Positions 1-64,000 of a stretch of 64,000 nucleotides of DNA are shown here, one piece after another. Positions within the stretch are counted from its first letter, which is position 1, and each line of letters opens with the position of its first letter. The notes below the pieces were generated by a model, which saw only the letters and a program-made list of their open reading frames with translations, did not search any database and was not told the origin of the DNA. Source of the DNA: a virus. A program made the translations under genes and the position numbers. The stretch lies in the UHGV virus genome UHGV-0023958; one strand, written 5' to 3'.

Positions 1-1
1 A

Positions 2-3000
2 GATGTTAAGGGATAGATTGTTCATTTACCAGTTACAAAAGATAGAAACCTAAATCAATATACAGCTGGCATGGTGTATAATATATCTACTGGAAGCTGG
101 GAAGAAAATATGGCTTTAATACAAGCTCTTACAGATGTATATGAGGGTAAGGGCGATAGATCAAACATCAAAATACCAGGAAGATACACCGGTGGCGTTA
201 CAAGTGGAACATATACAGATGTAACTGGGGCAGAAAAAACCGTAACATATTGGAATGGTAAAACTTTAAAGAAATGGCTAAAAAGCGATCAAAAAGATAT
301 GGAAAGTATGATCTCTTCATTATCTTTAGAGGATAAAAATCATTTTTTGAGACTATTGTTTGGGCAAAGTAATGGAAATTTTTGGTATACAATTGGTTCT
401 AGTAATGAGTTGAGAAAAAAATATAAATCTCAATATGACTAGATTGTTGCGAATAAAGAAAATAGCAATTACTATCTTCAAGACATAGGTGGTTCTTGGG
501 AAATCGGAGAAGATGGTAGTTGGAAATTTATTCCAAGAGAAAGTACTTCCGAAAGTAGATAGAAAGCATCTAAAAATATGTATAATAAAGATTGGTGGGA
601 AATCGCATAGGAATAGGATGAAAATAGACTAATTAATGATTTTTCTAATAACAGAAAAGATATAGATGAACAAACGGCGGCACAAATGGTCCCAGTTGCC
701 TCTAGAAGATTAGCAAGAATTATAGATTATTCTAATAAAGTAGATAGAATCACTCAAGAAATAATTAAAAGAAATCCAGAGTTAGAAGGTAGGGATGTTG
801 AAGAGGTTTCAAAAGAATTTTTAAAAGCTACAAATCCAAAAAATTTAGATAGATATCTAAGATCAAAGGAGCTTTTAGCAGCTTTCCCGAAGGAAGGAAC
901 AGATCAAGAAAAATATGAATTTGCATATCAAGGTTTAAGAGAAGATTCTAATGAGGAATCCAAACTTAAAAATATGCTTTATATAATTGAACAGGCTGGA
1001 TTATTAGACAAAGTAAAGTCCGGATACATGGATTGGGAAAAATATTTTTTTAAACAACAAAAATCGATTCCTTATTCTGTTTTAACATCAATGGCTACGG
1101 GTAAAATGCTTGGATACGAAGAAGATGAGTTGAGGCCAGAGTACGCGGAACAGAGGTCTTAGATAAAAACATTAACATAGGTTGATGAAAAATATATCTC
1201 AGATATGAAGAATCAGATGGGAGATGAAATATTATCTACAGCAGAAGACGAGATTGATTTTTTTAAAAGAAAGATATCCGAACTCGGTAAACAAAAAGGA
1301 TTGGATGAAGACGCAATAAATTCTGCATTGGAGAAAGTCGATTATGCTGTTGAAGATACCGCTGCATAGAGTATTGAAGATGTTTAGAAATATATAAATA
1401 GCCAATATGATGCAAGTGAAATTGAATCTTTTGAAGCTTTACATGAAGCAATGGGTGTCGGGGAATTTTCTGGAGAAGAAACACCATTACAAGAAGAATT
1501 TGAAAATAGTCAAGATAATCTTTATCAACAAATTGATGAAAAACAAAAAGAATTCGAGGCAATTTATAGAACGCAAGTATAGGCATTTAATGATTATATT
1601 ATGTATATGGCCAAAGATATGCTTTCTCTTGCCAATGAAATAAATGAAAATAGCAAAAAAAATAATAAAAAAAATCAATAGAAGAAGAAACAGACAATTG
1701 ATCAAGAATCTAAAAAAATTGAAGAATCTTCTAAAGAAATTGCACAAAATATTGTTAATAATGCTATAGATAACGCAGTCAAACAAACAGAAGAGGTTGC
1801 GCAAATATATACATCGTCAGCAAAAATTTCCAAAGAAGAAAATAAACCTGTTTTAAAAGACGGTGTTTATGTTTGGTCTAGAACTGGTAGAAGATTATCC
1901 GCAAAACAACTTTCTTCACGTGGTTTACAAAATAATCCTCCTTCTGGAAATATTCAATATTTTGGTGGCCCAATTCCAGTTTATCCAGCTGGTCAAGGTG
2001 GAGAATTAGATCCAAATAAAACATATAGAGAAACTGGTATAACGGTTGATGCCGAAAATAAGATAGTAAGTAGAACTTTAAAAGAAGTTCAAAAGAGACA
2101 AGACGGTGGCAAGCGTGGATCGTCTCAGCTTGATGTAATTAAACAGATCAAAGAAGACACTGGAAAAATTGTAAATATAATGGAATAGCAACCACCCGTT
2201 TCTGGTGGTGGTATGCCACCAGAGATTCCAACTACCGGTGGCGGAACTTCTGGCGGTAGTAAGAAAGGCAAATCTAAAGAAGATAAGCAAAAAGAAAAAG
2301 AAGATAAACAGGTTGAAGCTCAAAGAAAAAAAAATAATCAAGAATACGCAAAAGCCTTAAAGACAGAATACGATTATCAATTGAAGATTGATGATGCAAG
2401 ACGTAAGTCCAATATAACTTCCGGTAGAGAAAGAAAGTCTTAGCAAGAATTTATAAAAGTTGCACAATAGCAATTGAAAATAGCACAAGCAACAACTCAA
2501 GAAAGAAGAAAGGCTGTTACAGATAAAGATGCTGCGCTTATTGAATCTGGCTTACAAGGTCAGTTTTCTGTTAAACGTGCCGCAATATATACAAAAGATA
2601 AAGGTGCACGTAATATATTCGACCTTATGGGCGATGATATCAAGAGAGCTTTTTAGAGAATTACAGATTTTGGTGTGGCTGCTCGTATTTTGAATAAAGT
2701 TCAAAAAGAAATTGCTAATGTATATCAAAATATATTGAAGCTCAATGAAGCAATGACAGACATTCGTATTGTAACTGGTGCGAGTGTTGATGAAGCGAAT
2801 TCTTTAATGACTAGTTATAATAAACTCGCAAAAGAACTTGGCACAACAACAACCGAGGTTGCAAAGTCTGCAAGCGAATGGATGCGTCAAGGCTATACTG
2901 CAAGCGAATCTGTTAATTTGATTACTTCTTCTGTAAAACTTGCTCGTCTAGGCTTCATGGATATGAGTTCCGCGACAACATCGTTGACGGCTGTTCTTAA

Positions 3001-6000
3001 AGGTTTCAATCTTCAAGCTACTGAATCATCTAAAATTGTTGATAAGCTTACAAAACTCGATGCCGAATACGCGACAACAGCTGGCGATATCGCTAACGCA
3101 TTATCAAGAACGGCTGCTGCCGCAAAAGCAGCCAATCTCGATCTCGATCAAACTGCAGCAATGCTTACTACAATTATTGATATTACGCAGCAAGATGCTG
3201 GTAGCGTTGGTAATGCTTTAAAGACGATTTTGTCAAGATATGGAAATGTTAAAGCTGGCGTATTTGCTGGAATGGCAGAAGATGGGGAAGACGCATCTGA
3301 AAGCATAAACGATGTTGAAAAGGTGCTGAATGCGATTGGTATTCAGATCCGTTCGACTTCAACAGAAATGCGTGGTTTTGATGAAGTCCTCGATGATTTG
3401 GCTGAAAAATGGGATAATTTAAACGATGTCGAACAAAACGCCGTTGCAACTGCTATGGCTGGTGTAAGACAGCGCAACCAATTTTTAGCCTTGATGCAAA
3501 ACTACAACCAATATAAAGAAAGTTTGGAATCTTCTCGTACATCTTCTGGTACGGCAGATGAAAAATATGCTGCGGTTATGGATAGCATTGCTACTTCTAT
3601 GCAAAAAATACAAACTGCGTGGGAAAGTTTTACACAAAAACTTCAAGCGAGTGGATTTGTAAAAACATTCTTTAAGGCAATTGCAGGTGTTGTTGAAAAT
3701 ATTGATAAGATACTTCCAAATATTGTGGCGATGTTGACGGCTATTGCTGGAAAACACCTTCCAACTATAGGAATGAAGGTCCAAGGTTTATTTGGCGGTG
3801 GAAGTCGTATGGGGAAAGGTGTCAGAGCTGCTTTCGGACGAAGTGGATCATTTGAACAAGAAAGTTTAAGAGAACTTGCAGAATACAAAAAAGGACTTGG
3901 CTATAAAGATGAGGAACTTTCTGAAGCAGAAAGAAAAATCCTTGGTTCTGGGCACCAAGAAAATACCGCAGATGATAAAACAGCATCCAATACCGATTAG
4001 ATTAAATCTGATGTTTCTACTATAAAGGCTTATTTACAAAACAAAAAAGCAGGAGGTGCTACCACTCCGAATACTGGAGATGATACAAATCAAAACGTAG
4101 AGGCTGGTGGCAGTCAAAAAGTTTCTAATAAAAAAGGTAAAGCTAAAGGAACAAAATTTTTAAAAAAAGCTAGAATAGCCTCTGGTGTTACGACTGGAAT
4201 AGCATCGGGACTTTCTTCTGGTATGACTGCTAATTATGGTGATTTTACAAGCACTGCTGACAAAATATTTACTGGTGCTGCTTCTGGTATATTTTCTGGT
4301 GTTGGAACCGCTCTTGCTGGTCCTATTGGGGGTATCATAGGCACGGCGTTTGGATAGAAAATCGGTGAGATATTTTATGGACAATTTCACAAAGAAGAAA
4401 TTGCTCGTCGCAAACGTGTTGATGAAGCTAAGAAGCAACTTGAAGCTACTCAAAAGGTAGAATCTGCAATTACCTCCGCCGAAGAATTAATAAGCAAAGA
4501 TAGAAGCGAATGGGGTTCGGAAGAGTATAAGCAAGAAAAAGAAGTAATTGACTAGATGCGACTTGGATTACAAACTTCAAGCACATTAGCAGAAAACTTT
4601 GCAAAACTTTCTGGTAAGCCTACCGATGTTTCTGATTGGCTTCTTAAGTTATCTTCTGATTTAACATAGCTTGATAAAAGCGTTATTGCAAATTATCGTG
4701 CGGCTCAAATTTTGACGGAAGCGCAAGAAACATATAAAGCTGGCGAAGAAGATCGTGCGGCGTTATATGATAAGCTTGGAAGTGCAGAAGCTTCCATGCT
4801 TAATCAAATTCAGAACATAGATTCTGCTTCTTCGGAGTATCTTGAAAAACATAAAGAATATGAGAGCAAATACGGGAGGACAGTTGAATCTGGTATTGCT
4901 TCAATGCAACAAGCGCAAATGCAATTAGATGCGTTTACTGATGCGTTGCACGAAGGATATATGCAAGCCGCATTTTATTCTTCTGGGGTTTCTCAAATGT
5001 CTTCGACGGATATCGCCGGGGCGAGTCTCGATAGAGTTGTTGCCGAGGTCGCTCGTGCTTGGGCGGCAAGTGATGCTACTGCTTTAGTGTTTGCTAATGG
5101 AATGCTTTTGGATAGTGCAAGAAAATAGATTGTAGCGTATTTAAAAACACAATCTGATTTTACGTCATTAACAAAATCTCCTGGTGGAAGTTTCCGAGAA
5201 ATATTAGATGCTAGAGATGATATTGGAGATTATTTAAATAAAACTGGTAATGATTATACCAAATTAAAAAATATAGTCAATCAACAAGATTTTAAGAAAA
5301 TAAGAGAATTTTTTGGATATGATTCTAAGGATACAACAAAAGATTCTTATATTAAAGATATAATTGATAAAATCAATAAAGCTGATCCAACAAATATTGA
5401 ATTGATTGCGCATGGATTAAACATGACTGTTGAAGAAGCAGAAAAACTCAAAGATGTTATAGGAACAATAACCCTTTCTGATATTTTAAACGGAGCGAAC
5501 AAACTTTTAGATAAGTTTGACGAATTAAATACGATTCTTGGAGAGATTAGCGATAATGATATTTTATCTCCAGATACAATGAATAAAATAGTCAAGAATT
5601 TTCCAAATTTATTAAAAGGAACCGATGAAAGTGGAAATGTTACTATATCAAGAGATAACATTATAAGAAATCTTACAAAGTAGATTACAGATCCAAATGG
5701 TACTTACGCAACTGGATATATTGGTAAAGTGGCAACAGGAGCAAAAACCGAATCTAAATACTGGGATTTATTTAAAGATGTTGCTGATTAGTATTTTACC
5801 GGAGATACGCTTAAATAGATAATGAATTATAGCAATTTCGAAGGTGCGGAATCTATAATGATGAGACCGGAGAATAAGTAGGCATTGTAGAGATTTGGTG
5901 AAATAGTTGCGACTTCAACAGGGATTATTGATTAGCAAGAAAGAGCTAGAAATACATTAATTGAAGCGGAAAACAAATCTTTGGAAAAACAAATCGATAA

Positions 6001-7525
6001 TTTACAATCCATTAAAGATTCAATTGGAGATATCAATAAACAAAGAGAAAAAGAGCTTAATTTAATAAAGGCTCGCGATGCGCTTGAAAATGCGAAAAAA
6101 GAAAAGAAGCTTGTTTATCGTGCCGGTATTGGATTTGTTGCTACGTCAGACTCTTCTGCAATATAGGAGGCTCAAAAGAAAGTTGATGATTTGCAAAATC
6201 AACAAACTCAAGAAGATTTACAATATCAAATAGATTAGCTTAATCAACAAAAAGCAATATTAGAGGCGATTAAGAATGATCCCAATATGGAGAGCTTAAA
6301 AAATACTGCGGAAATTATAAAAGATGAATTGATGTAGAAAACGCCAGGTGGTATTCTTGGGCTATTAAAAAATTTAGATCCAGAAACTTTTTCTGATAAT
6401 GTTCGAGACGGCATTGTGAAAAGTATTACAGAAAAAACGCTAGCCGTTGGGCAAGATACATACAGAAACATAAAGTTTTCGTTAGACACTTTGTTATAGG
6501 ATTATAAAGATTTTTATGATACAAAAAATTATGAAGGAAGTGGACAATCTGTTCAATCTATTTTAGAAGATCCGTCAAATATTTATTTTTCTCGCGTTTC
6601 AAATTCAATAAAAGAAAAACAAAGTGCTATAGAAAGTAAGAAAAAAGAGCTAGATAATTTAAAAGAGAAGTATTTTTCTGGCGATAATAAATCGTTATTA
6701 GGAAGTTATGGCGGAGCAATTGAAAATATACAAAATTATTATAAAGAAAAATATGGAACAGATGATTATTAGGATGTGTCAAAGTTAAAATTTAACAAAG
6801 AGGGTATTTTGTTAGATTTAGAAAATGCTTCTGGTGATTATCATGAAAATTATTTTACAATGGTCAAATACACAAATGAGGCGGTATCCGATGATTCTTT
6901 TACCGATAATAAACATCGAAAATATAAAAAATCACCCGGTAAATCTTGGGAAAGCTTGGGTAAATCATGGAACGATATTGTAGAAAATGATTTGTTATAG
7001 CCGGGAGATTTCGTTTTAGTAGATTTAAAAGGAAATAAACTCGCCTATGTTGGTGTTGATAAAAAATTATATTGGGTACAAACTAAAAAGCCGAAAGATT
7101 AGAGTTATGGTGGTTATGGCGATGTTAATGACACAACAAAAGGAAATAACCCCGATATAGATTATTCTAATATGCGAGCCAAAGGTGATTATAATTATCA
7201 AGGTGGCAACGTTCTCATTAACGAACTTGGTACAGAAGCTATTGTAACACCACAGGGTACGCTTACATCACTTCCTTCTCATTCTGGTATTGTTCCTGCC
7301 GATCTCACAAAGAATTTGTTTGCTCTTGGCGAGATTGCTCCAAATCTTATTGCGACTCTTCGTAATCAGATGCCAAATGTTTCTAAATCGAATTCTACTA
7401 GCAATGATAATTCTACGAATATCGGAACTGTTTATGCAACATTTAATGCAGATAGCGGATTTGATATGAACAGATTTATGATCGACTTGCGCTCTGCCGC
7501 TGGCAACACAAGACACAACAACTAA
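2..7525 (+). CDS. Tail tape measure protein, 5' partial, read with about 30 in-frame TAG codons as sense; ends at TAA 7523-7525.
   Basis: Track ORFs 71-442, 686-1162, 2213-2443, 2474-2656, 2675-4000, 4712-5128, 5402-5683, 5981-6166, 6776-7000 and 7172-7525 are all in frame 2. Codon-by-codon walks of 3998-4712 and 5126-5402 found only TAG between them, no TAA or TGA. The 2675-4000 segment has a TP901-type core (GASVDEANSLMTSYNKLAKELG...LKGFNLQ). Confidence 0.75.
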
Positions 7526-7536
7526 ATAAAATAATG

Positions 7537-7568
7537 AAATAACGCGGTTGAAATATATCGCGTTATTT
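7537..7568 (+). terminator. 10-bp inverted repeat aaataacgcg/cgcgttattt with a 12-nt loop immediately after the tape-measure stop; the U-tract is weak.
   Basis: Perfect complementarity seen in the sequence. Confidence 0.3.
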
Positions 7569-7595
7569 CAAAATAAATATATAAGGAGAAAATAT

Positions 7596-8306
7596 ATGTA
7601 TTATTTGGATTACGCAAAAAAAGTTGGAGATAGATATATTTTGAATTTTTTTGCTGATACAGCTGAAGATATCGCAGACGTTCCAACAAATACACCATAT
7701 ATCACACGTAATGGTACGAATTATGGTGTTCCGCTTGAAACATCTATTGTTACAGTTATTGAAAATGATGTTCGTAAGAATTATGTTCTTCAAAACGGTG
7801 TTTATATTGCGGGGGGTGATGTACCCTCTGTGCTTGGTATGCTCGAAGCAACAGAAAACAAAACATATAAAGCTTCTGACGAAGACCTCGAAGGGTATTC
7901 AACCGTAACTGTAAATGTAGAGCCGAAGTTGCAATCGAAATCTGTTACGGCAAATGGCACCGTTACACCTGATGCTTCTTACGATGGTCTTTCGCAGGTT
8001 ACGGTTAATGTTCCCCCTACAACTCCAAAATTACAAGCTAAAACAGCAACAATAAATGGCGTTGTTAAACCAGATGCTACTTATGATGGTTTGTCGCAAG
8101 TAACTGTAAACGTTCCAGCTACTCCTATGGAAACAAAGACGGTTGAGCCGAATTTCTCGAATGGCAGCGAGGTTCTTACACCGACAGAAGGCAAGGTTTT
8201 CTCTTCTGTGACTTTAACAAAACCCGCTACGTTGCTTCCCGAAAATATTAAAAAGGGAGTTATTATTTGTGGTATCGAGGGTACTTACGAAGCCGCTGGC
8301 GCATAA
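7596..8306 (+). CDS. Tail fibre / receptor-binding-like protein, paralogue A, with an internal tandem repeat of about 27 aa.
   Basis: RBS aaggag then ATG 7596. Its N-terminus MYYLDYAKKVGDRYILNFFAD...NGTNYGVPL is shared with the 9039 gene. The repeat is ANGTVTPDASYDGLSQVTVNVP, present twice. Confidence 0.5.
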   Translation: MYYLDYAKKVGDRYILNFFADTAEDIADVPTNTPYITRNGTNYGVPLETSIVTVIENDVRKNYVLQNGVYIAGGDVPSVLGMLEATENKTYKASDEDLEGYSTVTVNVEPKLQSKSVTANGTVTPDASYDGLSQVTVNVPPTTPKLQAKTATINGVVKPDATYDGLSQVTVNVPATPMETKTVEPNFSNGSEVLTPTEGKVFSSVTLTKPATLLPENIKKGVIICGIEGTYEAAGA

Positions 8307-8316
8307 TTGGTGATTT

Positions 8317-8976
8317 ATGATGAAAAAGTCTAAAAGAATTCTTATGATGATTGGTTTTTATTTTCTTTCATTCACTTGGGGGTTCATAATGAGTTTCATT
8401 GGGTTGTTTGTCGTTTTTGGTTCGTGCTTAATTACAAAAACAAAACCGAAGAGATTTGGTTTGTGTACGTATAATATTATTGGTGAGTATTGGGGCGGAT
8501 CTAATTGGGGATTTGGTTTTATCAGCGATAAAAGGTCTCCGAAATCAACTTATTGCCATGAACACGGTCACGGTTTACAAAATATAATTTTTGGACCGCT
8601 TATGCCGTTTATTGTTTGTATACCAAGTGCTGTCAGATATGGACTGTTTGATTGCGATACAGATAGAGATAAAATTAAGTTTTTATCGATTTTCTGTAGT
8701 TTGTTCGCTTTGGCGTTCTTTATTCCGATGATGATTGGTATATTTGCAAGCTGCTTGCCAGTAATTATTGTGTTCGGTATTTTGTTTTTATACGCTATCA
8801 TTTTGATTGTTTGGCTTGTATTTTTCGAAGCACCGAAACACAAAGGAAGACTGCACCCAGATTATGATTCCATCTGGTTTGAAGGGGATGCTACTCGCAG
8901 GGGAACTGCGTTTATGGAAAAGTGTTTTCCAGAAGAAATTTATAAAGTTAGTAGACTACCCATTAGCTTTAGCTGA
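8317..8976 (+). CDS. Polytopic membrane protein with an HExxH (CHEHGHG) zinc-metalloprotease-like motif.
   Basis: Several hydrophobic segments; the HEHGH motif; lies between the two fibre paralogues. Confidence 0.4.
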   Translation: MMKKSKRILMMIGFYFLSFTWGFIMSFIGLFVVFGSCLITKTKPKRFGLCTYNIIGEYWGGSNWGFGFISDKRSPKSTYCHEHGHGLQNIIFGPLMPFIVCIPSAVRYGLFDCDTDRDKIKFLSIFCSLFALAFFIPMMIGIFASCLPVIIVFGILFLYAIILIVWLVFFEAPKHKGRLHPDYDSIWFEGDATRRGTAFMEKCFPEEIYKVSRLPISFS

Positions 8977-9038
8977 TGGGTGATCCACATGAGTAGTTCA
9001 CAAAAAAATAAATATGATTAAAAAAAGAAGGGGGTATT

Positions 9039-9875
9039 ATGTTATATTTAGATTATGCGAAGCCCGTTGAAGGTGGTTATATACTTAACTTTTTCGCTGA
9101 TAAAGTTGAAGATATGGAAGCTATAACTGGCGGAAAAGAATTTGTTACAAAAAACGGCACGAATTACGGCGTTCCCCTTAAAGGTTCTACTGTCGTAATA
9201 ACTGCTCCCGATAAAGAAAAGAAGACGTTTATTCTTGATGAAAATGGCGAATGGAATGAAGGCGGATTAAACCCGAATGAGTTTTACACGAAGGAAGCTG
9301 CTGACGAAAAATTTATGGAAAAGGTAGTTAACATTAACCTCTCCCCTGATACTGCTACACGAGGCACTTTGACAGAAGAATAGTTAGCTACCTTGATGAA
9401 AGACGATAATAATTATATCACTCTTAACAAAGAAATCTATCGGTTAGCAGACAAGCAATACACCACAGAAATTATCTCCTATGTCAATACAGGTGTGGGT
9501 AGTAATATAATTTATATCACTGTTTCTACAAGAGCTTGGACTTTGGTTGTAGGGGAGAGGCCAAGTACGGTTTATAAACACGAGCTTACCCTCGTTGATA
9601 AAGATAATCAACACATAGAGATATCATTGATTAACAATTGGAAGTTCGAATATGACGATCAGAATTTACGTGAGTTGGTGGGTGGTGGCACGTACTCAAC
9701 TGTTGGACGTTCTGATATTAGCTTTGACGGTTCAGAGTTAGGTTTATACAATTTTTTTAGTATAGACGGTGCTACTGTAGATGGTTATGCTTATTATATT
9801 AAAACAGACGGAACAATAGGTATACAAGAGTTAAGTACAGTACGCGTTGATAGTGACTTGGTGACGGACTTTTAA
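9039..9875 (+). CDS. Tail fibre / receptor-binding-like protein, paralogue B, with one in-frame TAG at 9384-9386.
   Basis: Track ORFs 9039-9383 and 9393-9875 share a frame and are separated only by TAG. N-terminus MLYLDYAKPVEGGYILNFFAD...NGTNYGVPL. Confidence 0.55.
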
Positions 9876-10202
9876 CATTTAAACCTCATATCCCGCTGGT
9901 GAAAAAGACGCTACGGTGCATCTGGTGTGATAACTGGCGGAACCGCCACTTTAAGTGATGGTACGAGTGTACCGATAACTATAACTACCGCCGAAGCATA
10001 ATTCGGCATAAACACTTTATCTCCCTTTCCCCCAATTTGAGAGGGGAGGAATAATAAATAAAATTTAGGTTTTATTATACAGCCCAGTTTTTGTTCGGTT
10101 TTCTGTAAAAAAATCGAACACCAATAAGTTTGGGTGTGGCGAGTGAGATACCTCCCGCCCGCCACAACTCAATATAAAAAATAAAAGAGGAGGCAAGAGA
10201 TT

Positions 10203-13200
10203 ATGGCAGTTTTTAAACCGACAAATTGTTCGCCGTATTTAACATCTTTTGATATTACATATTTGAATGAAGGACCAATTTATTTTCAATGTAAAATAGA
10301 TACGTCAAACACAAATATTGACGGATATGCTATAACTGTTTATGATAGTGATAATCATAAAATTTTTCCGCATAATGGAAACGCAGTCGATAATATATCA
10401 TATATCAAAGATCTTCATTATGATACAACGAAGATTGGATCGATTATTTCTGATGATGGAATTTCTGATTTAAACACTGGTTTAAACGGAAGTTATTTAA
10501 AAATTCCTTTTGTTGTAAACAATGGTTAGAATAGTTATCTAACAAACACAACGAGAAAAAATGTTGTTGTGTATAATAAAAAAACAGACGGAAGTTATGA
10601 AATAAAAGATAATTCTGGAAATATCATTAAATTATATAACGGAAATCAGTATAAATGGACAATAACTTTATATTAGCTCGGACAAGACGCTGTTGATAAT
10701 AAGAAATCTAGGCCAGAAGAAATTAAATATTATGATATGACAGTGGCTTCTGGCAAAATTCTTGGATCTACCAATGAAAGAATCCAAAGCTATCCGAGCG
10801 ATCAAATTTATAATGATTACTTTTTACAATTATATAGTGCTCCAGTTGTTAATGTTGGTCCTGATTTTTAGATTACAAAAATTACAGGAGATGTAAAACA
10901 AGTTGGAACGAGGGTTAGAATTAAAGATTACGATTCGTATCTCGGACACATGTATTTACAAACTGGACAAGATGGTTTGTCTGAGAAAAATTTAGATATA
11001 TCAAATGTTTTCCAAGTTTTTAAAATGAGTAATAACCCAGATGATTTGGGCACAAAAGACAAAGTTGATTTTTGCATTAGTCAAAAATACTTTGTGCCAA
11101 AGTATTTCCAAGAATCTAAATCTGATTCATCGGCAGCATATTTATCTCAAACATTTGTTATTGCAAACGTCACTGGTTCAAGTGCCTCTGAAACTTTGGA
11201 AAAAGTGAAAGATGTTTATAATAAGCCGTTTTTTGAAAACACTGAAACTTTGTATGGTTTACCTTCATCTAATCAATATTACTCTAAAATTTTTAGTGGT
11301 TATGACGGAGACAATTCTCCCCCGGTTATATTTGGTTAGTCAAGAGTTTTATTGAATACGGAAAATAATAACAACGAATTAGATGAAAGTAGTGGGGCCG
11401 TAACTGGTACTAAGGATTATGGACCGAATGGAGGTAGTTCTAAGTTTAACGGTATATGGATTCCAAAAACACCAACTGTTGAAAAGATTGCAGAACATTA
11501 GAATGAAGGTAAATACACTGGAACAGATTATAAAATAACAATTCAATGGTATCGTTCTTCTGATGCTGATACATGGGGAGAAATCACAAACAAAGTCGTT
11601 TTAGATACCAACAATTTCAACAGTGATTATGATTCGTTCGCAGGTCAAAATCTTCAAGCATATACTTCTGAGCAAGAAGGAGAGCAAGTTTCAACCGGTA
11701 CTATTAATGATACGCTTATAAAATTTAACAACGAAGAACCTGTTGAAATTTATTCAAATAATTCTTACGAACATAACTATGGATTTATTTATAAAAACAA
11801 CATGGACATAACTGCATGGTTAGCGTCTATAACTGGTGAGACAACGCATGTACTAACTTATACATACATTTGTAAAAACACTTGGAGGGTAACTGGAAAG
11901 CCAAAGTGGCGCGAAGGCGATAATTTTAATGATTGGATTGGAAATCCTATTTATTTTATAGAGAAAGATAATAATATATTTCAAGACAAGCATCAATATC
12001 AAATTTTAGCATATCGTAATCCAAGTAACTCTTACTTACAAGCGGAGGTTAAGTTTAATTTAAATGAACAATATACTACTTATTATAGTGGGAATTATGG
12101 TTTAGATTGTTTTAATCCACCAGAGGAGTGGGAGAAGTGTGAAATACGCGTTGTTTGGAAAAATGATGCCGCAACAGATAAAAACTTAGATCTCCCAGAA
12201 GTTAATGATACAATTCAGTTTTTTATATATGATATAACAACTGGAATTATTAATTTTATTTCTCCGTCTACAGCCGTGTCTGTTGGAGATAAAATATTCA
12301 ATAAAGATAATTCTTCTTCGAATGTTGTGTTGTTAAATAAAACTGTTTGGGCGATTGGACAAGAGCAAGATGTTTCTACATATAAATATAAAAACAATGA
12401 AGGTCGGTTGGTAGACTATAATTATTATCCGATTTTAAACTTCAAAACAAACGATTTATATTCAATTAAAACATTCTTCCGTTCGAGCAGCGAAAATCAA
12501 TTTAGTTTATATGAACGTCCAACTGTCGATTTAGAATTATACGGCGTTTCAGGCGGTGCAAAGATAGAAATTAATGCTGCTGATAAAACATGCAAAACCT
12601 ATGAGAGAAGTATTTTTGCATAGGCTATTTATAATCAAACCAATTTGGTTCAGTGGAGAAATTATCAATGGTTTCTTTACGATGTTCCAAATATTTACGA
12701 AAACGCCGATGCGTATAAAACAGCAGCTGGATCTGCTTTGACAAAATATTTAAATCCGAATGATCTTATTTTGCAATCAGAAGTTGGTTATGATAAAGAG
12801 ATAAAATATACGTTTTATGGTTTGGCAGAAGAACACCATTGGTATATTATATCACTTGTTTTGACAGATCAATACGGAACAATTATTACAAAGAAAATTG
12901 CTGTTTATACTGATTTTACAGTGGAATTAGAACAAGATAAAGATTGGGTTAATTATGGTCTTCGGTGTGATTTAACCGGCGTCGATATGTGGTTTGAAGA
13001 TAAATACGGTTATATATATCCGAATTTGGGTGATAGAAATTATTTGATAGAAACCAACAACAAATATGCAAACAATCCAAATGGCGTTACGTATTCTGAT
13101 AGTGTTATGAATATATCTGATAACTCAGAAGGTGTTTTATATGATAGCGTATATAGCAATGACGGATTAAGTTCTTGGAATTCCCCTTCTAAACAAAATT

Positions 13201-14339
13201 TAACTTTTGATCAGAATAAAGGTATCGAATTTACGACGAGGGTTACAATAGACAGTTATCAATACTCGGCAGAATTTCTAAACGTTGTTATTAATACAGA
13301 TGGCGGAAACACAAAGAACTTGGTTTTGAAACCAGAAGATTTATATATAAGTTCTAATGATTGGCCAGAAGGTTATAAAGTTGGTTTCCCGAATTATGAG
13401 TGCTATAAGATTGGTAATTATGCTATCGGGGAAAATCCGAACGTATATGTTTATGGGAATGTAACAACCGATTTGTTCCCTAATTCTGATTCTTATAATT
13501 CTTGTATTAAATATAATAATTACTATATATCTTATATTCCTTCGAACGTAGTTCCCCTTGGAGCTAATAAACCTTCTATAAATATTCCAAATTCTTGGTA
13601 TTTTATCAATTATGATGAAGAAAATAGTGTTAAAGATATAATAAGTGATAAACCGATAAAGATAAATAAGATGATTTATGCTTTAGATGATCCCGATGGG
13701 CTATAGAACAAAGATGTATTTTATAATTTGCCAATATTTATAAGAAACGATTTATCTTTAAGCGGGAAAACAATAGAAAATTTACCTGATGGAACTAAGG
13801 TTTATAGTCTTTGGATGGATAAAAACGATGAGATAATTATACCAACAATAGTTGCTATAAATGAATCTGCTAATACTTTTTACTATTGTTATAGAAAAGT
13901 CAATAATCATCAAGAGGATATATCAGATAATATCTGGGAAGATACAAAAGAAAACGGAGAAGATAATATTTGGGAAGACGAAATTACAGTAGAAGATACT
14001 CAATCTGACCATTTAAAAAATAAAGATGGCTCGTTGAATACGATTAGAAATCGTTTGTATGGCAAAGTTTTATATTTTTATGTTCAGTGGAGCGGAAAAG
14101 AAAACGACGATATCACATACGGCATTGTTGGAAATGTATCACAAAGAGTAATAGATGTTGATTCTGAATTGTCGTTGACTTCTGTTAATCCAGTTGAGAA
14201 CAGGGTAATTACAACTGCTTTAAATTCAAAATTAGATACAACAACGTTATCTGATTAGAACACATTTGGTATATTTAAATGTTATACAGATAAATTTGGA
14301 ATATTAACTTTTGTTACTGGGGAGGGTGAAAATGGCTAA
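10203..14339 (+). CDS. Large tail / host-specificity protein of about 1378 codons with at least 8 in-frame TAG codons.
   Basis: ORFs 10203-10529, 10950-11339, 11802-12623, 12645-13706 and 13728-14258 are all in frame 0 with only TAG between them. The TAG at 14256 is followed in frame by TAA at 14337-14339, overlapping the next ATG as ATGGCTAA. Confidence 0.55.
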
Positions 14340-15927
14340 TATTAAGATAGGTATAAGTAGCGGTTATAAACCACAAGATTTTGGTGATCCTTCAAGAAAA
14401 TCAAGAGTTTCTTATTTATATGCTTATAACAAAGACGAATCTTCTCCGTCAAATAGAAATTTTCCAGCGATTTTTTCAAAGAAAGCATATAATGATATTA
14501 TGAACGACGAAAATAAAGATTTTTTATTGTTTGCGTTGAACTATACAGCTGAAAAAGTCAACGGTTTGACAATGCCGCTCCCAGATGGAATTGTTTCAGA
14601 AGGATTAAAAACGTTTCCGCAAAGGTCTATTTATAAAAGAGAAGTGTGGAGAGATGATGACAACCAGGTGCATTATGAAAAAATATTACACCCGGTTGTT
14701 TTACAAAACAATGTTTCTCGTGTTATAGACTATAATGTAACAACAAATAGAAATTATGAATATATAATTTATTTGACAGATCAAAGAGGAAGTCAAACTA
14801 TCCAAAGAGAAATACATTTCCCAATAACAACAAAGTGGGATTATTGGTCTATTTCTGAATTACATAGAACAAGCGAATAGAATGTTTATACAACATCCGA
14901 AAATGAAACGTGGTTATTTAAATTTAATGTTGAACCGGGGGAACAACAGCAGAATGTTTCTAAATCGCAACAAGATACGCTTGGTAAATACCCTGCTTTT
15001 TCTTATGGAAAAAAGAATTATACCACAAGTTCTGTTTCTTGTTTGCTTGGCTCCGAAATGCTTCCCTTTGACTTTTTAACAACGAATTATGTTCTTGTAA
15101 GAAACGAAGATGGTAGCGTTTCATGGGGTTTGGCGCAAGATGTCAGTGAGGTATATGGCGGATATACAGAATCTCGTTGGAAGAAACTATTAGATCAATG
15201 CGGAATGAACGAACGTGTTGTTAATATTTTTGACACAAAAATCACATCTAATGACAGTGTTGATATGTTGAATGAGTGGAAGAAATTGTGCAATTCTGGA
15301 AACCCGAAGTTGTATAAAAATTCCAAAGGTCAGTCGTTTATTATACAGATAACCGAATTTTCAAATTCAATTAATGAATCTTGGGATAAACAGCCGATAA
15401 CTATCAATTTTAGTTGGACAGAAATTGCAGATGCAAGCGATGCAAGAATAATACAAACAACCGAATTCACAACCGATACAAGCGGAAGTGTTTCTGGTGG
15501 AGGAGATGAGCCAGTGATGGATTATAATATTCTTTCTAATAAACCACAGATAAACGGTGTTGAGTTGGTTGGAAATAAAACGGATAAAGATTTATATCTG
15601 GAAGCAGAAGGTAATATTAAATCTATTTCTGGAACAAGTCCTTCTGTAAAATTAGACAACAACATCACTTATAATCTTGGTTCGATTAACGGATTAACAA
15701 CAACATTTGGTAGTATTAATGACGAATACTATAAAAATCGTCAGTGTTCACAGGCAGAAATTAACTTTACTGCCGCAAGTAATTTCACATATACACCTCC
15801 AGAAAATACAACAATTATAGGTGGAGATGTTGAGGGTGGAAAACTCAGTGCTAAAAAGGGCACTTCTTACAACATAGGATTTGGATATGTTGATAATGTT
15901 ATGTATGCCGTTTGTGGCATTAGATAA
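14332..15927 (+). CDS. Tail / baseplate-associated protein with one in-frame TAG at 14878-14880.
   Basis: RBS ggggaggg then ATG 14332. ORFs 14311-14880 and 15043-15927 share a frame and are joined across TAG. Confidence 0.5.
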
Positions 15928-15937
15928 AATATAAAAA

Positions 15938-16024
15938 GGAGAGGTAAATATGATTTATAATTCATCTTAGTTTTCTTTACAAGGAAGCGGAGAGGTAATT
16001 TCTATTACCTCTCCTTATTTATTT
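15938..16024 (+). promoter_or_regulatory. Alternative RNA structure. The SD ggagaggtaaat (15938-15949) has a copy ggagaggtaat (15989-15999) that forms an 11-bp hairpin with attacctctcc (16004-16014), loop ttct and a U-rich tail.
   Basis: Perfect 11-bp stem inside the first 22 codons of the 15950 gene. Its 3' arm is complementary to the genuine SD. Confidence 0.35.
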
Positions 16025-17200
16025 GATCAATATTATAATTTTTATTATATAGAAGATTATATTAAAAACAAACACATATAGCCGAGATTTAAAATATATG
16101 TTTTAAATGCCGATGAAACCGAGAGATATGAAATTCCAAATGGAGATATTATCAGCGGTAGTTATTCCGAAAACTATCAAAATGGTCAGAGGAGAACGTT
16201 GTCCTTTCAATTAAATAATAATAATGGAGAATATACGCCGTCAATTAATCATTTTTGGACTGGGCAGAAATTTTCTTTTTATATTGGATTCAATATGAAT
16301 AACGATGAAAATAGTGTTATTTGGTTTAGAAAAGGAATCTATTCTTGCCAAAATCAAAGCGTTGATAATTCATCTGATACGAAAACGGTTAGTATAGAAA
16401 CAGCTGATAAATTTTCTGTTTTGGAAGGGAAAAGCGGAACATTGGAGTATTCTTATACAATTAATGTAGGAGAGGATATTGAAGAAGTTATAAACAACAT
16501 ATTAAACACGGACAATGGTTCTGGTTTTATGTTGGATTCAAAAGGCATTGTTTATCATTCTTTATTTAAAGATAAAAAGGTAATTTCTCAAATATCAGAA
16601 TCTGCTGGCGCAACTTACGGTTCAATTATTTTAAAACTTGCAGAAATGCTTTCTGCAGAAGTTTTTTATAATGTCAACGGTAATTTGACGTTAATTCCGA
16701 AACAAGAAGTTATCAACGATTCCGACAAGCCGATTTTGTTTTCTTTTAATGCAGACAACGGGGATTTGATGACACATAATTACAGTTTTTCTTTCGAAGA
16801 TATTGTAAACAAGGTTATTGTTATCGGTTCAAATGTTAATGGAAGCACGTGTAGAGCGACGGCTGTCAACAACTCCGCAGATTCTCCAATCAGTGTATCA
16901 AGAATTGGCTATAGAACAGGATCAATAATTAATGATTCTTCGATTAATTCAGATTATCTTGCGCAGGAAAGAGCTGATTATGAATTAAGAAAAGTAAGTG
17001 TTGCTAAAACAAGTGTAAGTAACACGGCGTTATTGAATCCTTTAATAGAAGTAAACAATTTAATAGAAATTACCGATAATTTTTACGGTATAGAAAACGA
17101 AAAATTCCTTGTTCAATCGATTTCTTTTTCGTTAGATTATAGCGGAACGATGTCGATTTCAAGTTCAAATATAAACAATCTTTCATTTACGAATAGATAA
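15950..17200 (+). CDS. Tail protein with two in-frame TAG codons (15968-15970 and 16079-16081).
   Basis: Strong RBS aaggagagg then ATG 15950. Frame 2 stays open apart from TAG, reaching track ORF 16199-17200. Confidence 0.5.
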
Positions 17201-17210
17201 GGAGGGACGT

Positions 17211-18902
17211 ATGAATAAGACAGAACAAGCAAATGGCTTTTTAAATATAATACGCTCCATTATCAAAGAGGAACAAGATAAGCGCGACAGGGTTGAAATT
17301 TGTCAAATTGATAGCGTAAATGAAGATGGGACAGTAAATATAAAAATGCTTTCAGATTTTGAAACTGTTAGAATAATTCCAAATATTTCAAATCAATCGA
17401 TATATAGTTTTAAAAATGGAGATTTGGCTATTATTTATATGATTCAAAATCAATTATCGAACGCGTTTATAATTGCTAAATGCGGTCCGACAAATGAAAG
17501 TTTAAGAATATCTTCGTCGGATGGTGATACAACTGGCGGAGGCACTGTTATACAAAATATAACATATCAAAGCGGAACTACTAGCGGCGTAACATCTGTC
17601 AATGGTAAAACGGGCGAGGTTACTATTACTGCATAGGATCTTGGAGCAATTACTGAAATTCCAGATGTAACACAAATACAATCAACAGATATTTCTTCGC
17701 TAGTTTATGATACAACAAATGGTGCCGCTTTTGAAATAAATAACAGTATTATCTTTTCAGATGGAACAAAAAATAACCCACTTTTAAAATTCAATTTGCC
17801 CATTATCGGCATCAATGGTATTAGTATAGATAAATCTAATGGTAAAAATGTTCTGGAAATTTCAGGAAAAGATTTGCAAGATTTAATTAATTCTATATCC
17901 TTGACTAGTGGTACGAATAATGGAACTTTAAAATTAACCGTTGGTACAACTATTGTTGATAATATTAAAGTTACGGGTTTTGATAAAAAGCAAGACCAGC
18001 TTAGCGAGAGCCAATTAAATGCTGTTAATTCTGGAATAACTTCAGAAAAAGTAACCACTTATGATGAATACCAGTCTTAGATTAATTCTAAATACACAAA
18101 ACCCGATGGCGGTATTCCGAAGTCAGATTTGTCTTCGGATGTTCAAAGTTCTTTGGTGAAAGCCGATTCTGCCTTACAAACCCATCAGAAAATTACAACT
18201 GGTAGTGCGAACGGAACGATTGCCGTTGATGGGACTGATGTTTCTGTTAAAGGATTAGGTTCTCTTGCGTACAAAAATTCTTTGACAAAAACAGATGTTG
18301 GACTTGGAAACGTTGATAATACATCGGATGAAGCCAAACCAATTTCTACCGCAACACAAACAGCCTTAGATGGGAAAGTAAATACTACAACAACGGTAAA
18401 CGGTCACGCGTTATCTTCTAATGTTACTATTACACAATCGGATGTCGGTTTGGGTAATGTTATTAACGCAGGGCAAGATCCAACACCAACATCCGATTCT
18501 ATAAATTATGTTACTTCTGGTGGTGTTAAAAGTTATGTTGACAACGGGTTAAACAAAAAAGCGGATTTACTAGTTAATGAATCAACGGTTACTACTGTAT
18601 AGTCTGGCCGCTTGTATGAGTTTACTGATATTCACAATCCATTTAGTTTATCTATCAATATGGATACATTTAAAACATCTAATGATGTTTCGCAGATTTA
18701 TTTCACGGCAGCAGCTAATTTTGATGTTGTCCTTAATGTTTCTTCTGGTGTTAGAATAATCGGAGATGGTGTTAATGCGAGTACCAAAAAAATTTCTTGT
18801 GTTAAAGGCAATTCGTATTATTTTACTTTTGGTTATACAAAAAAAGGTGTTTCTATTGTAAGTAATATTGATGCAAATTGGAGTGAGATAGCAACGGTAT
18901 AA
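17211..18902 (+). CDS. Tail fibre protein with GLGNVDNTSD-type fibre repeats and three in-frame TAG codons.
   Basis: ORFs 17211-17636, 17796-18080, 18129-18602 and 18612-18902 are all in frame 0. Repeats TDVGLGNVDNTSDEAKPIS and SDVGLGNVINAGQ. RBS aaggaggg. Confidence 0.6.
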
Positions 18903-19004
18903 TATTTATAATATATAATAATATTATAATATATATATAATAAAATAAAACAAATAAAAAGAAAATAAAGTAACTTTTTATTTTTGAAAATAAGGCGAAA
19001 TCCC

Positions 19005-19033
19005 TTGACTTTGGGGTGATAATATGTTATAAT
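19005..19033 (+). promoter_or_regulatory. Sigma70-type consensus promoter: TTGACT, 17-bp spacer, TATAAT.
   Basis: Exact hexamers and spacer; upstream of dUTPase. Confidence 0.55.
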
Positions 19034-19098
19034 ATACTCCAAAGCCAAGGGTGAAAGTCTTTGGTTTAGAAAGTTTTAAGAAAAGAGGTCAGTTTTAT

Positions 19099-19575
19099 AT
19101 GAGAAGTTTTGAAGAAGTAAAACCAGAATTTAAGAAGTTTCCAAATGTAAAAACTCGTTTGCCAGAAAGAAGCGATGCAAAGTCGGCAGGTTACGATTTT
19201 TATAGTAAGGAAAATTATGTTATTAATCCGAAAGAATCGCACGTTTTTTGGACAGATGTGAAAGCACAAATGTACTTTGATAACGTGCTTAATATATACG
19301 CCCGTTCGGGACTTGGTTGTAAATACGGTGTAGTTCCCAAGAACTGTGTCGGAATTATTGATGCCTCCTATTACGGGAATGAAAAGAATGACGGCGGAAT
19401 CGGTGTTTGTCTCGAAAATAAAGGTGATGAGCCGTATTCCGTGAAAGTTGGCGATCGTATTGCACAGGGTGTTTTCACGAAGTATTATATTACCGATGAC
19501 GATAAATATGTTTATGGGAAGGAAAAAGATAATGGCAGAAAGGGTGGTTTCGGTTCTTCCGACGAGGTGAAATAA
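19099..19575 (+). CDS. dut: dUTP pyrophosphatase.
   Basis: Motifs AGYDF, RSGLG, GIIDASYYG, GDRIAQ and RKGGFGSS; RBS aagagg. Confidence 0.85.
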   Translation: MRSFEEVKPEFKKFPNVKTRLPERSDAKSAGYDFYSKENYVINPKESHVFWTDVKAQMYFDNVLNIYARSGLGCKYGVVPKNCVGIIDASYYGNEKNDGGIGVCLENKGDEPYSVKVGDRIAQGVFTKYYITDDDKYVYGKEKDNGRKGGFGSSDEVK

Positions 19576-19784
19576 TGAAAGTTGTTTTGTATACTGTGCA
19601 TTGTCCAAAATGTAAAATTTTAGAAAAGAAGTTAGAACAATCAAAAATCAAATATGATGTTTGTGAAGATTTGGATTTGATGTTGGCAAAGGGATTTCAA
19701 ACGGCTCCAGTTCTCGATGTTGACGGTAGAATTATGGAATTTAAGGAAGCCGTTCAATGGGTTAAAGAACAAATTGGGGGTTGA
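19575..19784 (+). CDS. nrdH: NrdH / glutaredoxin-like redoxin.
   Basis: CPKC active site in a 69-aa thioredoxin-fold-sized protein directly upstream of nrdD. Confidence 0.5.
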   Translation: MKVVLYTVHCPKCKILEKKLEQSKIKYDVCEDLDLMLAKGFQTAPVLDVDGRIMEFKEAVQWVKEQIGG

Positions 19785-21706
19785 TGCGTATGGAAATAAG
19801 TATTAAGCTTGATTCGGATTTCGAAGAACAAATTAAGTATTTAAAAAACAAATACGGAGATGAAATTACAAAAATCAATGGATTGTCAGATGGGCAATTA
19901 GATTATACTCACTTTATTGACAATTTTATTGATAGTGACAATGTTGCAAATGCCACAATTGATCCAAATGCAAATGCTGGCACTAAAGATGTCCGTGGTT
20001 TACTTGATGAAATGAATAAACCACATTCGAAATTGTTGAGTTTAAATAAAATATACTATGAGGTCAAGAAAAAATACGGAAAAGAATTAGCTAATAAATG
20101 GCTCGAAGATGAATGGTCTGGTGCTTTATATTTGCATGATGCCCCGTCATCATCTTTTTATTCTTATTGCTACGCTTATGAGTTACAGGGTTTGGCAGAA
20201 AAAGGTTTGTATTTTTTGCCAAAAAGTAACACCGAACCTCCGAAACATTTAACAACCTTTTTCGCTCATTTACGAGAATTTATTGTGTGGGTATCCAATA
20301 GAACCGCTGGTGCGTGTGCGCTTCCAAGCTTTTTCGTTTATTCCTGGTATTTTTGGAATAAAGATGTTCAATCTGGATATTATTTAAAAGATCCCGAATA
20401 TTATAGAAGACAGATGTTTCAGCAATTTATTTTTGAAGTAAATCAAATTCATACAAGAATTGTTCAAAGTGCTTATACGAATTTGATTATTATGGATAGA
20501 AATTATATTACTGAAATTTTTGGCGGAAGAGAATTTCCAGATGGAAGTTTAGTAATTGATCACGTTGAAGACATTATTGAACATCAAAAAGCGTTTATGG
20601 AAACCGAATGTGAAATTAGAAAACAGGTATTCCATACATTTCCAGTTTATACGTATTCCCTTCTTTATCAAAATGGAAAATTTGTAGATGAAGAATTTGC
20701 GCGTTGGTGTAATAAACAAAATCTCCAATGGTATGATAGTAATTTTTATGTTGGAGATAGCGTTACTAATCTTGCTTCGTGCTGTAGAATGTTAAACGAT
20801 TTGACAAAACAGAAACAATTCCAGTCAAGTATTGGCGGAAGTCTTGTTGAAATCGGCTCCGTCAAAGTAAGCACAATTAATCTTATGAGAATTGCCATTG
20901 AATCAAATGGTGATAAAGATAAGTTTATTGAAATTTTAACCGATAGGGTTAAAATGAATATGTTTGTTCTTGATAGAGTTCGTCATATTATTCAAAGGAA
21001 CATAGAAAAGGGGTTACTTCCAAATTATTCGTACGGTGTTATTAATTTGGAAAAACAAACCACGACTAATGGTTTAACTGCAATGTATGAAGCCATTGAA
21101 AAAATGGGAATGACAGAAACAGATGAATTTGGTTATGTAAAATATACCCAAGAAGGAATTGATTTTGCTAGTAAAATAATGGATACCGTAAATTATTTGC
21201 AAGATCATGCTGGTTTTGATTATAATGTTTCTCTCGAAATTATTCCAGCAGAATCTGCAAATGTGAAATTGTGTAAAAAAGATAATATTTTATATAATTT
21301 ACATGATAAATTTATTTATTCTAATCAATGGACGAGTTTAATGGCAAAATGTAGTATGAAAGAAAGAATTAAACTTTCGTCTCTTCTCGACAAAAAAGCT
21401 GGCGGTGGTCAAATACTTCACATTTCATTGGAGGGTGCAAGATTAACAGAAGAAGAGAGTTGGAATATGTTAAATTATATTGCTAAAAGTGGTGTAATTT
21501 ATTTTGCATTTAATCCAAAACTTTCCTTATGTGAAAAACAACATACTTTCTTTGGCGATGTTTGTCCTATTTGTGGAAGACCAAAGGTTGACGAAGCAAG
21601 TAGAATTGTTGGATATTTGGTTGCTACTTCTACGTATTCCAAAGATAGAAAAGAGGAATATGAGAATAGAAAATGGTATGCAATTGGCGATGACCAATAT
21701 TTATAA
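19784..21706 (+). CDS. nrdD: Anaerobic ribonucleoside-triphosphate reductase, class III.
   Basis: About 640 aa. C-terminal Zn ribbon CPICGRP and glycyl-radical-like SRIVGYL. Confidence 0.8.
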   Translation: MRMEISIKLDSDFEEQIKYLKNKYGDEITKINGLSDGQLDYTHFIDNFIDSDNVANATIDPNANAGTKDVRGLLDEMNKPHSKLLSLNKIYYEVKKKYGKELANKWLEDEWSGALYLHDAPSSSFYSYCYAYELQGLAEKGLYFLPKSNTEPPKHLTTFFAHLREFIVWVSNRTAGACALPSFFVYSWYFWNKDVQSGYYLKDPEYYRRQMFQQFIFEVNQIHTRIVQSAYTNLIIMDRNYITEIFGGREFPDGSLVIDHVEDIIEHQKAFMETECEIRKQVFHTFPVYTYSLLYQNGKFVDEEFARWCNKQNLQWYDSNFYVGDSVTNLASCCRMLNDLTKQKQFQSSIGGSLVEIGSVKVSTINLMRIAIESNGDKDKFIEILTDRVKMNMFVLDRVRHIIQRNIEKGLLPNYSYGVINLEKQTTTNGLTAMYEAIEKMGMTETDEFGYVKYTQEGIDFASKIMDTVNYLQDHAGFDYNVSLEIIPAESANVKLCKKDNILYNLHDKFIYSNQWTSLMAKCSMKERIKLSSLLDKKAGGGQILHISLEGARLTEEESWNMLNYIAKSGVIYFAFNPKLSLCEKQHTFFGDVCPICGRPKVDEASRIVGYLVATSTYSKDRKEEYENRKWYAIGDDQYL

Positions 21707-21711
21707 TAAAA

Positions 21712-22665
21712 ATGGACAACAGAAGATTATCAACTATTGAAAATGAAAGAGTAAAATTAGATTATAATATTGTTAAAAATAAAATGGTTGATTGCAAAAA
21801 TCAAAAAGATTTAGCAAAACAACTTGGTTGTGGTGTTAATAAATTAAGAGAATATTTGATTGAAAACGAATTATATGATGAATATTGTTCTATTCATAAT
21901 ATTCCAAATAAAGCAAGAAAAGAAATTGTTTGCTGTGTTTGTGGTGAAAAGAAATCTGTTTATTTATTGAACGAAAAACCATATTGTAAGAAACATTATA
22001 ATCAAATGTATCGATATGGCAAAATATATGAAAATACAATATATGATAAAAATGAATATATTTTTGAAGAAGATATTGTAAAAATCATATTAAAAGATAA
22101 ATATCAAAATTATAAAAGCGAATCAATCATAGACGTTTCCGATTATGAAAAGATTTGTAATTACAAGTGGTACGAATCTTATGGATATTGTGTAACGAAA
22201 AGTAATAATTGCGATGAAGGTATTGATATAGCAAATATTCTATTTGATAATTATGCAGATAGATTCGATCATCAAAATCATAACAAATTAGATAATCGTA
22301 GGTGCAATTTGCGACCAGTAACAGCACATCAAAATTCAATGAATATGGGCAAAAAATGCACGAATACTTCAGGAGTTACTGGTATACAAAGACAAAATAA
22401 AACAAGTGAAAAGTGGATTGCAACTATAGCTTATAACTATAAACCCATATGGCTTGGGGTTGATTATAGTTTCGACAGAATGGTAATCGAAAGATTAAAA
22501 GGGGAAGCAAAATATTTTAAAGAATTTTCTCCAAATTATAATTTAGAGAAAAAATTAATATGTTTAAATTATGTTTCCAGAGATGATAACTTGAATCATT
22601 ATATAGAAATGGATTTAAATGGAAATATTATAACAAATATTGTTGTTTCTAATGATTTAAAATGA
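21712..22665 (+). CDS. HNH homing endonuclease with an AP2 DNA-binding domain, inserted between nrdD and nrdG.
   Basis: HNH motif NRRCNLRPVTAHQNSMN and an AP2-like SGVTGIQRQNKTSEKWIATI; Cys-x2-Cys pairs. Confidence 0.6.
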   Translation: MDNRRLSTIENERVKLDYNIVKNKMVDCKNQKDLAKQLGCGVNKLREYLIENELYDEYCSIHNIPNKARKEIVCCVCGEKKSVYLLNEKPYCKKHYNQMYRYGKIYENTIYDKNEYIFEEDIVKIILKDKYQNYKSESIIDVSDYEKICNYKWYESYGYCVTKSNNCDEGIDIANILFDNYADRFDHQNHNKLDNRRCNLRPVTAHQNSMNMGKKCTNTSGVTGIQRQNKTSEKWIATIAYNYKPIWLGVDYSFDRMVIERLKGEAKYFKEFSPNYNLEKKLICLNYVSRDDNLNHYIEMDLNGNIITNIVVSNDLK

Positions 22666-23138
22666 AAATCAAACAATTAATATATGAAGATTTTGTCAAT
22701 TATAAAAAACCATCATTGTTCTTGGGAACTACCGCCTGTAGCTTTAAATGTGAGAAAGAGGCTAATTGCATTGGAATGTGTCAAAATTCAGATCTTGTTA
22801 AAAGCAAAACAATTGAAATTGATAATAAGATTCTAATCGATAGATATTTAAATAACGGTATTACGGAAGCCGTTGTTATTGGTGGATTAGAACCACTTGA
22901 TACATTTGAAGATACTTTGCAATTCATTAAAGACTTTAGAGAAAAATCGGATGACGATATTGTTATATATACAGGTTTTAATGAAGACGAAATTGAAGAT
23001 AAAATAGTTATTTTAAAAAAGTTTAAAAATATTATAGTGAAGTTCGGGCGCTATCGTCCGAACTTCCAAAAGCATTTTGATGAAGTGCTTGGAGTGGAAT
23101 TGGCTTCTCCAAATCAATATGCTAAGAGAATGAGTTAA
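22662..23138 (+). CDS. nrdG: Anaerobic RNR activating protein-like; the Cys cluster CSFKCEKEANCIGMC is atypical.
   Basis: Size and position downstream of nrdD; N-terminal Cys cluster. Confidence 0.4.
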   Translation: MKIKQLIYEDFVNYKKPSLFLGTTACSFKCEKEANCIGMCQNSDLVKSKTIEIDNKILIDRYLNNGITEAVVIGGLEPLDTFEDTLQFIKDFREKSDDDIVIYTGFNEDEIEDKIVILKKFKNIIVKFGRYRPNFQKHFDEVLGVELASPNQYAKRMS

Positions 23139-23159
23139 TTTTAAACAAGGAGGTTGTTT

Positions 23160-24365
23160 ATGGAAAACGTATTGATTGAATTTAAAAATAAAGCTAAAAA
23201 GCAAAACATTATTAAGGCAGGGTTGTGTTCTGTAGCAATCTCCTTGTTATTTAATATTCCGTTTTTGATAGCTTTTTGGATTATGGATTATAAATATAAA
23301 TTTATAATTTGCGCTGGAATTTTTATTGTCGGAATCTCCGTTTTGTTTCCAGTTTTATATTTCAAAAAGTTTAAATATACCGAAATTCAATTAGCAAAAA
23401 TAATTGACGATCTTGGTTTAGAAGAACGTGTTTTGACAATGATTGAATTAAAAGATAATAATTCTTTTATTGCAAAGAAGCAAAAAGAAGATACGTTGAA
23501 CGTCCTGAAAACCGTAGAGGCGAATGATTTAAAAGGAAAATATAAAAAACAATCATTTCTTTCGATATTTTCAACTGCATTGGCATCTTTGGTAATTGCT
23601 TTATCTTTAATGTTTCCAAATATTAGAGAAACTATTATCGCTCGCGGAGAACCAAAATATACAATTGAAGTGTCTGCAGAAGGTCTCGGTTTTGTGATTG
23701 ATTATTCTAAATATGAAAATCAATCTTTGATAAATGCCGTTTCTAAAAAACAAGAACAAGATGAAATCAATAAAATTAACAATAAAGAAATAGTTGAATT
23801 AAAACAATTCCCGACTGTATTTTCAAATAGAATTTCCGTAAATTATAGATGTTTCGAAGATATTGATGCAACTATGGTTTTAGACGGTGCCAACTTTGCA
23901 GATGTTTCTTATAGAATACAATCCGATGAAACACATATTTTAATGGCACTTCCTTATAAAGGATATGTGTTTGTTGGTTGGTCAGACGGTTGTGCTTCTC
24001 CGTTCAGAGAAATTGACAATTATTCCACCGACTTGATTGCATTGTTCGATGAAGTAAGTTCCGTAGGTGAAGACTTACCAGATAAACAAAAAGAACCGGG
24101 AGACAAAGATGGATCTGATGGTGGTGAGTCTGATGGAATTGGACCCGAAGGAAATGGAACCGGTAAAACAAACAATGATAATAGTTGGGGCGATGGAGCG
24201 AAAGGTTCGCCAGCAAATCAAGTAATTAACGGTGAAACTTATTATGGTGATATTTTTAATCAAAGCTATCAAGAGGCTGTTGAAAGAATAAAGAATGATA
24301 CAAATTTAACAGATGCACAAAAGAAAGCTATAACTGATTACTTTGAATCAATAAGAAAAAATTAA
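23160..24365 (+). CDS. Membrane protein with two or three N-terminal TM helices and a Gly/Asp-rich C-terminal region.
   Basis: RBS aaggagg then ATG 23160; hydrophobic segments. Confidence 0.4.
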   Translation: MENVLIEFKNKAKKQNIIKAGLCSVAISLLFNIPFLIAFWIMDYKYKFIICAGIFIVGISVLFPVLYFKKFKYTEIQLAKIIDDLGLEERVLTMIELKDNNSFIAKKQKEDTLNVLKTVEANDLKGKYKKQSFLSIFSTALASLVIALSLMFPNIRETIIARGEPKYTIEVSAEGLGFVIDYSKYENQSLINAVSKKQEQDEINKINNKEIVELKQFPTVFSNRISVNYRCFEDIDATMVLDGANFADVSYRIQSDETHILMALPYKGYVFVGWSDGCASPFREIDNYSTDLIALFDEVSSVGEDLPDKQKEPGDKDGSDGGESDGIGPEGNGTGKTNNDNSWGDGAKGSPANQVINGETYYGDIFNQSYQEAVERIKNDTNLTDAQKKAITDYFESIRKN

Positions 24366-24378
24366 AGGAGTATTATTT

Positions 24379-25188
24379 ATGATACCTAATAAAACAAAAG
24401 CATCTGAATATAGGGTGCGGACATTAGATAGAAATGATTTAAATGAGAAAGGAACGATTTATATTGGTTAGGGCGGTACTTCTACTATTGATAAAGTTGA
24501 AAATATTTCCAATGTAGCGGCAATTAGTAAGCCAGATGATGATTTAAACAAATCTGGTTATTATGCTTTAACGCTTGGAGGAAATGCAAATCAAGATGGA
24601 ATTTGGGGCAGATTTTTACATGAGGTAGATTGCCAAATAACACCAACTTTATTTCAATTAAACGAAGGAGCGCCATCTCTTCATAATCCTTATAAATATG
24701 TAATTCGCGGTGGGTATAAGTCGTTAAATATTAAAAAAAGTATATTTGATTCAACACTTACATATATAATGGATTATAATTCAAATTTATCATCTTTTTC
24801 TTCTGTTGATTAGAAAATATTTGCAAAATTATCTATGAGGGGATTTGTAGAATATGATACTCCGTTTGAAGTATATTCTTCTTTTGTTGCCTCTCAGAAG
24901 ACTGGAAGTTCTTGGGAGTTATATCCTTTGAATTTTTCACCGATTAATATTACAAAATTAAACGATAATTATATGCGAAATTTCCAAAGCATTGTTTTTT
25001 GTTCAAATGATACACCGTGGCAAGAAACTGCGGATGGTTTTCAATTAAACCTTCATGCAATCGGTATGGGAAATACATTAGAAGAGCAAAAATTATATTA
25101 TTAGAAAAATGGCACTGGTGAAATTCTAACTGCTAATCTATCAAATATTTCATAGATTAGAGTAACTCAAATGTCTATTATTTTTTAA
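24379..25188 (+). CDS. Hypothetical protein needing TAG decoding (four in-frame TAG codons), sitting inside the otherwise standard-code early region.
   Basis: RBS aaaggag then ATG 24379. Frame 1 is open through TAGs at 24469, 24811, 25102 and 25153 to TAA at 25186-25188, and contains track ORF 24835-25104. Confidence 0.5.
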
Positions 25189-25200
25189 AATAAATTTTAA

Positions 25201-25237
25201 GAGGAGTGTCAAAATTACTTGACATTCCTCTTTTTTT
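25201..25237 (+). terminator. Intrinsic terminator: 12-bp stem gaggagtgtcaa/ttgacattcctc, loop aattac, then TTTTTTT.
   Basis: Seen in the sequence; one G-U pair. Confidence 0.6.
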
Positions 25238-25247
25238 ATGGTAAAAT
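25219..25247 (+). promoter_or_regulatory. Promoter TTGACA-N17-TAAAAT whose -35 lies in the 3' arm of the preceding terminator.
   Basis: Hexamers and 17-bp spacer. Confidence 0.5.
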
Positions 25248-25277
25248 ATCTTTGTAATAAAACACAAGGAGAATGTT

Positions 25278-25541
25278 ATGACAACAAAGCCAGTAATCAA
25301 AGAAAACTTTATTGAATTTCTTAAAACTAATTATCCAGAATGTTTTGAAAGCGGAACACCGATAGTAGAAAACGCTTTAGAAGCTTTGATTATATTAAAA
25401 AAGAGAGAGTATACAAAACAATTTTGTGCGTCGCTTTCAAAAGATGTTATGCAAGTTAAAACGAATAAGAAATTCAAAGATCAGTTAAAAGATATTGAAT
25501 ATAAAATTCGTAAAAATCATATTGATTTAGGAGAGAATTAA
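25278..25541 (+). CDS. Hypothetical protein.
   Basis: RBS aaggag; ORF track. Confidence 0.4.
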   Translation: MTTKPVIKENFIEFLKTNYPECFESGTPIVENALEALIILKKREYTKQFCASLSKDVMQVKTNKKFKDQLKDIEYKIRKNHIDLGEN

Positions 25542-25864
25542 TGGAACAATTAAAAGAAAGACCTATATTTATAACCGCTAAACATGTTAAAAATACGTTG
25601 AATGGAAAGACTTACGGGGAGATTAGAGAGATTCTGGAAATCGATCCAGGAGAACATGAATTACTACCGAACGGAGAGAAAATTCCAGATGACGTAGTTT
25701 GTATTGTTAACAAATCTGAAGAATGGCCTTGCACTGGAGGTCTTGTAAACGTAGAAATTCGTTTCACCGTGGGAAACAAAGAATACGGGCAAATGCTTAT
25801 GGCCAAACTTGGGCGTGTAACCTGTAGATTCACCCGTCCGCCTTTGGAAGCTTTAGAAGGTTAA
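25541..25864 (+). CDS. Hypothetical protein.
   Basis: ORF track; ATGA overlap with the upstream gene. Confidence 0.4.
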   Translation: MEQLKERPIFITAKHVKNTLNGKTYGEIREILEIDPGEHELLPNGEKIPDDVVCIVNKSEEWPCTGGLVNVEIRFTVGNKEYGQMLMAKLGRVTCRFTRPPLEALEG

Positions 25865-25869
25865 AAATT

Positions 25870-26667
25870 ATGTCATTTCGTGAATTTTATAATGAAGATT
25901 GTTTTATAAATATGAAAGGGTTTAAAGATAAATCAATAAACCTTATTTTAACTTCTCCGTTTTATAATACGAATAAAAAAGCAGGGAAGAAAAATACGCT
26001 TGAAAACACAGAAATCAAAAAAGGAACATATTCTTATATTAGATATGACGAACACGTCGATAATATGACGGACGAAGAATATGAAGATTTTACAAAAAGA
26101 TTATTTAATGAATTTAATAGGATTGTTGTAAACAACGGTGTTGTTCTTTATAATCTTTCTTATAGCAACGATAATCCAGCAAATTTGTTTTCATTAGTTA
26201 ATATGATTTGCGAAGAAACGAATTGGATGATTGCCGATGTTATTGTTTGGAAAAAGAAAAGTGCTTTGCCGAATAATTGCTCTCCAAATCGCCTAACTCG
26301 TATCTTTGAGTTTATATTTGTTTTTTGCAGAAAAGGCGAAGAAAAAACTTTTTATGTAAATAAAAGGGTGATTTCATTACGCGCAACAGGGCAGAAATCG
26401 TATGAAAATATCTTTAATTTTGTCGAAGCGAAGAACAATGACGGTCCGTGTCCGTTGAATAAAGCGACGTATTCAACTGATTTGTGCAAACAGTTACTTC
26501 GAATTTATGCAAATCCAGAAGACAAAGATTTTGTTGTTTACGATCCTTTTATGGGAACAGGGACAACTTTGGTTGCATGCAAGGAAATGGATATAAATTG
26601 TTTTGGTTGTGAAATTTCTAAAAAACAATGCGAGTGGACGCAAAATCGCTTGACAAATCAAAACTAA
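25870..26667 (+). CDS. DNA methyltransferase, N6-adenine / N4-cytosine beta class.
   Basis: Motif IV TSPFY and motif I VYDPFMGTGTT. Confidence 0.65.
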   Translation: MSFREFYNEDCFINMKGFKDKSINLILTSPFYNTNKKAGKKNTLENTEIKKGTYSYIRYDEHVDNMTDEEYEDFTKRLFNEFNRIVVNNGVVLYNLSYSNDNPANLFSLVNMICEETNWMIADVIVWKKKSALPNNCSPNRLTRIFEFIFVFCRKGEEKTFYVNKRVISLRATGQKSYENIFNFVEAKNNDGPCPLNKATYSTDLCKQLLRIYANPEDKDFVVYDPFMGTGTTLVACKEMDINCFGCEISKKQCEWTQNRLTNQN

Positions 26668-26678
26668 TGTGATATAAT
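26650..26678 (+). promoter_or_regulatory. Promoter TTGACA-N17-TGnTATAAT overlapping the methyltransferase stop, upstream of the suppressor tRNA.
   Basis: Exact consensus. Confidence 0.5.
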
Positions 26679-26699
26679 ATATATGTTATAAACGCGTGA

Positions 26700-26719
26700 T
26701 GTCAAATCTAGATTTGACA
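26700..26719 (+). promoter_or_regulatory. 20-bp perfect palindrome tgtcaaatct/agatttgaca whose 3' half supplies a second TTGACA -35 just upstream of the tRNA.
   Basis: Seen in the sequence. Confidence 0.35.
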
Positions 26720-26748
26720 AAACGTGATTATATAAAATTACTGTACAG

Positions 26749-26823
26749 TGGGGAATAGCATAACGGTAGTGCGGTGCTCTCTAAAAGCACTCTGTGTCGG
26801 TTCGAGCCCGACTTCCCCCGCCA
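26749..26823 (+). tRNA. Amber suppressor tRNA, anticodon CUA, with Gln-like features U1, G10 and G73.
   Basis: Cloverleaf: acceptor tggggaa/ttccccc; D-stem gcat/gtgc; anticodon stem gtgct/agcac with loop cTCTAaa; T-arm gtcgg-ttcgagc-ccgac; encoded CCA. Confidence 0.75.
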
Positions 26824-26856
26824 GTAACGATTAAAAATAAAATGGAGGTAATGCTT

Positions 26857-27231
26857 ATGTCGTAGATACGTGAATCTTGTTATTTTTATACTTAGAAGGC
26901 AGCATCTTATGTCGGGAGTAGAGATTATGAAATCAAATACGATCCCGGCGTTTTCGTTGTATTTTCTGAAGATTTTTATCCCTTGGACGATGACAAATAC
27001 CAATCGTGTTTATGCAGGAGTTTGAATTTGGCGAACGAATATAACACAAATGTTTCTTATTCAGACAAGGAAGATTTGGCCAAAGCAATTTATTTCGATT
27101 TATATCAGAAACCAGATGAAACCATTTTTGTCTGCGAAAATGATGCAATTGCCGATGTGGCAAACAGGTATTTTGGCGAAGATAGTATTATAAACATTAA
27201 AAAGGTAATTGAGGAATTTGAAGAAAAATGA
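26857..27231 (+). CDS. Small protein whose only in-frame ATG is followed by TAG at codons 3 and 13; lies immediately downstream of the suppressor tRNA.
   Basis: GGAGG RBS 9 nt upstream of ATG 26857; same frame as track ORF 26983-27231. Confidence 0.45.
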
Positions 27232-27701
27232 ACAGAGAGTTTGTGAGAAATTTTAACAGAATCAATAAGAGCAATTATTCCAAACAAGATATTCAAACGA
27301 TGATTGCACTGACGAATATTATGCAGGGTAAATTGTCGAAAGATATGGAACTCGGTTTTCCGAGTTTAAAACATTATGATAATCCAGAGTTATTTCCGAA
27401 TGGAATGTTGGTCAAATTGAATTATGAAAAAATTAAACAACGGAATCAAAATGATTTGACAGAAGATTATAAAAAGTTTGTTGAAGAAAACAAAGATAAT
27501 GAATTTCATCTAATCAGAGATGACGAAGATACGGGGTTAGTTGCACTAGAAGAAGATAAAAGAAAAACCGTTCTCGATGGAAAAGAAGTTGATTGTCCAA
27601 AGTTCTTATTCGATATGCTTTCAGATTTGCTTGTAAAAGATAAAAATAATGATTGGGTACCAGCGTACGAGTTTGAAGGAAAATTTTTAGAAAAAAAATA
27701 A
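27228..27701 (+). CDS. Hypothetical protein.
   Basis: ORF track; ATGA overlap. Confidence 0.4.
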   Translation: MNREFVRNFNRINKSNYSKQDIQTMIALTNIMQGKLSKDMELGFPSLKHYDNPELFPNGMLVKLNYEKIKQRNQNDLTEDYKKFVEENKDNEFHLIRDDEDTGLVALEEDKRKTVLDGKEVDCPKFLFDMLSDLLVKDKNNDWVPAYEFEGKFLEKK

Positions 27702-27720
27702 GAAAAGCGATTAAAAACAT

Positions 27721-27749
27721 TTGACAAAAAGATTTTAAAGTGATATAAT
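27721..27749 (+). promoter_or_regulatory. Promoter TTGACA-N17-TGaTATAAT.
   Basis: Consensus hexamers and spacer. Confidence 0.5.
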
Positions 27750-27800
27750 AAAGAAAAAATGCAATCCGAAAGATTGCAAGATTATAAGGAGAAGAAATTT

Positions 27801-28880
27801 ATGGCAATGAATTTTACCTTTGTAGGTAAACTGAAAGCAGTCAAAGACAATGAGAAGTTTAAAGGTTATGAAGTAAGAACTTTTGAATCTGGTTGGGTGC
27901 AGACGAATTTGAAATTTAATGCGGTGAATGGAAACAATCGCCACATGTTTCAGATTAAAGCTGGTTATTGGGGTGATAAGGACGGTAATGTCAATGAGAG
28001 CAAGACCGTAATTTACGCACCAGTAACAAACGAAGAAACACACAAGACAACGAGAACCAAAATTGCTTATGTGAACAGGGAAGATGAAAGTGTTTTGAAG
28101 TCCGTTAGCAAGGGTGGTAAATATGTTCTTGATCTTCGTACGGATGAAAACCCAGCTGGTTATAAGGAATATATTTTCGAGAAAGATTTTATCGATGATG
28201 TTAAGAAACACATTCTCGAAAACACAAGAGTGTCAGATGTGAGATTCAGAGTTCTCGGCGAGGTAGAAATCACTTATTCAGAGAGCAAAGGAAACTTTTA
28301 TAAGACATTTATTCCGAAGAAAATTTATCTTGCAAAGGACACCGAAGAAGATAAAATGCAGATCAACGCAAAGCTTATTTATGGAAGAACCAGCCTCGAA
28401 GATGTTGCGGGAACTGATAATTTTGTGCTGAACGCATACTCCAGATATTATGATAATTCTTATAGAGGCGATAATTGCAAAGGATATTGCTTCTGCCCTG
28501 TAGAAGTAAATATTGTTCCAAAGAATGAAAAGCAGAAAGATTTGTTCGTTAAGAGATTCCGTGAATTCGAAACCGATTCCAGCGAATACAGGGAAATCGG
28601 TATGGTTATTGATGTAATTGACGGACAGGAAATTGTGCGCGTTACAGAAGATATGCTCGGCGAAGAAGCGAAAGAAAATATTGAGTATGGTTTCTCGACT
28701 TTGGAAGAAGAGTTGAAGAAAGCTGGTGGAACGACTTATGGACCTCGTATTACAGAGTACAGATTCAATAACTGGGGTTCTCCGAGCGAAGACACTGTTT
28801 ATCAGGATGAAGATCTTCTTCCGCCACATCACGATGACGAAGAGAAATCTGATGACATTTTCGAAGACGATGAAATTTAA
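27801..28880 (+). CDS. Hypothetical protein with an acidic C-terminal tail (DDIFEDDEI); possibly an SSB-like partner-binding protein.
   Basis: RBS aaggag; acidic tail; position in the replication module. Confidence 0.35.
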   Translation: MAMNFTFVGKLKAVKDNEKFKGYEVRTFESGWVQTNLKFNAVNGNNRHMFQIKAGYWGDKDGNVNESKTVIYAPVTNEETHKTTRTKIAYVNREDESVLKSVSKGGKYVLDLRTDENPAGYKEYIFEKDFIDDVKKHILENTRVSDVRFRVLGEVEITYSESKGNFYKTFIPKKIYLAKDTEEDKMQINAKLIYGRTSLEDVAGTDNFVLNAYSRYYDNSYRGDNCKGYCFCPVEVNIVPKNEKQKDLFVKRFREFETDSSEYREIGMVIDVIDGQEIVRVTEDMLGEEAKENIEYGFSTLEEELKKAGGTTYGPRITEYRFNNWGSPSEDTVYQDEDLLPPHHDDEEKSDDIFEDDEI

Positions 28881-28896
28881 GTGGAGATAAAAAATA

Positions 28897-30066
28897 ATGG
28901 CATTTGTTAAACCCCAAATTAATACGATTAAAGCTGATATTGCAAATATTTCGATTTATCTTCGTTCGACGAAGAAATTCGGTAAAACCACACTTTTCAG
29001 AGATGTAATTCTCGAAAAGTATGGAGATCCATCTTACGGTCTTCTTGTTGGTTGCGGCGCAGAAGTTGGTTATAAACTTCTCGACAATTTGAACTGTGTT
29101 CAGGTTACGAGTTGGGAAGATTTGGTAGAACTTAAAAAGTGGCTTATCGAAACCAACGGCGTAGAACATCATATTAAAATTGTCGCGTTCGATACTGGCG
29201 ATGAACTTGTTTTGCTTGCAGATAAGAAAACGATTGCAATTAGCAATAAGGAAAACCCTCAGAAACCTTGCCGTTCAATTAAGGCGGCAATGGGTGGTTA
29301 TACCGCTGGCGAAAAGTATTCCGCGAACAATTTGATTAAGCCTTATCTTTCCGATTTGCAACAGCACGGTTTTGCAACGTGGGTAATTGCGCACACGAAG
29401 TTGAAGACGATTAAAGATAAAGGTGCGCTTGAAGAAGATGGATATCAGCAGCTGACTTCCAATCTTTCCGCTGATTATGAAGCTGCGTTCGGTGATGTAT
29501 TTGACGTATGTCTTACTGGCGTTATCGACAGAATGCTCGAAACAAAGCAGGTTGGCAATGATAAGAAGAATGTTGTTACCGATACGGAACGTAGACTTTA
29601 TTTCCGTGGAACTCCAATGATCGATGCTGGCGGTAGATTTGCAGCTGGTACGGTTCCCGAATATATGGTGTTCGACAAAGATAATATGGCAGCAGACTTT
29701 ATTAAGATTGTTGAAGGTGGTATGGAAAAGTCAAAACTTTCTGGTTTTAAAGTAAAGGCAAAAGTAGAAGACAAACCAGTTGTTGAGGCAAAACCAGTTG
29801 TTAAACCCGTTGTGAACACGGCGGCTGAAGTTGAAGAAGATGAACCGCCTTTTGATGCCGATAGTTCGGCGAGTGAAGATGAAGAAGTTTATTCGCTGCC
29901 AGAAAGACTTGCGGCGGTTCGCGAAGCGTTTAAAAATGCTGGTAAAGAATTGAAAGATCAAGTTAAGGCAATTCTTATCGCGAATGGCAACGGTCAGGAA
30001 AAAGCAAAACTTGATAATCTTCCTGTTGAAGAGCTTGCAAAAGTAGAGGCCATCCTTGGTCTGTAA
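28897..30066 (+). CDS. P-loop ATPase (FGKTT; Walker B IVAFDTGDE), possibly RecA/Sak4-family; acidic C-terminus.
   Basis: The motifs listed; function is inferred. Confidence 0.35.
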   Translation: MAFVKPQINTIKADIANISIYLRSTKKFGKTTLFRDVILEKYGDPSYGLLVGCGAEVGYKLLDNLNCVQVTSWEDLVELKKWLIETNGVEHHIKIVAFDTGDELVLLADKKTIAISNKENPQKPCRSIKAAMGGYTAGEKYSANNLIKPYLSDLQQHGFATWVIAHTKLKTIKDKGALEEDGYQQLTSNLSADYEAAFGDVFDVCLTGVIDRMLETKQVGNDKKNVVTDTERRLYFRGTPMIDAGGRFAAGTVPEYMVFDKDNMAADFIKIVEGGMEKSKLSGFKVKAKVEDKPVVEAKPVVKPVVNTAAEVEEDEPPFDADSSASEDEEVYSLPERLAAVREAFKNAGKELKDQVKAILIANGNGQEKAKLDNLPVEELAKVEAILGL

Positions 30067-30081
30067 TTAGAACAATTATAA

Positions 30082-30101
30082 GGGCGAGATTTTTCTCGCC
30101 C
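30082..30101 (+). other. GC-rich hairpin gggcgaga-tttt-tctcgccc with no 3' U-tract.
   Basis: Seen in the sequence. Confidence 0.25.
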
Positions 30102-30123
30102 TGTAATAAACATCGGAGAGAAT

Positions 30124-30660
30124 ATGGCACTTGGTTATTGTAAATGTGGTTGTGGGCAAATGTTGGAAACAACAACGAGTTATTCGATTAAATTACCCAC
30201 AAATAAGAAACTTTATTTTGTAAATGCGGATCATTATGGGAAATGGAAAGAAAACGCCGCAGTCGGAAAAACAAAAGTTAATGAAGAAGAGCTTTCTCCG
30301 ATTTATGATTTAGTTGCAGATATTATTGGCAAAAAATTAGATACTAAAACAATGTTATGGAAATATTATGTGCAATGGAAAAAAATTGCAGATAAGGACA
30401 CGTTGCTTTATTATCTTAAATCTGAAAAGTGGAATTTGCAGAAAATATTCCAAAAGAAAGACATTTATACTGCTTATGCGAGTTTGCAATATTTGAACGG
30501 AATTATCAATAATAATTTGCCGAATTATAAAGTAGAAGCAGAGGCACTCGCTCCCAAGCAAGATGATATGGATGTAAAAGAGAATAAGGGAAGTTATGCA
30601 GAAACTAATTCTAAACGCAAAAAATCACTTGCTGAATTGGAGGAAGAGGCTGAATGTTAA
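30124..30660 (+). CDS. Hypothetical protein with an N-terminal Cys cluster.
   Basis: ORF track. Confidence 0.4.
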   Translation: MALGYCKCGCGQMLETTTSYSIKLPTNKKLYFVNADHYGKWKENAAVGKTKVNEEELSPIYDLVADIIGKKLDTKTMLWKYYVQWKKIADKDTLLYYLKSEKWNLQKIFQKKDIYTAYASLQYLNGIINNNLPNYKVEAEALAPKQDDMDVKENKGSYAETNSKRKKSLAELEEEAEC

Positions 30661-32240
30661 ATAAAGAGCAGTTTGTTGTTGGTATTACAGAAAAATACCC
30701 AGAAGAGTTACTCGAAGGGCGAATGACGATTGAAGGGAATTACCTCGCGTGTTTGTTTTCTGATTTAACTTATTATGACGATATTAAACAATGCGTAACA
30801 GAAAATAATTTCATTACGCAGCAGGGTAGATTTTTGTTTTGCTTAATTCGCAGTTTACGTGAGAAAGGTTTCTCGGTAACGGACGAGGTAACGATTTTGT
30901 CTAACTGCGAAGAAACTGTTAAAGACCGCCTTGATGGAATGGGTGGCTTTAGAGCAATTCAGAAATTGATGAGTGTTGTTGATATTAAAAACTGGGATGC
31001 AATTGCAGATAAGTTCAACAAGAGTAATGTAATTTTAAAATTATACGACAACGGGTTCAATCTCTTTGAAAAGGTAACGCTCGATAAAGGCAAGGAAATA
31101 ACTCCGATTAAGTTGTTTAAGAACTTCGAGTGCCAAAACGTAATTGATTGGTACGAAGAAAGACTTTCCAAAATTTCCATTGATAATAATAATTCATCAA
31201 GTAAAATTACTGGAGAAGAGTATATTAGTTTTGATGACGATTTTGTAGCCGATTTAATGAAAGGTGAAGGCGCAGGAATTTCTTTCGGCGATGCTGGGAA
31301 AGATGTAAACGGCGATGATATTTATATGTACCCGTTTTTATCTAAAAATATTCTTGGTTTGGCAAGAGGAACAACAACGGCTTTGGCAAGCCATTCTGGC
31401 AATGGTAAAACAACGCTTATATTAAATATCGTATTTTCATTGATAGCACATGGACAAAGAGGAATTTTTGTTACAAATGAAATGACGATTAAAGATTTAA
31501 AAGTTATTATGCTTTTAATTATATTGACAAGATATTTTTGTTATTGGAAGATTAATAAGAAAAAGTTGAAGACAGGCGATCTTACAGACGAAGATAGAGA
31601 TATGATTAGAAAGGCAAATCAATACTGGAAAGAAAATATGGCAGACGCGTTAAAGATTGTTTCGATGTCTGACTCGGATGCGAATTTAAGTAATCAGCTT
31701 ATTCGAAAGGAAGCTTTAAGAAACGGGATTGATTTCTTTGTTGTTGATACTTTTAAATTAAGTTTGGGCGAAGGGAATACAAATGATAACTTTTGGATCA
31801 ATCTTATTAAAGACGCTCGCGCTTTGGACTCGATTGCGAAGAAACAAAATATGATTGGCCTTTATACGATTCAGTTGACAGCTACGAGTATCGGAGATTT
31901 GTTTTTGACAGAAAGTGCTTTGAGTAATTCAAAGCAGATAAAGGAAGTTCTTTCGAATTTGATTATTATGAGAAAGATGTACCCCGAAGAGTTTGAGCCT
32001 GGAAGTCCTTACGATTGCAAACCGTTCCGCTCGCAGTTGCAAGAGGACGGAACTTGGAAGGAAGAGGATTTTGTTCCAGAAGAAGATAAAACTTATCGCT
32101 GCGTGCTCCTTAATAAAACGAGAAGCGGAGCTGACAGTTCTGATACTGGCGTTGGTTATATTTTTAAATATGACGGGGACCATGCAAAGTTTTCTGAAAC
32201 TTGTAAATGCAGACCGAAACACAAGCGTATTGGGCAATAA
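30654..32240 (+). CDS. DnaB-like replicative helicase.
   Basis: Walker A SGNGKTT inside a RecA-like C-terminal domain; about 528 aa. Confidence 0.55.
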   Translation: MLNKEQFVVGITEKYPEELLEGRMTIEGNYLACLFSDLTYYDDIKQCVTENNFITQQGRFLFCLIRSLREKGFSVTDEVTILSNCEETVKDRLDGMGGFRAIQKLMSVVDIKNWDAIADKFNKSNVILKLYDNGFNLFEKVTLDKGKEITPIKLFKNFECQNVIDWYEERLSKISIDNNNSSSKITGEEYISFDDDFVADLMKGEGAGISFGDAGKDVNGDDIYMYPFLSKNILGLARGTTTALASHSGNGKTTLILNIVFSLIAHGQRGIFVTNEMTIKDLKVIMLLIILTRYFCYWKINKKKLKTGDLTDEDRDMIRKANQYWKENMADALKIVSMSDSDANLSNQLIRKEALRNGIDFFVVDTFKLSLGEGNTNDNFWINLIKDARALDSIAKKQNMIGLYTIQLTATSIGDLFLTESALSNSKQIKEVLSNLIIMRKMYPEEFEPGSPYDCKPFRSQLQEDGTWKEEDFVPEEDKTYRCVLLNKTRSGADSSDTGVGYIFKYDGDHAKFSETCKCRPKHKRIGQ

Positions 32241-32281
32241 AAAAATGTAAATAAAATCGGTCTTTTATACCGCAAAATTAG

Positions 32282-32310
32282 TTGACAAATAACTAGTTTT
32301 GTGGTATAAT
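32282..32310 (+). promoter_or_regulatory. Promoter TTGACA-N17-TGgTATAAT.
   Basis: Consensus. Confidence 0.5.
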
Positions 32311-32339
32311 TTTCATATAAAGAATAAAAGGACAAAAAT

Positions 32340-33353
32340 ATGCTTTCGGATCTCAAAGAAATGTTGATGGAACAACCGAATAAATTGGTCGAACTTCTTG
32401 AAAAATATGACTACGCAAAATTCAAAGTCAATTCAAAGGAAGTTCGTTTTGCGCGCTCTGATGATTCGGAGAGCGGTTTAAATATTTCGATTCATCTCAA
32501 CAATAACCCGAATATTTTTGTAACTGATTATGTTTATAAATTCAATGGTGATGTTATAGCTTACATTATGAAAAATCGCGAAGTCGATTTTCGCACCGTA
32601 CTATCGTCAATCAAATCAGTTTTGGGATTAGGCGAAGATTGGCAGCCGAAAGAAAAGCAAACTTTGTTTGGAGGGTTTTATGATCGTATCGGAGAAGATA
32701 AATCTCCAGAGATTAAAACTTACGATGAATCTGTTCTCAATGATTATATAAATGTTACAAATCTACTTTGGATAAAAGATGGCATTGATATAAACACACA
32801 AAGAAAATATGATGTCCGTTTTGATATAGATGATAATCGAATTGTGTTTCCTTGGCGCGATGCAAACACGGGAAGAATAATGGCAATCAAAGGACGATAT
32901 AACGGAACTCCGCCAGAAGGTGTTCCAAAGTATATATATCCGCTGCCTGGAAACGTAAGTTTGTCTTTGTTCAACTACGCAGAGAATTATGAAAGCATAA
33001 ACGGTTGCGATAGATTGTTTATCTTTGAAAGCGAAAAATCGTGTATGCTCGCAGACAAATACGGTTACGGTTCTTCTGTCGCACTTGGTTCGCATAACCT
33101 TTCAACACAACAAGCGAAATTGATTATTCAGGCGAACCCGAAAGAAATTGTTTTTCTTCTTGACAAAGATTTAGAAATAGAAGAAACGATGAATGATATT
33201 GAAACGTTAAAAGATTATGCGGTAATGCAAACTTTAAATATTAAATATTGGAATTGGAAGAAAAATAAAACGATACCGCCAAAGGGTGCACCGATAGATT
33301 GTGGTAAAGCAATTTTTGAAAAAGTTTTAGAGAATGAATTAGAGGAAGTATAA
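32340..33353 (+). CDS. DNA primase, TOPRIM domain.
   Basis: IFESEKS ... LLDKDLE pattern (E...DxD). Confidence 0.55.
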   Translation: MLSDLKEMLMEQPNKLVELLEKYDYAKFKVNSKEVRFARSDDSESGLNISIHLNNNPNIFVTDYVYKFNGDVIAYIMKNREVDFRTVLSSIKSVLGLGEDWQPKEKQTLFGGFYDRIGEDKSPEIKTYDESVLNDYINVTNLLWIKDGIDINTQRKYDVRFDIDDNRIVFPWRDANTGRIMAIKGRYNGTPPEGVPKYIYPLPGNVSLSLFNYAENYESINGCDRLFIFESEKSCMLADKYGYGSSVALGSHNLSTQQAKLIIQANPKEIVFLLDKDLEIEETMNDIETLKDYAVMQTLNIKYWNWKKNKTIPPKGAPIDCGKAIFEKVLENELEEV

Positions 33354-34456
33354 TGGGAAAAAGAACTTGGACACAGGAAGAAATAGATATATTAATCAAT
33401 GATTATAAAAACGATGTATTAGTTAGAGATATTTCTAAAAAATTAAATAAAACCATTGGATCTGTTAAATCTAAAATTATTTCATTAGAACTTCCAAAAT
33501 TATATATAAAAAAGAATAATTCAAATTTTAAAGCAGTTTATCAAGATTACGATTGGTGTTATGAAAGATATATTAATAGAAATATGACTATGGAACAAAT
33601 GGCAGAAGAAGCCAATTGTAGTTTACGAGTTATAAAGAAATGGTGTTCTGAAAAACATAGATTGAATTTATTTACTTATAGTGAAAATAAAAAATTAACA
33701 GAGTTGCAGAAACAATTAGTGATGTTTTCGTTATTAGGCGATGGTCATATAACTAATAATAATGAACGACCGATATATATAGAAAGCCACGCGGAAAATC
33801 AAAAAGAATACTTGTTTTGGAAATATAATATTTTAAAAGACGTATGTTCTAATACACCAAAATATTACCATTCAGAAATAAGACATTTTAAAAATTGTGA
33901 TAGTTTATGTCAACCAGGTTATCGGTTTAATACGAGAATAATAGATGATTTAAAAGATATAAAGAATATGTCATCTTCTGAAATTATTATGAATATTAAC
34001 GAATTCGGCTTATCGATTTTTTTATTAGACGATGGAGACAGGACAAAATGTAATTGGCGGCTGTGTATGGCTGAATACACAAAAGAAGAAAAGCAATTAT
34101 TTATTGATGTTTGCAAAGAAAAGTTTGATTTGTTACCACATATTATTAATTCCGATAATAGATATTTATTATTTAACTCAGAAGATAGTAGAAAAATAGA
34201 TATCATTATTTTGAGGAATATCCCAAATAATCTTGATATTGTTCAATATAAAATAGTTAAGAATAAGACTACTAAATCAATAATTTGTAATTTTGTGAAT
34301 TACAATAATGAAAAAATTGGTCTTGCAAGATTTTGTAGGACATATAAATTAAATTATGAAAAATGTAAAAAGTATTTGGAAACAAATAATTTATCTGAAA
34401 TTGATGGAGAATTATTATTTGCTTTAAAGGAGAATAATTATGAAACAATATGCTAA
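33353..34456 (+). CDS. Free-standing LAGLIDADG homing endonuclease.
   Basis: Two motifs, FSLLGDGHI and IFLLDDGDR. Confidence 0.5.
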   Translation: MGKRTWTQEEIDILINDYKNDVLVRDISKKLNKTIGSVKSKIISLELPKLYIKKNNSNFKAVYQDYDWCYERYINRNMTMEQMAEEANCSLRVIKKWCSEKHRLNLFTYSENKKLTELQKQLVMFSLLGDGHITNNNERPIYIESHAENQKEYLFWKYNILKDVCSNTPKYYHSEIRHFKNCDSLCQPGYRFNTRIIDDLKDIKNMSSSEIIMNINEFGLSIFLLDDGDRTKCNWRLCMAEYTKEEKQLFIDVCKEKFDLLPHIINSDNRYLLFNSEDSRKIDIIILRNIPNNLDIVQYKIVKNKTTKSIICNFVNYNNEKIGLARFCRTYKLNYEKCKKYLETNNLSEIDGELLFALKENNYETIC

Positions 34457-37400
34457 TTATCATAAACACGATATCATATCAAATATATTTGTTCCAGATA
34501 CGCACGTTAAATGCGAATCATATTTAAAAAGAATTAAAGAACTTGGGTATGATTGTTATTGGACAACGAATCATGGTTCTGGCGGCGATATATTTGAAGC
34601 AAGAGATTTATGTGATAAATACGGAATCAAATGTTTCTTTGGCGTTGAAGGATATATTGTTCTAAATCCTTTGGAAAAAGATAATAGAAATTATCATATT
34701 ATAATTATTCCAAAAACAAATGAAGCAAGAAAGAAAGTAAATTATATTACAAGCCATGCTTCCGAAGAAGGATTTTATTATAAACCAAGAATCTTCTTGG
34801 AAGATTTATTAAAATTAAATAAAGATGATATTTATTTAACTTCTGCTTGTGTTGCTGGATTGATGCACGATGAAGATAGCATTGAGTTATTATTGAAACC
34901 ATTAGTCGAACATTTTGGTCAAAACTTTTTTCTTGAAGTTCAAAATCATCAAGATGAATTTCAAAAAGAAATCAATAGAAAATGTTTGCAATTTTCTAAA
35001 CAATACGGATTGAAATTAATTGCTGCTAATGATAGTCATTATATTTATCCAGAAGATTCCAAGGATAGATTAGAATTCTTGAAAGGGAAAGGTATTAATT
35101 ATGGTGATGAAGATACTTATGTCCTTGATTATCCAGATTATGATACCATGTTTTCAAGATTTCAAAAACAAGGAATTTTAACAGATAAAGAAATCGAAGA
35201 AGCAATTGATAACACAAGAATATTTGAAAATTGCGAAGAGATTTATTTAGATAAAGAAATTAAAATGCCGAGCGCATATTTAAATTTAAATTCAGATGAA
35301 AAGATTAAAGAATTAAAAAAACATATCAATAAAAAATTTGCAGAAATTCGAGAAGAAGAACACATAGAGGGCGAACAACTTAAAAAATATATTGAAGGTA
35401 TTCGGCAAGAAATGCAAACAATTATTGATACAAAAGAAATTAATACAGCAGATTATTTCTTATTGAATGAAAAAATAGTTGATTTGGCAGTTCATAAATA
35501 CAACGGTGTTTTAACAAGAACTGGTCGTGGATCGTGCGGTGGTTTTTACATTAATCGAATTCTTGGAATGACACAAATTGACAGATTTACATCCCCAATT
35601 AAATTATATCCAGAAAGATTTATTAGTACTGCACGGTTGCTCGAAAACAGGGCAATGCCAGATATCGACTATAATGTTGCTTCGCAAGAACCATTTATTA
35701 AAGCATCTAGAGAAGTTCTTGGGGAACATTGTGCTTATCCAATGGTGGCTTATGGAACAATGCAAATTGGTGAAGCGTTTAGAAATGTTTGTAGATCACA
35801 CGGTCTTGAATTTGATGAATTTAATGATGTTGCTAAAAACATAGATAATTATTTAGAAGATCCTAAATGGAAACAATATATAGAAGAAGCTAAAAAATAT
35901 GTTGATGTAGTGGTTTCTGCTTCCGTCCATCCTTGCGCGTTCGCTCTCTCAAACAATGATTTGAGATATGAATATGGTATTGTAAAAATTGGAAATGCTC
36001 TATGTGTTATGATAACATCTAGCGAAGCAGATTATTGGAAAATACTTAAAGATGATTTTCTTATTGTTTCAATTTGGGGAATTATTGCGGATACATTTAA
36101 ATTAATTGGAAAACCGATTATAACCGTAAATCAATTATTAAATGATTTGGATGATCGCGTTTGGGACTTATATGCAAATGGAATTACTTGCACATTAAAT
36201 CAAGTCGATAGTGATTACGCAACGTCTTTAATGAAGAAGTATAAAGTTCGTTCAGTTGGTGAATTAGCGCAGTTTACAGCAGCGGTTCGCCCATCATTTG
36301 ATGCTTGGCGTGATGCGTTTATTTACAGAAAGCCTTTTACGACTGGAAGTAAATATCTTGACGATGTTCTGTCGGAAACAAGAGGAATGATTACATTTCA
36401 AGAAACATTGATGACTTATTTCCAATGGCTTGGAATTACACCTGCAGAATCAATTGGTTTGATTAAAAAAATTAGTAAGAAAAAAATTCATCCAGAAGAC
36501 TTTAAAAATCTTGAAGATAGACTTAAAGAACAATGGATTAAAAATACTGGAAGCATTGATAAATTTGACGATACTTGGCAAATGGTTCAAGGTTGTATGT
36601 CTTATGGTTTCGCTGCGCCACATGCTCTTGCAACGGCAATCGATTCTCTGTATGGAGCTTGGCTTAAAGTTCATTATCCTTTGGAATATTATTCTATTGT
36701 GTTTAGATATTACGAAGGTGATATGGAAAGAACTAATAAGCTTACAGAAGAATTGAAGTATTTTAATATATCATTAAAAAATATTCAATTCGGACATTCG
36801 GCTGGCTCTTATAAAATAAACAAAGAGGAAAATAGTATTTATAAAGGACTTGGCTCAATTAAATATTGCAATGTTGAAGTCGGTGATAAACTTTATGAAT
36901 TATCGCAATCGAAACGATACAATTCTTTCGTAGAAATTCTTAAAGATTTCCCTGGCGATTCGAGACAATTAGATATTTTGATTAAACTTGGTTATTTTTC
37001 TGATTTTGGAAGCATTGGAAAGCTTTTGAAAATTGTAGAGGTTTATAATCAATATGGTTCAAAGACAATAATCAAAAAGGATCAATGTGCGATTAACAAA
37101 GATATTATGTTGCAGTATGCAACGGAAACAGAAAAGCAATATCGTTTGAAAGATAAAGATGGTTTTATAAATTATCTTTTGGAAAATATTACTTATAAAG
37201 AATATCCAATTACGCAAAGAATTAAAGATGAAAAAGAATATCTTGGTTATGTTTCGTTGAAAATCGAGGGAAAATCGAGCACTTGGTACGTAACCGATAT
37301 AAACACAAAGTATTCGCCGAAAATATCTTTGTATAACGTTGGGACTGGCGAAGAAAAAGTTGTTAAAATTGAGAAAAGAAAATATCAGTTAGCTCCATTT

Positions 37401-37523
37401 GATAAAGATGTTTGTTTGAGAGCAACTTTTGAAACGAAGAATAAATGTAAAAAAGATGAAAACGGAGATTGGGTGAAACTCGAAGAAAAAGAAGAGTGGA
37501 TTAAATATTATTCCGTTGTATAA
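34440..37523 (+). CDS. dnaE: DNA polymerase III alpha (DnaE-like) with an N-terminal PHP domain.
   Basis: HKHD PHP motif; GRGSCGGFYINRILGMTQID palm motif; about 1027 aa. Confidence 0.75.
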   Translation: MKQYANYHKHDIISNIFVPDTHVKCESYLKRIKELGYDCYWTTNHGSGGDIFEARDLCDKYGIKCFFGVEGYIVLNPLEKDNRNYHIIIIPKTNEARKKVNYITSHASEEGFYYKPRIFLEDLLKLNKDDIYLTSACVAGLMHDEDSIELLLKPLVEHFGQNFFLEVQNHQDEFQKEINRKCLQFSKQYGLKLIAANDSHYIYPEDSKDRLEFLKGKGINYGDEDTYVLDYPDYDTMFSRFQKQGILTDKEIEEAIDNTRIFENCEEIYLDKEIKMPSAYLNLNSDEKIKELKKHINKKFAEIREEEHIEGEQLKKYIEGIRQEMQTIIDTKEINTADYFLLNEKIVDLAVHKYNGVLTRTGRGSCGGFYINRILGMTQIDRFTSPIKLYPERFISTARLLENRAMPDIDYNVASQEPFIKASREVLGEHCAYPMVAYGTMQIGEAFRNVCRSHGLEFDEFNDVAKNIDNYLEDPKWKQYIEEAKKYVDVVVSASVHPCAFALSNNDLRYEYGIVKIGNALCVMITSSEADYWKILKDDFLIVSIWGIIADTFKLIGKPIITVNQLLNDLDDRVWDLYANGITCTLNQVDSDYATSLMKKYKVRSVGELAQFTAAVRPSFDAWRDAFIYRKPFTTGSKYLDDVLSETRGMITFQETLMTYFQWLGITPAESIGLIKKISKKKIHPEDFKNLEDRLKEQWIKNTGSIDKFDDTWQMVQGCMSYGFAAPHALATAIDSLYGAWLKVHYPLEYYSIVFRYYEGDMERTNKLTEELKYFNISLKNIQFGHSAGSYKINKEENSIYKGLGSIKYCNVEVGDKLYELSQSKRYNSFVEILKDFPGDSRQLDILIKLGYFSDFGSIGKLLKIVEVYNQYGSKTIIKKDQCAINKDIMLQYATETEKQYRLKDKDGFINYLLENITYKEYPITQRIKDEKEYLGYVSLKIEGKSSTWYVTDINTKYSPKISLYNVGTGEEKVVKIEKRKYQLAPFDKDVCLRATFETKNKCKKDENGDWVKLEEKEEWIKYYSVV

Positions 37524-37535
37524 ATAGAGGTGTAT

Positions 37536-38534
37536 ATGGAAGATGAAAAGAAAGTGAAAGAAAGATTGGAAAATTATAGTTATTCGAAAATCGAAACTTA
37601 TGAGCAATGTCATTATAAATTCAAATTGAAATATAAAGACAAAAAGTTTTTAAGCCAAAATACTCCAGCAATTGCAATGGGTTTACTTGTTCATAAAGTA
37701 AACGAAATTATTACCTCGCAGATTCTTGGTGGTCAGAAAATCGATTACGATATGCTTAAAGATTATTTTTTAAACGTGAATTTACCCAAAAAGAATCCGA
37801 GAGACCGCGATGGTGATATGTTTGGAACAAATATTTTGTCGCAAAAATTTGGATATAAATGGGTAGAATTAGATAAATATGGCAAATCTTTTGCAATGAA
37901 ATCACAGCAGTTTTTGGAAAGCGGTATTTATAGATTGGAAAATTATTTAAAAGAAAACCCCAATCTCGAACTTGTTGCGGCGGAATTACCGTTTAAATTT
38001 AAACACAGAAAGTATGAGTTTCACGGATTTATAGACAGGGTTTTAAAAGAAAAAGATACTGGAAAATATATTATTCACGATTTAAAAACGTCATCGGAGG
38101 CTTATTCGGACGATAAATGTATTACTCCGTTGCAATTCGTCGTATATGTAAAAGCATTAAAGCAGATGTATGGGGAGCAAACCGAAGTTGATTGTTTTTA
38201 TGAATTTCCGATCGCCGAAGCAATTAAACCTTCTGGAACAAAGGGCTTTGTTGACAGAGGGATGAAAAAAATCAACAATTTACTCGATTCAATTGAAGCC
38301 GAAGATTATGTTCCGCGCCCGACACCGCTTTGTTATTGGTGTGAATTCTGCAACAATAACCCCGATCAACCAAAAGAAGGGAGAAATTGTTGCCCATATT
38401 ATTCATTGTGGAAGCCAGAAGCAAAGAGTTTTGCCACAAAATTGCCGTGGATTAATATGGAATCTGATGAAATGCAGCGAAATAAACTTGTTATGTTAGA
38501 GAATTTATCGGACGATGAAGACGATGAAATCTAA
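37536..38534 (+). CDS. PD-(D/E)xK nuclease, Cas4 / RecB-family, with a Cys cluster.
   Basis: GFIDRV ... IIHDLKTS; CYWCEFC plus an N-terminal Cys. Confidence 0.55.
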   Translation: MEDEKKVKERLENYSYSKIETYEQCHYKFKLKYKDKKFLSQNTPAIAMGLLVHKVNEIITSQILGGQKIDYDMLKDYFLNVNLPKKNPRDRDGDMFGTNILSQKFGYKWVELDKYGKSFAMKSQQFLESGIYRLENYLKENPNLELVAAELPFKFKHRKYEFHGFIDRVLKEKDTGKYIIHDLKTSSEAYSDDKCITPLQFVVYVKALKQMYGEQTEVDCFYEFPIAEAIKPSGTKGFVDRGMKKINNLLDSIEAEDYVPRPTPLCYWCEFCNNNPDQPKEGRNCCPYYSLWKPEAKSFATKLPWINMESDEMQRNKLVMLENLSDDEDDEI

Positions 38535-38562
38535 ATTTTATGCAATTTGAGAGGAAAATTAT

Positions 38563-38718
38563 ATGGATAATTATGAATTTGTTGAAGAAATTAAAAGAAT
38601 TTTAAAGATTGATCGCGAACTTGATTTTGTTGAAATTTTTGATCTCGGCACACTTTATGAAAAAGTGTGGGGCGTTGGATATGATGATGGGATAGAAGAA
38701 AGATATACAGCAAAATAA
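38563..38718 (+). CDS. Small hypothetical protein of 51 aa.
   Basis: RBS gagagg then ATG; not in the ORF track. Confidence 0.25.
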   Translation: MDNYEFVEEIKRILKIDRELDFVEIFDLGTLYEKVWGVGYDDGIEERYTAK

Positions 38719-38724
38719 TTTCAA

Positions 38725-38771
38725 AATTCCAGTCAAAATTACTTGACTGGAATTATTATTTGTGGTATAAT
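38725..38771 (+). promoter_or_regulatory. 12-bp perfect hairpin aattccagtcaa / ttgactggaatt with loop aattac. Its 3' arm carries the TTGACT -35 of a TTGACT-N17-TATAAT promoter.
   Basis: Seen in the sequence. Confidence 0.5.
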
Positions 38772-38801
38772 ATATCTATCTAAAAGTAAGAGGTGGGTTT
38801 T

Positions 38802-41800
38802 ATGCAATATGAAATTGAAGATGCCGATGTTGGATTTGAAGGGTATGTAACGAAAATCCGTTTCCCGAAGGCGCAAAAAGACTATAATGGTTGGTGTGCT
38901 TTTGATTTCCAAGTGGATTCTGTATTTGTCGGTGAAATTCGAAAAAGCACTATTAAAAACGGTATTATACATTTATGCGGATACGCGCCGCTTGCCAAAG
39001 AAAATATAAGATATCGTGTATATGCAAAGTATGAAATAAGCCAAAAATATGGACACACGTATCAGGTATGCTATATGAGTTCTATTGTATCTTTAGAAAC
39101 AGAAGAAGATGTGAGGAATTTCCTTCTTACTATTTTACCACAAAAGACAGTTGAGAACTTTATGGAGTATACCAAAGATCCGATCGGTCTTATTAAATCT
39201 GGCGATATTAGCGAGATGTGTAATATAAAGGGTGTTGGGTTTACAAGAGCCCAAGACATCGTTGCAAAATTTAGAGGTATAGATGACCGCGCCGAAGTAT
39301 ATGCGATTTTCACAAAGCTTGGTTTGACAAAAAGATTGGCGGACGATTTGATTGAGCAATATAAATCTGCTGATAGCTTGATGGCAGATATTAACAAAAA
39401 TCCGTATATTTTAATTGAAAAATGCGATGGAGTTGGTTGGGCAAAAGCGGATAATTTGGCGTTAAAAATGGGTATAGCAGAAGATTCGGAATTCAGAATT
39501 AAAGCTTATGTAAACTATTTTTTAACAAAAATAGCAGAGACAGAAGGTCATACTTGGGTTACATTACAAAATTTACTTTCGAGTATTCTTGGTCTTTCTA
39601 AAATTATTACTAAAGATAGGGCGAAAATTATTCTTCGCGAATTGGTTGACAAAGAAAAATTACACTACGAAGAACAAACAAAAAGAATTGGTTTAAATAA
39701 GTATTATAGGCTTGAAAAACGAATTTGCGATGAACTTGTTCGTCTTCGAGATGCCGAAGTTTTCCCCGTAAAGCACATTGACGAAACAATCGCAGATTGT
39801 GAAAAAATGGTTGGTTTTGAGTATACTCAGGAACAAAAAGACGCTATTTATAAAATATTTAAAAACAACGTATTTCTTCTTACCGCAAACGCTGGTTGTG
39901 TAGATAAAGATACTGAATTTTTTAATGGTGAAAAATGGAAAAAGATTTCAGATTATAAAAGCGGTGAAAGGGTGTTGCAGTATAACGAAGATGGTAGCGC
40001 GAGTTTGACAAAGCCGCTGATGTATTTCAAAAAACCTTGCGATAAATTATATCATTTTGAAACAAAATATGGTATCAATCAAACGGTTTGTGAAGAACAC
40101 GATGTGCTTTACTGGAAGAGTGAAAACGTCCATGATTCCTGCAAAGTTAAAGACATAAAAGATAAACAGGAACTATATCGTTCTGGTTTTTCTGGAAAAA
40201 TTAAAGCTGGTTTTAACTATAGTGGAAACGGAATCAACTTAAGTGATGAAGAAATTCGTGTTATGTGTGCGGTTATTTGCGACGGTTCTTTTGATTCTTC
40301 TGTTGAGCTTAAAACAAATTCACATTCTTATAGATATTGTAGATTTCATATTAAAAAAGACAGAAAAAAAGAACGTATAAGAAAATTATTTTCAGATGCA
40401 AAAATAGAATTCAAAGAACATAATTCTATTATGAAAGGTTATACCGACTTTTATATCAAAGCACCGATGAGAACAAAGATGTTTGATGAATTTTGGTATC
40501 ACTGCACAAATAAACAATTACAGGTTATATGCGATGAAATTCTTTATTGGGACGGCAGTATTACGAAAACTAAAAATAATAAAGAGAAAAAGAAGTTTTC
40601 AACCACTTTAAAAGAAAATGCTGACTTTGTTCAGTTTGCATTTACGGCTTGTGGGTATCGCGCGACAATCAAAGTTGACGATAGAAAGGGGGAGAAATAT
40701 TTCACTGCTGGAAAACAATATGTTAGGAAAAGCGTTTGTTATGAAGTATTTATTTCAGATAACGTATTCATTGGTTTTGGAAATGATAGCAGGGTTTGTC
40801 ATAAAAAGACAAAGATCGAAGAAGTGAAGTCAGAAGACGGATATAAATATTGTTTCATGGTCGAGTCAACAATGCTCGTTTTGCGCAGGAATAATTGTAT
40901 TTTTGTTACGCATAACTGCGGAAAAACAACAATTATGTATCCAGTAGCTCGCATACTTCGAAGAAATGGGTATAATTTTGCTTCTTGTGCACTATCTGGA
41001 AAAGCGAGTTTAAACCTTTCTGAAACTATCGGAGAGGAAGGAAAAACAATTCATCGACTTTTAGAGTTCAACGGGTTTACGACACAATTTGACAGAGATG
41101 TGAACAATCCGCTGGAACAAAATGTTGTGATTTTAGACGAAGTAAGTATGGTTGGCGGCGATTTGTTTTTACACTTATTGAGAGCTATGAAAACTGGAAC
41201 AAAACTAATAATGATAGGTGATCCAGGGCAGCTCGAATCAATTGGTTTGTGTAATTTAATTAGCGATATCAAAGGTTCTGGAAGAATTGCACAAGCATAT
41301 TTGACGAAGATTTTCAGACAAGCACAAAAATCTGGCATCATTACGGATTCTTTAAAAGTGTATCACCAAGAACAAATATTGCCGAGCAACGGTTTTATAG
41401 GCGATGAAGTTCACGGAGAGTTAAAAGATTTTGAGATAATTTCAAAAAACACTACGCAAGACTGTTTAAATGAGATTGTTAAAAAGTTTAAAAAATTTTA
41501 TTACGAAGATAAAATTCCGATTGACGATATTATTATTGCTGTTGCAAAGAGGGCGATTGGTCCGCTTTCCGCGCGGTGTGTAAATCAGATTATTCAAAAC
41601 CTTTTGGAACTCCCGAAAGAAAGAACACTTAAACATAAATATAATGATCAAGTTCTTTATGAAATAACGTTTCATGTAGGCGATAAAGTTCTTGTTACAA
41701 AAAACAATTATAAAGCAGAAACAATTGAAGGTATAAATTATCCGATATTCAATGGCAATATTGGCACCGTATATGATATTTGCGAAGATACGTTGTTGAT

Positions 41801-42092
41801 GAAAATAGACGATAAAATTATGCTTTATGGTCCAGGCGAAATAGGAGATTTGCAGCTCGGATATGCGGTTACAACGCATAAACTCCAAGGAACTGGTTAT
41901 CCTTATGTAATTGCGGTTTGCGACCAGGGTTCTTTTAATCTTTTGAGCAAGGAGCATCTTTACACGGAGATTACGCGTGCTAAAAAGTATTGTACGCTTA
42001 TAGGAACGCCGAAGGCAATTACGACCGCAATCAAAACCACTCGTGTTGTAAAAAAGCAAACTTATCTCGGAGAAATGCTCGCAGCCACTTAA
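38802..42092 (+). CDS. RecD-like SF1 helicase interrupted by an intein.
   Basis: HhH-type N-terminus; split Walker A ANAG|C...HN|CGKTT; C-terminal motif VTTHKLQG. Confidence 0.7.
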   Translation: MQYEIEDADVGFEGYVTKIRFPKAQKDYNGWCAFDFQVDSVFVGEIRKSTIKNGIIHLCGYAPLAKENIRYRVYAKYEISQKYGHTYQVCYMSSIVSLETEEDVRNFLLTILPQKTVENFMEYTKDPIGLIKSGDISEMCNIKGVGFTRAQDIVAKFRGIDDRAEVYAIFTKLGLTKRLADDLIEQYKSADSLMADINKNPYILIEKCDGVGWAKADNLALKMGIAEDSEFRIKAYVNYFLTKIAETEGHTWVTLQNLLSSILGLSKIITKDRAKIILRELVDKEKLHYEEQTKRIGLNKYYRLEKRICDELVRLRDAEVFPVKHIDETIADCEKMVGFEYTQEQKDAIYKIFKNNVFLLTANAGCVDKDTEFFNGEKWKKISDYKSGERVLQYNEDGSASLTKPLMYFKKPCDKLYHFETKYGINQTVCEEHDVLYWKSENVHDSCKVKDIKDKQELYRSGFSGKIKAGFNYSGNGINLSDEEIRVMCAVICDGSFDSSVELKTNSHSYRYCRFHIKKDRKKERIRKLFSDAKIEFKEHNSIMKGYTDFYIKAPMRTKMFDEFWYHCTNKQLQVICDEILYWDGSITKTKNNKEKKKFSTTLKENADFVQFAFTACGYRATIKVDDRKGEKYFTAGKQYVRKSVCYEVFISDNVFIGFGNDSRVCHKKTKIEEVKSEDGYKYCFMVESTMLVLRRNNCIFVTHNCGKTTIMYPVARILRRNGYNFASCALSGKASLNLSETIGEEGKTIHRLLEFNGFTTQFDRDVNNPLEQNVVILDEVSMVGGDLFLHLLRAMKTGTKLIMIGDPGQLESIGLCNLISDIKGSGRIAQAYLTKIFRQAQKSGIITDSLKVYHQEQILPSNGFIGDEVHGELKDFEIISKNTTQDCLNEIVKKFKKFYYEDKIPIDDIIIAVAKRAIGPLSARCVNQIIQNLLELPKERTLKHKYNDQVLYEITFHVGDKVLVTKNNYKAETIEGINYPIFNGNIGTVYDICEDTLLMKIDDKIMLYGPGEIGDLQLGYAVTTHKLQGTGYPYVIAVCDQGSFNLLSKEHLYTEITRAKKYCTLIGTPKAITTAIKTTRVVKKQTYLGEMLAAT
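39897..40916 (+). mobile_element. Intein of 340 aa with a LAGLIDADG-type endonuclease domain (VICDGSF), inserted in the helicase P-loop.
   Basis: Begins with Cys after NAG; ends HN followed by +1 Cys. Excision would restore ANAGCGKTT. Confidence 0.6.
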
Positions 42093-42098
42093 AATTAG

Positions 42099-42127
42099 TT
42101 GACATTGCAGTATTTTTGTGATATAAT
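42099..42127 (+). promoter_or_regulatory. Promoter TTGACA-N17-TGaTATAAT.
   Basis: Consensus. Confidence 0.5.
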
Positions 42128-42159
42128 GGTTATAGAATTTGCATAAAGGAGATAAATAT

Positions 42160-42468
42160 ATGCAAGAAGTTGATGAAAGATATTTAATTGTTGAAACCGA
42201 AAACGATGAAGCGATAGACATTTTTGAAAATACTATCGAAAAGAAGTTTATAAAAAGAGAAGCAGTCGATGATAAATGGTTGTCAGATTATCTTACAATG
42301 TATAATCTTACACCAGATCATTTCTGCGGTTATTTTGTAGAAGGCATCGAGAAGCCCTATATGATTATGGATAAGACGGTGGATAATTTATTTATCAATG
42401 AAGAATTGGCTAATAAATATTTAACGTTGAATTATATTGATAATGAAGAAGAGGTAAAGAATGGCTAA
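42160..42468 (+). CDS. Hypothetical acidic protein.
   Basis: RBS aaggag. Confidence 0.4.
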   Translation: MQEVDERYLIVETENDEAIDIFENTIEKKFIKREAVDDKWLSDYLTMYNLTPDHFCGYFVEGIEKPYMIMDKTVDNLFINEELANKYLTLNYIDNEEEVKNG

Positions 42469-43123
42469 AAATAAGAATAAGAAAATTGAAGATCTTGATT
42501 TCCTTGACGGAATTCCACTTGCGGTTGTACTTCCAGAAGATAGCACACTCCCCGATCCAAGAAGATTGATGTATTATGATGGATTGAAAAATCGCACTTT
42601 GTATTTGGAAGATGAAATCGATAGAGAATATTTAATTGATTTTTCAAAAATGATTATTGCTTTTAACAGAGAAGATGATGAAAAGAAAATTCCTGTTGAA
42701 AAAAGAAAGCCGATTAAAATTCTTGTCTTTTCTTACGGTGGCGAAATTGATGCAACGCAGCATTTACTTGACATGATTGCTATTTCGAAAACACCAGTAT
42801 ATACGATTAACTTCGGCGTGGCAATGAGCGGTGGTCTTTACGTTTTGCTTGCTGGGCACAAGAGATTTGCACTGAAAAACTCACAGGCACTAATTCACGA
42901 GGGAAGTGGTGCGATGGAAGGTACTGCAGAGCAGGTTCGCACTCATCAGGCACAGTATACGAAGCAGCTTAAACTTTTGTCCGATTTTGTTATTGATAGA
43001 ACAAAGATTTCTAAAGAACTTTATGGTCGAAAGAAAAAGACAGAGTGGTTTATCAATGGTGCGGAACAGGTTGAATATGGTATCGCAGATAAACTCATTG
43101 ACGATATTTCGGAGCTTTATTGA
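42461..43123 (+). CDS. ClpP-family serine peptidase-like protein.
   Basis: GVAMSGG (Ser) and LIHEGSG (His) motifs. Confidence 0.55.
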   Translation: MAKNKNKKIEDLDFLDGIPLAVVLPEDSTLPDPRRLMYYDGLKNRTLYLEDEIDREYLIDFSKMIIAFNREDDEKKIPVEKRKPIKILVFSYGGEIDATQHLLDMIAISKTPVYTINFGVAMSGGLYVLLAGHKRFALKNSQALIHEGSGAMEGTAEQVRTHQAQYTKQLKLLSDFVIDRTKISKELYGRKKKTEWFINGAEQVEYGIADKLIDDISELY

Positions 43124-44037
43124 TGGAAAAAGATTTGTACGATATCGCTATTATTGGCGGCGGTCCAGCAGGAATGACCGCTGCCATATATGCAGCGAGA
43201 GCTGATAAAAAAGTTGTTTTATTTGAAAAGAATATTCTCGGCGGTCAAATGGTAAATTCACCATTGGTTGAAAATTACCCTGGGTTTGAAAAGATTTCTG
43301 GAGAAGAACTTGGTTTTAAAATACAGGAACAAGTCGAAAATCTCGGCGTAGAAATTATTTTTGGAGAAGTTGTGAATATAGTAAACAATTCTTCGGAGTA
43401 TATTGTTTGTACTAAAGTAGCCGATGAAGACTGTACCTATCTTGCTAAAGCCGTTATTCTTGCAAACGGTGTAGAGCATAAAAAGCTCGGTATTGTTGGA
43501 GAAGATTTGGCGAATTATTGCGCTATTTGCGACGGACCTTTTTATAAAGGAAAAGATGTTTGCGTTATCGGGGACGGTAATACCGCTGCTCAATACGCGC
43601 TTCTTCTCGCAAATTATTGTAAGAGTGTTACAATGATTACGCTATTCGATAAGTTCTTTTGTGAAAAAGTTTTGCAAGATAGAATTTTGAACAATACTTA
43701 TATAAAATGGGTAAAAAATTCTTCGACAAAAGGATTTTTGACAGAGAGAAATAACGGAAAAGGTAAAATTACTGCCGTTGTTACTGATAAAGAAATGATT
43801 CCGACTGACGGTGTTTTTGTTGCTATCGGGCAAGTTCCGAACGAAACACTTACCGATTTGGCAGAAAAAGACACGAAAGGTTATGTTATTATTAATGAAG
43901 CAAAAGAAACTTCGCAAAAAGGTATTTTTGCTTGTGGCGATATAACAACGAAAAAAGTTCGTCAAATTGTAACGGCAATGAATGACGGTGCAATCGCGGC
44001 AACTTCCGCTATTGAATATTTAAATAATTTAAATTAA
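43120..44037 (+). CDS. trxB: Thioredoxin reductase.
   Basis: FAD site DIAIIGGGPAG; redox-active CAICDG; second Rossmann GDGNTAAQ. Confidence 0.8.
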   Translation: MMEKDLYDIAIIGGGPAGMTAAIYAARADKKVVLFEKNILGGQMVNSPLVENYPGFEKISGEELGFKIQEQVENLGVEIIFGEVVNIVNNSSEYIVCTKVADEDCTYLAKAVILANGVEHKKLGIVGEDLANYCAICDGPFYKGKDVCVIGDGNTAAQYALLLANYCKSVTMITLFDKFFCEKVLQDRILNNTYIKWVKNSSTKGFLTERNNGKGKITAVVTDKEMIPTDGVFVAIGQVPNETLTDLAEKDTKGYVIINEAKETSQKGIFACGDITTKKVRQIVTAMNDGAIAATSAIEYLNNLN

Positions 44038-44047
44038 GGATCTATAT

Positions 44048-44773
44048 ATGGCAGCTAAAAAAAATTCTACAGAAACAATAGTTAAGAAAATCAATGTACC
44101 AGAAAATATCAAAGATTATATCTTTTTTAAAAGACTTCCGTTCAAGCTTGACGAAGAGCAGTGGAAATTTATAGAAGCGGTTTGGAATAAAAACAACATT
44201 GGTGTGTTTTGCAATGCTTGCGCTGGTTCAAGTAAAACAACGCTTGCAACAGCAATGGCACTGCTTATGACAAACGAGTTTAAATTATATGAATCTATTT
44301 ATTATATCGTTTCTCCTTGTCAAGAGTCAACATTGGGTTATTTGCCTGGGAATGTAGATGATAAAATTTCTTACTATATTGATCCAGTAATCGATGCAAT
44401 CACAACTTGCGGATATGATCCAGAAAAACTTATTGTTTCTGAAAATAATATGGAAAATGTAAAAAATGGAACGGCAACAATCAATGCTATTCCGTCAACG
44501 TTTCTTCGAGGAAGAAATTTCCAGAATGCGTTTGTTATTATTGATGAAATTCAAAATGCGACAACGCACGAAATCAAAAAGATTTTGAGTCGTTGCCACG
44601 ACAATTGCAAGATTCTTTGTCTTGGTCATACTGGACAGATCGATTTGAAATTCCCACAGGATTCTGGTTTCTTTAAATATATTGAAGCCGCGAAAAAGCA
44701 AGATTTTATAGAAGTCGTTGAACTTACCAAAGATTATCGAGGTAAATTCTCGCAATGGGCAGATAGTATCTAA
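44048..44773 (+). CDS. PhoH-like ATPase.
   Basis: P-loop AGSSKTT; LGHTGQIDL. Confidence 0.5.
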   Translation: MAAKKNSTETIVKKINVPENIKDYIFFKRLPFKLDEEQWKFIEAVWNKNNIGVFCNACAGSSKTTLATAMALLMTNEFKLYESIYYIVSPCQESTLGYLPGNVDDKISYYIDPVIDAITTCGYDPEKLIVSENNMENVKNGTATINAIPSTFLRGRNFQNAFVIIDEIQNATTHEIKKILSRCHDNCKILCLGHTGQIDLKFPQDSGFFKYIEAAKKQDFIEVVELTKDYRGKFSQWADSI

Positions 44774-44800
44774 AAAATTTTAAAAACCATTTAAATCTCC

Positions 44801-44829
44801 TTGACTTTATTTTGTGTTTATGATATAAT
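44801..44829 (+). promoter_or_regulatory. Promoter TTGACT-N17-TGaTATAAT.
   Basis: Consensus. Confidence 0.5.
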
Positions 44830-44862
44830 ATACTTACAAAATAAATTTAAGGAGATAAAAAA

Positions 44863-45237
44863 ATGGAAGTTCAAATCACAAATCACGCACATCAGAGATT
44901 TAAGGAAAGAGGGTATTCCAAGAGTCAACAGAAAATTCAGAACGCTTTTGATAAAGCTTGGAGTTGTGGAAAGACGATTGAAGATTTTAAGGACCATAAC
45001 CAGAAAAAGTATTTGAAAAACGTTCGAGATGCACATTCTTCCGAAGGCGCAAGATTTATTCGGGTTATGGGAAACAGAATTTATCTTTTCGGAGACGATT
45101 GCGTCGGAATTACTGTGATTGGAATTGATTCAAAGTATTTCGGTAAAAGAGCAAAATGGAGAGAGGCGAAAGAAGATGGAGAAGAAGATCGTGTATCAGC
45201 AGGATATTTTTGGAAAAGAACACCCGTATACTGTTGA
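44863..45237 (+). CDS. Hypothetical protein.
   Basis: RBS aaggag. Confidence 0.35.
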   Translation: MEVQITNHAHQRFKERGYSKSQQKIQNAFDKAWSCGKTIEDFKDHNQKKYLKNVRDAHSSEGARFIRVMGNRIYLFGDDCVGITVIGIDSKYFGKRAKWREAKEDGEEDRVSAGYFWKRTPVYC

Positions 45238-45481
45238 TGAAAATGGCATTATGCGCGCGAAAGACGAAAATGAAACACCAATTTTATTTGCAGACAAAAT
45301 CAAAGCATACGCCGTTGTAACGTGTTCTAAGTGCTATAATAGCTGCCGTATTGCGTTTACCGATGTGGCAAAGGCTAATACACGTGCGTTTAAAGTATGC
45401 TGTCCTTGGTGCGAATATGAGAACACAGTGGATTTAAAATATTTCAATGATAAAGCAAAATTTATTTTCGAAAAAGTTTGA
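45176..45481 (+). CDS. Zinc-ribbon protein (CxxC ... CxxC) overlapping the previous gene in another frame.
   Basis: RBS ggagagagg then ATG 45176. Confidence 0.35.
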   Translation: MEKKIVYQQDIFGKEHPYTVDENGIMRAKDENETPILFADKIKAYAVVTCSKCYNSCRIAFTDVAKANTRAFKVCCPWCEYENTVDLKYFNDKAKFIFEKV

Positions 45482-45499
45482 AAAACAGATTAAAATTAG

Positions 45500-45528
45500 T
45501 TGACTTTATTTTAAAAATATGATATAAT
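45500..45528 (+). promoter_or_regulatory. Promoter TTGACT-N17-TGaTATAAT driving the ncRNA / tRNA block.
   Basis: Consensus. Confidence 0.5.
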
Positions 45529-45534
45529 AAGAGT

Positions 45535-46056
45535 ACAAAATTGAGTTAGGTGCTACGAAGCAACACAGAGAAGTAAAACGTTTGAATCGTTAAAAAGCTT
45601 TCTTGAGATGAAGAAGCAGTAGTAAATGGATTTTGATAAACAGCCTAAATCAATGGTTAATTACCGAGTGCATTCGTAGCGCGGTGGCGCAACAACTCCG
45701 AAGTTGTAAAAATGTCGGGGAATACTTAATGGTTGCATACCGCCTGATTATGGATATGCTGACAGGTCAGTGAAAGTACTGCAAAAACTCCCGTTCGGAT
45801 AAATGTGTTGGGAGGACGTGGTTGATTATCCTACACCACACAAGTCGGATTAAGTCTGGCATCTATGTGTAGCCCCTTTAAAGGTGGCTTACGGAAAGAT
45901 CCTTAGTAATAAGGACTGCTGCTAACATAGTAATGTGTTAGTAAACAAAAAACCAGGTAGCTCGAATGGTATTACTTTCGCTGATATTGTTTTATTAGAT
46001 ATTCGGTTCGTAAAGTTTTTTTTCGAAGTACAAGAAGAATAGAGCTATCTATTTAT
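45535..46056 (+). ncRNA. Candidate structured non-coding RNA of about 520 nt between the promoter and tRNA-Tyr.
   Basis: Stops in every frame including TAA and TGA; higher GC than flanks; directly upstream of a tRNA. Confidence 0.25.
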
Positions 46057-46143
46057 GCGCAGGTATTCCGTTAAGGAGACGGGACGGACTGTAAATCCGT
46101 TGCCGTAAGGCTCTAGTGGGTTCGATTCCCTCACTGCGCACCA
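46057..46143 (+). tRNA. tRNA-Tyr (GTA), type II with a long variable arm.
   Basis: Acceptor gcgcagg/actgcgc; anticodon stem acgga/tccgt with loop cTGTAaa; variable stem gcc-gtaa-ggc; T-loop ttcgatt; CCA. Confidence 0.55.
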
Positions 46144-46822
46144 ATATGGTCGGATGGTGTAATCTGGTAGCACATCAGCCTTTGCGGTTGGGGGCACACG
46201 TTCAAATCGTGCATGGCCTACATTTGTTCGCTATCTACAGGCGGCTAATAAATAGAGTAAAGTGGGTATTGAGGAAAGTTGCGAATAGTGTAGAAAATAA
46301 GCAATTTACTGCAAACTATGTCCTCATAAAATGGTCTGTGATATTCCAGTGGCTGCGCAAAATATCAAATCATCTCAATGTAGAATTTGGCAATTGTTGC
46401 AACGATTTGTCAAAAGAGACTCAAGTGAAAGCAGAAATCCCTCAAAATTAAATCTACGAGGAATATGATCACCTTGGGCGCGAAATCCTGCGTAAATGTA
46501 GCAAGGGCAGGTAAAAAAGAGTCGAAGAGATGAGAGAGCGTTTCGCTGCTTTAATGCGAGATGTATAAGTTCTGTATTGTCGAGAGTCCTGCGAGAGTGG
46601 AAACAATTAGTATTTTATGTTTATTTGATTTATTTATTTTTTTTTAGATTATTATTCATTTTTTACTGATTACTATTACCTATACCCACAATACAGAAAA
46701 ACTCTATAATTGCACAGCGGATTATAGATAAGGCTGCCGTAGCATGTAACGGAAATCAATGCAGTTACGTAAAGGACTGACAGATTACTGAGAATCAGAA
46801 AATCTCAAAGCTGTATAAATAT

Positions 46823-46899
46823 TGCTTCTTAGCTCAGCTGGTTAGAGCGCGTGACTGTTAATCACGATGTCCAGAGTTCGAATCTCTGAGAAGCAGCCA
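46823..46899 (+). tRNA. tRNA-Asn (GTT).
   Basis: Canonical cloverleaf tgcttct-ta-gctc-agctggtta-gagc-g-cgtga-cTGTTaa-tcacg...cagag-ttcgaat-ctctg-agaagca-g-cca. Confidence 0.85.
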
Positions 46900-47363
46900 T
46901 TAAATTGAATAGCATGTAATGGGAACATATCCGGAGTAGAATACATCTGATTAAAATAACAAAATCTTCGTTAGTTAGCCTCCCCGACGTCTGCTGATAT
47001 GGCTGATGGAGTCCTTGCTATTCTTGATAATTGAGGAGTGATAAACCTGACAAAGTTGAAATGATATATACGATGTCCGTACTGAAACGTATCAGACAAA
47101 TATCAAGACGTTATAGCTCTACCGACACGTCAGATCGGGTAATGGGTAATAAGAGCTTACTTATAGTATCTTAGAGTAATTTAGTACCTTAAATGAAATA
47201 AGTAAATGTAATTCAATTTAAAAGTATTTCTTTGATTTAAGGGTTAGGTAGGAGTGGCTACGCAGACCAACTCAAGAGTGTCTTGGCGTAAAGTAGATGA
47301 AAAGAAAGAAATTGGTTGAATTAAATTTAATGATTAACCAAAGTCCATTGGTTATAAATACGT

Positions 47364-47437
47364 GCGATATTAGTGTAGTGGTAACACAATTGATTTCCAA
47401 TCAATTATCATCAGTTCAAATCTGATATATTGCTCCA
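47364..47437 (+). tRNA. tRNA-Gly (TCC).
   Basis: gcgatat-ta-gtgt-agtggta-acac-a-attga-ttTCCaa-tcaat-tatc-atcag-ttcaaat-ctgat-atattgc-t-cca. Confidence 0.8.
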
Positions 47438-47550
47438 GCACCCTACGGTAGGTATACATACGCGTAGTCCGAAGTCATTGGCGGATAGAGTAAGTAGAAG
47501 CTATAGATTCTAAGCACCAGCATCGCTCTCGACACTAACGGATGCTACCC

Positions 47551-47627
47551 GGAAGTTTAGTTCAGTTGGTTAGAACGCTACCTTGACATGGTAGAGGTCA
47601 TAGGTTCAAGTCCTATAATTTCCACCA
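47551..47627 (+). tRNA. tRNA-Val (GAC).
   Basis: ggaagtt-ta-gttc-agttggtta-gaac-g-ctacc-ttGACat-ggtag-aggtc-atagg-ttcaagt-cctat-aatttcc-a-cca. Confidence 0.8.
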
Positions 47628-47949
47628 AAGGCCGAACATTGCCTTGGGCGTATCCAAAAATTGTTTCCGCATTAGTTGCGATAGTACAAGGTGCGATATC
47701 TATCAAAGATACGCTGGTAGAATATCGAGAAGTCCGACGAACACCTGACGTTCGAGGTGGCATCAGTTAATTGCCATTATAGGAGATTGTTTTGCAAGAC
47801 GATTTTCCAATTAACATGGAATATAATAGGTATTATATAGCGTTTAAGCTTTATAAGGAACGAAGCTTTCGGTGAAGTCGTTAAAATCGACAGACCTATA
47901 TTTTGAAGTATTATATTCTGAACCGCAAAAATAATAAAATGGAGTTCTT

Positions 47950-48174
47950 ATGAAAATTTACTTACGCACTTTAAAGATGTAAATGATTTCGCAAAAATTA
48001 CTGAAAATCTAGATTGCGAAGTTGTTGTAGAAAGCGAAGATAGAAAGTATCGAGTAGATGGAAAAAGTATTCTTGGTATTTATTCCCTCAATCTTTCAAT
48101 GCCGCTGATTCTTTCTGTTTCAGAAACAGAAGAAGATAAATTTTTCAAATACCGCTGGTTTGAAGAGGAAGATT
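47950..48174 (+). pseudogene. Small gene interrupted after 9 codons. ATG 47950 with RBS tggag reads MKIYLRTLKM then stops. A -1 shift at T_TTA_AAG (47970-47976) would give about 75 aa with weak HPr-like similarity.
   Basis: The -1 frame is open 47922-48174; a canonical X_XXY_YYZ heptamer lies directly before the 0-frame stop. Confidence 0.3.
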
Positions 48175-48248
48175 AAGCCGAATCAAACCTTTCTTTCTGC
48201 CAAAAGGAAAAGCGTATTTATATAATCCAAAGAGTAGAGGTGATTATT

Positions 48249-48578
48249 ATGAAGTTTTATAGTGAAAAGACGAAGAAGTATTATGATAAGGCAGACGATT
48301 GTGTTGCCGACGAAGCTAAATTCGATAAAGAATTGGCTCAAAAGGAAGAAGCCGCAGCCCTTGCGAAAGCAGAAAAGGAGAAGGCTGTCGCTTTAAGAAA
48401 AGAAGAGGCGAAGAGAATTGAAGAAAAAATTGCCGAAAGAGCTAAACTCGATAAGGAAATTGATACTTTGATGAATGAATTTACAAAGAAATATGGTTCG
48501 TTCCATTATACTTTTAAAGATTCCGATTGCAGTTTCTCGAACTTTTTTGAATATTTGATTAACCAGTTCTTGCTTTAA
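48249..48578 (+). CDS. Hypothetical Lys/Glu/Ala-rich coiled-coil protein.
   Basis: RBS agaggtg. Confidence 0.4.
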   Translation: MKFYSEKTKKYYDKADDCVADEAKFDKELAQKEEAAALAKAEKEKAVALRKEEAKRIEEKIAERAKLDKEIDTLMNEFTKKYGSFHYTFKDSDCSFSNFFEYLINQFLL

Positions 48579-48594
48579 AAGTTCAAAAACAAAG

Positions 48595-48625
48595 TGGGGC
48601 ATGGCAGTGCCCCAAATTTTCGTTT
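48595..48625 (+). terminator. Intrinsic terminator tggggca-tggcag-tgcccca followed by aattttcgttt.
   Basis: 7-bp GC stem plus a T-rich tail. Confidence 0.55.
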
Positions 48626-48637
48626 ATAGAGGTGTTT

Positions 48638-49303
48638 ATGAAATTACTTGAAGATTTATACTTACGTTGTTTAAATGTTCCGTATATTCACACAGAAAAT
48701 GATGGAGATTATTTTTATGAAATTAAAAATAATATTCTTTATTTGTATTTTCAGTGTACGCATGGCGGAGATGATTGGAAAAATAATTTAGATTTTCCCG
48801 CTGTACCGTATTCAGACATGGGAATCAAATGGAGATGTCATCGCGGTTTTCTCCGTGTTTGGAAATCGATCAAACCTTTTTTGAAAGATGTAATTATGGA
48901 CGAAGGCATTAAAGGTGTGTATGTCGTTGGTTATTCCCACGGAGCTGCAATCGCTACGCTTGCACATGAATATGTTTGGTTTAATCGTCCAGATCTTCGT
49001 AATAATATGAAGGGGTTTGGGTTTGGTTGCCCAAGATGTTATTGGGGTTTCAGAGTTAAAAAATCTTTAAAAGAACGTTGGGAAAATTTTTATCCAATCA
49101 GAAATATTAATGATTTAGTTACACACGTTCCCCCAGTGCTTTTTGGTTTCAGACATGTTCATAAAGTTTTTGAATTAGAAAACCCAGATTTGAAAAACGT
49201 TCATAAAAATTGTCCAGCGATTGATGCACACTATGCCGATAATTATATTTACAGTATTCAAAAGGAAAGCGAACACACAGAATTTTATGTGAAAGAGGAA
49301 TAA
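48638..49303 (+). CDS. Alpha/beta-hydrolase, lipase class 3-like, with GYSHG nucleophile elbow.
   Basis: GxSxG motif VVGYSHGAAIA. Confidence 0.45.
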   Translation: MKLLEDLYLRCLNVPYIHTENDGDYFYEIKNNILYLYFQCTHGGDDWKNNLDFPAVPYSDMGIKWRCHRGFLRVWKSIKPFLKDVIMDEGIKGVYVVGYSHGAAIATLAHEYVWFNRPDLRNNMKGFGFGCPRCYWGFRVKKSLKERWENFYPIRNINDLVTHVPPVLFGFRHVHKVFELENPDLKNVHKNCPAIDAHYADNYIYSIQKESEHTEFYVKEE

Positions 49304-49306
49304 ATC

Positions 49307-49609
49307 ATGATTGACGAAAAAGAGCTTATTAAAAAATTAGATGAAGCAAAAAAAATGCACAAAGAGGCGTGCGAACGTGGAAATGGATTGGTTGCAGAAT
49401 ATTATGAAGGTGTAATCGATACGCTTTCCGATATTATCATTGTCGATTCATTAACTAGGGAAGATGAATGGATTATTGCGGTGAATAACGTTTATGTTGA
49501 AATAGTGAAAAACATTTCTGGCAAACAATTTGATCCGAATGTTAAACTGTTCGTATTAGATGCAATTTCTGAATCTTGCGATAAAATTAGAAAAAGTTTT
49601 GAAAAATAA
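49307..49609 (+). CDS. Hypothetical protein.
   Basis: ORF track. Confidence 0.4.
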   Translation: MIDEKELIKKLDEAKKMHKEACERGNGLVAEYYEGVIDTLSDIIIVDSLTREDEWIIAVNNVYVEIVKNISGKQFDPNVKLFVLDAISESCDKIRKSFEK

Positions 49610-49620
49610 TATAAAATCAG

Positions 49621-49649
49621 TTGACTTTTAAAACCATCTGTGGTATAAT
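49621..49649 (+). promoter_or_regulatory. Promoter TTGACT-N17-TGgTATAAT.
   Basis: Consensus. Confidence 0.5.
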
Positions 49650-49679
49650 CTAAATATAAAATTTAGAGAGGTATTACAG

Positions 49680-49865
49680 ATGGTTTATTTAATTGCGATT
49701 ATTGCTTTGGCACTTGCACTCCTTACGGTGTTTATCTTCGGAGATAAACTTGGGTTTCCGCAGGTAAAGATGATTAGCACGAAGTATCGTATTGTTATTT
49801 GTGTAATCATTGTTTTGGCGGCAATTGTTGATTTTGGATTTGTTAAAACGGTTATTTTGGGGTAA
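49680..49865 (+). CDS. Small two-TM membrane protein.
   Basis: RBS agagagg; hydrophobic helices. Confidence 0.4.
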   Translation: MVYLIAIIALALALLTVFIFGDKLGFPQVKMISTKYRIVICVIIVLAAIVDFGFVKTVILG

Positions 49866-49868
49866 TTT

Positions 49869-50387
49869 ATGAAAAATGAAGTTGTAAATTGTAAAGAAGA
49901 AATATTAAATAATTTGTTTGTAAAGTGTTCTTGTGGCGGCGAGATTATTGAATTTCAACACATCAAAGACTCAGATAATGAGCAGATTTGTAAAATTAAA
50001 TACTACGGGCTTTTAAATAATCTGGAAGATGATTATGCCACTTCTTATGGGACAGAGTTTACTATGTCTGTTGAAAATATGGTGCGTTTTTGTCATTCCG
50101 TATATCAGATGTATTTGTTCTTTGAAGAAGAAGAAAATACGGATAGTATAAAAACACTGGAATTTAATGACGAGTATGAAGGTTCTGAAAACATAATTCG
50201 TGTTTATTATTGTGAAAAAGATTCTTATATGTTTATTCAGTGCTACTATAAGGATAACGAAAAGAAAATCGATATGTGGGAAATCGGAATACTTGACCAA
50301 GATAATATCGTCGATTTTATGGTAAGACTTTTAAAATTTGCAGAAGATATTTCGGAGAGTAAACAAAATGTATTGTTGGAAAATTAA
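49869..50387 (+). CDS. Hypothetical protein.
   Basis: ORF track. Confidence 0.4.
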   Translation: MKNEVVNCKEEILNNLFVKCSCGGEIIEFQHIKDSDNEQICKIKYYGLLNNLEDDYATSYGTEFTMSVENMVRFCHSVYQMYLFFEEEENTDSIKTLEFNDEYEGSENIIRVYYCEKDSYMFIQCYYKDNEKKIDMWEIGILDQDNIVDFMVRLLKFAEDISESKQNVLLEN

Positions 50388-50541
50388 GAAATGCGGCGAA
50401 AAAGATTATGAAAAATTTATAACCAATAGAAAGTTCACACTTAAATCGTTTAAAAAATATATTTATGATTTGAGAATGGATTTGTATGAAGGAAATTGTT
50501 GTATTCATCAGGATTTAAAATATAAGGAGAAAAGAAAATGA
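50368..50541 (+). CDS. Small Cys-containing protein overlapping the previous gene.
   Basis: ORF track, internal ATG. Confidence 0.3.
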   Translation: MYCWKIKKCGEKDYEKFITNRKFTLKSFKKYIYDLRMDLYEGNCCIHQDLKYKEKRK

Positions 50542-50816
50542 TTAGCAATCATGCTTTTTGTGAAATTGTAAAGGCGGTTAGAGCGCAGGGTAAATATATT
50601 GGTAAGATTGAAAGCGCACTCGGCGTAATTCTCGAAGATGCTTGGAAGCCGATGACGGACGTTATCAATGTTCTTGAATACGAAATGGATTGCGGTGTTT
50701 GGGAAGATGAAGTTTTTGATAAAATCTTCGACACCGATGAAAAGCCGTCAGACATTTATTTTTATATACTGAATAACAACAAACAGGAGAAAGAAGAAGA
50801 TGCCGAAGAAGAGTGA
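50538..50816 (+). CDS. Hypothetical acidic protein.
   Basis: RBS aaggag. Confidence 0.4.
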   Translation: MISNHAFCEIVKAVRAQGKYIGKIESALGVILEDAWKPMTDVINVLEYEMDCGVWEDEVFDKIFDTDEKPSDIYFYILNNNKQEKEEDAEEE

Positions 50817-51162
50817 GTGTTTGCTGACAAAAGAAGAATTTTGCAAATACATTAATTTTATCAAAGCTCGTATTGAAGCAGAAGATAAGATCAATGATTT
50901 GTTCACCGAAGAGTTTACCGATAGCATTTTTATGCCTTATGGAAAATGTATTGATAAAATTGTCAGTTTATTATCGAAAATAATGCGTTGTAACGCCATA
51001 GACACGTGGGGAACGACCGATATCGACTATTTCATCTACGAGCTTGACTTCGGCAAGAAATGGCCAGGATACAGTGCTTACGATGAACATGGTGCGCCGA
51101 TTCCAATGAGGACACCAGAAGAACTTTATGACTATTTGATTAAAGAAAACTTTGAGGATTGA
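50800..51162 (+). CDS. Hypothetical protein.
   Basis: ORF track. Confidence 0.4.
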   Translation: MPKKSECLLTKEEFCKYINFIKARIEAEDKINDLFTEEFTDSIFMPYGKCIDKIVSLLSKIMRCNAIDTWGTTDIDYFIYELDFGKKWPGYSAYDEHGAPIPMRTPEELYDYLIKENFED

Positions 51163-51163
51163 T

Positions 51164-52348
51164 ATGAAATTACAACTATTAGATTTTATTAAACAGAACA
51201 AAGAGAACTGGAAAGATGTTTTGCAGAAGCCACCTTATTCTCTTATTGTAAAAGAAGACGATGATTATATTTTGTTAAAATATAATCAGTTGGAATCTGA
51301 TTTATCAAATTCAATTGTTCAGGAATGCCGTGGAATAATTTTACGTAAATCAGATTTAAAGGTTGTTTGCTTTCCTTTTACAAAATTCTTCAATTATCAC
51401 GAACCGAACGCTGCTAATATAGATTGGGATGGTGCACGCGTTCTTGATAAGATCGACGGGAGTTTGATGAAGCTTTGGTTTGACAATGGGTATTGGCATT
51501 GGTCCACAAACGGAAATATCGATGCTGATAAAACAGAATTCGCAGTAAACGACTTATCGCAGATGTATTGTCCTTGTAAAACTTTTGGAGAATTAATTCG
51601 TACGGCTGTAAATTATAAAGATTTAGATTTTAATAATCTAAATAAAAATTTTACGTATATGTTCGAACTGGTATCTCCGTATACTAAAATTGTAATTCCG
51701 TATTCGGAAACAAAACTTTATCATCTGGCCACTCGTGATAACACTACGTTTGAAGAACTCGAAACGGACATCATTGTTGAGAAACCGAAATCTTATGATA
51801 TTTCGACCGTTGATGATTGTGTGCTTGCTGCCGAAAAACTTTCTTCCGATTATGAAGGTTTTGTTGTTGTAGATAAGAATTATCATCGTATTAAAATCAA
51901 AAACCCAAAATATCTTATGATGCACAGAATGGCAAGTAATAATTCTTTGAGTATCAAAAATATTCTTGAGATGATTAAAATTAATGAATGTAGTGAATTT
52001 CTTTCTTACTTTCCAGAATATACGAACGCATTTAAAATTGTAGATCAAATTCTTAAAAAGTATTATTTTGAAATGAGCAAAGAATACTACGAGTTTAAAG
52101 AACAATCTGTGTTTTTATCACGGAGAAAAATTGCAGAAAAGATAAATAGTAATGCTAAATGGAAAGATTATCTTTTTGGAGCAATATATAAAAACAAAAC
52201 AGATGAAGAAAAGTATTTGTTCGAAATGAAGGGCGATAGACTTTTAAACCTTGTTCGCGAAGATTATAAAAAAATGATGGAGAAAAAAGATGCGGATACC
52301 TATTTTATACATAATGTGTGGACTGCCAGCGTCGGGGAAAACAACTAA
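51164..52348 (+). CDS. RNA ligase, T4 Rnl1-like.
   Basis: Nucleotidyltransferase motif I KIDGSL, resembling T4 Rnl1 KEDGSL. Confidence 0.55.
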   Translation: MKLQLLDFIKQNKENWKDVLQKPPYSLIVKEDDDYILLKYNQLESDLSNSIVQECRGIILRKSDLKVVCFPFTKFFNYHEPNAANIDWDGARVLDKIDGSLMKLWFDNGYWHWSTNGNIDADKTEFAVNDLSQMYCPCKTFGELIRTAVNYKDLDFNNLNKNFTYMFELVSPYTKIVIPYSETKLYHLATRDNTTFEELETDIIVEKPKSYDISTVDDCVLAAEKLSSDYEGFVVVDKNYHRIKIKNPKYLMMHRMASNNSLSIKNILEMIKINECSEFLSYFPEYTNAFKIVDQILKKYYFEMSKEYYEFKEQSVFLSRRKIAEKINSNAKWKDYLFGAIYKNKTDEEKYLFEMKGDRLLNLVREDYKKMMEKKDADTYFIHNVWTASVGENN

Positions 52349-53279
52349 GGCTAAAGAAATTGTTGCAGAAGAAGGTGCGGAATACGTATCGTCTGATGAA
52401 ATCAGAAAAGAATTATATGGCGATGAAAGTTGTCAGTCCGATAATCAAAAAGTATTTGAACATTATTACAAAAGAATGAATCAATATCTTTCCGAAGGAA
52501 AAGATGTTGTTATTGATTCAACAAATGTTACTTTGAAATCGAGAAAAAGAATTCTTTCAGAATGTAAAGTAGATTGTATAAAATTGGTTTATATAATCAA
52601 CACACCTATTGAAATTTGCTATGAAAATGATTTAAAAAGAGAAAGACATGTCGGAAAAGAAGTTATTGATAAATTCTGGAAGAATTTTCAGTGTCCGCAA
52701 AGTTTTGAAGGTTTTGATTCAATAGTGATAATTCAAAATAATCATGAAAAAAATTTTGACAAAGATTTTTTTGAAGAAACTATTAAAAAAATGAATGATT
52801 TTGATCAAAAAAATCCACATCATAAATTTACTTTGGGAGAACACTGCCTGATAACGAAAAAATTATTAGAAAAGATGATAAATAACACAGACAGTTTTTA
52901 TGAAAAAAGATTGTTTTTTACGGAAAAAGTTAAAAAAAGTGTTTGTTATGCTGCTCTGATTCATGATGTCGGTAAAATGTTTTTTCAATCTTTTGATAAA
53001 GATGGTGTTGCCCATTATTATAATCATGCAAACATTGGAACATATTATCTTGTTTCGCACATGAGTGAATTTTTAGATTCGATTGACAAGGATTGTTTTC
53101 AATATGTTTCATATATTTTATTTTTAGTAAATTATCACATGCTTGCACACGAAATTCATACCGAGAAAGCTATAAATAAATATAAAAATCTTTTTGGCGA
53201 AGATTTGTTTAATTTATTAATGAAGTTTCAAAAGTGTGATAGTTTGGCTTCTGGAACGGCTGGAGAAATTGATTTATGA
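52290..53279 (+). CDS. Polynucleotide kinase (P-loop GLPASGKTT) fused to an HD phosphohydrolase domain.
   Basis: Walker A at the N-terminus; LIHDVGK HD motif. Confidence 0.55.
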   Translation: MRIPILYIMCGLPASGKTTKAKEIVAEEGAEYVSSDEIRKELYGDESCQSDNQKVFEHYYKRMNQYLSEGKDVVIDSTNVTLKSRKRILSECKVDCIKLVYIINTPIEICYENDLKRERHVGKEVIDKFWKNFQCPQSFEGFDSIVIIQNNHEKNFDKDFFEETIKKMNDFDQKNPHHKFTLGEHCLITKKLLEKMINNTDSFYEKRLFFTEKVKKSVCYAALIHDVGKMFFQSFDKDGVAHYYNHANIGTYYLVSHMSEFLDSIDKDCFQYVSYILFLVNYHMLAHEIHTEKAINKYKNLFGEDLFNLLMKFQKCDSLASGTAGEIDL

Positions 53280-53737
53280 AAGATAAAGTAAGAGAAGTTT
53301 GTATATATAGAAAAAAAGACAATGGAGAAATCAGACCGCGTATTTACAGAAGGTGTGATAGAGATTGGAAATACGAAGATGAAGCCGATTTTCTTGCAGC
53401 GATAATGTGGATGCTTATTTTGGATTTTCTGTTTACGCTACCGTTGATGCAAATCACAGCTTGGTTTTTGTTATTTTTAAGCCTTCCTTGTTTAATGTTT
53501 GCCGTTCTTTTTGGATATTTAGAGAAAAGAATTCTGGATAGATGTTGGAATGAGTTGTATTTAAAATCAAAAACATCAGAACAACAAAAACTCAAAGAAG
53601 ATTTTATTGTTCAACGTGAAAATTGGATTACAACTTGCGAAGGTTTGAAGAACACTCCGATTGGTAAACTCACTACATCACAGAAAGAAAGAATGGAAAA
53701 GTTGGAATACGATATTAAATATTTAGATTTTCTTTAA
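53276..53737 (+). CDS. Membrane protein.
   Basis: TM helices. Confidence 0.4.
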   Translation: MKDKVREVCIYRKKDNGEIRPRIYRRCDRDWKYEDEADFLAAIMWMLILDFLFTLPLMQITAWFLLFLSLPCLMFAVLFGYLEKRILDRCWNELYLKSKTSEQQKLKEDFIVQRENWITTCEGLKNTPIGKLTTSQKERMEKLEYDIKYLDFL

Positions 53738-53745
53738 AAATTTTA

Positions 53746-53795
53746 AAGTCAAGTGCGTAAAATCGCTTGACTTTTTTTTATTCGTTTGATATAAT
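53746..53795 (+). promoter_or_regulatory. Terminator hairpin aagtcaag...cttgactt plus a T8 tract. Its 3' arm is the -35 of a TTGACT-N17-TATAAT promoter.
   Basis: Seen in the sequence. Confidence 0.5.
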
Positions 53796-53825
53796 ATACG
53801 TACAAAGATAGCGAGGTGAGAAATT

Positions 53826-54275
53826 ATGAATATGCCTTTTTTGAAGAGTCTGTCTGATTTATTCGATGAAAAAGTAAAAGATAAAAAATTTACAATCGAT
53901 AGAACGGAAAAAGATGTTTGGGGTAGCGAAGTTGTAATCGTTGACGGTGAAAATATACAAAAATATAAACTTGAGACTTGGGCTATCTCCGTACCATTTA
54001 AACAAACAGATTCTGCAAATGATATTGTTTGTCGTGCATTAAAACAATTAATTCCAGCAGAAGAATTGCATTTACCTGATAAATCTGTATTCATCAAAGA
54101 TCATAAGTATATTGAGGGATATAAAATTCATCAGTTATGTGAGTGGCGATTGCTTGAGGACGATGGAAATTATTATGTAGGCAGAGCGTTTGATAAAGAT
54201 GAAATTAAAAAAGGATATACAAATTATTTGATATTTGTTAAATATGCTAAAATATTGGAGGATAATGATGGTTGA
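53826..54275 (+). CDS. Hypothetical protein.
   Basis: RBS gaggtgag. Confidence 0.4.
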   Translation: MNMPFLKSLSDLFDEKVKDKKFTIDRTEKDVWGSEVVIVDGENIQKYKLETWAISVPFKQTDSANDIVCRALKQLIPAEELHLPDKSVFIKDHKYIEGYKIHQLCEWRLLEDDGNYYVGRAFDKDEIKKGYTNYLIFVKYAKILEDNDG

Positions 54276-54453
54276 GTTAATTATCGGAATCATATTCTTA
54301 TTAATAGGATTTTTAGGAATATTTGTAAGGTTTGATTGGGTATGTAAGAAAATCTATCAGTATGAAGGAATTTTTCTTTTTATAGTTTTTATGATTTTTA
54401 TCATTGGATTTCTATTTTTGATAGATGGAGTCGGAATTATTTTGGCGAGGTAA
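54265..54453 (+). CDS. Small two-TM membrane protein.
   Basis: RBS tggagg. Confidence 0.3.
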   Translation: MMVELIIGIIFLLIGFLGIFVRFDWVCKKIYQYEGIFLFIVFMIFIIGFLFLIDGVGIILAR

Positions 54454-54460
54454 GCGGATT

Positions 54461-54613
54461 ATGTTAGGATTAGGGTGTAAATGTGAGCATTTAACAAAAG
54501 AACAGGTTTTGTACAATCTTCTTTATATTATTAGAAATAACGAAGGCGAGAAGTTAGAAAATCTTGTTTGCGATTTTGTGAGAAATTATTTTAAAAACGA
54601 GGATGAAAAATGA
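54461..54613 (+). CDS. Small protein.
   Basis: RBS gcgagg. Confidence 0.3.
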   Translation: MLGLGCKCEHLTKEQVLYNLLYIIRNNEGEKLENLVCDFVRNYFKNEDEK

Positions 54614-55212
54614 AAGATTGGAATGGAAATGGCAATTCTATTTTTAAGACACTTGGAGCGAGCAACCACACCGATAAAGAACGAGAAGAACATGATTTTT
54701 ATGCCACTTCTCCGATTGCTATCGATAAGTTATATAACACCGGTGAATTAACTTGTAAGAATATTTGGGAATGTGCTTGTGGTGAGGGACATTTGGCTAA
54801 AAAACTTGTTGAATATGGTTACAATATAAAAGCAACGGATCTTATTAACAGGGGTTACGGAGAAGGTGGTGTTGATTTTCTAACCTGTAAAGATAAGTTC
54901 AATGGAGATATTTTAACCAATCCACCTTATAAATATGCAGCAGAGTTCACATTAAAAGCACTTGATTTAGTTCCAGAAGGAAATAAGGTATTTATGTTTT
55001 TAAAACTAACATTTCTTGAAGGGAAAAAGAGATATGATGAATTGTTTTCTAAATATCCACCTAAAAAGATTTATGTTTTTTCGCAGAGAGTTCTGTGTGC
55101 TAAAAATGCAGACTTTGATGGAATGAAAGCTGGCGGTGGTTCTGCAGTCGCTTACGCCTGGTATGTCTGGGAAAAAGGATATACTGGTGATACGATTATA
55201 AAATGGATTTAA
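54610..55212 (+). CDS. DNA N6-adenine methyltransferase with an NPPY motif.
   Basis: ILTNPPYKY motif IV; upstream CACGEGH. Confidence 0.55.
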   Translation: MKDWNGNGNSIFKTLGASNHTDKEREEHDFYATSPIAIDKLYNTGELTCKNIWECACGEGHLAKKLVEYGYNIKATDLINRGYGEGGVDFLTCKDKFNGDILTNPPYKYAAEFTLKALDLVPEGNKVFMFLKLTFLEGKKRYDELFSKYPPKKIYVFSQRVLCAKNADFDGMKAGGGSAVAYAWYVWEKGYTGDTIIKWI

Positions 55213-55224
55213 GGAGAAAAATAA

Positions 55225-55518
55225 ATGAAACCTTTTATTATTTTTAAAGAATTGAAAGATAACAAAGTTGAATTGACAAAAGAAGAATTTGAAGAATTTA
55301 TTACGAAGGCTTATGATCAAGGTTATACTGATGGAAAGAAAGATAATAACTATATTTATCCTGTAACTCCAACTTGGAATAATCCATGTATTAAAAATCC
55401 GAATGATGTAACAACAGTACCGTTTGTATATCAAACTTCGGTAACATGTAATACAAGCGAAGATAATAATTGTAAAAATATTAAAGCAGAGGCATCCCCA
55501 ATACTTGGGTGTCTTTAA
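55225..55518 (+). CDS. Hypothetical protein.
   Basis: RBS aaggag. Confidence 0.4.
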   Translation: MKPFIIFKELKDNKVELTKEEFEEFITKAYDQGYTDGKKDNNYIYPVTPTWNNPCIKNPNDVTTVPFVYQTSVTCNTSEDNNCKNIKAEASPILGCL

Positions 55519-55532
55519 AGAGGTATAAAAAA

Positions 55533-56126
55533 ATGACTGAAAAGACTAAAAAGAAAATCAGAATTAAATTCCGCAAGGAGTTTGCGGCTGGAAAACAAAA
55601 TCGCCACATTGATCCAGAAGGGAATATCGTTGATAATGAGTTGCGTTATTATTGGGAACAAAGACCGATTTATAACATCACGGGGTGCTTGGTTGGATCT
55701 GCTAAAGGATATTTAAAAAGAATTACCGAAAAAGATAATAACGAAAATTTCGATGATCTTGATGAAATTATTTACGATGATAATGGTTTAGTAGATATGC
55801 TTATCCCGTGTCAAAGATCTTATAATGCTTTAAAAGGTAGATACGCAGAATATATAAATAGACTTTCTACTGGAGTAATTGTTGTTGAAGATGGATCTGC
55901 AGATATCGATGAACTTGCAGAAGATGGATTTACTTCTGGAAAGGTAATCGTTTATAGACAAGGCTCGGTTCCACCAACGATTTCATACACAGATCCAAAA
56001 GTATTAGAAACTATCAATGAACAATGCAATGCGATTTATAATGAGATGCTTGAAATTGTAAGATTGTTTATTTTACGTTGCTGCGGCAATGATATTATGC
56101 CGAATTTGGCAAATTGGAAAAGATGA
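55533..56126 (+). CDS. Hypothetical protein.
   Basis: RBS aagagg. Confidence 0.4.
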   Translation: MTEKTKKKIRIKFRKEFAAGKQNRHIDPEGNIVDNELRYYWEQRPIYNITGCLVGSAKGYLKRITEKDNNENFDDLDEIIYDDNGLVDMLIPCQRSYNALKGRYAEYINRLSTGVIVVEDGSADIDELAEDGFTSGKVIVYRQGSVPPTISYTDPKVLETINEQCNAIYNEMLEIVRLFILRCCGNDIMPNLANWKR

Positions 56127-56494
56127 AATTATTTATACTATTTGTAATGATTTTCGCCCATATTGTAGACGATTATTATTTACAAGGAATATTGGCAAGC
56201 CTAAAACAGAAAACTTGGTGGGAAAATCAAAAAAGTTATAAACCAATGTACAAATATGACTATATTGTCGCACTAATTATGCACGCGTTTAGCTGGTCGT
56301 TTATGGTTTCATTGCCGATTTTATACCTTGGTTTTACAAAGTTGATTGCTGTTGCAATAATTTTAAACACACTTGTTCACGGAATAGTCGATGATTTAAA
56401 AGCGAATAAACACAAAATCAATCTAATTGTAGATCAATCAATTCATATTATTCAGATTATTATTACTTGGGTTTTGCTGGTTGTAATAAAATAA
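56123..56494 (+). CDS. Membrane protein with four TM helices.
   Basis: Hydrophobic. Confidence 0.4.
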   Translation: MKLFILFVMIFAHIVDDYYLQGILASLKQKTWWENQKSYKPMYKYDYIVALIMHAFSWSFMVSLPILYLGFTKLIAVAIILNTLVHGIVDDLKANKHKINLIVDQSIHIIQIIITWVLLVVIK

Positions 56495-56515
56495 ATGATT
56501 TATAAGGAGAAAAAA

Positions 56516-56716
56516 ATGAAATTAAAGATTAATTTAGAGCAAGAAATGACAGAAGAGGAACTTGATGTTCTTTATGAAGAATTTGATATTGACGGAGAAA
56601 ACAAGGCAGCACAGTTGTGCTTTTTGCTGAAGTCGGTATTGGTGGCGCAATTGAACAAAGATGAGAGTTTGAGTTATATGAACAACAAGCCAAAGGTAAA
56701 TGTTACATTAGAATAA
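56516..56716 (+). CDS. Small acidic protein.
   Basis: RBS aaggag. Confidence 0.35.
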   Translation: MKLKINLEQEMTEEELDVLYEEFDIDGENKAAQLCFLLKSVLVAQLNKDESLSYMNNKPKVNVTLE

Positions 56717-56721
56717 TTTTT

Positions 56722-57201
56722 ATGGGAGTAATTATGAAAGCAAACAGGCATGTATACAATGATTTTCCCGATTTCACCCAAGAAGTTTGTTATGAAGTCA
56801 CTAGTAAAGTGACTTTCCAAAACGGTGTTAAAGACGAGGTAAAAACAACGATTGTTTGCGATGATGCTTATGCCGCAATGAAGATGGTTAGAGAATTTCT
56901 CTTGTCGAAGAAAGATTGGCTTGTAACAGAAGTCCATGGGCAGAGTTATGAATGTTGTTCGTTGTTGGTTGGAAAAACTGAAACTCCGCGATTAAAATAT
57001 GCTATCATTTGCGATGATAGAAATGGCGTAGTTTGTGATGATGGGAATTATGAAGAAATTAAACATTATTCAGTTATTCGTGCAATTCCCGATAAAGTCG
57101 CTATTTACCACGGAATATTTGACACAGAAAAACTTGCGGAAAAATATTGCGCAAAGTTCAACAAAAAATGGGAAAAAATATTTCATGGAGTATTAATTTA
57201 A
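56722..57201 (+). CDS. Hypothetical Cys-rich protein.
   Basis: ORF track. Confidence 0.4.
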   Translation: MGVIMKANRHVYNDFPDFTQEVCYEVTSKVTFQNGVKDEVKTTIVCDDAYAAMKMVREFLLSKKDWLVTEVHGQSYECCSLLVGKTETPRLKYAIICDDRNGVVCDDGNYEEIKHYSVIRAIPDKVAIYHGIFDTEKLAEKYCAKFNKKWEKIFHGVLI

Positions 57202-57209
57202 AAAATTTT

Positions 57210-57259
57210 AAAGTCAACTATGAAAATTAGTTGACTTTTTATTTTTTTTATAGTATAAT
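57210..57259 (+). promoter_or_regulatory. 11-bp perfect hairpin aaagtcaacta / tagttgacttt with loop tgaaaat and a T-tract. The -35 TTGACT sits in the 3' arm, with TTGACT-N17-TATAAT.
   Basis: Seen in the sequence. Confidence 0.55.
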
Positions 57260-57291
57260 ATTATTGTAAATTCAAACAAGGAGAAACGAAT

Positions 57292-57711
57292 ATGAGAATT
57301 GAAATTATGACAACACCTATTTATGTATCAGATGATGGTAAGAAAAAATCGCATTTTCCGTCTGAAATTGAAGCGTATGAAAGTATGCAATTAAAAGAAA
57401 TTTTTGAAAGAAGAACCACTGTTGCTAATATTTCTGCATCCACAACTTTGTATCTTTTTAAGAAAGGCGATATAAAAACATTTAAGGAATTTCATCCTGA
57501 AGCTTATCTTGATTCTATAAGTGAAGATGAAGAAGGGTATTTTGTTTATGCTTATGATTCAACTTATGATAGTTATAATTTGTATCAGAAGAGATGTTAT
57601 GAAACAATGATTTTGGAGAGAATTGAGCATTATAAAAATATTCTTGATAAGATCACAGACAGCATTGTGGTAAGAGAGAACTTTCAATAGGTGAATAACG
57701 GAGGATTATAA
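57292..57711 (+). CDS. Hypothetical protein. The track ends at TAG 57688-57690, but the frame reaches TAA six codons later.
   Basis: This is the only early gene whose first stop is TAG; an in-frame TAA follows after QVNNGGL. Confidence 0.4.
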
Positions 57712-57717
57712 AGTTAT

Positions 57718-58170
57718 ATGAGAACTGTTAGTAAAGACATTATGATGATTTGCAAAGGCTGGTATACTAATCGTGAAGAAATTGGTAAACGGCAGGCGGT
57801 TGAAAACTATATCAAAGAGTATCTTGAATGTGAACCTTATAGTGATTGCGTTGTAGATATTCTTTATAAGGCTGTTGAAAAAATTCGCGAATCAAACAAA
57901 ATCGGAAAATATTTAGTCGAACAAAGCCAAAAAAGCAATGGAAAACTTCCCGCAATCGATTTTATGATTGAAAGTCTGATACATTTACTTGCTTTTAAAG
58001 TAACTTTAAAAATGGATTTGTCTGATTATAAAGCAATTCAAGATTATGTTCGTGGGAAAGACGGCGGTGCGATTATTAACCTTGAAAATATGTCTGTAGT
58101 TATGCCCGACAACAAACCTTGGTGGGTTAGATTTAAAAATGATGAAGTAGAGGATGATTTATGGAATTAA
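57718..58170 (+). CDS. Hypothetical protein.
   Basis: RBS ggagga. Confidence 0.4.
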   Translation: MRTVSKDIMMICKGWYTNREEIGKRQAVENYIKEYLECEPYSDCVVDILYKAVEKIRESNKIGKYLVEQSQKSNGKLPAIDFMIESLIHLLAFKVTLKMDLSDYKAIQDYVRGKDGGAIINLENMSVVMPDNKPWWVRFKNDEVEDDLWN

Positions 58171-58877
58171 ATAGATATTTTGATTATGAATTTGATGGAG
58201 ATACTGAATCTCAAGCAGACGAAATTGTGCACGAAGCAAAAGATAAGCTCGTAGATTTGATTTATGAAAATGTAAAATCAGAAATTGAAGAAGATAAAAA
58301 AAATTATGTAAGGGCCAAAGAAAGAGCCGATGAGCTGCAGAAAGAGTGTTATGAAAAAAGAGAAAAAATCAATGCTCTTGAAATTGAATTAAAGAAAGTA
58401 AAAGAAGAGCTTGAAAGAAGTGATAAGTTAATTCCCAAAACACCTTTTGCACTTGGTGATGAGGTTTGGATTCCTTATAGAAAGTATAGTGATAAAGGTG
58501 AGGTGAAATGCCCTATGTGTAATGGCGAAGGGTATATTACCACACCAACCTATATTTATGGAACGCTTAAATGTATCTGCCCACATTGTAATAATGAGTG
58601 GGGAAAAACAAAAGCGGAATATGATAAATACTCCGTGGAGCGTAGATATATTAAATCAATTAATATTTTTACAGATAAAGCAAAAGAGACCAGATTTGAC
58701 TACGGAACCATCGAAGATAAAAAGAATCTTGATGTCAAAGACTATCATTATGTAACTACCGTAACACATGTTTATGCAACAAGAGAAGAGGCGTTGGCGA
58801 AAGCGCAGGAGTGGGAAAACGAAAGCAAAAAGAAAGCAGAAGAAAAGATTTTTGGAGAAAATAAGTCAACTACCTAA
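58161..58877 (+). CDS. Coiled-coil / zinc-ribbon protein with CPMCNGEG and CPHCNNE.
   Basis: ORF track. Confidence 0.4.
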   Translation: MELNRYFDYEFDGDTESQADEIVHEAKDKLVDLIYENVKSEIEEDKKNYVRAKERADELQKECYEKREKINALEIELKKVKEELERSDKLIPKTPFALGDEVWIPYRKYSDKGEVKCPMCNGEGYITTPTYIYGTLKCICPHCNNEWGKTKAEYDKYSVERRYIKSINIFTDKAKETRFDYGTIEDKKNLDVKDYHYVTTVTHVYATREEALAKAQEWENESKKKAEEKIFGENKSTT

Positions 58878-59099
58878 TCCCTGAGTGGATGTGGGCTTTG
58901 TTCCCATTAGTTGATCAGACTAAGCGTTAAGCTACGTTATCAAAGAATATACAGGCACCGTAGGATGTATTCTCCAGTCTTACGCTCTGCGGTATGTGAT
59001 TAAACAGTTCTGATGGGTAGGAACAGTGTTGCATACGAAAACCTTTGAATAACATTGTCGTGGAGTAACCACTCTAACATATAGGAGGCTATAAAAGCA
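58878..59099 (+). ncRNA. Candidate omega-RNA scaffold for the downstream IscB.
   Basis: About 220 nt with no ORF and higher GC than flanks, immediately 5' of iscB; several local stems such as cgtagga...tcttacg. Confidence 0.4.
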
Positions 59100-60329
59100 A
59101 TGGTATATGTATTAAATAAACAAGGTGAGCCAATAATGCCTTGTAAAGAAGCAAAAGCAAGGAAATTGTTAAAACAAAACAAAGCAAAAATAGCAAAGTA
59201 TGAGCTATTTACAATTCAATTACTATTCGATTGTGAAAATCAAACGCAAGAAGTAAATCTCGGAATTGATGCAGGGAGCAAACATATAGGTGTTTCTGCA
59301 ACCACAGAAAAACAAGTTTTATACGAAGCTAATGTTGAGTTGAGAAATGATATTGTTGACAAATTATCTTCTCGTCGTGAAGCTCGCAGGACTCGTAGGA
59401 ATAGATTGAGATATAGACCTGCAAGGTTTAATAATAGAATTAAATCAAAACATAAAGGCTGGTTAGCACCAAGTGTTGAACAAAAGATAAATACGCATAT
59501 TCAAGTTATAAAACACTTATACGAGATTTTACCGATAACAAAACTTGTTATTGAAACTGCTCAATTTGATATTCAAAAAATCAACAATCCTGAAATATCT
59601 GGAGCAGAATATCAACAAGGTGAGCAATTAGGATTTTGGAATGTAAGAGAATATGTTTTATTTCGCGATAATCACGAATGTCAATATTGTCACGGGAAGT
59701 CAAAAGATGTTGTATTAAATGTGCACCATATTAAAAGTCGAAAAATAGGCGGCAATGCACCAAATAACTTGATCACTTTATGTGAAACTTGCCATAAAGC
59801 TTATCATAGTGGCGAAATTAAACTAAATCTCAAACGTGGTAAGAGCTATCGAGATGCAACATTTATGTGGGTTATGCGTAAAACATTATTGAATAGGTTG
59901 CGTAAATTATATACAAATGTTTACGAAACGTATGGTTATATAACTAAAAATGCTCGTAGCGAGAATAATTTACCAAAAGAACATTACATAGATGCTCGGT
60001 GTATAAGCGGCAATTCAAAAGCAAAACCGTTAGATTATTACATTTATCAGAAATGTGTTAGAAAACAGAACAGGCAAATTCATAAAAACAATTTCTTAAA
60101 AGGTAGATACAAAAAGAATAACCAACTAAATGGAAATGTTTTTGGATTTGAATTATTCGATACTGTAAAATATAAGAATAAACAATATTTTGTTTTTGGT
60201 AAACGCAAGTCTGGGTTTTTAGATGTAAGAAATCTAGACGGCGAAAAGGTAAACAATGGTTCAATAAGTTATAAAAAACTTAAAAGAATTAGATATAATT
60301 CAACAAAATTAACGGAAAGGAGGCGGTAA
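59100..60329 (+). CDS. iscB: IscB-like RNA-guided nuclease, OMEGA class, with PLMP, RuvC-I, arginine-rich bridge helix, RuvC-II, HNH and RuvC-III.
   Basis: GEPIMPC...FTIQLLFD (PLMP); LGIDAGSKHIGVS; RREARRTRRNRLRYRPARF; LVIETAQFD; CQYCHG...NVHHIKSR...CETCHKAYH; EHYIDA. RBS aggagg. Confidence 0.75.
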   Translation: MVYVLNKQGEPIMPCKEAKARKLLKQNKAKIAKYELFTIQLLFDCENQTQEVNLGIDAGSKHIGVSATTEKQVLYEANVELRNDIVDKLSSRREARRTRRNRLRYRPARFNNRIKSKHKGWLAPSVEQKINTHIQVIKHLYEILPITKLVIETAQFDIQKINNPEISGAEYQQGEQLGFWNVREYVLFRDNHECQYCHGKSKDVVLNVHHIKSRKIGGNAPNNLITLCETCHKAYHSGEIKLNLKRGKSYRDATFMWVMRKTLLNRLRKLYTNVYETYGYITKNARSENNLPKEHYIDARCISGNSKAKPLDYYIYQKCVRKQNRQIHKNNFLKGRYKKNNQLNGNVFGFELFDTVKYKNKQYFVFGKRKSGFLDVRNLDGEKVNNGSISYKKLKRIRYNSTKLTERRR

Positions 60330-60376
60330 TTCATCCGCGCACATAAATGGAACGCGGTTGATTTACCAAATAGACA

Positions 60377-60649
60377 ATGAAAAAAGTTTTGTTAATTGTA
60401 ATAGGATTTTTAAGCGGCGCATTTCTTTGTGGATGTGCGAGTGTGTCAAGAGCTACTAAATCTTGGAGTTCCGACATGAACGGTGGTCTTGAACGCATCA
60501 TAAATGTCTATACGCTTGATGGAAAGTTAATTGCTACCTATGAAGGAAAGGTTGATATTGACGATAATTCTAATGGTAGCATCATGTTCGATCTTAATGG
60601 GAAAAGATATGTATATTATAATGCTATTATTGAAGTGATTGAAAAATAA
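60377..60649 (+). CDS. Small lipoprotein with lipobox LCGC.
   Basis: MKKVLLIVIGFLSGAFLCGCAS. Confidence 0.45.
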   Translation: MKKVLLIVIGFLSGAFLCGCASVSRATKSWSSDMNGGLERIINVYTLDGKLIATYEGKVDIDDNSNGSIMFDLNGKRYVYYNAIIEVIEK

Positions 60650-60664
60650 TTTAAAAAAATTTCA

Positions 60665-60712
60665 AAAAGTCAGCTAATTTTAGTTGACTTTTTCTTCTTT
60701 TTATTATATAAT
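60665..60712 (+). promoter_or_regulatory. Hairpin aaaagtcagcta / tagttgactttt plus a T-tract. The -35 TTGACT is in the 3' arm, with TTGACT-N17-TATAAT.
   Basis: Seen in the sequence; one G-U pair. Confidence 0.5.
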
Positions 60713-60748
60713 ATACATGTAAAAAATCAATGAGAGGTGTATAGTAAA

Positions 60749-61114
60749 ATGGAAAAAGAGTTTAAGCTTGAATTAAAGAAGAAACAGAACTATAATAACA
60801 TGTTTTACAGATACAGTTATGAAACCTGTAAAATTTGGTTTAGTCAAGAACAAACAACTGGAAATATTTATAGAATAAATATTGTAGATGAACAATATCC
60901 AGAGGTAGATTACTATGTAGATGATACAGAAGATAGATTTTACCCTTTACAAATTAGATTAGATTTTCCACGACTGTTTATTAAAAATGATTCTAATTTT
61001 GAATCTGCTAAGAAAAAATTACAGGATTGTTGTTTAAGAAGACATGCTATTGAAGACTTTCTACTTTCTAGTGAGCACTACAAACTTTGGTTAGAAAAAC
61101 ACGGAGAAATTTAA
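60749..61114 (+). CDS. Hypothetical protein.
   Basis: RBS gagaggtg. Confidence 0.4.
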   Translation: MEKEFKLELKKKQNYNNMFYRYSYETCKIWFSQEQTTGNIYRINIVDEQYPEVDYYVDDTEDRFYPLQIRLDFPRLFIKNDSNFESAKKKLQDCCLRRHAIEDFLLSSEHYKLWLEKHGEI

Positions 61115-61116
61115 TT

Positions 61117-61899
61117 ATGGGAAAAACTAATAAAATGCCTGGACTTGGCGATAGAATGAAAGATTATGAAAATGTAAATAGGTTTTATTTAACAAGAAGA
61201 ATGCCATTAATTATAAGAATTGACGGCCGTGCTTTTCATACTTTTTGTAGAGGATTTAAGAAGCCTTACGATAGAATATTTGCAGAATCAATGCAAGCTA
61301 CCGCGCTTAATTTATGTAAAAATATTGAAGGTTGCAAATTAGCTTACACTCAATCTGATGAAATTTCTTTACTTCTTACCGATTATGATGAATTAAATAC
61401 GCAGGCTTGGTTTGATAAAAATTTGCAAAAAATAGTTAGTATTAGTGCGTCTCTTGCAACTCTTTATTTTAACACATCATTTAAAGATTTATCTGAAAAA
61501 TGGTTTGAAAGATATTATGAAGCTTGGAACTATACGGAAGAAGATAGCAAATATTATTGGACTTTAGGAAGAGCAGAATTTACTGCAACATTTGATTCAA
61601 GAGCTTTTTGTTTACCCAAAGAAGAGGTTGCAAATTACTATATTTGGCGACAGAAAGATGCAACCAGAAATTCTATAAATTCTCTTGCTCAAGCTAATTT
61701 TTCTCACAAATCGCTTCAAGGATTAAATGTAAATCAGGTACAAGACAAACTTGTAAATGAAAAAGGAATTAATTGGAACGATCAATTGACTGAGTTTAAA
61801 AGAGGAATTTGCTGTGTAAAAACAGAAGAAGGTTGGAAAATAGATAAAGAAATTCCCGTATTTACTGAAGATAGAAATTACATTGAGAGGTTTATTTAA
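61117..61899 (+). CDS. Thg1-like 3'-5' nucleotidyltransferase, tRNA-His guanylyltransferase family.
   Basis: MKDYENVNRFYLTRRMPLIIRIDGRAFHTF at the N-terminus; ANYYIWRQKDATRNSINSLAQ. Confidence 0.55.
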   Translation: MGKTNKMPGLGDRMKDYENVNRFYLTRRMPLIIRIDGRAFHTFCRGFKKPYDRIFAESMQATALNLCKNIEGCKLAYTQSDEISLLLTDYDELNTQAWFDKNLQKIVSISASLATLYFNTSFKDLSEKWFERYYEAWNYTEEDSKYYWTLGRAEFTATFDSRAFCLPKEEVANYYIWRQKDATRNSINSLAQANFSHKSLQGLNVNQVQDKLVNEKGINWNDQLTEFKRGICCVKTEEGWKIDKEIPVFTEDRNYIERFI

Positions 61900-61901
61900 T
61901 T

Positions 61902-62291
61902 ATGAAAATTTATGAATATCTTAATAGATTACGTAGAGAAGAGCGTACGATTTATCTTGGTGAAACAGATCAAGAAATTGAACTTGATATACTTTTAAAA
62001 ATTGATCATAAATATTACCGTTGTTGTAAACAGGATTTAAAAAAAGACATTTTATATGTTGAATTTGTAGATTATTACCTTCCAAGAATGGATGACGATT
62101 ATTGCGACGATAATTTAAGATGTCCTTTTTGCGGATATGAGGAAAAGGATTCTTTTGAACTTTCGGATGAGGACGATGAGTATATTTGCCCTCAATGCGG
62201 TAGCACACTAAAATATCATAGGGAGATCAAAATATCTTATGATGTTGAAGTTGTTGAAGAAAAAGAGCCTTTGGAGGTAAAATTCAAATAA
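61902..62291 (+). CDS. Zinc-ribbon protein with CPFCG ... CPQCG.
   Basis: ORF track. Confidence 0.4.
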   Translation: MKIYEYLNRLRREERTIYLGETDQEIELDILLKIDHKYYRCCKQDLKKDILYVEFVDYYLPRMDDDYCDDNLRCPFCGYEEKDSFELSDEDDEYICPQCGSTLKYHREIKISYDVEVVEEKEPLEVKFK

Positions 62292-62452
62292 TGACTAACT
62301 TTGAAAAAATAAAGAATATGAGCATGAAAAAGTTAGCAGACTATCTTGCGGGATTGGTAGACTGTTATGGTTGTCGTATCAATTGTTGTAAAAAGACCTG
62401 TAAATGCGCGTGGATAGAATGGCTAAAAAGCGAGGCGGAAAACAATGGCTAA
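62291..62452 (+). CDS. Small Cys-rich protein of 53 aa.
   Basis: ATG overlapping the upstream stop as ATGA; not in the track. Confidence 0.25.
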   Translation: MTNFEKIKNMSMKKLADYLAGLVDCYGCRINCCKKTCKCAWIEWLKSEAENNG

Positions 62453-62645
62453 AATTTTGGATCATTGTGTAATTTATACTGCAGACGATGAAGAACCTGA
62501 TTGCTTGATGTGTGATCACTGTCAAAGTAGCGACCTTTGTAGCGAATGTGGACCTGAACATTGGTGGCACTATTATGAGAGAGAAGAACAAAAATCTGAA
62601 ATGAATAGATTGGTTAGAGCTTTAGAGAGATTAGGTTTAAAATGA
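62445..62645 (+). CDS. Small Cys-rich protein.
   Basis: ORF track. Confidence 0.35.
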   Translation: MAKILDHCVIYTADDEEPDCLMCDHCQSSDLCSECGPEHWWHYYEREEQKSEMNRLVRALERLGLK

Positions 62646-62803
62646 AATATATTGTATTTGTAAGTATAACTACAGGTATAGAAGTTGAAGCTTTAAATGA
62701 AGAGGATGCTAAAAAGAAAGTTTGTGACAACTTAGTAGCAACAAATCAGATAAAGCCAGCAGATTATGTAAAAATAGAGGGAGCAACAGAGGTAAATATA
62801 TAA
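62642..62803 (+). CDS. Small protein of 53 aa.
   Basis: ATGA overlap; not in the track. Confidence 0.25.
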   Translation: MKYIVFVSITTGIEVEALNEEDAKKKVCDNLVATNQIKPADYVKIEGATEVNI

Positions 62804-62868
62804 TGATGTATTTAGTTGAGTTGAAACAAGACAATATTTTATGATTCAGTAATTAAGGAGAAAAGTAT

Positions 62869-63240
62869 ATGTTAGTAAAAGATTGGTTGGGTGTAGTTAG
62901 TAGTGCACAAAATATTAAAGTCGTAGATGGTAACACCGAGGCGTATGGAACAAAAGAAAGTATAGAAGAAAATTATGGGGATTTTAGCTTAAAAAGCGTT
63001 GAGCAAGTAGACGATACGGATTTGTTGATTCTTTATGTTTCAAGTAAATGTCCTCATTATAGAGTTCGAACAATCCAGCATTATTTAAGCGAATACGAGA
63101 AAGGATATTATGCTGCATTACACGGCGGTATTTCTATTGAGTACACTGACAAAGAAGAATCTTATTGTTTAGGGACGAAGAATCGTGAGGTTTGTTATTG
63201 TGGCGGGAATAAAGCAAAATGCGAGTATTGCGTTAAGTAA
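62869..63240 (+). CDS. Hypothetical Cys-containing protein.
   Basis: RBS aaggag. Confidence 0.4.
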   Translation: MLVKDWLGVVSSAQNIKVVDGNTEAYGTKESIEENYGDFSLKSVEQVDDTDLLILYVSSKCPHYRVRTIQHYLSEYEKGYYAALHGGISIEYTDKEESYCLGTKNREVCYCGGNKAKCEYCVK

Positions 63241-63255
63241 ATAGGGAGAATAGAT

Positions 63256-63666
63256 ATGAGTGATTATGTAAGAAATAAGCAGGTATTATACCCAGTAACA
63301 AAAGAACTGTTAAAAAAACTTAACTGTAATGATATTTATGATCTTGAAGACGCTTTTGAAAAGAGACTCCAAGTCGAAAGCGATTTTACCGCAGAGGTAT
63401 TTATAGATTATAGCGGTACAAAAAATCCTAATGAATACTTAGCTTATACTCTTGACAGTGATTACGGAGTTGAAAGTGGTGAATTTGGCAGATCGAGATT
63501 TCTTAAGCCTTCCGAGCAGGAAAAATATAAAAAATTATTTAGCGAAGTAATTCCAGAAGATCTCATAGATCCTTCACTGTTTAAGTATGTGGATTACTGT
63601 TATTATAATTGCTGTGAAGCAGATGACTATTATGTAAAGAAAGATAGCTTTGAAGAGGAAATATGA
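63256..63666 (+). CDS. Hypothetical protein.
   Basis: RBS gggaga. Confidence 0.4.
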   Translation: MSDYVRNKQVLYPVTKELLKKLNCNDIYDLEDAFEKRLQVESDFTAEVFIDYSGTKNPNEYLAYTLDSDYGVESGEFGRSRFLKPSEQEKYKKLFSEVIPEDLIDPSLFKYVDYCYYNCCEADDYYVKKDSFEEEI

Positions 63667-63977
63667 TTAGCAAAAATACTTATGATACTTCTATAAGATA
63701 CGCACACGATGGATATAGTTTTAGAGCACCAGAAACTAAAGATCTTTTGAAAATAATTAAATTAGAAAGAGAACATAGAGATGTTTTAGATGTGGTGGAA
63801 GATAAATTAATGGAAATTAGAGATACAGATAAAGAGTATATCACCTTTGATTGCCCTAAAAAAGATTATAATGAAATAAAAACAGTGTTAAAATATTATA
63901 GGTATGCTTTTTATGATGAGGACATAAAGAAGAAAGATAAGGATGCTATTACCTATGAGGTAAAATTATATGTGTGA
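63663..63977 (+). CDS. Hypothetical protein.
   Basis: ATGA overlap. Confidence 0.4.
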   Translation: MISKNTYDTSIRYAHDGYSFRAPETKDLLKIIKLEREHRDVLDVVEDKLMEIRDTDKEYITFDCPKKDYNEIKTVLKYYRYAFYDEDIKKKDKDAITYEVKLYV

Positions 63978-64000
63978 GGTAAATAATGGAATATTCAGGA

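Follow-up and report, generated by a model that had tools for sequence, protein, structure and literature searches.

An amber suppressor tRNA and a TAG-containing miniature PIN-like gene in a gut phage that very probably reads TAG as glutamine

The suppressor tRNA locus

The window, by which we mean the whole 64,000-nucleotide stretch of viral DNA that was analysed, contains an amber suppressor tRNA gene that is preceded by a promoter and a palindrome and followed by a gene for a miniature PIN-like protein and a second short gene (Table 1).

Table 1. Features of the tRNA locus and other genes of the window referred to in the text
Feature	Position	Strand	Details
Promoter, sigma-70/SigA-type	26650-26678	+	TTGACA (26650-26655), 17-nt spacer, TG (26670-26671), TATAAT (26673-26678); 12/12 match plus TG
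Perfect palindrome, 20 bp	26700-26719	.	TGTCAAATCTAGATTTGACA; within the 63-nt tRNA leader
Amber suppressor tRNA-Gln(CUA)	26749-26823	+	CCA encoded; ARAGORN, Rfam
RBS GGAGG	26844-26848	+	8 nt 5' of ATG 26857; invariant in relatives
Miniature PIN-like gene, 124 aa	26857-27231	+	TAGs at 26863-26865 and 26893-26895; TGA at 27229-27231
157-aa gene	27228-27701	+	ATG overlaps the preceding TGA (ATGA)
Tape-measure-like gene	71-7525	+	32 TAGs after the first ATG; 33 over the entire open frame
Tail/baseplate gene	9039-9875	+	1 in-frame TAG
Tail/baseplate gene	10203-14339	+	8 in-frame TAGs
Tail/baseplate gene	14332-15927	+	1 in-frame TAG
Tail/baseplate gene	15950-17200	+	2 in-frame TAGs
Tail/baseplate gene	17211-18902	+	3 in-frame TAGs
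Client gene, no assigned function	24379-25188	+	4 in-frame TAGs; inside an otherwise TAG-free region
Stand-alone PhoH ATPase gene	44048-44773	+	PF02562, E = 3e-32

A consensus promoter had been proposed upstream of the tRNA in the initial annotation of this DNA, and a perfect TTGACA-N17-TGnTATAAT was indeed found there, its activity being predicted from the sequence. The promoter overlaps the final codons of a DNA methyltransferase gene and is unchanged in 12 relatives. Perfect sites of this kind occur four times in the window (at 26650, 27721, 32282 and 42099) compared to 0.12 expected by chance. Together with about nine near-perfect sites, all map to the + strand within 19000-64000; the tail module is without any.

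The palindrome, which occurs once in the window, had been described as abutting the tRNA and as holding a second TTGACA. The palindrome exists, but a gap of 29 nt separates it from the tRNA, and its TTGACA was rejected as a second promoter for want of a usable -10 partner. Constraint on this element appears weak since its centre is variable and, in two relatives (L007 and L040), its arms are partly broken; one compensatory change was seen. It may serve as a leader hairpin or an operator.

ARAGORN called a 75-nt tRNA with the anticodon CTA at 26781-26783 and Rfam agreed (RF00005, 52.8 bits versus a gathering score of 29, E = 4e-10). The canonical cloverleaf that had been claimed is therefore borne out by both programs, although its 1:72 position is nonetheless mismatched. 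As read from the letters, the acceptor end consists of G2-C71, G3-C70, G73 and an encoded CCA, with U1 opposite C72; the U1·C72 mismatch was flagged by Infernal and leaves U1 without pairing at position 72. The tRNA also has G10, a 7-nt D loop carrying G18G19, a 5-bp anticodon stem with the loop C-U-C-U-A-A-A, and a variable loop of 5 nt. A comparison of six phage suppressor tRNAs revealed compensatory changes at 13 of the 21 stem pairs, whereas position 1:72 was never Watson-Crick and G73 was kept in all six. The gene is syntenic and is found at the same location in every close relative.

In a distant relative (L013), the same slot is occupied by a promoter, a tRNA-Gln(UUG), a g27759 homologue and then a Sak4-like gene. 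Descent of the suppressor from such a phage tRNA-Gln(UUG) was considered and rejected: the identity to the L013 tRNA is 53%, equal to that with unrelated tRNAs, and the descent can therefore not be claimed. Elsewhere in the window, a second ARAGORN call, 'tRNA-Gln(ttg)' at 46148-46219, received no confirmation from Rfam. A search with the Rfam 15 models found no structured RNA other than the tRNA between 26000 and 27600 at E ≤ 1.

Only 33 AT-rich nucleotides separate the tRNA 3' end from the ATG at 26857, and no terminator was found in this interval. The sequence agrees with the initial annotation in that a strong GGAGG is followed by an open reading frame (ORF) with TAG at codons 3 and 13. 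The accompanying statement that 26857 is the only in-frame ATG has to be amended, as the frame also contains ATGs at 26842 and 26851, the latter not being kept in relatives; it is right in the sense that 26857 alone stands at a suitable distance from the GGAGG. From its sequence and that of its relatives, the ORF is judged to be a real gene, the predicted product of which requires readthrough of both TAGs. Codons 14-30 evolve fast and without third-position bias, and protein-level constraint there is thus weak. The subsequent 157-aa gene, for which no family match was obtained, is probably the final gene of the tRNA operon in view of its ATGA overlap with the preceding gene. The next perfect promoter is at 27721-27749.

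TAG codons across the window and the residue inserted

In-frame TAGs number at least 53 in the window and are spread over eight genes. Their frequency is 47 per 6105 codons in the structural genes versus 1 per 10820 codons in the replication region, where 48 genes have one TAG in total. When TAG is read as sense, the resulting frames include one of 2508 codons with 33 TAGs and one of 1385 codons with 8; standard-code annotation fragments the genes of such genomes. A phrog_1887 tail protein match is found among the five tail/baseplate genes between 9039 and 18902. All 66 genes on the + strand stop at TAA (51) or TGA (15), and none needs TAG as a terminator. A single TAG, at 57688, is ambiguous. 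At the +4 position of sense TAGs, A is enriched when compared to all codons (p = 0.015) but not when compared to CAA/CAG (p = 0.13), a signal too weak to build on.

The residue inserted was assessed from orthologues. A Gln codon (CAA or CAG) was seen at 10 of 22 variable TAG sites versus a background of 2.9% (p = 2e-10), and the codons replacing TAG (n = 91) were mainly CAA (28) and CAG (20). Reciprocally, TAG was found at 18 of 62 variable CAA sites, 13 of 25 variable CAG sites and 27 of 2680 other sites. Overall, 9 of the 31 aligned TAG sites were invariant. This exchange of TAG with CAA and CAG in relatives argues for TAG being read as Gln, and the codon data point to an origin of TAG at the expense of roughly half the CAG codons of late genes.

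The Gln-like identity initially ascribed to the tRNA is likewise supported by its identity elements, and more decisively by the codon exchange. In E. coli, the GlnRS identity set consists of a weak or openable 1:72 position, G2-C71, G3-C70, G10, G73 and U35, reportedly from the work of Jahn, Rogers and Soll in 1991 and Hayase in 1992. The phage tRNA matches this set, with U1·C72 as the weak 1:72 position, and as in an amber suppressor A36 by necessity replaces the G36 of the Gln set. As far as sequence can tell, the phage is a code-15 phage: it has ORFs that are open when TAG is read through, a TAG that stands for Gln and is dispensable as a stop, and a tRNA(CUA).

A megablast search of positions 24300-29000 against deposited phages (50,697 records) gave no match, and with the tRNA as query a distant blastn search yielded a trivial 40-nt match only. 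The best identity for PolIII-alpha was 43%, to Clostridium phage c-st. Among 185,579 species genomes, neither an exact copy of the tRNA nor a short PIN-like homologue was found. The phage probably has a genome of about 130-150 kb and a Bacillota host. No release factor or aminoacyl-tRNA synthetase gene was found among the genes scanned; the part of the genome beyond the 64 kb window may hold additional suppressor tRNAs or release-factor genes.

The PIN-like protein and its pairing with the tRNA

On homology and modelling, the ORF product is assigned as a miniature PIN-like protein that is related to the PhoH2/YlaK PIN domain and has a degenerate active site. The ORF itself is below the Pfam threshold and has no Pfam match. 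Searching with a profile of the ORF family brought up PF13638 proteins (E = 1e-8 to 1e-9). Of the 36 family members in the alignment, 8 match PIN_4 (best E = 2.5e-19). The structure predicted for P0001, which is 98% identical to the Q-substituted ORF sequence, has a PIN-like alpha/beta/alpha fold. The ORF does not have the four conserved acidic residues of the PIN active site: the first catalytic Asp (FYD(T)) aligns to Thr12 and the (Q)ELE region is deleted. The acidic residues left are the Asp in KEDLAKAI and that in CEND, and both positions vary in the sister group.

In comparison with PhoH2/YlaK (PIN_4, PF13638; for the classification of PIN domains see PMC5499597), the ORF is probably a homologue of the PIN half with the common motifs LA.AI.YD, HPDETIFV and AN.YFGEDSI and a like fold. 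It differs in having 124 residues and no PhoH domain, whereas PhoH2/YlaK has about 420 residues with PIN fused to a PhoH ATPase. The phage encodes PhoH too, on a separate gene (Table 1). This PhoH may partner the PIN-like protein since the two domains are fused in most relatives, the ORF family including about 60 full-length PIN-PhoH fusions. Some separate 'PIN_4' and 'PhoH' gene calls in the database are in truth single TAG-containing ORFs.

The same tRNA(CUA)-miniPIN pair is present in a second recoded phage lineage, where the flanking genes are different and the PIN gene is TAG-free. Sub-clades A and B comprise eight loci with short PIN-only genes, each with a tRNA(CUA) upstream on the same strand. 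The flanks are methyltransferase and replication genes in one lineage versus endolysin and tape measure in the other. One of these loci has a GIY-YIG inserted between the two. The 157-aa gene (g27228) shows no homology to the 204-aa gene located after the PIN-like gene of lineage B, so that the conserved unit is the tRNA and the PIN-like gene only.

Such a recurring unit could be a code-switch cassette, in which the PIN-like protein binds or protects the tRNA, processes the tRNA-mRNA precursor, or acts with PhoH on RNA, such as that of the host. We regard this as unlikely, though as the alternative that survives best. The presence of the tRNA at every A and B locus despite the different flanks, and the single tolerated GIY-YIG insertion, would fit such a cassette, but five other short PIN-only subgroups and the full-length PIN-PhoH relatives are without an adjacent tRNA; moreover, A and B look like sister groups and the adjacency may stem from one event, kept by descent. 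The PIN-like fold is that of RNases acting on tRNA and rRNA, but the replacement of the first catalytic Asp and the variation or deletion of the other acidic positions argue against nuclease activity. In other recoded phages, a self-cleaving theta ribozyme occupies exactly this position (10.1101/2023.06.13.544163). If the cassette were real, it would be a protein-based counterpart of the theta ribozymes and a feed-forward timer for the TAG=Gln switch.

The initial annotation had seen in the ORF a built-in reporter or feed-forward gate, i.e. a self-contained circuit of tRNA and ORF in which the two early TAGs sense or gate the suppressor. This proposal is less probable still. TAG3 and TAG13 are invariant in every relative whose DNA was read (12 loci, L040, L041 and L058-L060) and the neighbouring codons 14-30 vary freely, but this invariance carries little statistical weight because the relatives are close; of the 31 aligned TAG sites, 9 are invariant in any case. 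Codon 3 is the earliest TAG of any window gene, both TAGs are followed by A, a classic read-through context, and the tRNA and ORF form one transcription unit. However, the same tRNA is needed at 51 or more in-frame TAGs elsewhere, in seven genes that are mostly tail genes, the TAG density of the ORF (2/124 codons) is typical of recoded genes, and the TAG-free PIN gene of the second lineage follows the same tRNA. With TAG-to-Gln recoding throughout the genome, the tRNA is not dedicated to the ORF and the proposal of a dedicated gate finds no support.

A translation start only at TTG 26983, raised in the initial annotation and leaving the preceding 126 nt as an untranslated leader in the standard code, is highly improbable: a table 11 ORF listing does yield an 82-aa ORF from this position, and the lack of third-position bias at codons 14-30 would agree with it, but relative L002 has TTA there with no alternative in-frame start, which refutes it, no Shine-Dalgarno lies upstream of the TTG whereas a strong GGAGG-N8-ATG is present at 26857, VFVVFSEDFYP upstream of the TTG is conserved with synonymous changes, the frame is free of TAA and TGA in all relatives, and the family N-terminal motif YKFYD aligns with ORF residues 8-12 while the modelled strand beta-1 comprises residues 7-11, between the two TAGs.

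The chance that the tRNA inserts a residue other than Gln (pyrrolysine, Tyr, Lys or Trp) is equally slight. ARAGORN labels the gene 'tRNA-Pyl', and does so from the anticodon alone. A tRNA-Pyl has a 6-bp anticodon stem, a 3-nt variable loop and a small D loop without G18G19, and goes with pylS/pylBCD genes; the phage tRNA differs from it in the D loop, anticodon stem and variable loop, and no pyl genes were found among the proteins scanned. Tyr, Lys, Ser and Glu codons do occur at some variable TAG sites, but they are single-step neighbours of TAG with 3-5 sites each, whereas Gln codons predominate, including CAA which is two steps away. G73 is common to several other tRNA identities. The phage tRNA has no long variable arm, in contrast to bacterial tRNA-Tyr, Ser and Leu.

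Proposed model and comparison with known systems

We therefore favour, with a probability of roughly 85%, a phage that recodes TAG as Gln in its late genes, with the tRNA as its suppressor and the PIN-like ORF as one client. Host RNA polymerase would transcribe the tRNA from a perfect promoter of the kind that serves the TAG-free replication genes, and it is this promoter class that suggests an early synthesis of the tRNA. Host RNases would free the tRNA from the tRNA-mRNA co-transcript, and the host glutamine-charging system would aminoacylate it, as suggested by the unpaired 1:72, G2-C71, G3-C70, G10, G73 and U35. Against this, many Bacillota do not have GlnRS and use GluRS and an amidotransferase instead. 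As the tRNA accumulates, the TAGs in the tail genes and in two early-region genes would be read through. The PIN-like ORF, being co-transcribed with the tRNA and incomplete without it, would be translated after a built-in delay; co-transcription and dependence on the suppressor make it a client of the tRNA and not its purpose. A delay until the suppressor builds up is plausible, and as a general property of every recoded gene it is nothing peculiar to this ORF. Delayed translation of late genes until the suppressor is made has already been proposed by Borges et al. (bioRxiv 10.1101/2021.08.26.457843). The phage is a clean example of recoding in an apparently Bacillota-infecting lineage without deposited relatives. 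Its anatomy is unusually easy to read: perfect host-type promoters form a defined class, which includes that of the suppressor tRNA, and genes with and without TAG are sharply separated. The phage is a tractable test case for the timing of late-gene translation by a suppressor tRNA.

The E. coli supE (glnV44) is an amber suppressor tRNA-Gln(CUA) that inserts Gln at UAG; it derives from a cellular tRNA by point mutation and has a U1-A72 pair. The phage tRNA shares with it the 5' UGGGG, a weak first pair, G2-C71, G3-C70, G10 and G73, and differs in its conserved U·C mismatch at 1:72. Identity between the phage tRNA and E. coli tRNA-Gln2 is only about 61%.

Suppressor tRNAs with theta ribozymes (10.1101/2023.06.13.544163) are likewise tRNA(CUA) genes of recoded gut Caudoviricetes with a conserved 3' element. 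The theta ribozyme, of a minimal HDV-like type, lies no more than 5 nt to either side of the suppressor tRNA 3' end (10.1101/2023.06.13.544163), whereas the 3' neighbour here is a PIN-like protein gene and not a self-cleaving RNA. A search of L013, L036 and L054 with the Rfam 15 models gave no structured-RNA match next to the tRNA at E ≤ 0.1.

Code-15 gut phages with suppressor tRNAs are known among the crAss-like, Lak and Agate phages and in further clades (bioRxiv 10.1101/2021.08.26.457843, PMC7886860, PMC9523058), and in the crAss-like phages proteomics has been applied to TAG positions (PMC9523058). Shared with this phage are the concentration of TAGs in structural (late) genes, replication genes that are compatible with the standard code, and a phage-borne tRNA(CUA) with TAG aligning with Gln. 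The canonical sigma-70-type promoters and GGAGG RBSs set this phage apart from the crAss-like and Lak phages of Bacteroidota hosts, and its lineage has no close relative among the deposited phage records searched.

The phage phAss-1 of the proposed Phassvirus has a genome of about 136 kb with TAG read as Gln in 28% of its ORFs, no dedicated aminoacyl-tRNA synthetase and a predicted Clostridia-type host (PMC10607447). It is also a gut phage with TAG-to-Gln recoding mostly in virion genes and a tRNA-Sup-CTA, and differs in having 36 tRNAs and three suppressor genes (PMC10607447). Membership of Phassvirus is not supported for the present phage, as it has no DNA similarity in the phage collection. 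Both the model and the reading of TAG as Gln are established in other phages (bioRxiv 10.1101/2021.08.26.457843; PMC9523058; PMC10607447). TAG-to-Gln recoding itself is therefore known, and the new lead here is the tRNA(CUA)-miniPIN pair that recurs in two lineages; if functional, this pairing would mean that the machinery of the code switch also includes a protein.

The suppressor tRNA and the meaning of TAG

Judged by codon exchange with relatives from IMG/VR (94-148 kb contigs whose tail module is 82-98% identical to that of the window, a divergence sufficient for the test), TAG is read as Gln in this phage. Where a window TAG aligned with another codon (91 cases), that codon was CAA in 28 and CAG in 20, and in the reverse direction CAG or CAA was found in 73 of 127 cases. 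Site-wise, a Gln codon occurred in some relative at 10 of 22 variable TAG sites against a background of 2.9% (binomial p = 2e-10), the background being all other codons, counted by site and not by sequence. Relatives carried TAG at 18 of 62 variable CAA sites, 13 of 25 variable CAG sites and just 27 of 2680 others. Since CAA is two substitutions away from TAG, the TAG/CAA exchange reflects synonymy and not mutational proximity; the other exchanges (Lys, Ser, Tyr, Glu and Leu, 3-5 sites each) involve single-step neighbours of TAG.

ARAGORN, recommended as a check in the initial annotation, called a 75-nt tRNA with anticodon CTA (its 'Pyl' label is printed for any CTA anticodon), and the Rfam tRNA model scored it at 52.8 bits (gathering score 29, E = 4e-10), marking the 1:72 position as non-canonical; the canonical cloverleaf read from the sequence alone was thereby supported. 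Among six phage suppressors, three from this lineage and three from a second TAG-recoded lineage, compensatory changes were found at 13 of 21 stem pairs, G73-CCA was present in all six and position 1:72 was Watson-Crick in none (U.C in four, G.U in two). The second-lineage tRNA of L054 is 72% identical to the window suppressor and differs at three of the six paired acceptor-stem positions, U1.C72 being nonetheless retained. As E. coli GlnRS requires an openable first pair and G73, this mismatch looks selected. Taken together, codon exchange and identity elements establish, at the level of sequence, a Gln suppressor; the initial annotation had called this identity correctly and described the anatomy well.

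Another ARAGORN call, 'tRNA-Gln(ttg)' at 46148-46219 (72 nt, 4 nt past tRNA-Tyr), was not confirmed at the Rfam gathering threshold and is probably false, so the window would carry no ordinary tRNA-Gln. L013, a relative at 48% identity that apparently keeps to the standard code, has a tRNA-Gln(UUG) in the suppressor's slot (3965-4335), behind TTGACA-N17-TATACT; common descent of the two tRNAs is unsupported, their identity being only 53%. The ~180 nt directly after this tRNA-Gln(UUG) are GC-rich and visibly self-complementary, with no Rfam match.

Distribution of TAG and of promoters

Long + strand frames of the window were found with TAG read as sense. In a census of the 66 + strand genes, which stop at TAA (51) or TGA (15) and never at TAG, in-frame TAG was restricted to the tail genes plus two others, one of them the ORF downstream of the suppressor.

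Features of the window and their TAG content
Feature	Position	Strand	Details
Structural module	1-19000		6105 codons, 47 in-frame TAG
Tape-measure-like protein	2..7525	+	2508 codons, 33 TAGs
Recoded frame	10185..14339	+	8 TAGs
Four more tail/baseplate genes		+	1-3 TAGs each; one matches phrog_1887 'tail protein'
Segment without TAG	19000-24370		1743 codons, 0 in-frame TAG
Promoter	TTGACA 26650, TATAAT 26673	+	17-nt spacer, TG extension, 12/12 match
Suppressor tRNA	26749-26823	+	Read from sequence: U1 unpaired, opposite C72, G2-C71, G3-C70; G10, D loop of 7 nt including G18G19; 5-bp anticodon stem, loop C-U-C-U-A-A-A; variable loop 5 nt; T arm canonical; G73 and CCA encoded in DNA
RBS	26844-26848	+	GGAGG, 8 nt upstream of ATG 26857
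Downstream ORF	26857-27231	+	ATG 26857, 2 TAGs (codons 3 and 13), TGA end 27231
Replication/accessory region	27200-64000		48 genes, 10820 codons, 1 in-frame TAG

The other exception (24379-25188, +) encodes 269 aa with four in-frame TAGs, three of which stay TAG in all aligned relatives, and is a second 'early-region' gene requiring the suppressor. It closes an operon (NrdD and others) whose remaining genes lack TAG and whose start is a near-consensus promoter at 19005. The Sak4-like, DnaB, PolIII-alpha and RecD2 genes all lie from 27200 onward, where the sole in-frame TAG (57688) belongs to gene 57292-57711 and stands 8 codons ahead of its TAA. With the host code this TAG might serve as a genuine stop, and active suppressor would then lengthen the product by 8 residues. 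By this distribution, the suppressor serves the whole genome and not the downstream ORF alone. Among CAA+CAG codons the CAG share is 35% in the early genes (27200-64000) vs 17% in the tail genes (1-19000), in which TAG and CAG jointly account for 32% of the Gln-type codons. About half of the CAG codons seem to have given way to TAG, specifically in late genes; the CAG depletion and joint share in the tail genes are consistent with TAG having arisen from CAG through C-to-T changes.

The consensus promoter reported ahead of the tRNA was borne out at all 12 positions, with a TG-extended -10. Perfect TTGACA-N17-TATAAT occurs at four sites in the window (26650, 27721, 32282 and 42099, all +; chance expectation 0.12), each TG-extended, three with TGTGrTATAAT, and all in the TAG-free region. 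Intergenic gaps from 19005 to 60684 hold approximately nine near-perfect + strand sites (no more than one mismatch); the tail module has none on its + strand. A canonical tRNA(CUA) thus stands, by sequence criteria, behind an early-class promoter; given the shared promoter class and the TAG-free region, it would share its mode of transcription with the replication genes, and the enzyme would presumably be the unmodified host RNA polymerase. The second TTGACA proposed within a palindrome abutting the tRNA is present, but the palindrome (26700-26719) ends 29 nt upstream of the tRNA, and no -10 partner was found for this hexamer. Genes for a ClpP-family protease and a thioredoxin-reductase-like flavoprotein (42461-44037) lie behind perfect promoter 42099, just upstream of PhoH.

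The promoter type, the GGAGG RBSs and the nearest PolIII-alpha relatives (Clostridium phage c-st, 43% identity; Clostridioides phages; Geobacillus E3) point to a Bacillota host. A putative tRNA repair kit and a cluster of four Rfam-confirmed tRNAs (Tyr, Asn, Gly and Val) are encoded at 51164-53279, 61117-61899 and 46057-47627. The kit consists of an Rnl1-type RNA ligase (PF09511), a Thg1-like tRNA 5'-end enzyme (PF04446) and an AAA_33/KTI12 kinase that carries an HD domain and resembles polynucleotide kinase; the combination suggests defence against host anticodon nucleases. Homing-endonuclease-type genes adjoin core genes at 21712-22665, 33353-34456 and 59100-60329, the types being HNH after NrdD, LAGLIDADG before PolIII-alpha, and RRXRR-HNH.

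The PIN-like gene behind the suppressor

The downstream ORF, with its GGAGG RBS and early TAGs as initially described, is by its substitution pattern a real gene in which read-through of both TAGs is obligatory. In 12 relatives, codons 43-115 vary at 38 third positions vs 5-6 at positions 1 and 2, and codons 31-41 (VFVVFSEDFYP), 5' of TTG 26983, are conserved with mostly synonymous changes; codons 14-30 change fast with no third-position bias and are therefore weakly constrained. Neither TAA nor TGA interrupts the frame in any relative. Translation starting only at TTG 26983 is contradicted by TTA at that site in L002, a related sequence, and by the lack of any further in-frame ATG, GTG or TTG within codons 13-43 in any relative. 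Gene calls for homologues in the databases span the full length, with Q at both positions 3 and 13; wherever the DNA behind them was read, these two codons are TAG. ATG 26857 is not the only in-frame ATG as had been stated (26842 and 26851 are also in frame), and it alone is properly spaced from GGAGG. Viewing the ORF as a reporter or gate was an over-interpretation, 50-odd other TAG codons having gone unnoticed.

A family profile search retrieved 225 proteins, the more distant of which carry PF13638 (PIN_4, 'predicted ribonuclease YlaK'). Relatives are mostly PIN-PhoH fusions of ~420 aa; the window has a separate PhoH gene at 44048-44773. The N-terminal motif YKFYD(T) aligns to window residues 8-12 (CYFYT), between the two TAGs, and the C-terminal motifs LA.AI.YD, HPDETIFV and AN.YFGEDSI are conserved. 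Since the active site is degenerate (first Asp replaced by Thr12, second acidic region deleted, the two remaining acidic positions variable in the sister group), we class the protein as PIN-like in fold and descent but do not predict that it is an active nuclease. In metagenomes, many PIN-PhoH (YlaK/PhoH2-like) genes of ~420 aa carry 1-14 in-frame TAGs (L065, L098, L114 and others among L061-L125). In one locus (L056, 2953-4269), 'PIN_4' (163 aa) and 'PhoH' (187 aa) calls share a frame with TAG alone between them and are probably a single recoded gene; standard-code annotation breaks the genes of such phages into fragments.

The second lineage (L036-L039, L053, L054 and L071) has the order endolysin, tRNA(CUA), PIN-like gene, ~204-aa gene and tape measure with ~20 TAGs. 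In local alignments its PIN-like protein (108-112 aa, encoded without TAG) matches the C-terminal part of the window protein at up to ~62% identity, and the whole alignment gives 30-34%. The gene follows its own tRNA(CUA) by 61-64 nt, or by 775 nt in L053, where a GIY-YIG endonuclease (2265-2909) is inserted exactly between the two. A tRNA lies upstream in all eight short PIN-like genes of the two sub-clades, and adjacent upstream in none of ~60 full-length PIN-PhoH genes and none of five other short subgroups. Having VANRYFGEDSI in common (the others have IANLYFGEDSI), the two sub-clades are probably sister groups; the adjacency may have a single origin and have persisted while both flanks were rearranged. 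The pattern hints at a functional linkage but falls far short of proof.

Proposed course of expression and known systems

The suppressor would be transcribed early by the host polymerase and, as no terminator was found between the tRNA and the ORF, on a tRNA-mRNA co-transcript from which host RNase P and 3' nucleases would free the tRNA. Charged via the host glutamine pathway, it would compete with RF1, and TAG genes, the PIN-like gene on the same transcript included, would be translated only after it accumulates.

Three results are worth keeping: the early promoter is cleanly assigned, the 1:72 mismatch is conserved, and the tRNA(CUA)-miniPIN cassette offers a lead. In other recoded phages, the 3' end of suppressor tRNAs carries a self-cleaving theta ribozyme (bioRxiv 10.1101/2023.06.13.544163), whereas Rfam searches found none beside the window suppressor. 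With the timing that we infer here, its early-class promoter agrees with a published model that has the code-switch molecules supplied by early genes written in the standard code (bioRxiv 10.1101/2021.08.26.457843). With its amber suppressor tRNA-Gln, the window phage joins the code-15 recoded phages, a kind already known from crAss-like, Lak and Agate phages and phAss-1 (PMC7886860, PMC9523058, PMC10607447, bioRxiv 10.1101/2021.08.26.457843).

Follow-up and report, generated by a model that had tools for sequence, protein, structure and literature searches.

The tRNA gene clusters of phages are usually seen as codon-supply or anti-defence devices made up of tRNAs alone. Bacteriophage T4 additionally encodes the species 1 and species 2 RNAs (rnaC and rnaD; 139 and 119 nt), small stable non-coding RNAs that lie flush with tRNA genes on the tRNA strand and are freed from a shared precursor by the tRNA-processing machinery; to our knowledge, their function is still unknown. 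Structured RNAs of about 100 nt are also found after promoters or within long operons, where the antitermination RNAs HK022 put and Bacillus subtilis EAR act on the transcribing polymerase. GOLLD and ROOL (Rfam RF01998 and RF03087) are structured non-coding RNAs of unassigned function that are often encoded by phages beside tRNA genes; a recent report places them near phage tRNAs and describes each as one RNA of 500-800 nt that assembles into multimeric cages (PMC12286853).

Here we report the analysis of a 64-kb stretch of phage DNA (the window), in which positions 45482-47949 are non-coding and contain four tRNA genes, one degenerate tRNA-like element and a series of RNA modules. The conserved blocks among these modules are under purifying selection and several of their helices covary. 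One module, L1, belongs to an undescribed RNA family that is widespread and restricted, in phage tRNA arrays, to the strand carrying the tRNAs. The block of 2468 nt is the only large non-coding gap in the window; the second-largest measures 327 nt, and by a crude gene call about 95% of the sequence beyond the block is taken up by genes. All features of the block are on the plus strand and are given below in order of position, with their evidence in brackets.

45500-45528, + strand: predicted sigma-70-type promoter, TTGACT-17-TGnTATAAT (scan; 11 of 12 positions plus extended -10 TG)
45539-45656, + strand: L1-family RNA (covariance model R1, 87.9 bits, E 6e-22)
45657-45921, + strand: M2, variable leader modules forming a hairpin chain (presence and absence among relatives)
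45922-46056, + strand: M3, leader of tRNA-Tyr (moves as a unit among relatives)
46057-46143, + strand: tRNA-Tyr(GUA) with a long variable arm (ARAGORN; Rfam RF00005, 30.9 bits)
46148-46219, + strand: degenerate tRNA-like element (ARAGORN 'Gln UUG'; Rfam tRNA, 24 bits against a threshold of 29)
46220-46364, + strand: M4 (travels with the tRNA-like element)
46365-46535, + strand: block A1, a domain of about 165 nt closed by UCAUCUC/GAGAUGA (conservation in the clade)
46536-46695, + strand: AT-rich insertion with a T-run, lying between CUGUAUUGU and ACAAUACAG (missing in 7 of 12 arrays)
46696-46822, + strand: block A2, structured leader of tRNA-Asn (conservation and compensatory changes)
46823-46899, + strand: tRNA-Asn(GUU) (ARAGORN; Rfam RF00005, 68.8 bits)
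46900-47363, + strand: M5 (comparison with relatives)
47364-47437, + strand: tRNA-Gly(UCC) (ARAGORN; Rfam RF00005, 68.2 bits)
47438-47490, + strand: block C, two-hairpin trailer ACCCUACGGUAGGUAUACAUACGCGUAGUCCGAAGUCAUUGGCGGAUAGAG (always starts directly after a tRNA 3' CCA)
47551-47627, + strand: tRNA-Val(GAC) (ARAGORN; Rfam RF00005, 71.7 bits)
47628-47790, + strand: block B1, conserved hairpin series after the last tRNA (90-98% identity across the clade)
47791-47949, + strand: block B2, weakly constrained leader of the next gene (75% identity in relative L010, near neutral)

A preliminary description of this DNA had proposed an ORF-poor block of elevated GC content containing four tRNAs behind a consensus promoter, and each of these points was borne out. 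The longest ORF in the block has 111 aa (46116-46451), overlaps the tRNA-like element and is not retained in relatives, and none of the 27 ORFs of at least 25 aa that were checked has both a ribosome-binding site and conservation in relatives. The gene at 47950 has its ribosome-binding site in B2, where a candidate 27-aa ORF with a ribosome-binding site is broken in 14 of 14 distinct homologues. The phage itself recodes TAG, but reading TAG as sense in the block gained nothing credible, only frames overlapping tRNAs; TAG-recoded protein genes are excluded here, as relatives keep no ORF intact and accommodate 1-nt indels. For A1 and B1, coding is excluded because relatives carry 1-nt indels within these conserved blocks. 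The rise in GC content is modest, the block having 0.38 (0.365 without its tRNAs) compared with 0.33 for the whole window.

The promoter shows few or no changes in each of the first 11 relatives, where it lies at a fixed spacing, always 20 nt ahead of the GG in the L1 box, and transcription would start at about 45535. We regard the block as a single unit because it has one consensus promoter, all features are on the plus strand, and a scan of this strand from 44500 found the first terminator-like site only at 48595. The T-rich run at 46620-46650, previously suggested to end a first transcription unit, is present; however, it has no terminator hairpin and sits in the 160-nt insertion that most of the related arrays lack, and it is neither a terminator nor a unit boundary. 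A promoter-like site matching 10 of 12 positions is found at 47887-47914 within B2.

The four tRNAs were accepted on the basis of an ARAGORN call together with at least 29 bits, the gathering score of Rfam RF00005, and both methods place them at exactly the coordinates first proposed. tRNA-Tyr barely exceeds this threshold and is missing from three relatives (L003, L006 and L009), tRNA-Asn is the most constant tRNA among the arrays of the clade, the slot of tRNA-Gly holds tRNA-Trp(CCA) in L010 and L044, and that of tRNA-Val holds Val(UAC) or Ala(UGC) in relatives. The spacer at 46144-46822 is indeed ORF-poor, as described earlier, but it is not a pure spacer, since it opens with the tRNA-like element, which had been missed. 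This element has canonical T- and D-arms and a weak acceptor stem; it was not classified as a tRNA because of its score of 24 bits and the indels in its anticodon loop among relatives (alignment of six copies), two of which (in L006 and L009) are reported by ARAGORN as '???' with 2-nt anticodons.

The family represented by L1 is defined by a 5' box AGGUGCUACGA, a 3' box GUAGU(U)AAAUGG-N9-AACAGCCU and two helices, P1 and P2, that enclose an insert of variable sequence and length. The window copy conforms to this definition, both boxes being directly visible in the sequence (5' AGGUGCUACGAAGC; 3' GCAGUAGUAAAUGG-N9-AACAGCCU) on either side of a variable central domain, and its closing helix is formed by AUUGAGUUAGG (45541-45551) and CCUAAAUCAAU (45644-45654); it is the sole copy that model R1 detects in the window. 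The compact core of about 85 nt combines very highly conserved unpaired regions, with about 35 near-invariant unpaired nucleotides, and one freely variable arm. The central domain is exchanged among close relatives, the box-to-box length ranging from 38 to 151 nt, and in the window it contains a T-arm-like hairpin, ACG-UUUGAAU-CGU. Hairpin loops of the UUUGA type are enriched in L1 central domains (12 of 43, with 3.9 expected) and T-loop-like pentads (U-N-N-R-A) occur in the 3' loop, a signature of little information content.

Covariation in L1 was evaluated on 13 pairs in 47 representatives, with 500 shuffles and slid alignments as controls. Six of the 13 pairs carry double changes, 94.1% of cells are paired as compared with 82.7% in shuffles, and 71 cells show double changes as compared with 29. 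The resulting covariation score of 0.273 was reached by none of the 500 shuffles, which gave 0.087, and the slid controls gave 0.04-0.08 (maximum 0.082). The helices also hold invariant G-U pairs (U-G in 47 of 47 and G-U in 46 of 47 sequences), and L1 shows covariation of a non-Watson-Crick kind (G/G 59, A/A 13).

A pattern search for L1 in IMG/VR returned 81 matches, with only a few expected by chance, and model R1 detected 94 copies there in 74 loci other than the window, along with 18 clear copies in 16 contigs among gut and rumen MAG contigs. The family totals about 110 detected copies, in about 100 large uncultivated gut and rumen phage contigs with differing predicted hosts. No copy was found in 50,697 GenBank phage records and no counterpart in Rfam 15, where three further L1 copies likewise had no family match; given this absence from Rfam and from deposited phage genomes, L1 has probably never been studied before. 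In 78 of 78 cases, L1 and the tRNA closest to it share a strand. This holds for the window copy, which precedes tRNA-Tyr by 412 nt; across the family, 24 of 92 copies have a tRNA no more than 30 nt downstream, and several begin 2-10 nt past a tRNA CCA. No protein family, recombinases included, is a constant neighbour of L1 loci; in 11 of 76 loci, the L1 strand also encodes a DUF2828+DUF7788 protein at a distance of 1-4 kb.

Beyond L1, several blocks are 93-98% identical among relatives, as compared with 70-79% identity at third codon positions in neighbouring genes; in relatives with flanking genes diverged to this degree, the identity is about 95% for A1, 96-98% for C and 90-96% for B1. A1 is the most constrained element other than the tRNAs, being present in every member of the clade at 94-98% identity and found in this clade only. 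Its 36 predicted pairs are all kept in 19 sequences, and no significant covariation was detected (489 of 500 shuffles reach the observed score) because the sequences vary too little. In B1, nearly all of the 48 predicted pairs are retained and the changes are mostly one-sided. For A1 and B1, which among the clade-specific blocks are the most conserved and show almost no covariation, a folded structure is compatible with the data and unproven. Block C, 90-98% identical across the clade and also present in L059, L064, L073 and L090, shows compensatory changes from A-U to G-C in three sequences and from U-A to C-G in one. A2 extends to four more distant phages (L059, L064, L065 and L073) at 81-85% identity; five of its 26 predicted pairs show compensatory changes, and its second hairpin occurs in the variants CCGU/ACGG, CGGC/GCCG and CAAC/GUUG.

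The remaining modules are more sporadic. M2 ends in a conserved hairpin, GGAAAGAUCCUUAGUAAUAAGGACUGC (45893-45919), and 6 of its 44 predicted pairs have compensatory changes (six sequences, including the more distant L077). M3 recurs at 91% identity in L045, a phage that differs in other respects, is partially present in L064 and keeps no ORF among relatives. M4 occurs together with 46145-46219 only in L003, L006, L009, L034 and L042. The whole of M5 was found only in the window, L010, L044, L064 (91%) and L059 (74%), and is followed by tRNA-Gly in the window and by tRNA-Trp in L010 and L044. Within M5, the hairpin M5h, GGCUACGCAGAC-CAACUCAAGAGU-GUCUUGGCGUAAAGUAG, at about 47256-47296 (listed as 47234-47302), is present in about 18 IMG/VR contigs and shows the compensatory changes UACGC/GCGUA to UAUGC/GCAUA and AGAC/GUCU to AAAC/GUUU. 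At the exact junction of the AT-rich insertion, L002 and L011 have another inserted sequence instead, part of which is similar to the 3' half of a tRNA.

Comparison of 20-odd related phages shows the array to be a mosaic, each phage having some cassettes, lacking others and carrying substitutes for others still. The breakpoints fall at the edges of modules and tRNAs, and the length is 1331-2596 nt over the ten fully delimited arrays (the window and nine relatives). Structured RNAs interleaved with tRNAs, as proposed in the preliminary description, agree with this picture, but one or two large ornate molecules do not, since the modules of about 50-170 nt vary independently among relatives. The many local stems noted in that description draw little from folding energies, the z-scores relative to shuffles being -2.7, -0.8, +0.7 and -2.0 for the four spacers in order (-2.7 for the leader 45535-46056 and +0.7 for the whole of M5); they do gain from the compensatory changes, which a comparison across relatives revealed in A2, C, M2 and M5h and, strongly, in the L1 family. 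Spacer structure is supported chiefly by comparison with relatives, the thermodynamic evidence being weak and, for two of the four spacers, unremarkable.

To place the block among known RNAs, the whole window was searched against Rfam by cmscan, which at gathering score returned only tRNAs and a HEARO RNA at 58865-59072, outside the block; the region 45300-48100, searched at E<=10, gave only tRNAs and sub-threshold noise, and ARAGORN detected no tmRNA. None of the families suggested at first (GOLLD, ROOL, HEARO, tmRNA, group I and II introns) was found in the block, even at E<=10. Lack of Rfam matches together with lack of conservation had been named as grounds for abandoning a structured-RNA reading; the block is indeed Rfam-negative, yet strongly conserved.

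With slightly better than even confidence, we interpret the block as a protein-free, promoter-driven tRNA operon whose constrained folded modules are released as small RNAs, with L1 acting in trans. The sigma-70 promoter would drive synthesis of one precursor RNA containing the four tRNAs, the tRNA-like element and at least six folded modules, from which host RNase P (at the 5' ends) and RNase Z or exonucleases (at the 3' ends) would excise the tRNAs. Excision would free the flanking modules as discrete small RNAs of about 50-170 nt, by analogy with T4 species 1 and 2, and the L1-family RNA would then act in trans as a stable small RNA. Its near-invariant unpaired nucleotides suggest a conserved partner, either protein or tRNA, and L1 may be a tRNA mimic or a scaffold tied to the tRNA supply and repair of the phage. 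A1, A2, C, B1 and M5h could be further small RNAs, or leaders and trailers aiding in cis the folding and processing of neighbouring tRNAs. Trans action is favoured by the absence of a constant protein-family neighbour and by locus L068, where a lone L1 lies between two consensus promoters with no tRNA in 13.9 kb.

Alternatively, and possibly, though on balance we doubt it, the modules may work purely in cis, as folding insulators, processing guides, 5' stabilisers or processive antitermination elements, with no life after cleavage. In the window clade, and likewise in a number of phages unrelated to it, L1 starts at the very 5' end of the operon, 10-20 nt past a -10 box, and for its position directly after the promoter in the window clade a cis-acting leader fits equally well. 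Without exception, C comes after a tRNA CCA and A2 ahead of a tRNA or an L1 copy; a few L1 copies are leaders of protein genes rather than tRNAs, and no terminator is predicted within the array. Against a purely local role stand the stand-alone L1 of L068, followed immediately by another promoter, the tandem L1-L1 copies with no tRNA between them in L054, and the many related arrays that manage without individual modules; in addition, the near-invariant unpaired nucleotides and the G/G-A/A covariation of L1 exceed the needs of an insulator hairpin.

A rather unlikely but more far-reaching proposal is that L1 represents a new functional class, either a catalytic or tRNA-elbow-binding RNA that organises how phage tRNA arrays are processed, or a Y-RNA-like scaffold with phage DUF2828/vWA proteins; as such a scaffold, it may have a role in tRNA quality control or counter-defence. 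That the L1 core, as a self-cleaving ribozyme of a new type or by binding tRNA, has a direct part in cutting up the array appears improbable. The highly conserved internal-loop sequence next to a freely variable peripheral domain, the several copies per genome, the abundance in phages and metagenomes, the placement directly against tRNA ends, and the T-loop-like pentads and enriched UUUGA-type loops would all suit such an RNA, but L1 matches no known ribozyme model and points to no cleavage site, tRNA release is already accounted for by RNase P and RNase Z, and the T-loop signature is low in information.

We consider it very unlikely that the conserved blocks act as DNA, as a replication origin or as recombination sites mobilising tRNA cassettes, with the hairpins as DNA structures. 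Their orientation to tRNAs is strictly strand-specific (78 to 0), the invariant G-U pairs of L1 correspond to C-A mismatches on the opposite strand, no iterons or repeats were found in the block, and no recombinase is a constant neighbour. This explanation could draw on the location of the block beside replication genes (Pol III alpha, a RecD2-like helicase and PhoH), on the swapping of cassettes at precise junctions, and on the AT-rich stretch in the block, although that piece is dispensable.

Spacers composed of decayed tRNA remnants and neutral filler, or of hidden recoded protein genes, are highly improbable. The degenerate element at 46148-46219, the tRNA-half-like fragment inserted in relatives, the near-neutral B2 and AT-rich insertion and, for recoded genes, the recoding of TAG by the phage would fit, but A1, C, B1 and A2 are conserved far beyond the synonymous rate, compensatory changes occur in L1, C and A2, the spacers have no matches to the tRNA model even at E<=10, and the loss of every ORF among relatives and the 1-nt indels argue against recoded genes. 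This explanation is largely refuted for the conserved blocks and stands only for 46536-46695, 47491-47550 and 47791-47949. A diverged GOLLD, ROOL, tmRNA, RNase P RNA, group I/II intron or Y RNA is scarcely credible, for although GOLLD and ROOL are known near phage tRNAs and YrlA matches weakly at 46100-46200 (17.5 bits), searches at E<=10 of the block, and likewise of the three further L1 copies, gave only tRNAs and noise, the YrlA match overlaps tRNA-Tyr and the tRNA-like element and not L1, far under its gathering threshold of 69 bits, and the modules form separate cassettes rather than a single large RNA.

Non-tRNA sequence makes up more than 80% of this cluster, and much of it is folded and under purifying selection. 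With its short core, conserved unpaired regions and freely variable arm, L1 is well suited to experiments; its partner, if found, could explain the investment of large phages in long non-coding arrays and could bring a further RNA, be it mimic, scaffold or ribozyme, into the contest of phages with their hosts over tRNAs. Should L1 prove to be a new functional class, the tRNA arrays of gut and rumen phages would be modular 'RNA operons' that trade not only tRNAs but also structured RNA cassettes, among them L1, M5h, A2 and C. Where gene callers leave blanks, the cassette-like exchange of RNA modules at the edges of tRNAs can also help as a marker for annotation.

Comparison with the described systems reveals both likenesses and differences. 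As in YrlA (Rfam RF02553), one of the bacterial and phage Y RNAs to which Ro60 (TROVE) proteins bind, the ends of L1 pair in a helix with a conserved asymmetric loop, and the variable module often holds a T-arm-like hairpin. However, L1 has no match to the YrlA model and its conserved boxes differ, and the window lacks an obvious Ro-like gene as well as DUF2828, which has been described as TROVE-like and for which a tblastn search of the 64-kb window with a DUF2828 protein gave no match. Unlike the single GOLLD and ROOL RNAs, neither of whose models matches here, the block holds independent modules of 50-170 nt. The placement of antitermination RNAs such as put and EAR would fit L1 at the head of the array, but L1 has no sequence resemblance to them and also occurs in tandem, or standing alone before a new promoter. 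T4 has RNA ligase genes near its tRNA cluster, and this phage encodes within the window an Rnl1-like RNA ligase, a kinase plus HD phosphatase and a Thg1-like enzyme. L1 shares no sequence or structure homology with rnaC and rnaD, the best R1 match in T4 69000-75000 with filters off being 9.8 bits and overlapping neither gene. In T4, two such RNAs lie at the end of the cluster, whereas here at least six module types stand between the tRNAs and are shuffled among relatives.

The block at 45482-47949 is shown here to be an array, headed by a promoter and free of protein genes, in which tRNAs and folded RNA modules under constraint lie on the sense strand and the modules recombine as cassettes; one of these modules is shown to be a member of a large new RNA family associated with the tRNA arrays of phages. 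We describe the block as a modular tRNA/ncRNA operon. As the preliminary description had held, no credible gene lies between 45481, the stop of a 120-codon ORF, and the next start at 47950; this gap, at 2468 nt, exceeds every other in the window (the runner-up measures 327 nt), and the rest is approximately 95% coding by a crude gene call. The longest ORF in the block runs to 111 aa (46116-46451), shares sequence with a tRNA-like element, and is lost in relatives. The tRNAs for Tyr, Asn, Gly, and Val were all recovered where they had been placed, the proposed promoter agrees at 11 of 12 positions and is conserved in relatives, and the GC content is raised as reported (0.38 in the block, 0.33 in the window). 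The elements discussed below are as follows.

Elements of the block, read on the plus (sense) strand
45500-45528, plus, promoter TTGACT-17-TGnTATAAT
45539-45656, plus, window copy of the RNA family named here L1
45722-45922, plus, leader module
46148-46219, plus, degenerate tRNA-like element (24 bits with the tRNA model)
46365-46535, plus, spacer block A1
46696-46822, plus, spacer block A2
46900-47363, plus, spacer module with hairpin M5h (about 47256-47296)
47438-47490, plus, spacer block C
47628-47790, plus, spacer block B1
47791-47949, plus, spacer block B2

The tRNA-like element, the fifth in the block, has invariant D- and T-arms, a weak acceptor stem, and an anticodon loop with indels in close relatives, and may be either a pseudogene or a tRNA mimic that does not decode; counterparts are present in three other phage loci (L003, 7008-7078; L006, 6916-6990; L009, 6919-6992).

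Eleven related loci were retrieved via the upstream gene, and others via DNA patterns together with one NCBI MAG; used as bait for distant relatives, the upstream 120-aa protein returned a narrow family, every match being at least 73% identical. Members of the window clade include IMGVR_UViG_3300045988_171998 and contig JAHXDP010000073 of GCA_019971535.1. Over ten fully delimited arrays (the window and nine relatives), the array length varies from 1331 to 2596 nt, and blocks are present, absent, or exchanged among relatives at sharp junctions, frequently at tRNA ends. For example, the spacer 46900-47363 is followed by tRNA-Gly in the window and by tRNA-Trp in relatives L010 and L044. Our neutral yardstick was the identity at third codon positions in four neighboring genes, which is 70-79% for the four relatives that have diverged most. 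In the same relatives, A1 (about 95%), C (96-98%), B1 (90-96%), and A2 (89-93%) all exceed this level, and the identity of B2 falls to 75%.

The many local stems noted earlier proved modest by folding energy alone (z-scores against shuffles of -2.7, -0.8, +0.7, and -2.0 for the four inter-tRNA spacers), but several hairpins covary in relatives. The second hairpin of A2 occurs as CCGU/ACGG, CGGC/GCCG, and CAAC/GUUG; C carries compensatory changes from A-U to G-C in three sequences and from U-A to C-G in one; the leader module has six compensated pairs in six sequences; and M5h changes from UACGC/GCGUA to UAUGC/GCAUA and from AGAC/GUCU to AAAC/GUUU. All 36 predicted pairs of A1 are kept in 19 sequences, where variation is too low for a meaningful covariation test. 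Several modules extend to more distant phages: A2 and C to four each, 46897-47334 to two (91% and 74% identity), 45922-46058 to one (91%), 45730-45868 to one (78%), and M5h to about 18 contigs. A1 and B1 were not found beyond the close clade, and a 19-mer of A1 searched in IMG/VR and metagenomes returned the same clade and chance matches only.

DNA-level roles, decayed tRNAs, hidden genes, and known large RNAs are largely excluded as explanations of the block. Maps of ORFs reading through TAG, TGA, and TAA and the conservation of ORFs in relatives were all negative for hidden or recoded genes; reading TAG as sense yields merely frames that overlap tRNAs, and A1 and B1 are not coding because both contain 1-nt indels among relatives. 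GOLLD, ROOL, HEARO, tmRNA, and group I/II introns had been proposed as candidates, and a cmscan search against Rfam 15 detected tRNAs alone in the block, whether the cut-off was the gathering score or E<=10; with 50,697 GenBank phages as the database, blastn likewise returned tRNA matches only for the block. A search for repeats, iterons, CRISPR-like arrays, and a DGR template showed the block to be free of repeats and without similarity to the rest of the window. The T-rich stretch at 46620-46650, previously suggested to be a terminator, is not preceded by a terminator hairpin and lies inside a 160-nt AT-rich insertion that is missing from 7 of 12 related arrays. A different insertion occupies the exact A1/A2 junction (46535/46696 in the window) in two loci (L002, about 7250-7540; L011, about 7025-7245) and holds a T-arm together with a fragment that resembles the 3' strand of an acceptor stem (GGGTTCGACTCCCTCGGTTACG). 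The site is a hot spot for insertions.

The gene directly downstream (47950-48176) was considered as a candidate for programmed -1 frameshifting at T_TTA_AAG, which was rejected. Ten relatives have an intact 75-codon ORF with ACTTTTAAAG (nine) or ACTTTCAAGG (L010), and the window alone is frameshifted (ACTTTAAAG); since the relatives carry one extra T and an intact frame, the window frameshift is, judging by this comparison, either a 1-nt deletion or an assembly error in a homopolymer.

Comparison of the leaders revealed a closed domain, L1, that spans the first 115 nt of the transcript and has two invariant boxes, AGGUGCUACGAAGC at the 5' side and GCWGUAGU(U)AAAUGG-N9-AACAGCCU at the 3' side. 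The insert between the boxes is wholly exchanged in close relatives, the box-to-box distance ranging from 38 to 151 nt, and one relative has a second L1 copy before tRNA-Trp. The minimal form of L1, of the L047 type, measures 85 nt. The search pattern GTAGTN{0,1}AAATGGN{7,11}AACAGCCT matched 81 stretches in IMG/VR on about 75 contigs, the longest of 412 kb, where few were expected by our chance estimate, and nearly all of these matches have the 5' box 60-150 nt 5' of the pattern. Across 596 Gb of genomes from bacteria and archaea, the pattern gave 40 matches, approximately the chance level; about 16 are real, all of them on gut or rumen MAG contigs. A covariance model built from 47 representatives, R1, identified 94 copies distributed over 74 of the new loci and scored 87.9 bits (E 6e-22) on the single copy in the window.

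The covariation analysis called for across related phages gave a strong result for L1: its covariation score of 0.273 (0.087 for shuffled alignments) was reached by none of 500 shuffles, and slid controls stayed at or below 0.082. Paired cells amount to 94.1% against 82.7% in shuffles, and double-change cells to 71 against 29. The 3' loop displays non-Watson-Crick covariation (G/G 59, A/A 13), which points to tertiary structure. Hairpins with UUUGA-type loops, similar to the tRNA T-loop, are enriched in the central domains (12 of 43, 3.9 expected), as in the window hairpin ACG-UUUGAAU-CGU. A local 3'-box hairpin, GCUGU/ACAGC, was rejected, as it suits one subfamily only and does not covary. 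L1 has no match in Rfam, and 38-mers of its core are absent from the 50,697 GenBank phages. L1 is a large, widespread, and previously uncatalogued phage RNA family, although a bulk catalogue of candidate structured phage RNAs (PMC10690425) could contain it.

The genomic context of L1 was analyzed in 76 loci comprising 710 kb and 523 tRNA genes. The nearest tRNA is on the same strand in 78 of 78 copies with a tRNA in the locus, at a median distance of about 100 nt. For 24 of 92 copies, no more than 30 nt separate the end of L1 from the 5' end of the next tRNA, and several copies begin 2-10 nt past a tRNA CCA. In the window clade and several unrelated phages, L1 starts 10-20 nt past a -10 box. 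A stand-alone L1 was found in L068 (9635-9824), a 13.9-kb locus with no tRNAs, and also in L055 (about 460-660), with the order TTGAAA-17-TATAAT, a 104-nt RNA, and directly thereafter a perfect TTGACA-17-TATAAT promoter of the next gene. A few copies are followed by protein genes, and no protein family is a constant neighbor among the 76 loci. The commonest, a DUF2828+DUF7788 protein, is encoded on the same strand 1-4 kb away in 11 of the 76 loci and is a possible L1 partner; it is about 500 aa long (L051, L057, L060, L061, L070, L074, L084, L099, L100, L111, and L114), has no match among PDB sequences, and has no gene in the window. T-box-like specifier or UGGN-discriminator logic between L1 and the 3' tRNA was rejected, as tRNA-adjacent copies displayed no correlation by eye. 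Within the 70 nt examined upstream, the element GGCUAAUUCGGCGAA...(A/G)ACGCCGAGCUAA recurs directly 5' of L1 copies in several unrelated phage contigs (L046, L048, L062, L085, L088, L101, and L102), and is probably a further RNA module family.

The plus strand carries all credible genes of the window. Its first 18.9 kb contain virion genes rich in in-frame TAG (33 in the 2507-codon ORF 2-7525, 8 in the ORF 10185-14339), and such codons are nearly absent from the genes between 19 kb and 45 kb, so that stop-codon recoding is restricted to late genes. The following suppressor tRNA is encoded.

26749-26823, tRNA with anticodon CUA (labeled 'Pyl' by ARAGORN)

NrdD, Pol III alpha, a RecD2-like helicase, ClpP, thioredoxin reductase, and PhoH are encoded mid-window, and the relatives are IMG/VR contigs of 94-148 kb. 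Based on this gene content, the TAG codons, the suppressor tRNA, and the contig sizes, the window belongs to a large, TAG-recoded phage using sigma-70-type promoters. Sequences resembling the array promoter region recur 5' of other gene blocks (44783-44842, 53758-53806, 57220-57245, and 42089-42106), which suggests that these blocks share a class of phage promoter whose consensus is extended and A/T-rich. Located 3' of the block, at 51164-53279 and 61117-61899, is an RNA repair/editing kit (a T4 Rnl1-like RNA ligase, a P-loop kinase-HD phosphohydrolase fusion, and a Thg1-like 3'-5' nucleotidyltransferase), which suggests tRNA defence or repair by the phage. The same region has a HEARO (omega RNA) match of 121.7 bits (58865-59072), followed by an IscB-like ORF with HNH-type motifs (59100-60329), an RNA-guided nuclease element within the phage.

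The general idea of structured ncRNAs between phage tRNAs was right, and the named RNA candidates and the terminator were wrong. We infer that the whole array is transcribed as one precursor. Because a stand-alone gene is possible and tandem copies occur, L1 may work in trans. Its conserved unpaired core would bind a conserved partner. The main alternative is that the modules could be purely cis-acting, as insulators, stabilisers, or antitermination elements, and the position of L1 right behind the promoter in the window clade speaks for it; the stand-alone and tandem copies are what argue for action in trans. A ribozyme, tRNA-binding RNA, or Y-RNA-like role is speculative. The T4 rnaC and rnaD RNAs have no homology to L1, and it is by analogy with T4 that tRNA processing would free the modules of the array as discrete RNAs.

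Follow-up and report, generated by a model that had tools for sequence, protein, structure and literature searches.

A solo IscB element in a large tailed phage as a likely RNA-guided homing nuclease between co-infecting phages

Taken together, our comparisons suggest that an IscB-encoding element in the roughly 160-kb genome of a tailed phage (UHGV-0023958; the 64-kb stretch of it that was analysed is called the window) most likely acts as an RNA-guided homing nuclease between co-infecting phages, using an omega RNA transcribed from upstream. Judging from sequence, we put the probability of this reading at about 0.75. A homing or anti-competitor role, which an earlier note on this DNA had suggested, has indirect support from the layout of the insertion site: the predicted guide comes from the DNA immediately left of the element, the right flank is TAM-like, and the two are adjacent only in relatives that lack the element.

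RESULTS

The boundaries of the element follow from empty sites. In ten related contigs, the alignment with the window runs to position 58864 and resumes at 60376/60377, at the same base each time, with one A at the junction that can be assigned to either side of the element. By the same comparison, the insertion was precise, with neither target-site duplication nor terminal inverted repeats, and the inserted DNA consists of the omega RNA, iscB, and a hairpin-bearing end of 47 nt and nothing else (Table 1). The mobile unit thus delimited runs past the iscB stop codon, beyond the segment marked in the earlier note; that note had correctly recognized the upstream omega RNA segment but let it begin at 58878 instead of 58865, the first base of the scaffold. 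Its description of the IscB as solo, with no TnpA adjacent, holds: none lies beside the element, and no Y1_Tnp domain (PF01797) was found in the 64-kb window among ORFs of at least 75 aa on the + strand and at least 140 aa on the - strand. The segment 58865-60376 is a non-autonomous IS200/IS605-family (ISC/OMEGA) element, classed as non-autonomous because it encodes only iscB and the window gave no TnpA match.

Table 1. Features of the IscB element and its surroundings (positions in the window)
Feature	Position	Strand	Remarks
Sigma-70-like promoter, TTGACT-17-TATAAT (candidate)	57231..57259	+	Consensus scans
Upstream phage gene, 238 aa	58161..58877	+	Last residues STT and stop codon supplied by the element
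Predicted omega RNA guide, TTTTTGGAGAAAATAA	58849..58864	+	Immediately precedes the HEARO scaffold
Whole mobile element, 1,512 bp	58865..60376	+	Boundaries from ten empty sites
Omega RNA scaffold	58865..59099	+	HEARO model 58865-59072, plus conserved 3' hairpins reaching to the iscB start codon
Shine-Dalgarno sequence of iscB, AGGAGG	59083..59088	+	In the loop of the last conserved omega RNA hairpin
iscB, 409 aa, intact	59100..60329	+	PLMP, split RuvC, bridge helix, HNH, C-terminal beta-rich domain
Left end, 47 nt after the iscB stop codon	60330..60376	+	Subterminal hairpin
TAM-side flank, ATGAAA	60377..60382	+	Right flank of the insertion; reverse complement TTTCAT contains TTCAT
Downstream lipoprotein-like gene, 90 aa	60377-60649	+	Start codon within the ATGAAA flank

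In transposon terms, 58865 is the right end (RE) and 60376 the left end (LE); the omega RNA of iscB is known to lie at RE and the TAM 5' of LE (Meers et al. 2023, PMC10055086). In the left-end hairpin (60335-60357), CCGCG (60335-60339) pairs with CGCGG (60353-60357), and the DNA fold of -7.8 kcal/mol (z -2.2) is weak. The right end corresponds to the 5' omega RNA stem-loops (z -1.4 as a DNA fold). The end hairpins of sister copies are stronger than those of the window copy, with z values down to -3.5, and a hairpin and spacer of like layout were found in L012, L013, L016, L059, L146, and L210.

The insertion has altered the end of the upstream gene, whose last four codons and stop codon are overlapped by the omega RNA scaffold. 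Relatives of its 238-aa product match residues 1-235 only, and in phages with an empty site, the gene ends in ...FGENK, with its TGA overlapping the ATG of the next gene. The element points in the same direction as the phage genes around it and lies within a promoter-to-terminator unit: no promoter-like site was seen on the + strand between 58000 and the omega RNA in the consensus scans, and the next + strand terminator-like hairpin after the candidate promoter at 57231..57259 is at 60664-60693. This promoter probably drives the unit with guide, omega RNA, and iscB. This part of the genome reads in the standard code, and the structural genes use TAG recoding; with the sigma-70-like promoter unit, the standard-code region makes the label "early region," given to the locus in the earlier note, plausible.

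The 409-aa ORF encodes an intact IscB, with all of the motifs that had been read from it before. It matches the whole NCBIfam model guided_IscB (NF040563) over residues 2-302 (369.6 bits; cut-off, 175), Pfam RRXRR over residues 2-174, and Pfam HNH over residues 194-237 (E 1e-9); IscB chains in the PDB match it with E values of 1e-44 to 3e-92. In an alignment of 59 homologues with 37-56% identity, P14 is invariant in the PLMP motif GEPIMPC (PIMP, residues 11-14), as is E152 of RuvC-II (LVIETAQFD). At least 90% conservation was found for D57 of RuvC-I (LGIDAG), whose OgeuIscB counterpart is the Asp of LGIDPG, and for each of H295 and D298 of RuvC-III (EHYIDA); R96, R99, R100, R104, R106, and R109 of the Arg-rich bridge helix (R96-R113) are conserved as well. 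The HNH domain, with C194/C197, H209-H210, and C228/C231, sits inside the split RuvC fold between RuvC-II and RuvC-III, and C194/C197, H210, and C228/C231 are again at least 90% conserved. The bridge-helix and RuvC-II/III residues all align to OgeuIscB, and on alignment to solved IscB structures, every RuvC and HNH catalytic residue is in place, a point on which the earlier note had staked its identification.

A single-sequence AlphaFold prediction was useless (pLDDT 35), and the 59-sequence alignment was required; the AF2 model built on it reached a pLDDT of 90.7. A C-terminal domain rich in beta structure is seen in this model, and Foldseek aligned its whole chain with OgeuIscB (8csz_D; TMq 0.78, E 2e-29); sequence searches align to solved IscBs only to about residue 340. 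Since 409 aa are too short to hold one, a REC lobe is not possible.

Directly upstream of iscB, the ORF-poor segment that had been singled out for its higher G+C content does have 43% G+C compared to 33% for the window, and the putative omega RNA is confirmed there by a covariance-model match: Rfam HEARO (RF02033) aligns to 58865-59072 over its full length (model positions 1-211 of 211) with 121.7 bits (E 6e-26) against a curated gathering score of 83. HEARO stands directly upstream of iscB in 16 related loci likewise. Across 11 copies, RNAalifold predicted 73 pairs, with compensatory changes at 10; the 5' hairpins show such changes, and the core is almost invariant. The hairpin that carries the Shine-Dalgarno sequence corresponds to columns 232-245 of our omega RNA alignment (A1).

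The element begins at the first base of the scaffold, and therefore, the guide is the phage sequence immediately to the left. With a length of 16 nt, assumed by analogy with characterized IscBs, it lies outside the element, at the 3' end of the upstream gene, and the left flanks of the L003-L009 and L206-L208 empty sites are its homologues. On the opposite side, the element is followed by the right flank ATGAA, which reads TTCAT on the complementary strand; this pentamer was measured as the TAM of GstIscB and lies there 5' of LE (Meers et al. 2023, PMC10055086). ATGAAA also fits NWRRNA, the TAM of OgeuIscB (PMC12660989). Other copies are flanked by ATG[A/G][A/C]N, with ATG[A/G][A/C] at about eight sites that have usable right flanks, and the predicted TAM of the window IscB is ATGRA (TYCAT).

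Guide match and TAM were found side by side only in element-free genomes. At the empty site of L207, a relative with 89-99% identity, 26 nt identical to the guide region are followed by ATGAAA, and the guide match is perfect. The occupied form of the window site was found in one phage lineage only. In nine of the ten sampled empty sites, the base at position -3 relative to the TAM (C, G, or A) does not match the guide, and because of this mismatch near the TAM, most sampled relatives may be poor targets; the mismatches could reflect resistance or drift at a third codon position. A sliding identity profile across the insertion site was mosaic and showed no clear co-conversion tract. Nine IMG/VR contigs, all unrelated to the window phage, contain the exact 21-nt guide plus TAM as well; these hits were rejected as evidence of targeting, the sequence being a generic ribosome-binding site with start codon. 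The guides of the window copy and L146 agree at 13 of 17 positions, for which we found no explanation; such similarity arises in about 1 in 780 null pairs from ribosome-binding-site contexts, and several pairs were compared.

A megablast search with 57-62 kb of the window against 50,697 deposited phage genomes gave no match, and relatives were taken from IMG/VR and metagenomes. In these sister phages, related copies and mini elements occupy at least 10 different sites. Empty sites for the L011 insertion carry the guide match followed by ATGAAA, with a perfect match in L007; the L059 mini element was precisely inserted before ATGGAA, relative to L017; and at the L016 site, the TAM of the empty site is altered to ACGAA. 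Some mini derivatives consist of the omega RNA only. A 14-nt pattern from the omega RNA core, searched against IMG/VR, gave mostly chance matches, the real ones being known loci and two mini elements. The iscB gene is under strong purifying selection, with dN/dS of 0.05-0.15 across copies at dS of 0.5-2, and the window copy gives 0.06-0.10 against all others. Decay does occur among sister copies, since three of them (L013, L015, and L017) carry one in-frame stop codon each; rescue of these stops by TAG recoding was rejected, as they are TGA or TAA. Several sister copies have truncated ends, and in L011 and L014 the left-end hairpin is gone, whereas iscB and the omega RNA are intact. At 78% identity or above, members of this IscB clade were found almost only on phage-sized contigs.

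DISCUSSION

We infer that expression, cleavage, and homing of the element would proceed as follows. Transcription would enter from the upstream phage operon and yield an omega RNA with about 16 nt of the left flank as its 5' guide. IscB would bind this RNA, and the complex would recognize a guide match that is directly followed by the TAM ATGAA (read as TTCAT on the complementary strand). The HNH and RuvC domains would then cut the unoccupied sister genome, be it that of a co-infecting relative or a copy that has lost the element by TnpA excision, and recombinational repair from an occupied genome would copy the element in. The carrier phage itself would be spared because at its occupied site the guide match runs into the scaffold sequence GTCAAC and not into a TAM.

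Parts of this scheme have a counterpart in ISGst5 of Geobacillus stearothermophilus. Both elements belong to the IS605 family, have a HEARO-like omega RNA upstream of iscB, are bounded by RE, and take the guide from the flank; the TAM TTCAT of ISGst5 is found 5' of LE, in keeping with the complementary ATGAA flank of the window element, and the numbering of D58/H209/H210 in GstIscB and D57/H209/H210 in the window IscB is nearly equal. For the IscB of ISGst5, cleavage of the empty donor joint has been demonstrated, after which recombination restores the element (PMC10055086). However, ISGst5 resides in a bacterial chromosome, whereas the window element is located in a lytic-type phage genome with no cognate TnpA found in the window, and unlike in ISGst5, its empty targets are likely the genomes of sister phages in co-infection. 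OgeuIscB (PDB 7utn, 7xht, and 8csz) has the same domain order and fold (phmmer E 1e-44) and an omega RNA of the same Rfam family, but it has 496 aa compared to 409 aa, and the two proteins are only about 24% identical in the structural alignment.

Free-standing and intron-borne homing endonucleases of phages, such as Seg and Mob of T4 and gp210 of PhiPA3, cut the allele that lacks them in a co-infecting relative, and recombination copies them in. As in T4 Seg/Mob and gp210 of PhiPA3, the nuclease gene of the window element lies between conserved phage genes, and for the window element, as for phage homing endonucleases, cut-resistant target variants are expected among the empty alleles. In contrast to Seg/Mob and gp210, which read their target by protein, the window element would read it by a guide RNA and a short TAM, and whether a genome counts as self would depend on whether it carries the insertion, not on nearby polymorphisms. 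An IS605 gene drive driven by TnpB has been described in plasmids as "non-restorative homing" (Mears et al. 2025, via PMC13565253); the element there spreads to homologous replicons without it and TnpA is not needed, as proposed here, but the TnpB drive concerns laboratory plasmids, whereas our case concerns IscB in natural phage populations, with evidence that is comparative only.

IscB-like ORFs with 30-54% identity are present in Clostridium phage c-st, Clostridioides pCD1602_4, Ralstonia phages, and Staphylococcus Silviavirus, and a HEARO RNA has been reported from Silviavirus genomes (PMC13346280). These deposited ORFs are annotated merely as "HNH endonuclease" or hypothetical, and in the literature searched, no boundaries, guides, or targets are described for them.

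How else could the locus be read? Precise insertion without target duplication, a TTCAT-type motif, and hairpin ends are marks of TnpA transposition, and homing alone cannot yield related copies and minis at 10 or more sites. The element may then be an ordinary IS605-type passenger whose nuclease only restores it, by "restorative homing" against a sister copy, after excision by a trans-acting TnpA of host or phage, with no spread between different phages and the phage being just another replicon that it entered; around 98% of iscB genes have no tnpA close by (Meers et al. 2023, PMC10055086). Against this stand the lack of a TnpA match in the window, the retention of intact iscB and omega RNA in L011 and L014 without the left-end hairpin that TnpA requires, and the near restriction of the clade to phage-sized contigs, and we regard a purely restorative element as rather unlikely. 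A restorative role and homing are mutually compatible. A domesticated weapon, whose complex would benefit the carrier mainly by destroying competing relatives or DNA with a ribosome-binding-site-like target, would account for the strong purifying selection and the long residence of the IscB lineage in one phage clade, for the target in sister phages, and for the guide plus TAM in unrelated viral contigs; the PhiPA3 intron endonuclease is a precedent for interference competition (PMC11620839). However, the guide is simply the insertion flank, as any selfish element would have it by default, there is no sign that it was selected against a particular competitor, and most sampled relatives are mismatched near the TAM. 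A weapon is quite unlikely.

That the element is an inactive relic, with ORF and RNA still recognizable and function lost, is suggested by the stop codons in L013, L015, and L017, the truncated ends of several copies, and the left-end hairpin of the window copy, which is degenerate compared to its relatives. It is very improbable in view of the uninterrupted 409-aa ORF with every catalytic residue, the full-length omega RNA, the Shine-Dalgarno sequence, and the low dN/dS of the window copy against all others. The names in databases (PHROGs 119 and 2214 and GenBank homologues in Clostridium, Ralstonia, and Staphylococcus phages) would make the protein a free-standing, protein-guided HNH homing endonuclease. 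We give this scarcely any credence, as the HNH lies within a split RuvC fold that carries the IscB PLMP and bridge helix, and a full-length HEARO lies directly upstream in every copy examined. A CRISPR-associated system was rejected as well, with no repeat array within 55-64 kb; the small phage ORFs next to the gene and the protein size of 409 aa do not fit type II CRISPR-Cas9 either.

Beyond RNA-guided homing between co-infecting phages, which we prefer, a wider reading can be offered tentatively: the IscB lineage may have lived and diversified in one large gut/rumen phage clade as a natural, TnpA-free, RNA-guided gene drive, with drive-resistant empty alleles and minis that use the nuclease in trans. 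If this is true, copies without the TnpA-recognized end still persist, omega-RNA-only minis borrow IscB in trans and add guides, and the TAM or near-TAM variants in most empty sites are drive-resistant alleles.

IscB, the omega RNA, and their keeping of IS605 elements in place are already known. The locus provides a clean natural example from a virus, with exact boundaries, a guide derived from the flank, and a TAM on the opposite side, with a perfectly matching empty allele in a sister phage beside many empty alleles changed near or in the TAM, and with related copies at many sites, including end-truncated and RNA-only derivatives. It also supplies a compact IscB of 409 aa with a predicted TAM, ATGRA (TYCAT). 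A 2026 review names co-infecting phages as a theoretical target of OMEGA homing (PMC13565253); RNA-guided homing between such phages is now directly testable at this locus. Phage genes labelled "HNH endonuclease" can hide guide-RNA nucleases.

Results

Homologues of the gene upstream of the iscB locus lie on IMG/VR phage contigs of 98-148 kb. In ten related contigs, comprising seven of these phage contigs (L003-L009) and three from metagenomes (L206-L208), the alignment with the window breaks off at 58864 and picks up again at 60376/60377, the relative continuing from the same base. These interrupted alignments therefore place in the window a precise insertion of 1,512 bp, 58865..60376, one junction A being assignable to either side. 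The insertion begins at the very first base of the omega RNA scaffold, and its whole content is the omega RNA, iscB, and a hairpin-bearing stretch of 47 nt. The empty site reads TTTTTGGAGAAAA, then C, G, A, or T, then AA up to the junction and ATGAAAAAAG beyond it. In the empty-site phages, the stop codon of the upstream gene, TGA, shares bases with the following gene's ATG; in the window, the upstream gene takes its final residues (STT) and its stop codon from the element. With end-hairpin strength set aside, the insertion has the defining features examined for a non-autonomous IS200/IS605 element.

Features of the element, its protein, and its surroundings
Feature	Position	Strand	Remark
Upstream phage gene	58161..58877	+	
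Guide TTTTTGGAGAAAATAA	58849-58864	+	16-nt length assumed
iscB ORF	59100..60329	+	409 aa, intact in the window copy
Left-end hairpin CCGCG...CGCGG	60335-60357	+	
PIMP	residues 11-14		IscB
D57	residue 57		IscB, within LGIDAG
Arg-rich helix	R96-R113		IscB
E152	residue 152		IscB, within VIETAQF
Cys/His residues	C194/C197, H209-H210, C228/C231		IscB
H295/D298	residues 295, 298		IscB, within EHYIDA
Sigma-70-like promoter TTGACT-17-TATAAT	57231-57259		consensus scan
Next terminator-like hairpin	60664-60693		
tRNA cluster and RNA ligase/kinase/Thg1-like genes	46057-47627; 51152-53279; 61087-61899		
Mini elements in sister phages	L059:527-854; L143:~12743-13008 (minus strand)		scaffold, first nine iscB codons, left-end hairpin

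A putative omega RNA upstream of iscB and a full set of IscB motifs had been claimed in the earlier note, and both hold. The covariance-model search that the note had called for returned a full-length match to HEARO (RF02033), a family since identified as the IscB omega RNA, at 58865..59072 (+), with 211/211 model positions and 121.7 bits (gathering score, 83). The segment has a G+C content of 43%, versus 33% for the window. Among 11 copies, 10 of the 73 predicted pairs show compensatory double changes, which are confined to the variable 5' hairpins, and the core is near-invariant although synonymous divergence of the neighboring iscB approaches saturation. The 409-aa ORF matches the whole NCBIfam equivalog model "RNA-guided endonuclease IscB" (369.6 bits; cut-off, 175) as well as Pfam RRXRR and HNH. 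All the named motifs are present, and their residues are invariant or at least 90% conserved in an alignment of 59 homologues of just 37-56% identity. Solved IscB chains are its top PDB matches (OgeuIscB 7utn/7xht, E 1e-44), improving to 3e-92 with a profile of the 59 sequences. The AlphaFold model built on that alignment (pLDDT 90.7, pTM 0.86) is matched best in Foldseek by OgeuIscB with omega RNA and DNA (8csz_D, E 2e-29, query-length TM 0.78), followed by further IscB, IsrB, and Cas9d structures. The TAM-interacting domain is putative; its basis is the whole-chain structural fit, and sequence searches against known structures stop short of the C-terminal ~70 residues. With that domain by itself set aside, the protein has the defining features examined for IscB, and cleavage is its predicted function.

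Past the element's left end in transposon terms (60376), the + strand reads ATGAA(A) and the complementary strand TTCAT. The IscB of G. stearothermophilus has the TAM 5'-TTCAT-3', placed 5' of the left end (Meers et al., PMC10055086), and the ATGAAA flank is also compatible with NWRRNA, the OgeuIscB TAM given in PMC12660989. The guide is the left flank and the TAM lies beyond the left end, and therefore, the two are adjacent only in the unoccupied genome; in the carrier, they are separated by 1.5 kb, and the sequence directly after the guide match, GTCAAC, is no TAM of the ATGAA type. Every other site in the window mismatches the guide at three or more positions. The guide has T at position -3 counted from the TAM, the third position of a codon, where nine of the ten empty sites have C, G, or A instead; some of the nine carry further mismatches. 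The remaining contig, L207, shares 89-99% identity with the window, and its last 26 nt before the junction are identical and followed by ATGAAA. An unoccupied allele with a perfect match to the guide therefore occurs in nature. The surplus of near-TAM variants among the ten related sequences may reflect either cutting resistance or plain drift.

IscB homologues of 79-93% identity occupy at least 10 different sites in related phage contigs, each with its own left flank as guide, and copies with an intact end are followed by ATG(A/G)(A/C)N. At the L011 site, six empty relatives have a guide match followed by ATGAAA (perfect in L007) and two have ACGAAA; in the L011 copy, the left-end hairpin is gone together with 33 nt of flank, but iscB is still intact. 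The empty allele of the L016 site has ACGAA at the expected TAM position. A 328-bp mini element in L059 (omega RNA, nine iscB codons, and left end) is precisely inserted before ATGGAA and shares its contig with a full-length copy (L013), and L143 holds a deletion derivative of this kind at the site occupied by the full-length copy in L013; both deletions end at AAGG microhomologies. The 17 nt left of the L146 element (L146:3757-3772 versus window 58848-58864) are identical to the window guide at 13/17 positions; the upstream proteins are unrelated but for their last nine residues, (I/L)FGEN(K/E)STT, and the site looks orthologous to that of L013. AAGGAGG occurs near the iscB end in all copies. 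In several of L011, L012, L014, and L016, the TAA stop of the window iscB is CAA and the ORF extends, in L016 through the left end. In L014 and L016, its TGA overlaps the downstream ATG (ATGA), which suggests translational coupling that could offset the separation of the downstream gene from its own Shine-Dalgarno sequence; no obvious sequence of this kind precedes that gene in the window.

More than 120 protein clusters of at least 78% identity were found, many on contigs of 50-215 kb. A search of 185,579 reference genomes gave a single close match, on a phage-like contig of 62 kb that had been binned with a Bacteroidaceae MAG; the next matches, at 60% identity, come from a Selenomonadaceae MAG from buffalo reticulum.

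The window belongs to a ~160-kb metagenomic scaffold and encodes tail tape-measure proteins, NrdD, a DnaB-like helicase, Pol III alpha, RecD2-like and PD-(D/E)XK proteins, PhoH, ClpP, an RNA ligase, a Thg1-like enzyme, and a LAGLIDADG protein. All its genes, and those called in the flanks of the sister loci examined, are on the + strand. The sigma-70-like promoter and the next terminator-like hairpin enclose three small genes, the element, and the downstream gene. Consensus scans found no promoter-like site just 5' of the omega RNA, and therefore, the guide-bearing RNA is most likely produced by read-through and processing. A cassette of terminator hairpin and sigma-70-like promoter (TTGACT-17-TATAAT) is repeated at 57185-57270 and 60638-60723 (79-84% identical), with weaker copies elsewhere on the source contig; it resembles a regulatory module placed between small gene cassettes. 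TAG appears to be a sense codon in the structural genes (71-19000): read through, one-frame ORFs fuse to a 2,484-aa protein (71..7525, 32 in-frame TAGs) with tape-measure and minor-tail Pfam matches and to another of 1,378 aa (10203..14339, 8 TAGs). At 26749..26823 is a suppressor tRNA with anticodon CTA; no in-frame TAG occurs in iscB or its neighbors. tRNAs for Tyr, Gln, Asn, Gly, and Val, together with the RNA ligase, a KTI12/AAA_33-type kinase, and the Thg1-like tRNA-His guanylyltransferase, look like a tRNA repair and maintenance toolkit.

Discussion

The best-supported reading of these sequence data is a non-autonomous IS605-type OMEGA unit. The IscB-omega RNA ribonucleoprotein would cut the allele without the element, and recombination would then copy the element into the cut allele. 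For a lytic phage, a co-infecting relative would be the most available unoccupied allele, a scenario termed "non-restorative homing" and given as theoretical for phages (2026 review, PMC13565253). The nuclease may also have its classical role of restoring the element after TnpA excision. Ten sites have been reached, and hence, some transposition must have occurred. In agreement with the earlier note, which saw no TnpA beside iscB, the ORFs scanned in the 64-kb window yielded no Y1 transposase. That note also pointed to further homing-type elements, consistent with a LAGLIDADG_2 ORF (33353-34453, E 1.7e-13) just 5' of the largest replication-module ORFs (34440..37523 and 38793..42092).

A domesticated anti-competitor role is less well supported. 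The same standing applies to a protein-only HNH endonuclease, and a full-length HEARO lies directly 5' of an iscB homologue or remnant in 16/16 related loci. An inactive relic is likewise less well supported. Among the iscB copies, dN/dS is 0.05-0.15 at a dS of 0.5-2, and therefore, IscB has long been under purifying selection. The window copy is uninterrupted; those of L013, L015, and L017, otherwise conserved, have one in-frame stop each (TGA at codon 144, TAA at codon 276, and TAA at codon 377, respectively), which could be recent pseudogenisation or assembly errors. TAG recoding is ruled out as their cause, the stops being TGA or TAA.

Deposited phage genomes already hold IscB homologues, in one case with a HEARO RNA, labeled "HNH endonuclease" or hypothetical, and the element therefore joins an already known kind of system. 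The value of the locus is its population evidence, by which phage-to-phage RNA-guided homing becomes testable.

Follow-up and report, generated by a model that had tools for sequence, protein, structure and literature searches.

The open reading frame at 61117..61899 of a 64,000-nucleotide stretch of viral DNA (UHGV virus genome UHGV-0023958; the whole stretch is hereafter the window) encodes a genuine Thg1-like protein (TLP), confirmed by profile, sequence and structure searches with scores far above chance. We consider it reasonably likely that the protein is a catalytically competent TLP of the bacterial and phage type, and that its place is most likely in the phage RNA (tRNA) repair toolkit. 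Support for a repair role is one of association, as it comes from the gene neighbourhoods of TLPs in other phages together with the finding of no tRNA-His and no systematic 5' mismatches nearby, while the substrate, the cooperation with other enzymes and any link to defence are inferred. The preliminary description, made from the letters of the sequence, had placed a Thg1-like gene here, and both its coordinates and the motif it quoted were exact. The gene and its main elements are as follows.

61117..61899, plus strand: TLP gene, intact ORF of 260 aa, with ATG at 61117 and TAA at 61897-61899
61103..61106, plus strand: putative Shine-Dalgarno sequence GGAG, read from the sequence, 10 nt ahead of the TLP ATG
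61207..61245, plus strand: LIIRIDGRAFHTF motif, aa 31-43, carrying R34, the metal-binding D36 and H41
61354..61362, plus strand: S80-D81-E82 (tct gat gaa), a serine for the activation step followed by carboxylates two and three of the active site
61486..61581, plus strand: insertion of about 32 aa (aa 124-155) relative to BtTLP, the TLP of B. thuringiensis; it shows up as a gap against the PDB sequence, and the model folds it into a helical hairpin
61660..61680, plus strand: TRNSINS, aa 182-188, at the site of the HINNLYN anticodon-recognition motif of eukaryotic Thg1

On paper a longer protein could begin at TTG 61087, but ATG 61117 is favoured because the relatives are about 260 aa long and share its MGKTNK start: approximately 35 metagenomic relatives with 76-98% identity measured 254-264 aa, and the aligned ones began with MGKTNK or MAKTNG. 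The Pfam Thg1 profile (PF04446), without a match to which the preliminary description would have given up its assignment, gave 114.6 bits (cut-off 29.2) and E=3.9e-33, with aa 12-167 aligned to positions 2-130 of its 130, and the PHROG, PDB and Foldseek searches agreed with it. PHROG 4717 (tRNA-His guanylyltransferase) matched the whole protein (E=3.7e-86), and the best PDB match was 4kgk, which is BtTLP (E=2.3e-73, full length, in two blocks covering both domains), followed by the archaeal TLP 5axk and then by the Thg1 of Candida, human and yeast. The second Pfam profile, PF14413 (Thg1C), gave 17.1 bits, which is below its cut-off of 26.3, and the C-terminal half of the protein aligned with BtTLP residues 125-237 at 118 bits; no NCBIfam model matched the protein. 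An AlphaFold2 model based on an alignment of 30 homologues (pLDDT 87, pTM 0.85) predicts the Thg1 fold, that is, a polymerase-like palm plus fingers. When the model was compared with the PDB by Foldseek, all 32 of the 32 hits at E<=0.001 were Thg1 or TLP structures, the top match being chain B of BtTLP (4kgm_B; TM 0.78/0.88), and the whole model superposed on 4kgm.

The catalytic residues have been studied in BtTLP, in which D30, D75 and E76 are the conserved carboxylates, the D75A variant is inactive, and E12, R28, H35 and S74 contact or stabilise the nucleotide (PMC3701042). Residues E18, R34, D36, H41, S80, D81 and E82 of the window TLP correspond to E12, R28, D30, H35, S74, D75 and E76 of BtTLP, respectively, and the counterparts of the three active-site carboxylates in hTHG1 are D29, D76 and E77. 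We aligned the protein with two sets of sequences, one of 18 that takes in BtTLP and two GenBank phage TLPs and the other of 30 metagenomic homologues. E18, R34, D36, S80, D81, E82, K105, R162 and N185 were invariant in both, and H41 was invariant in the former and at least 90% conserved in the latter; K105, R162 and N185 aligned to further catalytic positions of Thg1. Since these invariant residues map onto ones that BtTLP and Thg1 have been shown to need, the enzyme looks active, and as far as can be predicted from sequence it would be catalytically competent. The carboxylates that the preliminary description had wanted checked are thus in place as D36, D81 and E82.

In eukaryotes, the HINNLYN motif, which is specific to them, contributes a histidine that stacks on the anticodon base G36 (PMC6471195). 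HINNLYN was not found in the window TLP, in which the aligned TRNSINS has a threonine where the histidine would be expected; in the alignment with Candida Thg1, WRQKDATRNSINS was placed against WRQVDCHINNLYN. Due to TRNSINS standing instead of HINNLYN, and to a far stronger similarity to BtTLP than to eukaryotic Thg1, we place the protein in the TLP clade, and the predicted enzyme is one of the template-dependent 5'-end repair type, without being a tRNA-His G-1 enzyme. The eukaryotic Thg1 structures (human 3otb, Candida 3wbz and yeast 5xox; 20-24% identity, E about 1e-9 to 1e-11) have the fold and the two-metal active site in common with it, but those enzymes add a non-templated G-1 to tRNA-His and read its GUG anticodon via HINNLYN, which the window TLP does not have.

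The likeness to BtTLP is much closer, with the same catalytic residues, no HINNLYN in either protein and 42-50% identity in the structure-based Foldseek alignments across the 4kgk and 4kgm chains. The two differ in the helical hairpin insertion of about 32 aa and the shorter C-terminal hairpin of the window TLP, and also in setting, as BtTLP is encoded on a Bacillus chromosome, whereas the window TLP, with an activity so far predicted, belongs to a phage of a Clostridia-like lineage. The insertion is modelled as confident helices at 103-135 (extended) and 141-153, and it is common to most of the metagenomic relatives and to Fusobacterium phage Fnu1, while being absent in BtTLP and in Bacillus phage Eldridge. 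The TLPs of virulent Bacillus myophages, among them Hobo, BM15 and Bc431v3, are in turn 74-76% identical to BtTLP, so that the enzyme used as the biochemical reference is closely related to those of phages. Among the annotated phage tRNA-His guanylyltransferases of PHROG 4717 (for example Bc431v3, Eldridge, Fnu1 and XacN1 of Xanthomonas), which are of the same family, identity to the window TLP was 46-54%; thus protein identity reached 54% at most, and no cultured phage was close in DNA.

For BtTLP and MaTLP, kinetics that favour 5'-truncated tRNA and templating by Watson-Crick pairs have been described, and by homology the window TLP would have both. If it works as its characterised relatives do, the TLP would adenylylate or guanylylate the 5'-monophosphate of the RNA with ATP or GTP, or use a 5'-triphosphate directly. 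The 3'-OH of a nucleoside triphosphate that is Watson-Crick paired to the 3' strand of the acceptor stem would then attack the activated end. Pyrophosphate would leave, and the cycle would repeat, adding one 5' nucleotide each time, until the helix is complete. A 5'-recessed acceptor end is the only damage that a template-dependent TLP could mend.

The window is a piece of DNA with 33% G+C and with nearly all genes on the plus strand. Its phage origin, assumed in the preliminary description, is borne out by the genes of a tailed phage, namely a tape measure (phrog_4211, E=4e-58) and tail proteins, along with NrdD, DnaB, a DnaE-type polymerase, an ExoV-like helicase, PhoH and tRNA genes. The polymerase is nearest to those of large Clostridium and Clostridioides phages, at 43% identity, and a near-identity DNA search with 55000-64000 against GenBank phages gave no match; the source is an uncultured, amber-recoded phage that probably infects Clostridia. 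The genes and signals that bear on the role of the TLP are the following.

51152..52348, plus strand: RNA ligase of the T4 Rnl1 family (PF09511, 64.7 bits, cut-off 28.3; phrog_562, E=3e-49)
52290..53279, plus strand: P-loop kinase resembling polynucleotide kinases, with an HD-type domain at its C-terminus (AAA_33, 77 bits; phrog_505)
60664-60693: terminator-like hairpin preceding ORF60737
60684..60712, plus strand: promoter-like TTGACT-17-TATAAT (11/12) from a consensus scan, overlapping the hairpin at 60664-60693
60737..61114, plus strand: upstream ORF of 125 aa (ORF60737) with no family match, whose stop at 61112-61114 lies 2 nt before the TLP start
61902..62291, plus strand: zinc-ribbon ORF of 129 aa (CPFCG...CPQCG), starting 2 nt past the TLP stop

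The pair of a ligase and a polynucleotide kinase (PNK) to which the preliminary description had referred does exist. On the ligase, TIGR02308 scored 79.8 bits, which is below the equivalog cut-off of 242. The kinase protein matched the kinase region of bacterial Pnkp (E=6e-14), and its HD domain is weak (20.4 bits, just under the cut-off of 22), with no HAD phosphatase found in the protein. We also looked for Metallophos, RlaP and CCA-adding genes in the window and found none, which counts against the repair reading, the sole match in that search being the HD region of the kinase protein, which resembles the HD region of CCA-adding enzymes.

The TLP gene lies approximately 8 kb downstream of the ligase and the kinase on the same strand and is thus not adjacent to them, which speaks against a common toolkit, as does the suggestion of a separate transcription unit made up of ORF60737, the TLP, the zinc-ribbon ORF and small ORFs, at which the overlapping hairpin and promoter-like site ahead of ORF60737 hint. 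We put this unit forward tentatively, as promoter-like sites are no more frequent in the region than would be expected by chance. Relative L002 has a homologue of ORF60737 (60% identity) upstream of its TLP, and the zinc-ribbon ORF follows directly on the TLP in the closest clade alone (L001, L002 and L008; 67-68% identity). The latter was considered as a conserved partner of the TLP and set aside, since it is restricted to this clade, in which the whole block is syntenic and therefore uninformative.

The survey of related loci gives a broader view of the company that TLPs keep. We collected 87 TLP loci (80 from IMG/VR, 5 from metagenomic contigs and 2 from GenBank phages), most of them flanked by 10 kb on either side. 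The ORFs of these loci and of the window region were called and clustered, the loci were de-replicated to 51 lineages at 85% TLP identity, and the most recurrent neighbour clusters were named by Pfam. Their occurrence within 10 kb of the TLP, the share of those lying within 2 kb, and the P value against a uniform spread were as follows.

Metallophos phosphoesterase: 23/51 lineages within 10 kb, 14/23 within 2 kb, P=2e-5
PF09414 RNA ligase: 18/51 lineages within 10 kb, 7/18 within 2 kb, P=0.051
RlaP repair nucleotidyltransferase: 17/51 lineages within 10 kb, 6/17 within 2 kb, P=0.11
PNK-like kinase: 9/51 lineages within 10 kb (25/87 loci by tblastn), 2/9 within 2 kb, P=0.56
CCA-adding enzyme: 7/51 lineages within 10 kb, 2/7 within 2 kb, P=0.42
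MazF-like toxin: 9/51 lineages within 10 kb, 0/9 within 2 kb, P=1
NAD-dependent DNA ligase: 7/51 lineages within 10 kb, 0/7 within 2 kb, P=1

The neighbours of TLPs are strikingly dominated by enzymes that heal, restore and seal RNA ends, which we read as an association only. At least one of Metallophos, the PF09414 ligase, RlaP, the PNK-like kinase and the CCA-adding enzyme lay within 10 kb in 37/51 lineages, a figure that describes association without a matched random-region control and so without a proper null. Taken singly, Metallophos alone was significantly close to the TLP, and when the four other repair families were pooled, 17/51 were within 2 kb (P=0.018). In relative L002, whose TLP is 80% identical to that of the window, a Metallophos gene is located 13 nt upstream of the TLP, whereas the window has no Metallophos; the immediate neighbours of the TLP vary from lineage to lineage.

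Based on these associations, a division of labour in the window can be envisaged in which the kinase-HD protein would convert the 5'-OH ends made by nucleases into 5'-phosphates and heal the 3' ends, the Rnl1-family ligase would seal breaks in the anticodon loop, and the TLP would rebuild acceptor ends that have lost 5' nucleotides. Jointly, they would keep the tRNAs of both the host and the phage usable during infection. The arrangement recalls the repair system of phage T4, in which Pnkp and Rnl1 act against the anticodon nuclease PrrC, as the window too has an Rnl1-family ligase and a PNK-like protein on the same strand; however, T4 has no TLP, and the healing domain in the window is a weak one of the HD type, whereas the phosphatase of T4 Pnkp is of the HAD type. 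The preliminary description had proposed 5'-end tRNA repair complementing the ligase and the PNK, which is the most likely role on the strength of the neighbourhood association in other phages, although the TLP lies 8 kb from that pair and probably in a separate unit.

The preliminary description also proposed that the tRNAs to be repaired are clipped by defence nucleases. In the literature that we searched, the cuts made by defence tRNases fall in anticodon loops or stems, in D-loops, in the CCA tail (Cas12a3) or, with retron Eco2, in the 3' strand of the acceptor, and we found no such enzyme that cuts the 5' acceptor strand. Repair is supported by association, but the damage suggested for it has no known agent in that literature. 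It is conceivable, if doubtful, that phage TLPs, often with adjacent Metallophos and kinase genes, form a counter-defence module that rebuilds the 5' strand of the tRNA acceptor after the action of an undescribed host nuclease. If true, prokaryotic 3'-5' polymerisation would gain its first biological role, and a new class of immunity directed at tRNAs would be indicated.

An alternative to counter-defence is that the TLP helps to mature the tRNAs that the phage itself encodes or to control their quality, either by mending 5' ends after imprecise cleavage by RNase P in packed clusters or by editing of the mitochondrial style, for example of the U1.C72 pair of tRNA(CUA). The tRNA genes of the window are therefore of interest both as candidate substrates and as context, and they include one cluster.

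46057..47627, plus strand: phage tRNA cluster (Tyr, a weak Gln, Asn, Gly and Val) found with ARAGORN and Rfam, with positions 1-3 paired

Phages with TLPs are rich in tRNAs: the window has 6 predicted tRNAs, and in 21/87 related loci there were tRNAs within 10 kb of the TLP. In the window the tRNA-Tyr is separated by a gap of 4 nt from the next predicted tRNA, and the phage tRNA(CUA) does have the U1.C72 mismatch; when the long tRNA spacers were searched with Rfam at a low threshold, no convincing match emerged. A precedent for editing is found in the mitochondria of Dictyostelium, where DdiTLP3 performs it, and in those of Acanthamoeba, and these systems resemble the activity expected here in that 5'-truncated tRNAs of any identity undergo templated 3'-5' repair. 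There, however, the mismatches are genome-encoded in acceptor pairs 1-3, whereas only 3/95 of the phage tRNAs (those of the 87 loci and the window) were mismatched in these pairs, all three at 1:72, and we rejected mitochondrial-style 5' editing as the role of the TLP on this ground. In initiator and Gln-type tRNAs it is normal for the 1:72 pair to be open. Two other suppressor tRNAs near TLP genes (in L060 and L086) have 1:72 paired, and the recurrent neighbours of TLPs are end-healing and sealing enzymes, not tRNA-processing ones. Service to the phage's own tRNAs rather than counter-defence is thus an unlikely role.

The name tRNA-His guanylyltransferase that the phage homologues bear in GenBank would imply that G-1 is added to the tRNA-His of the phage or the host with C73 as the template, which would secure the charging of histidine during infection. 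BtTLP is capable of templated N-1 addition to tRNA-His and weakly complements a yeast thg1 deletion (PMC3061083). The same enzyme, however, favours supplying the missing N+1 nucleotide of 5'-truncated tRNAs 5-160-fold over the addition at -1, and G-1 is encoded in the gene in most bacteria, so that its addition is not needed. The window TLP has TRNSINS in the position of the HINNLYN of true Thg1, and none of the 95 tRNAs predicted across the window and the 87 TLP loci (0/95, the 6 of the window among them) was a tRNA-His. With no HINNLYN in the protein and no tRNA-His among these 95, we rejected this role, which appears quite improbable for the window TLP.

The least probable of the readings, for which one could cite the broader RNA recognition of TLPs compared to Thg1, an IscB and HEARO RNA locus 0.8 kb upstream of the TLP and a review on non-canonical RNA capping that reportedly mentions Thg1-like proteins, is a substrate other than tRNA (5' repair of phage transcripts, the IscB omega RNA or rRNA, or a cap-like 5' modification), but all characterised activities of prokaryotic TLPs are on tRNA-like acceptor helices, and IscB, which we rejected together with its HEARO RNA as a functional partner, is near the TLP in just one other locus (L006).

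Returning to tRNA repair as the preferred reading, the find is correct but ordinary, and the repair reading is the standard published hypothesis. The preliminary description implied that a phage copy was something new, but phage TLPs have been annotated since 2013, when the TLP gene was highlighted in Bacillus phage Bc431v3, and they have already been placed with phage RNA-repair genes: Iyer et al. (2021) listed Thg1 with the enzymes by which jumbo phages repair RNA, in a repertoire including RlaP and the CCA-adding enzyme, and TLPs of other phages in our survey do lie within 10 kb of such genes. We found no experimental study of any phage TLP in our literature searches. The neighbourhood survey strengthens the published hypothesis and hints at where to look for the damage that is repaired, whereas the window copy adds one phage lineage and leaves the knowledge of the TLP family unchanged. 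The enzymology of BtTLP is well worked out, and what gives the finding its residual interest is the role of prokaryotic 3'-5' polymerases in vivo. Homologues of the TLP occur in 164 GenBank phage records, mostly of large, tRNA-rich phages and including phages of Bacillus, Prevotella, Caulobacter, Mycobacterium and Fusobacterium, at least 580 IMG/VR contigs encode a relative, and more than 7,900 protein clusters match.

As judged from its profile matches, the region 58865..60329 of the window is a phage-borne locus of IscB and omega-RNA (OMEGA), in which the IscB reading frame lies directly downstream of the HEARO RNA:

58865..59072, + strand, HEARO RNA (Rfam RF02033, 121.7 bits, E=1.2e-24)
59100..60329, + strand, IscB-type protein of 409 aa (NCBIfam and Pfam matches)

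Compared with the NCBIfam family 'RNA-guided endonuclease IscB', the protein scored 369.6 bits (cut-off 175); its Pfam domains are RRXRR and HNH. The gene of the Thg1-like protein (TLP) is found 0.8 kb downstream of this locus.

The region upstream of the TLP gene is arranged differently in L001 and L008, the loci of the closest relatives of the window phage, in which the TLPs are 86-87% identical to that of the window. These two loci carry a TnpB/IS605 OrfB-type gene together with a cluster of 9-10 tRNA genes (L001 1..811 and 961..3505; L008 782..3248), and the tRNA cluster occupies the position, 7-9 kb upstream of the TLP gene, where the window has its RNA ligase and kinase genes.

Among other phages, a Metallophos (calcineurin-like) phosphoesterase gene immediately adjoins the TLP gene in many lineages (for example, L002 9506..9988, L005 10800..11579 and other IMG/VR loci). 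Of the 23 lineages bearing it, 14 have it no more than 2 kb from the TLP gene (P=2e-5 against uniform spread), and the two genes may form a module, of which the Metallophos gene is absent from the window. Nine of the 51 viral lineages (L022 17260..17646 and eight others) have a gene for a MazF/PemK-like endoribonuclease toxin 3-9 kb away from the TLP gene, at distances no shorter than expected by chance.

BtTLP of Bacillus thuringiensis has been characterised both biochemically and structurally as a 'bacterial' enzyme. It shares 74-76% identity with TLPs from virulent myophages of the Bacillus cereus group in GenBank (Hobo MH638309, BM15 KT995480 and Bc431v3 JX094431), and because of this identity it is possible that the model enzyme itself is of phage origin.

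In the structural genes of the window, TAG (amber) appears to be reassigned to sense. The features concerned are:

71..7525, + strand, ORF with TAG read as sense
10203..14339, + strand, ORF with TAG read as sense
17211..18902, + strand, ORF with TAG read as sense
24379..25188, + strand, ORF with TAG read as sense
26749..26823, tRNA with CUA anticodon

Read in this way, the tape measure ORF (2484 aa) contains 32 in-frame TAG codons and a tail protein ORF (1378 aa) contains 8, and the genes of the TLP region have none. With its U1.C72 mismatch, G2-C71, G3-C70, G73 and encoded CCA, the CUA tRNA resembles a Gln-type suppressor.

Two further regions were recorded:

46057..47627, + strand, tRNA genes with long spacers
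46148..46219, + strand, weak ARAGORN 'tRNA-Gln(UUG)'
19781..24365, + strand, NrdD gene (anaerobic ribonucleotide reductase of 641 aa; PHROG profile) and surroundings
21712..22665, + strand, HNH endonuclease ORF directly after the NrdD gene

The spacers in the tRNA cluster are non-coding, unusually long (about 110-600 nt) and relatively G+C-rich, and an Rfam search of them gave no match. The 'tRNA-Gln(UUG)', lying 4 nt downstream of tRNA-Tyr, scored 24 bits in Rfam, below gathering, and has a T stem of 4 bp, two acceptor mismatches and no encoded CCA. The match of NrdD to its PHROG profile is split into two stretches, and the arrangement with the HNH ORF may mean that a homing endonuclease has inserted here or that nrdD is split.
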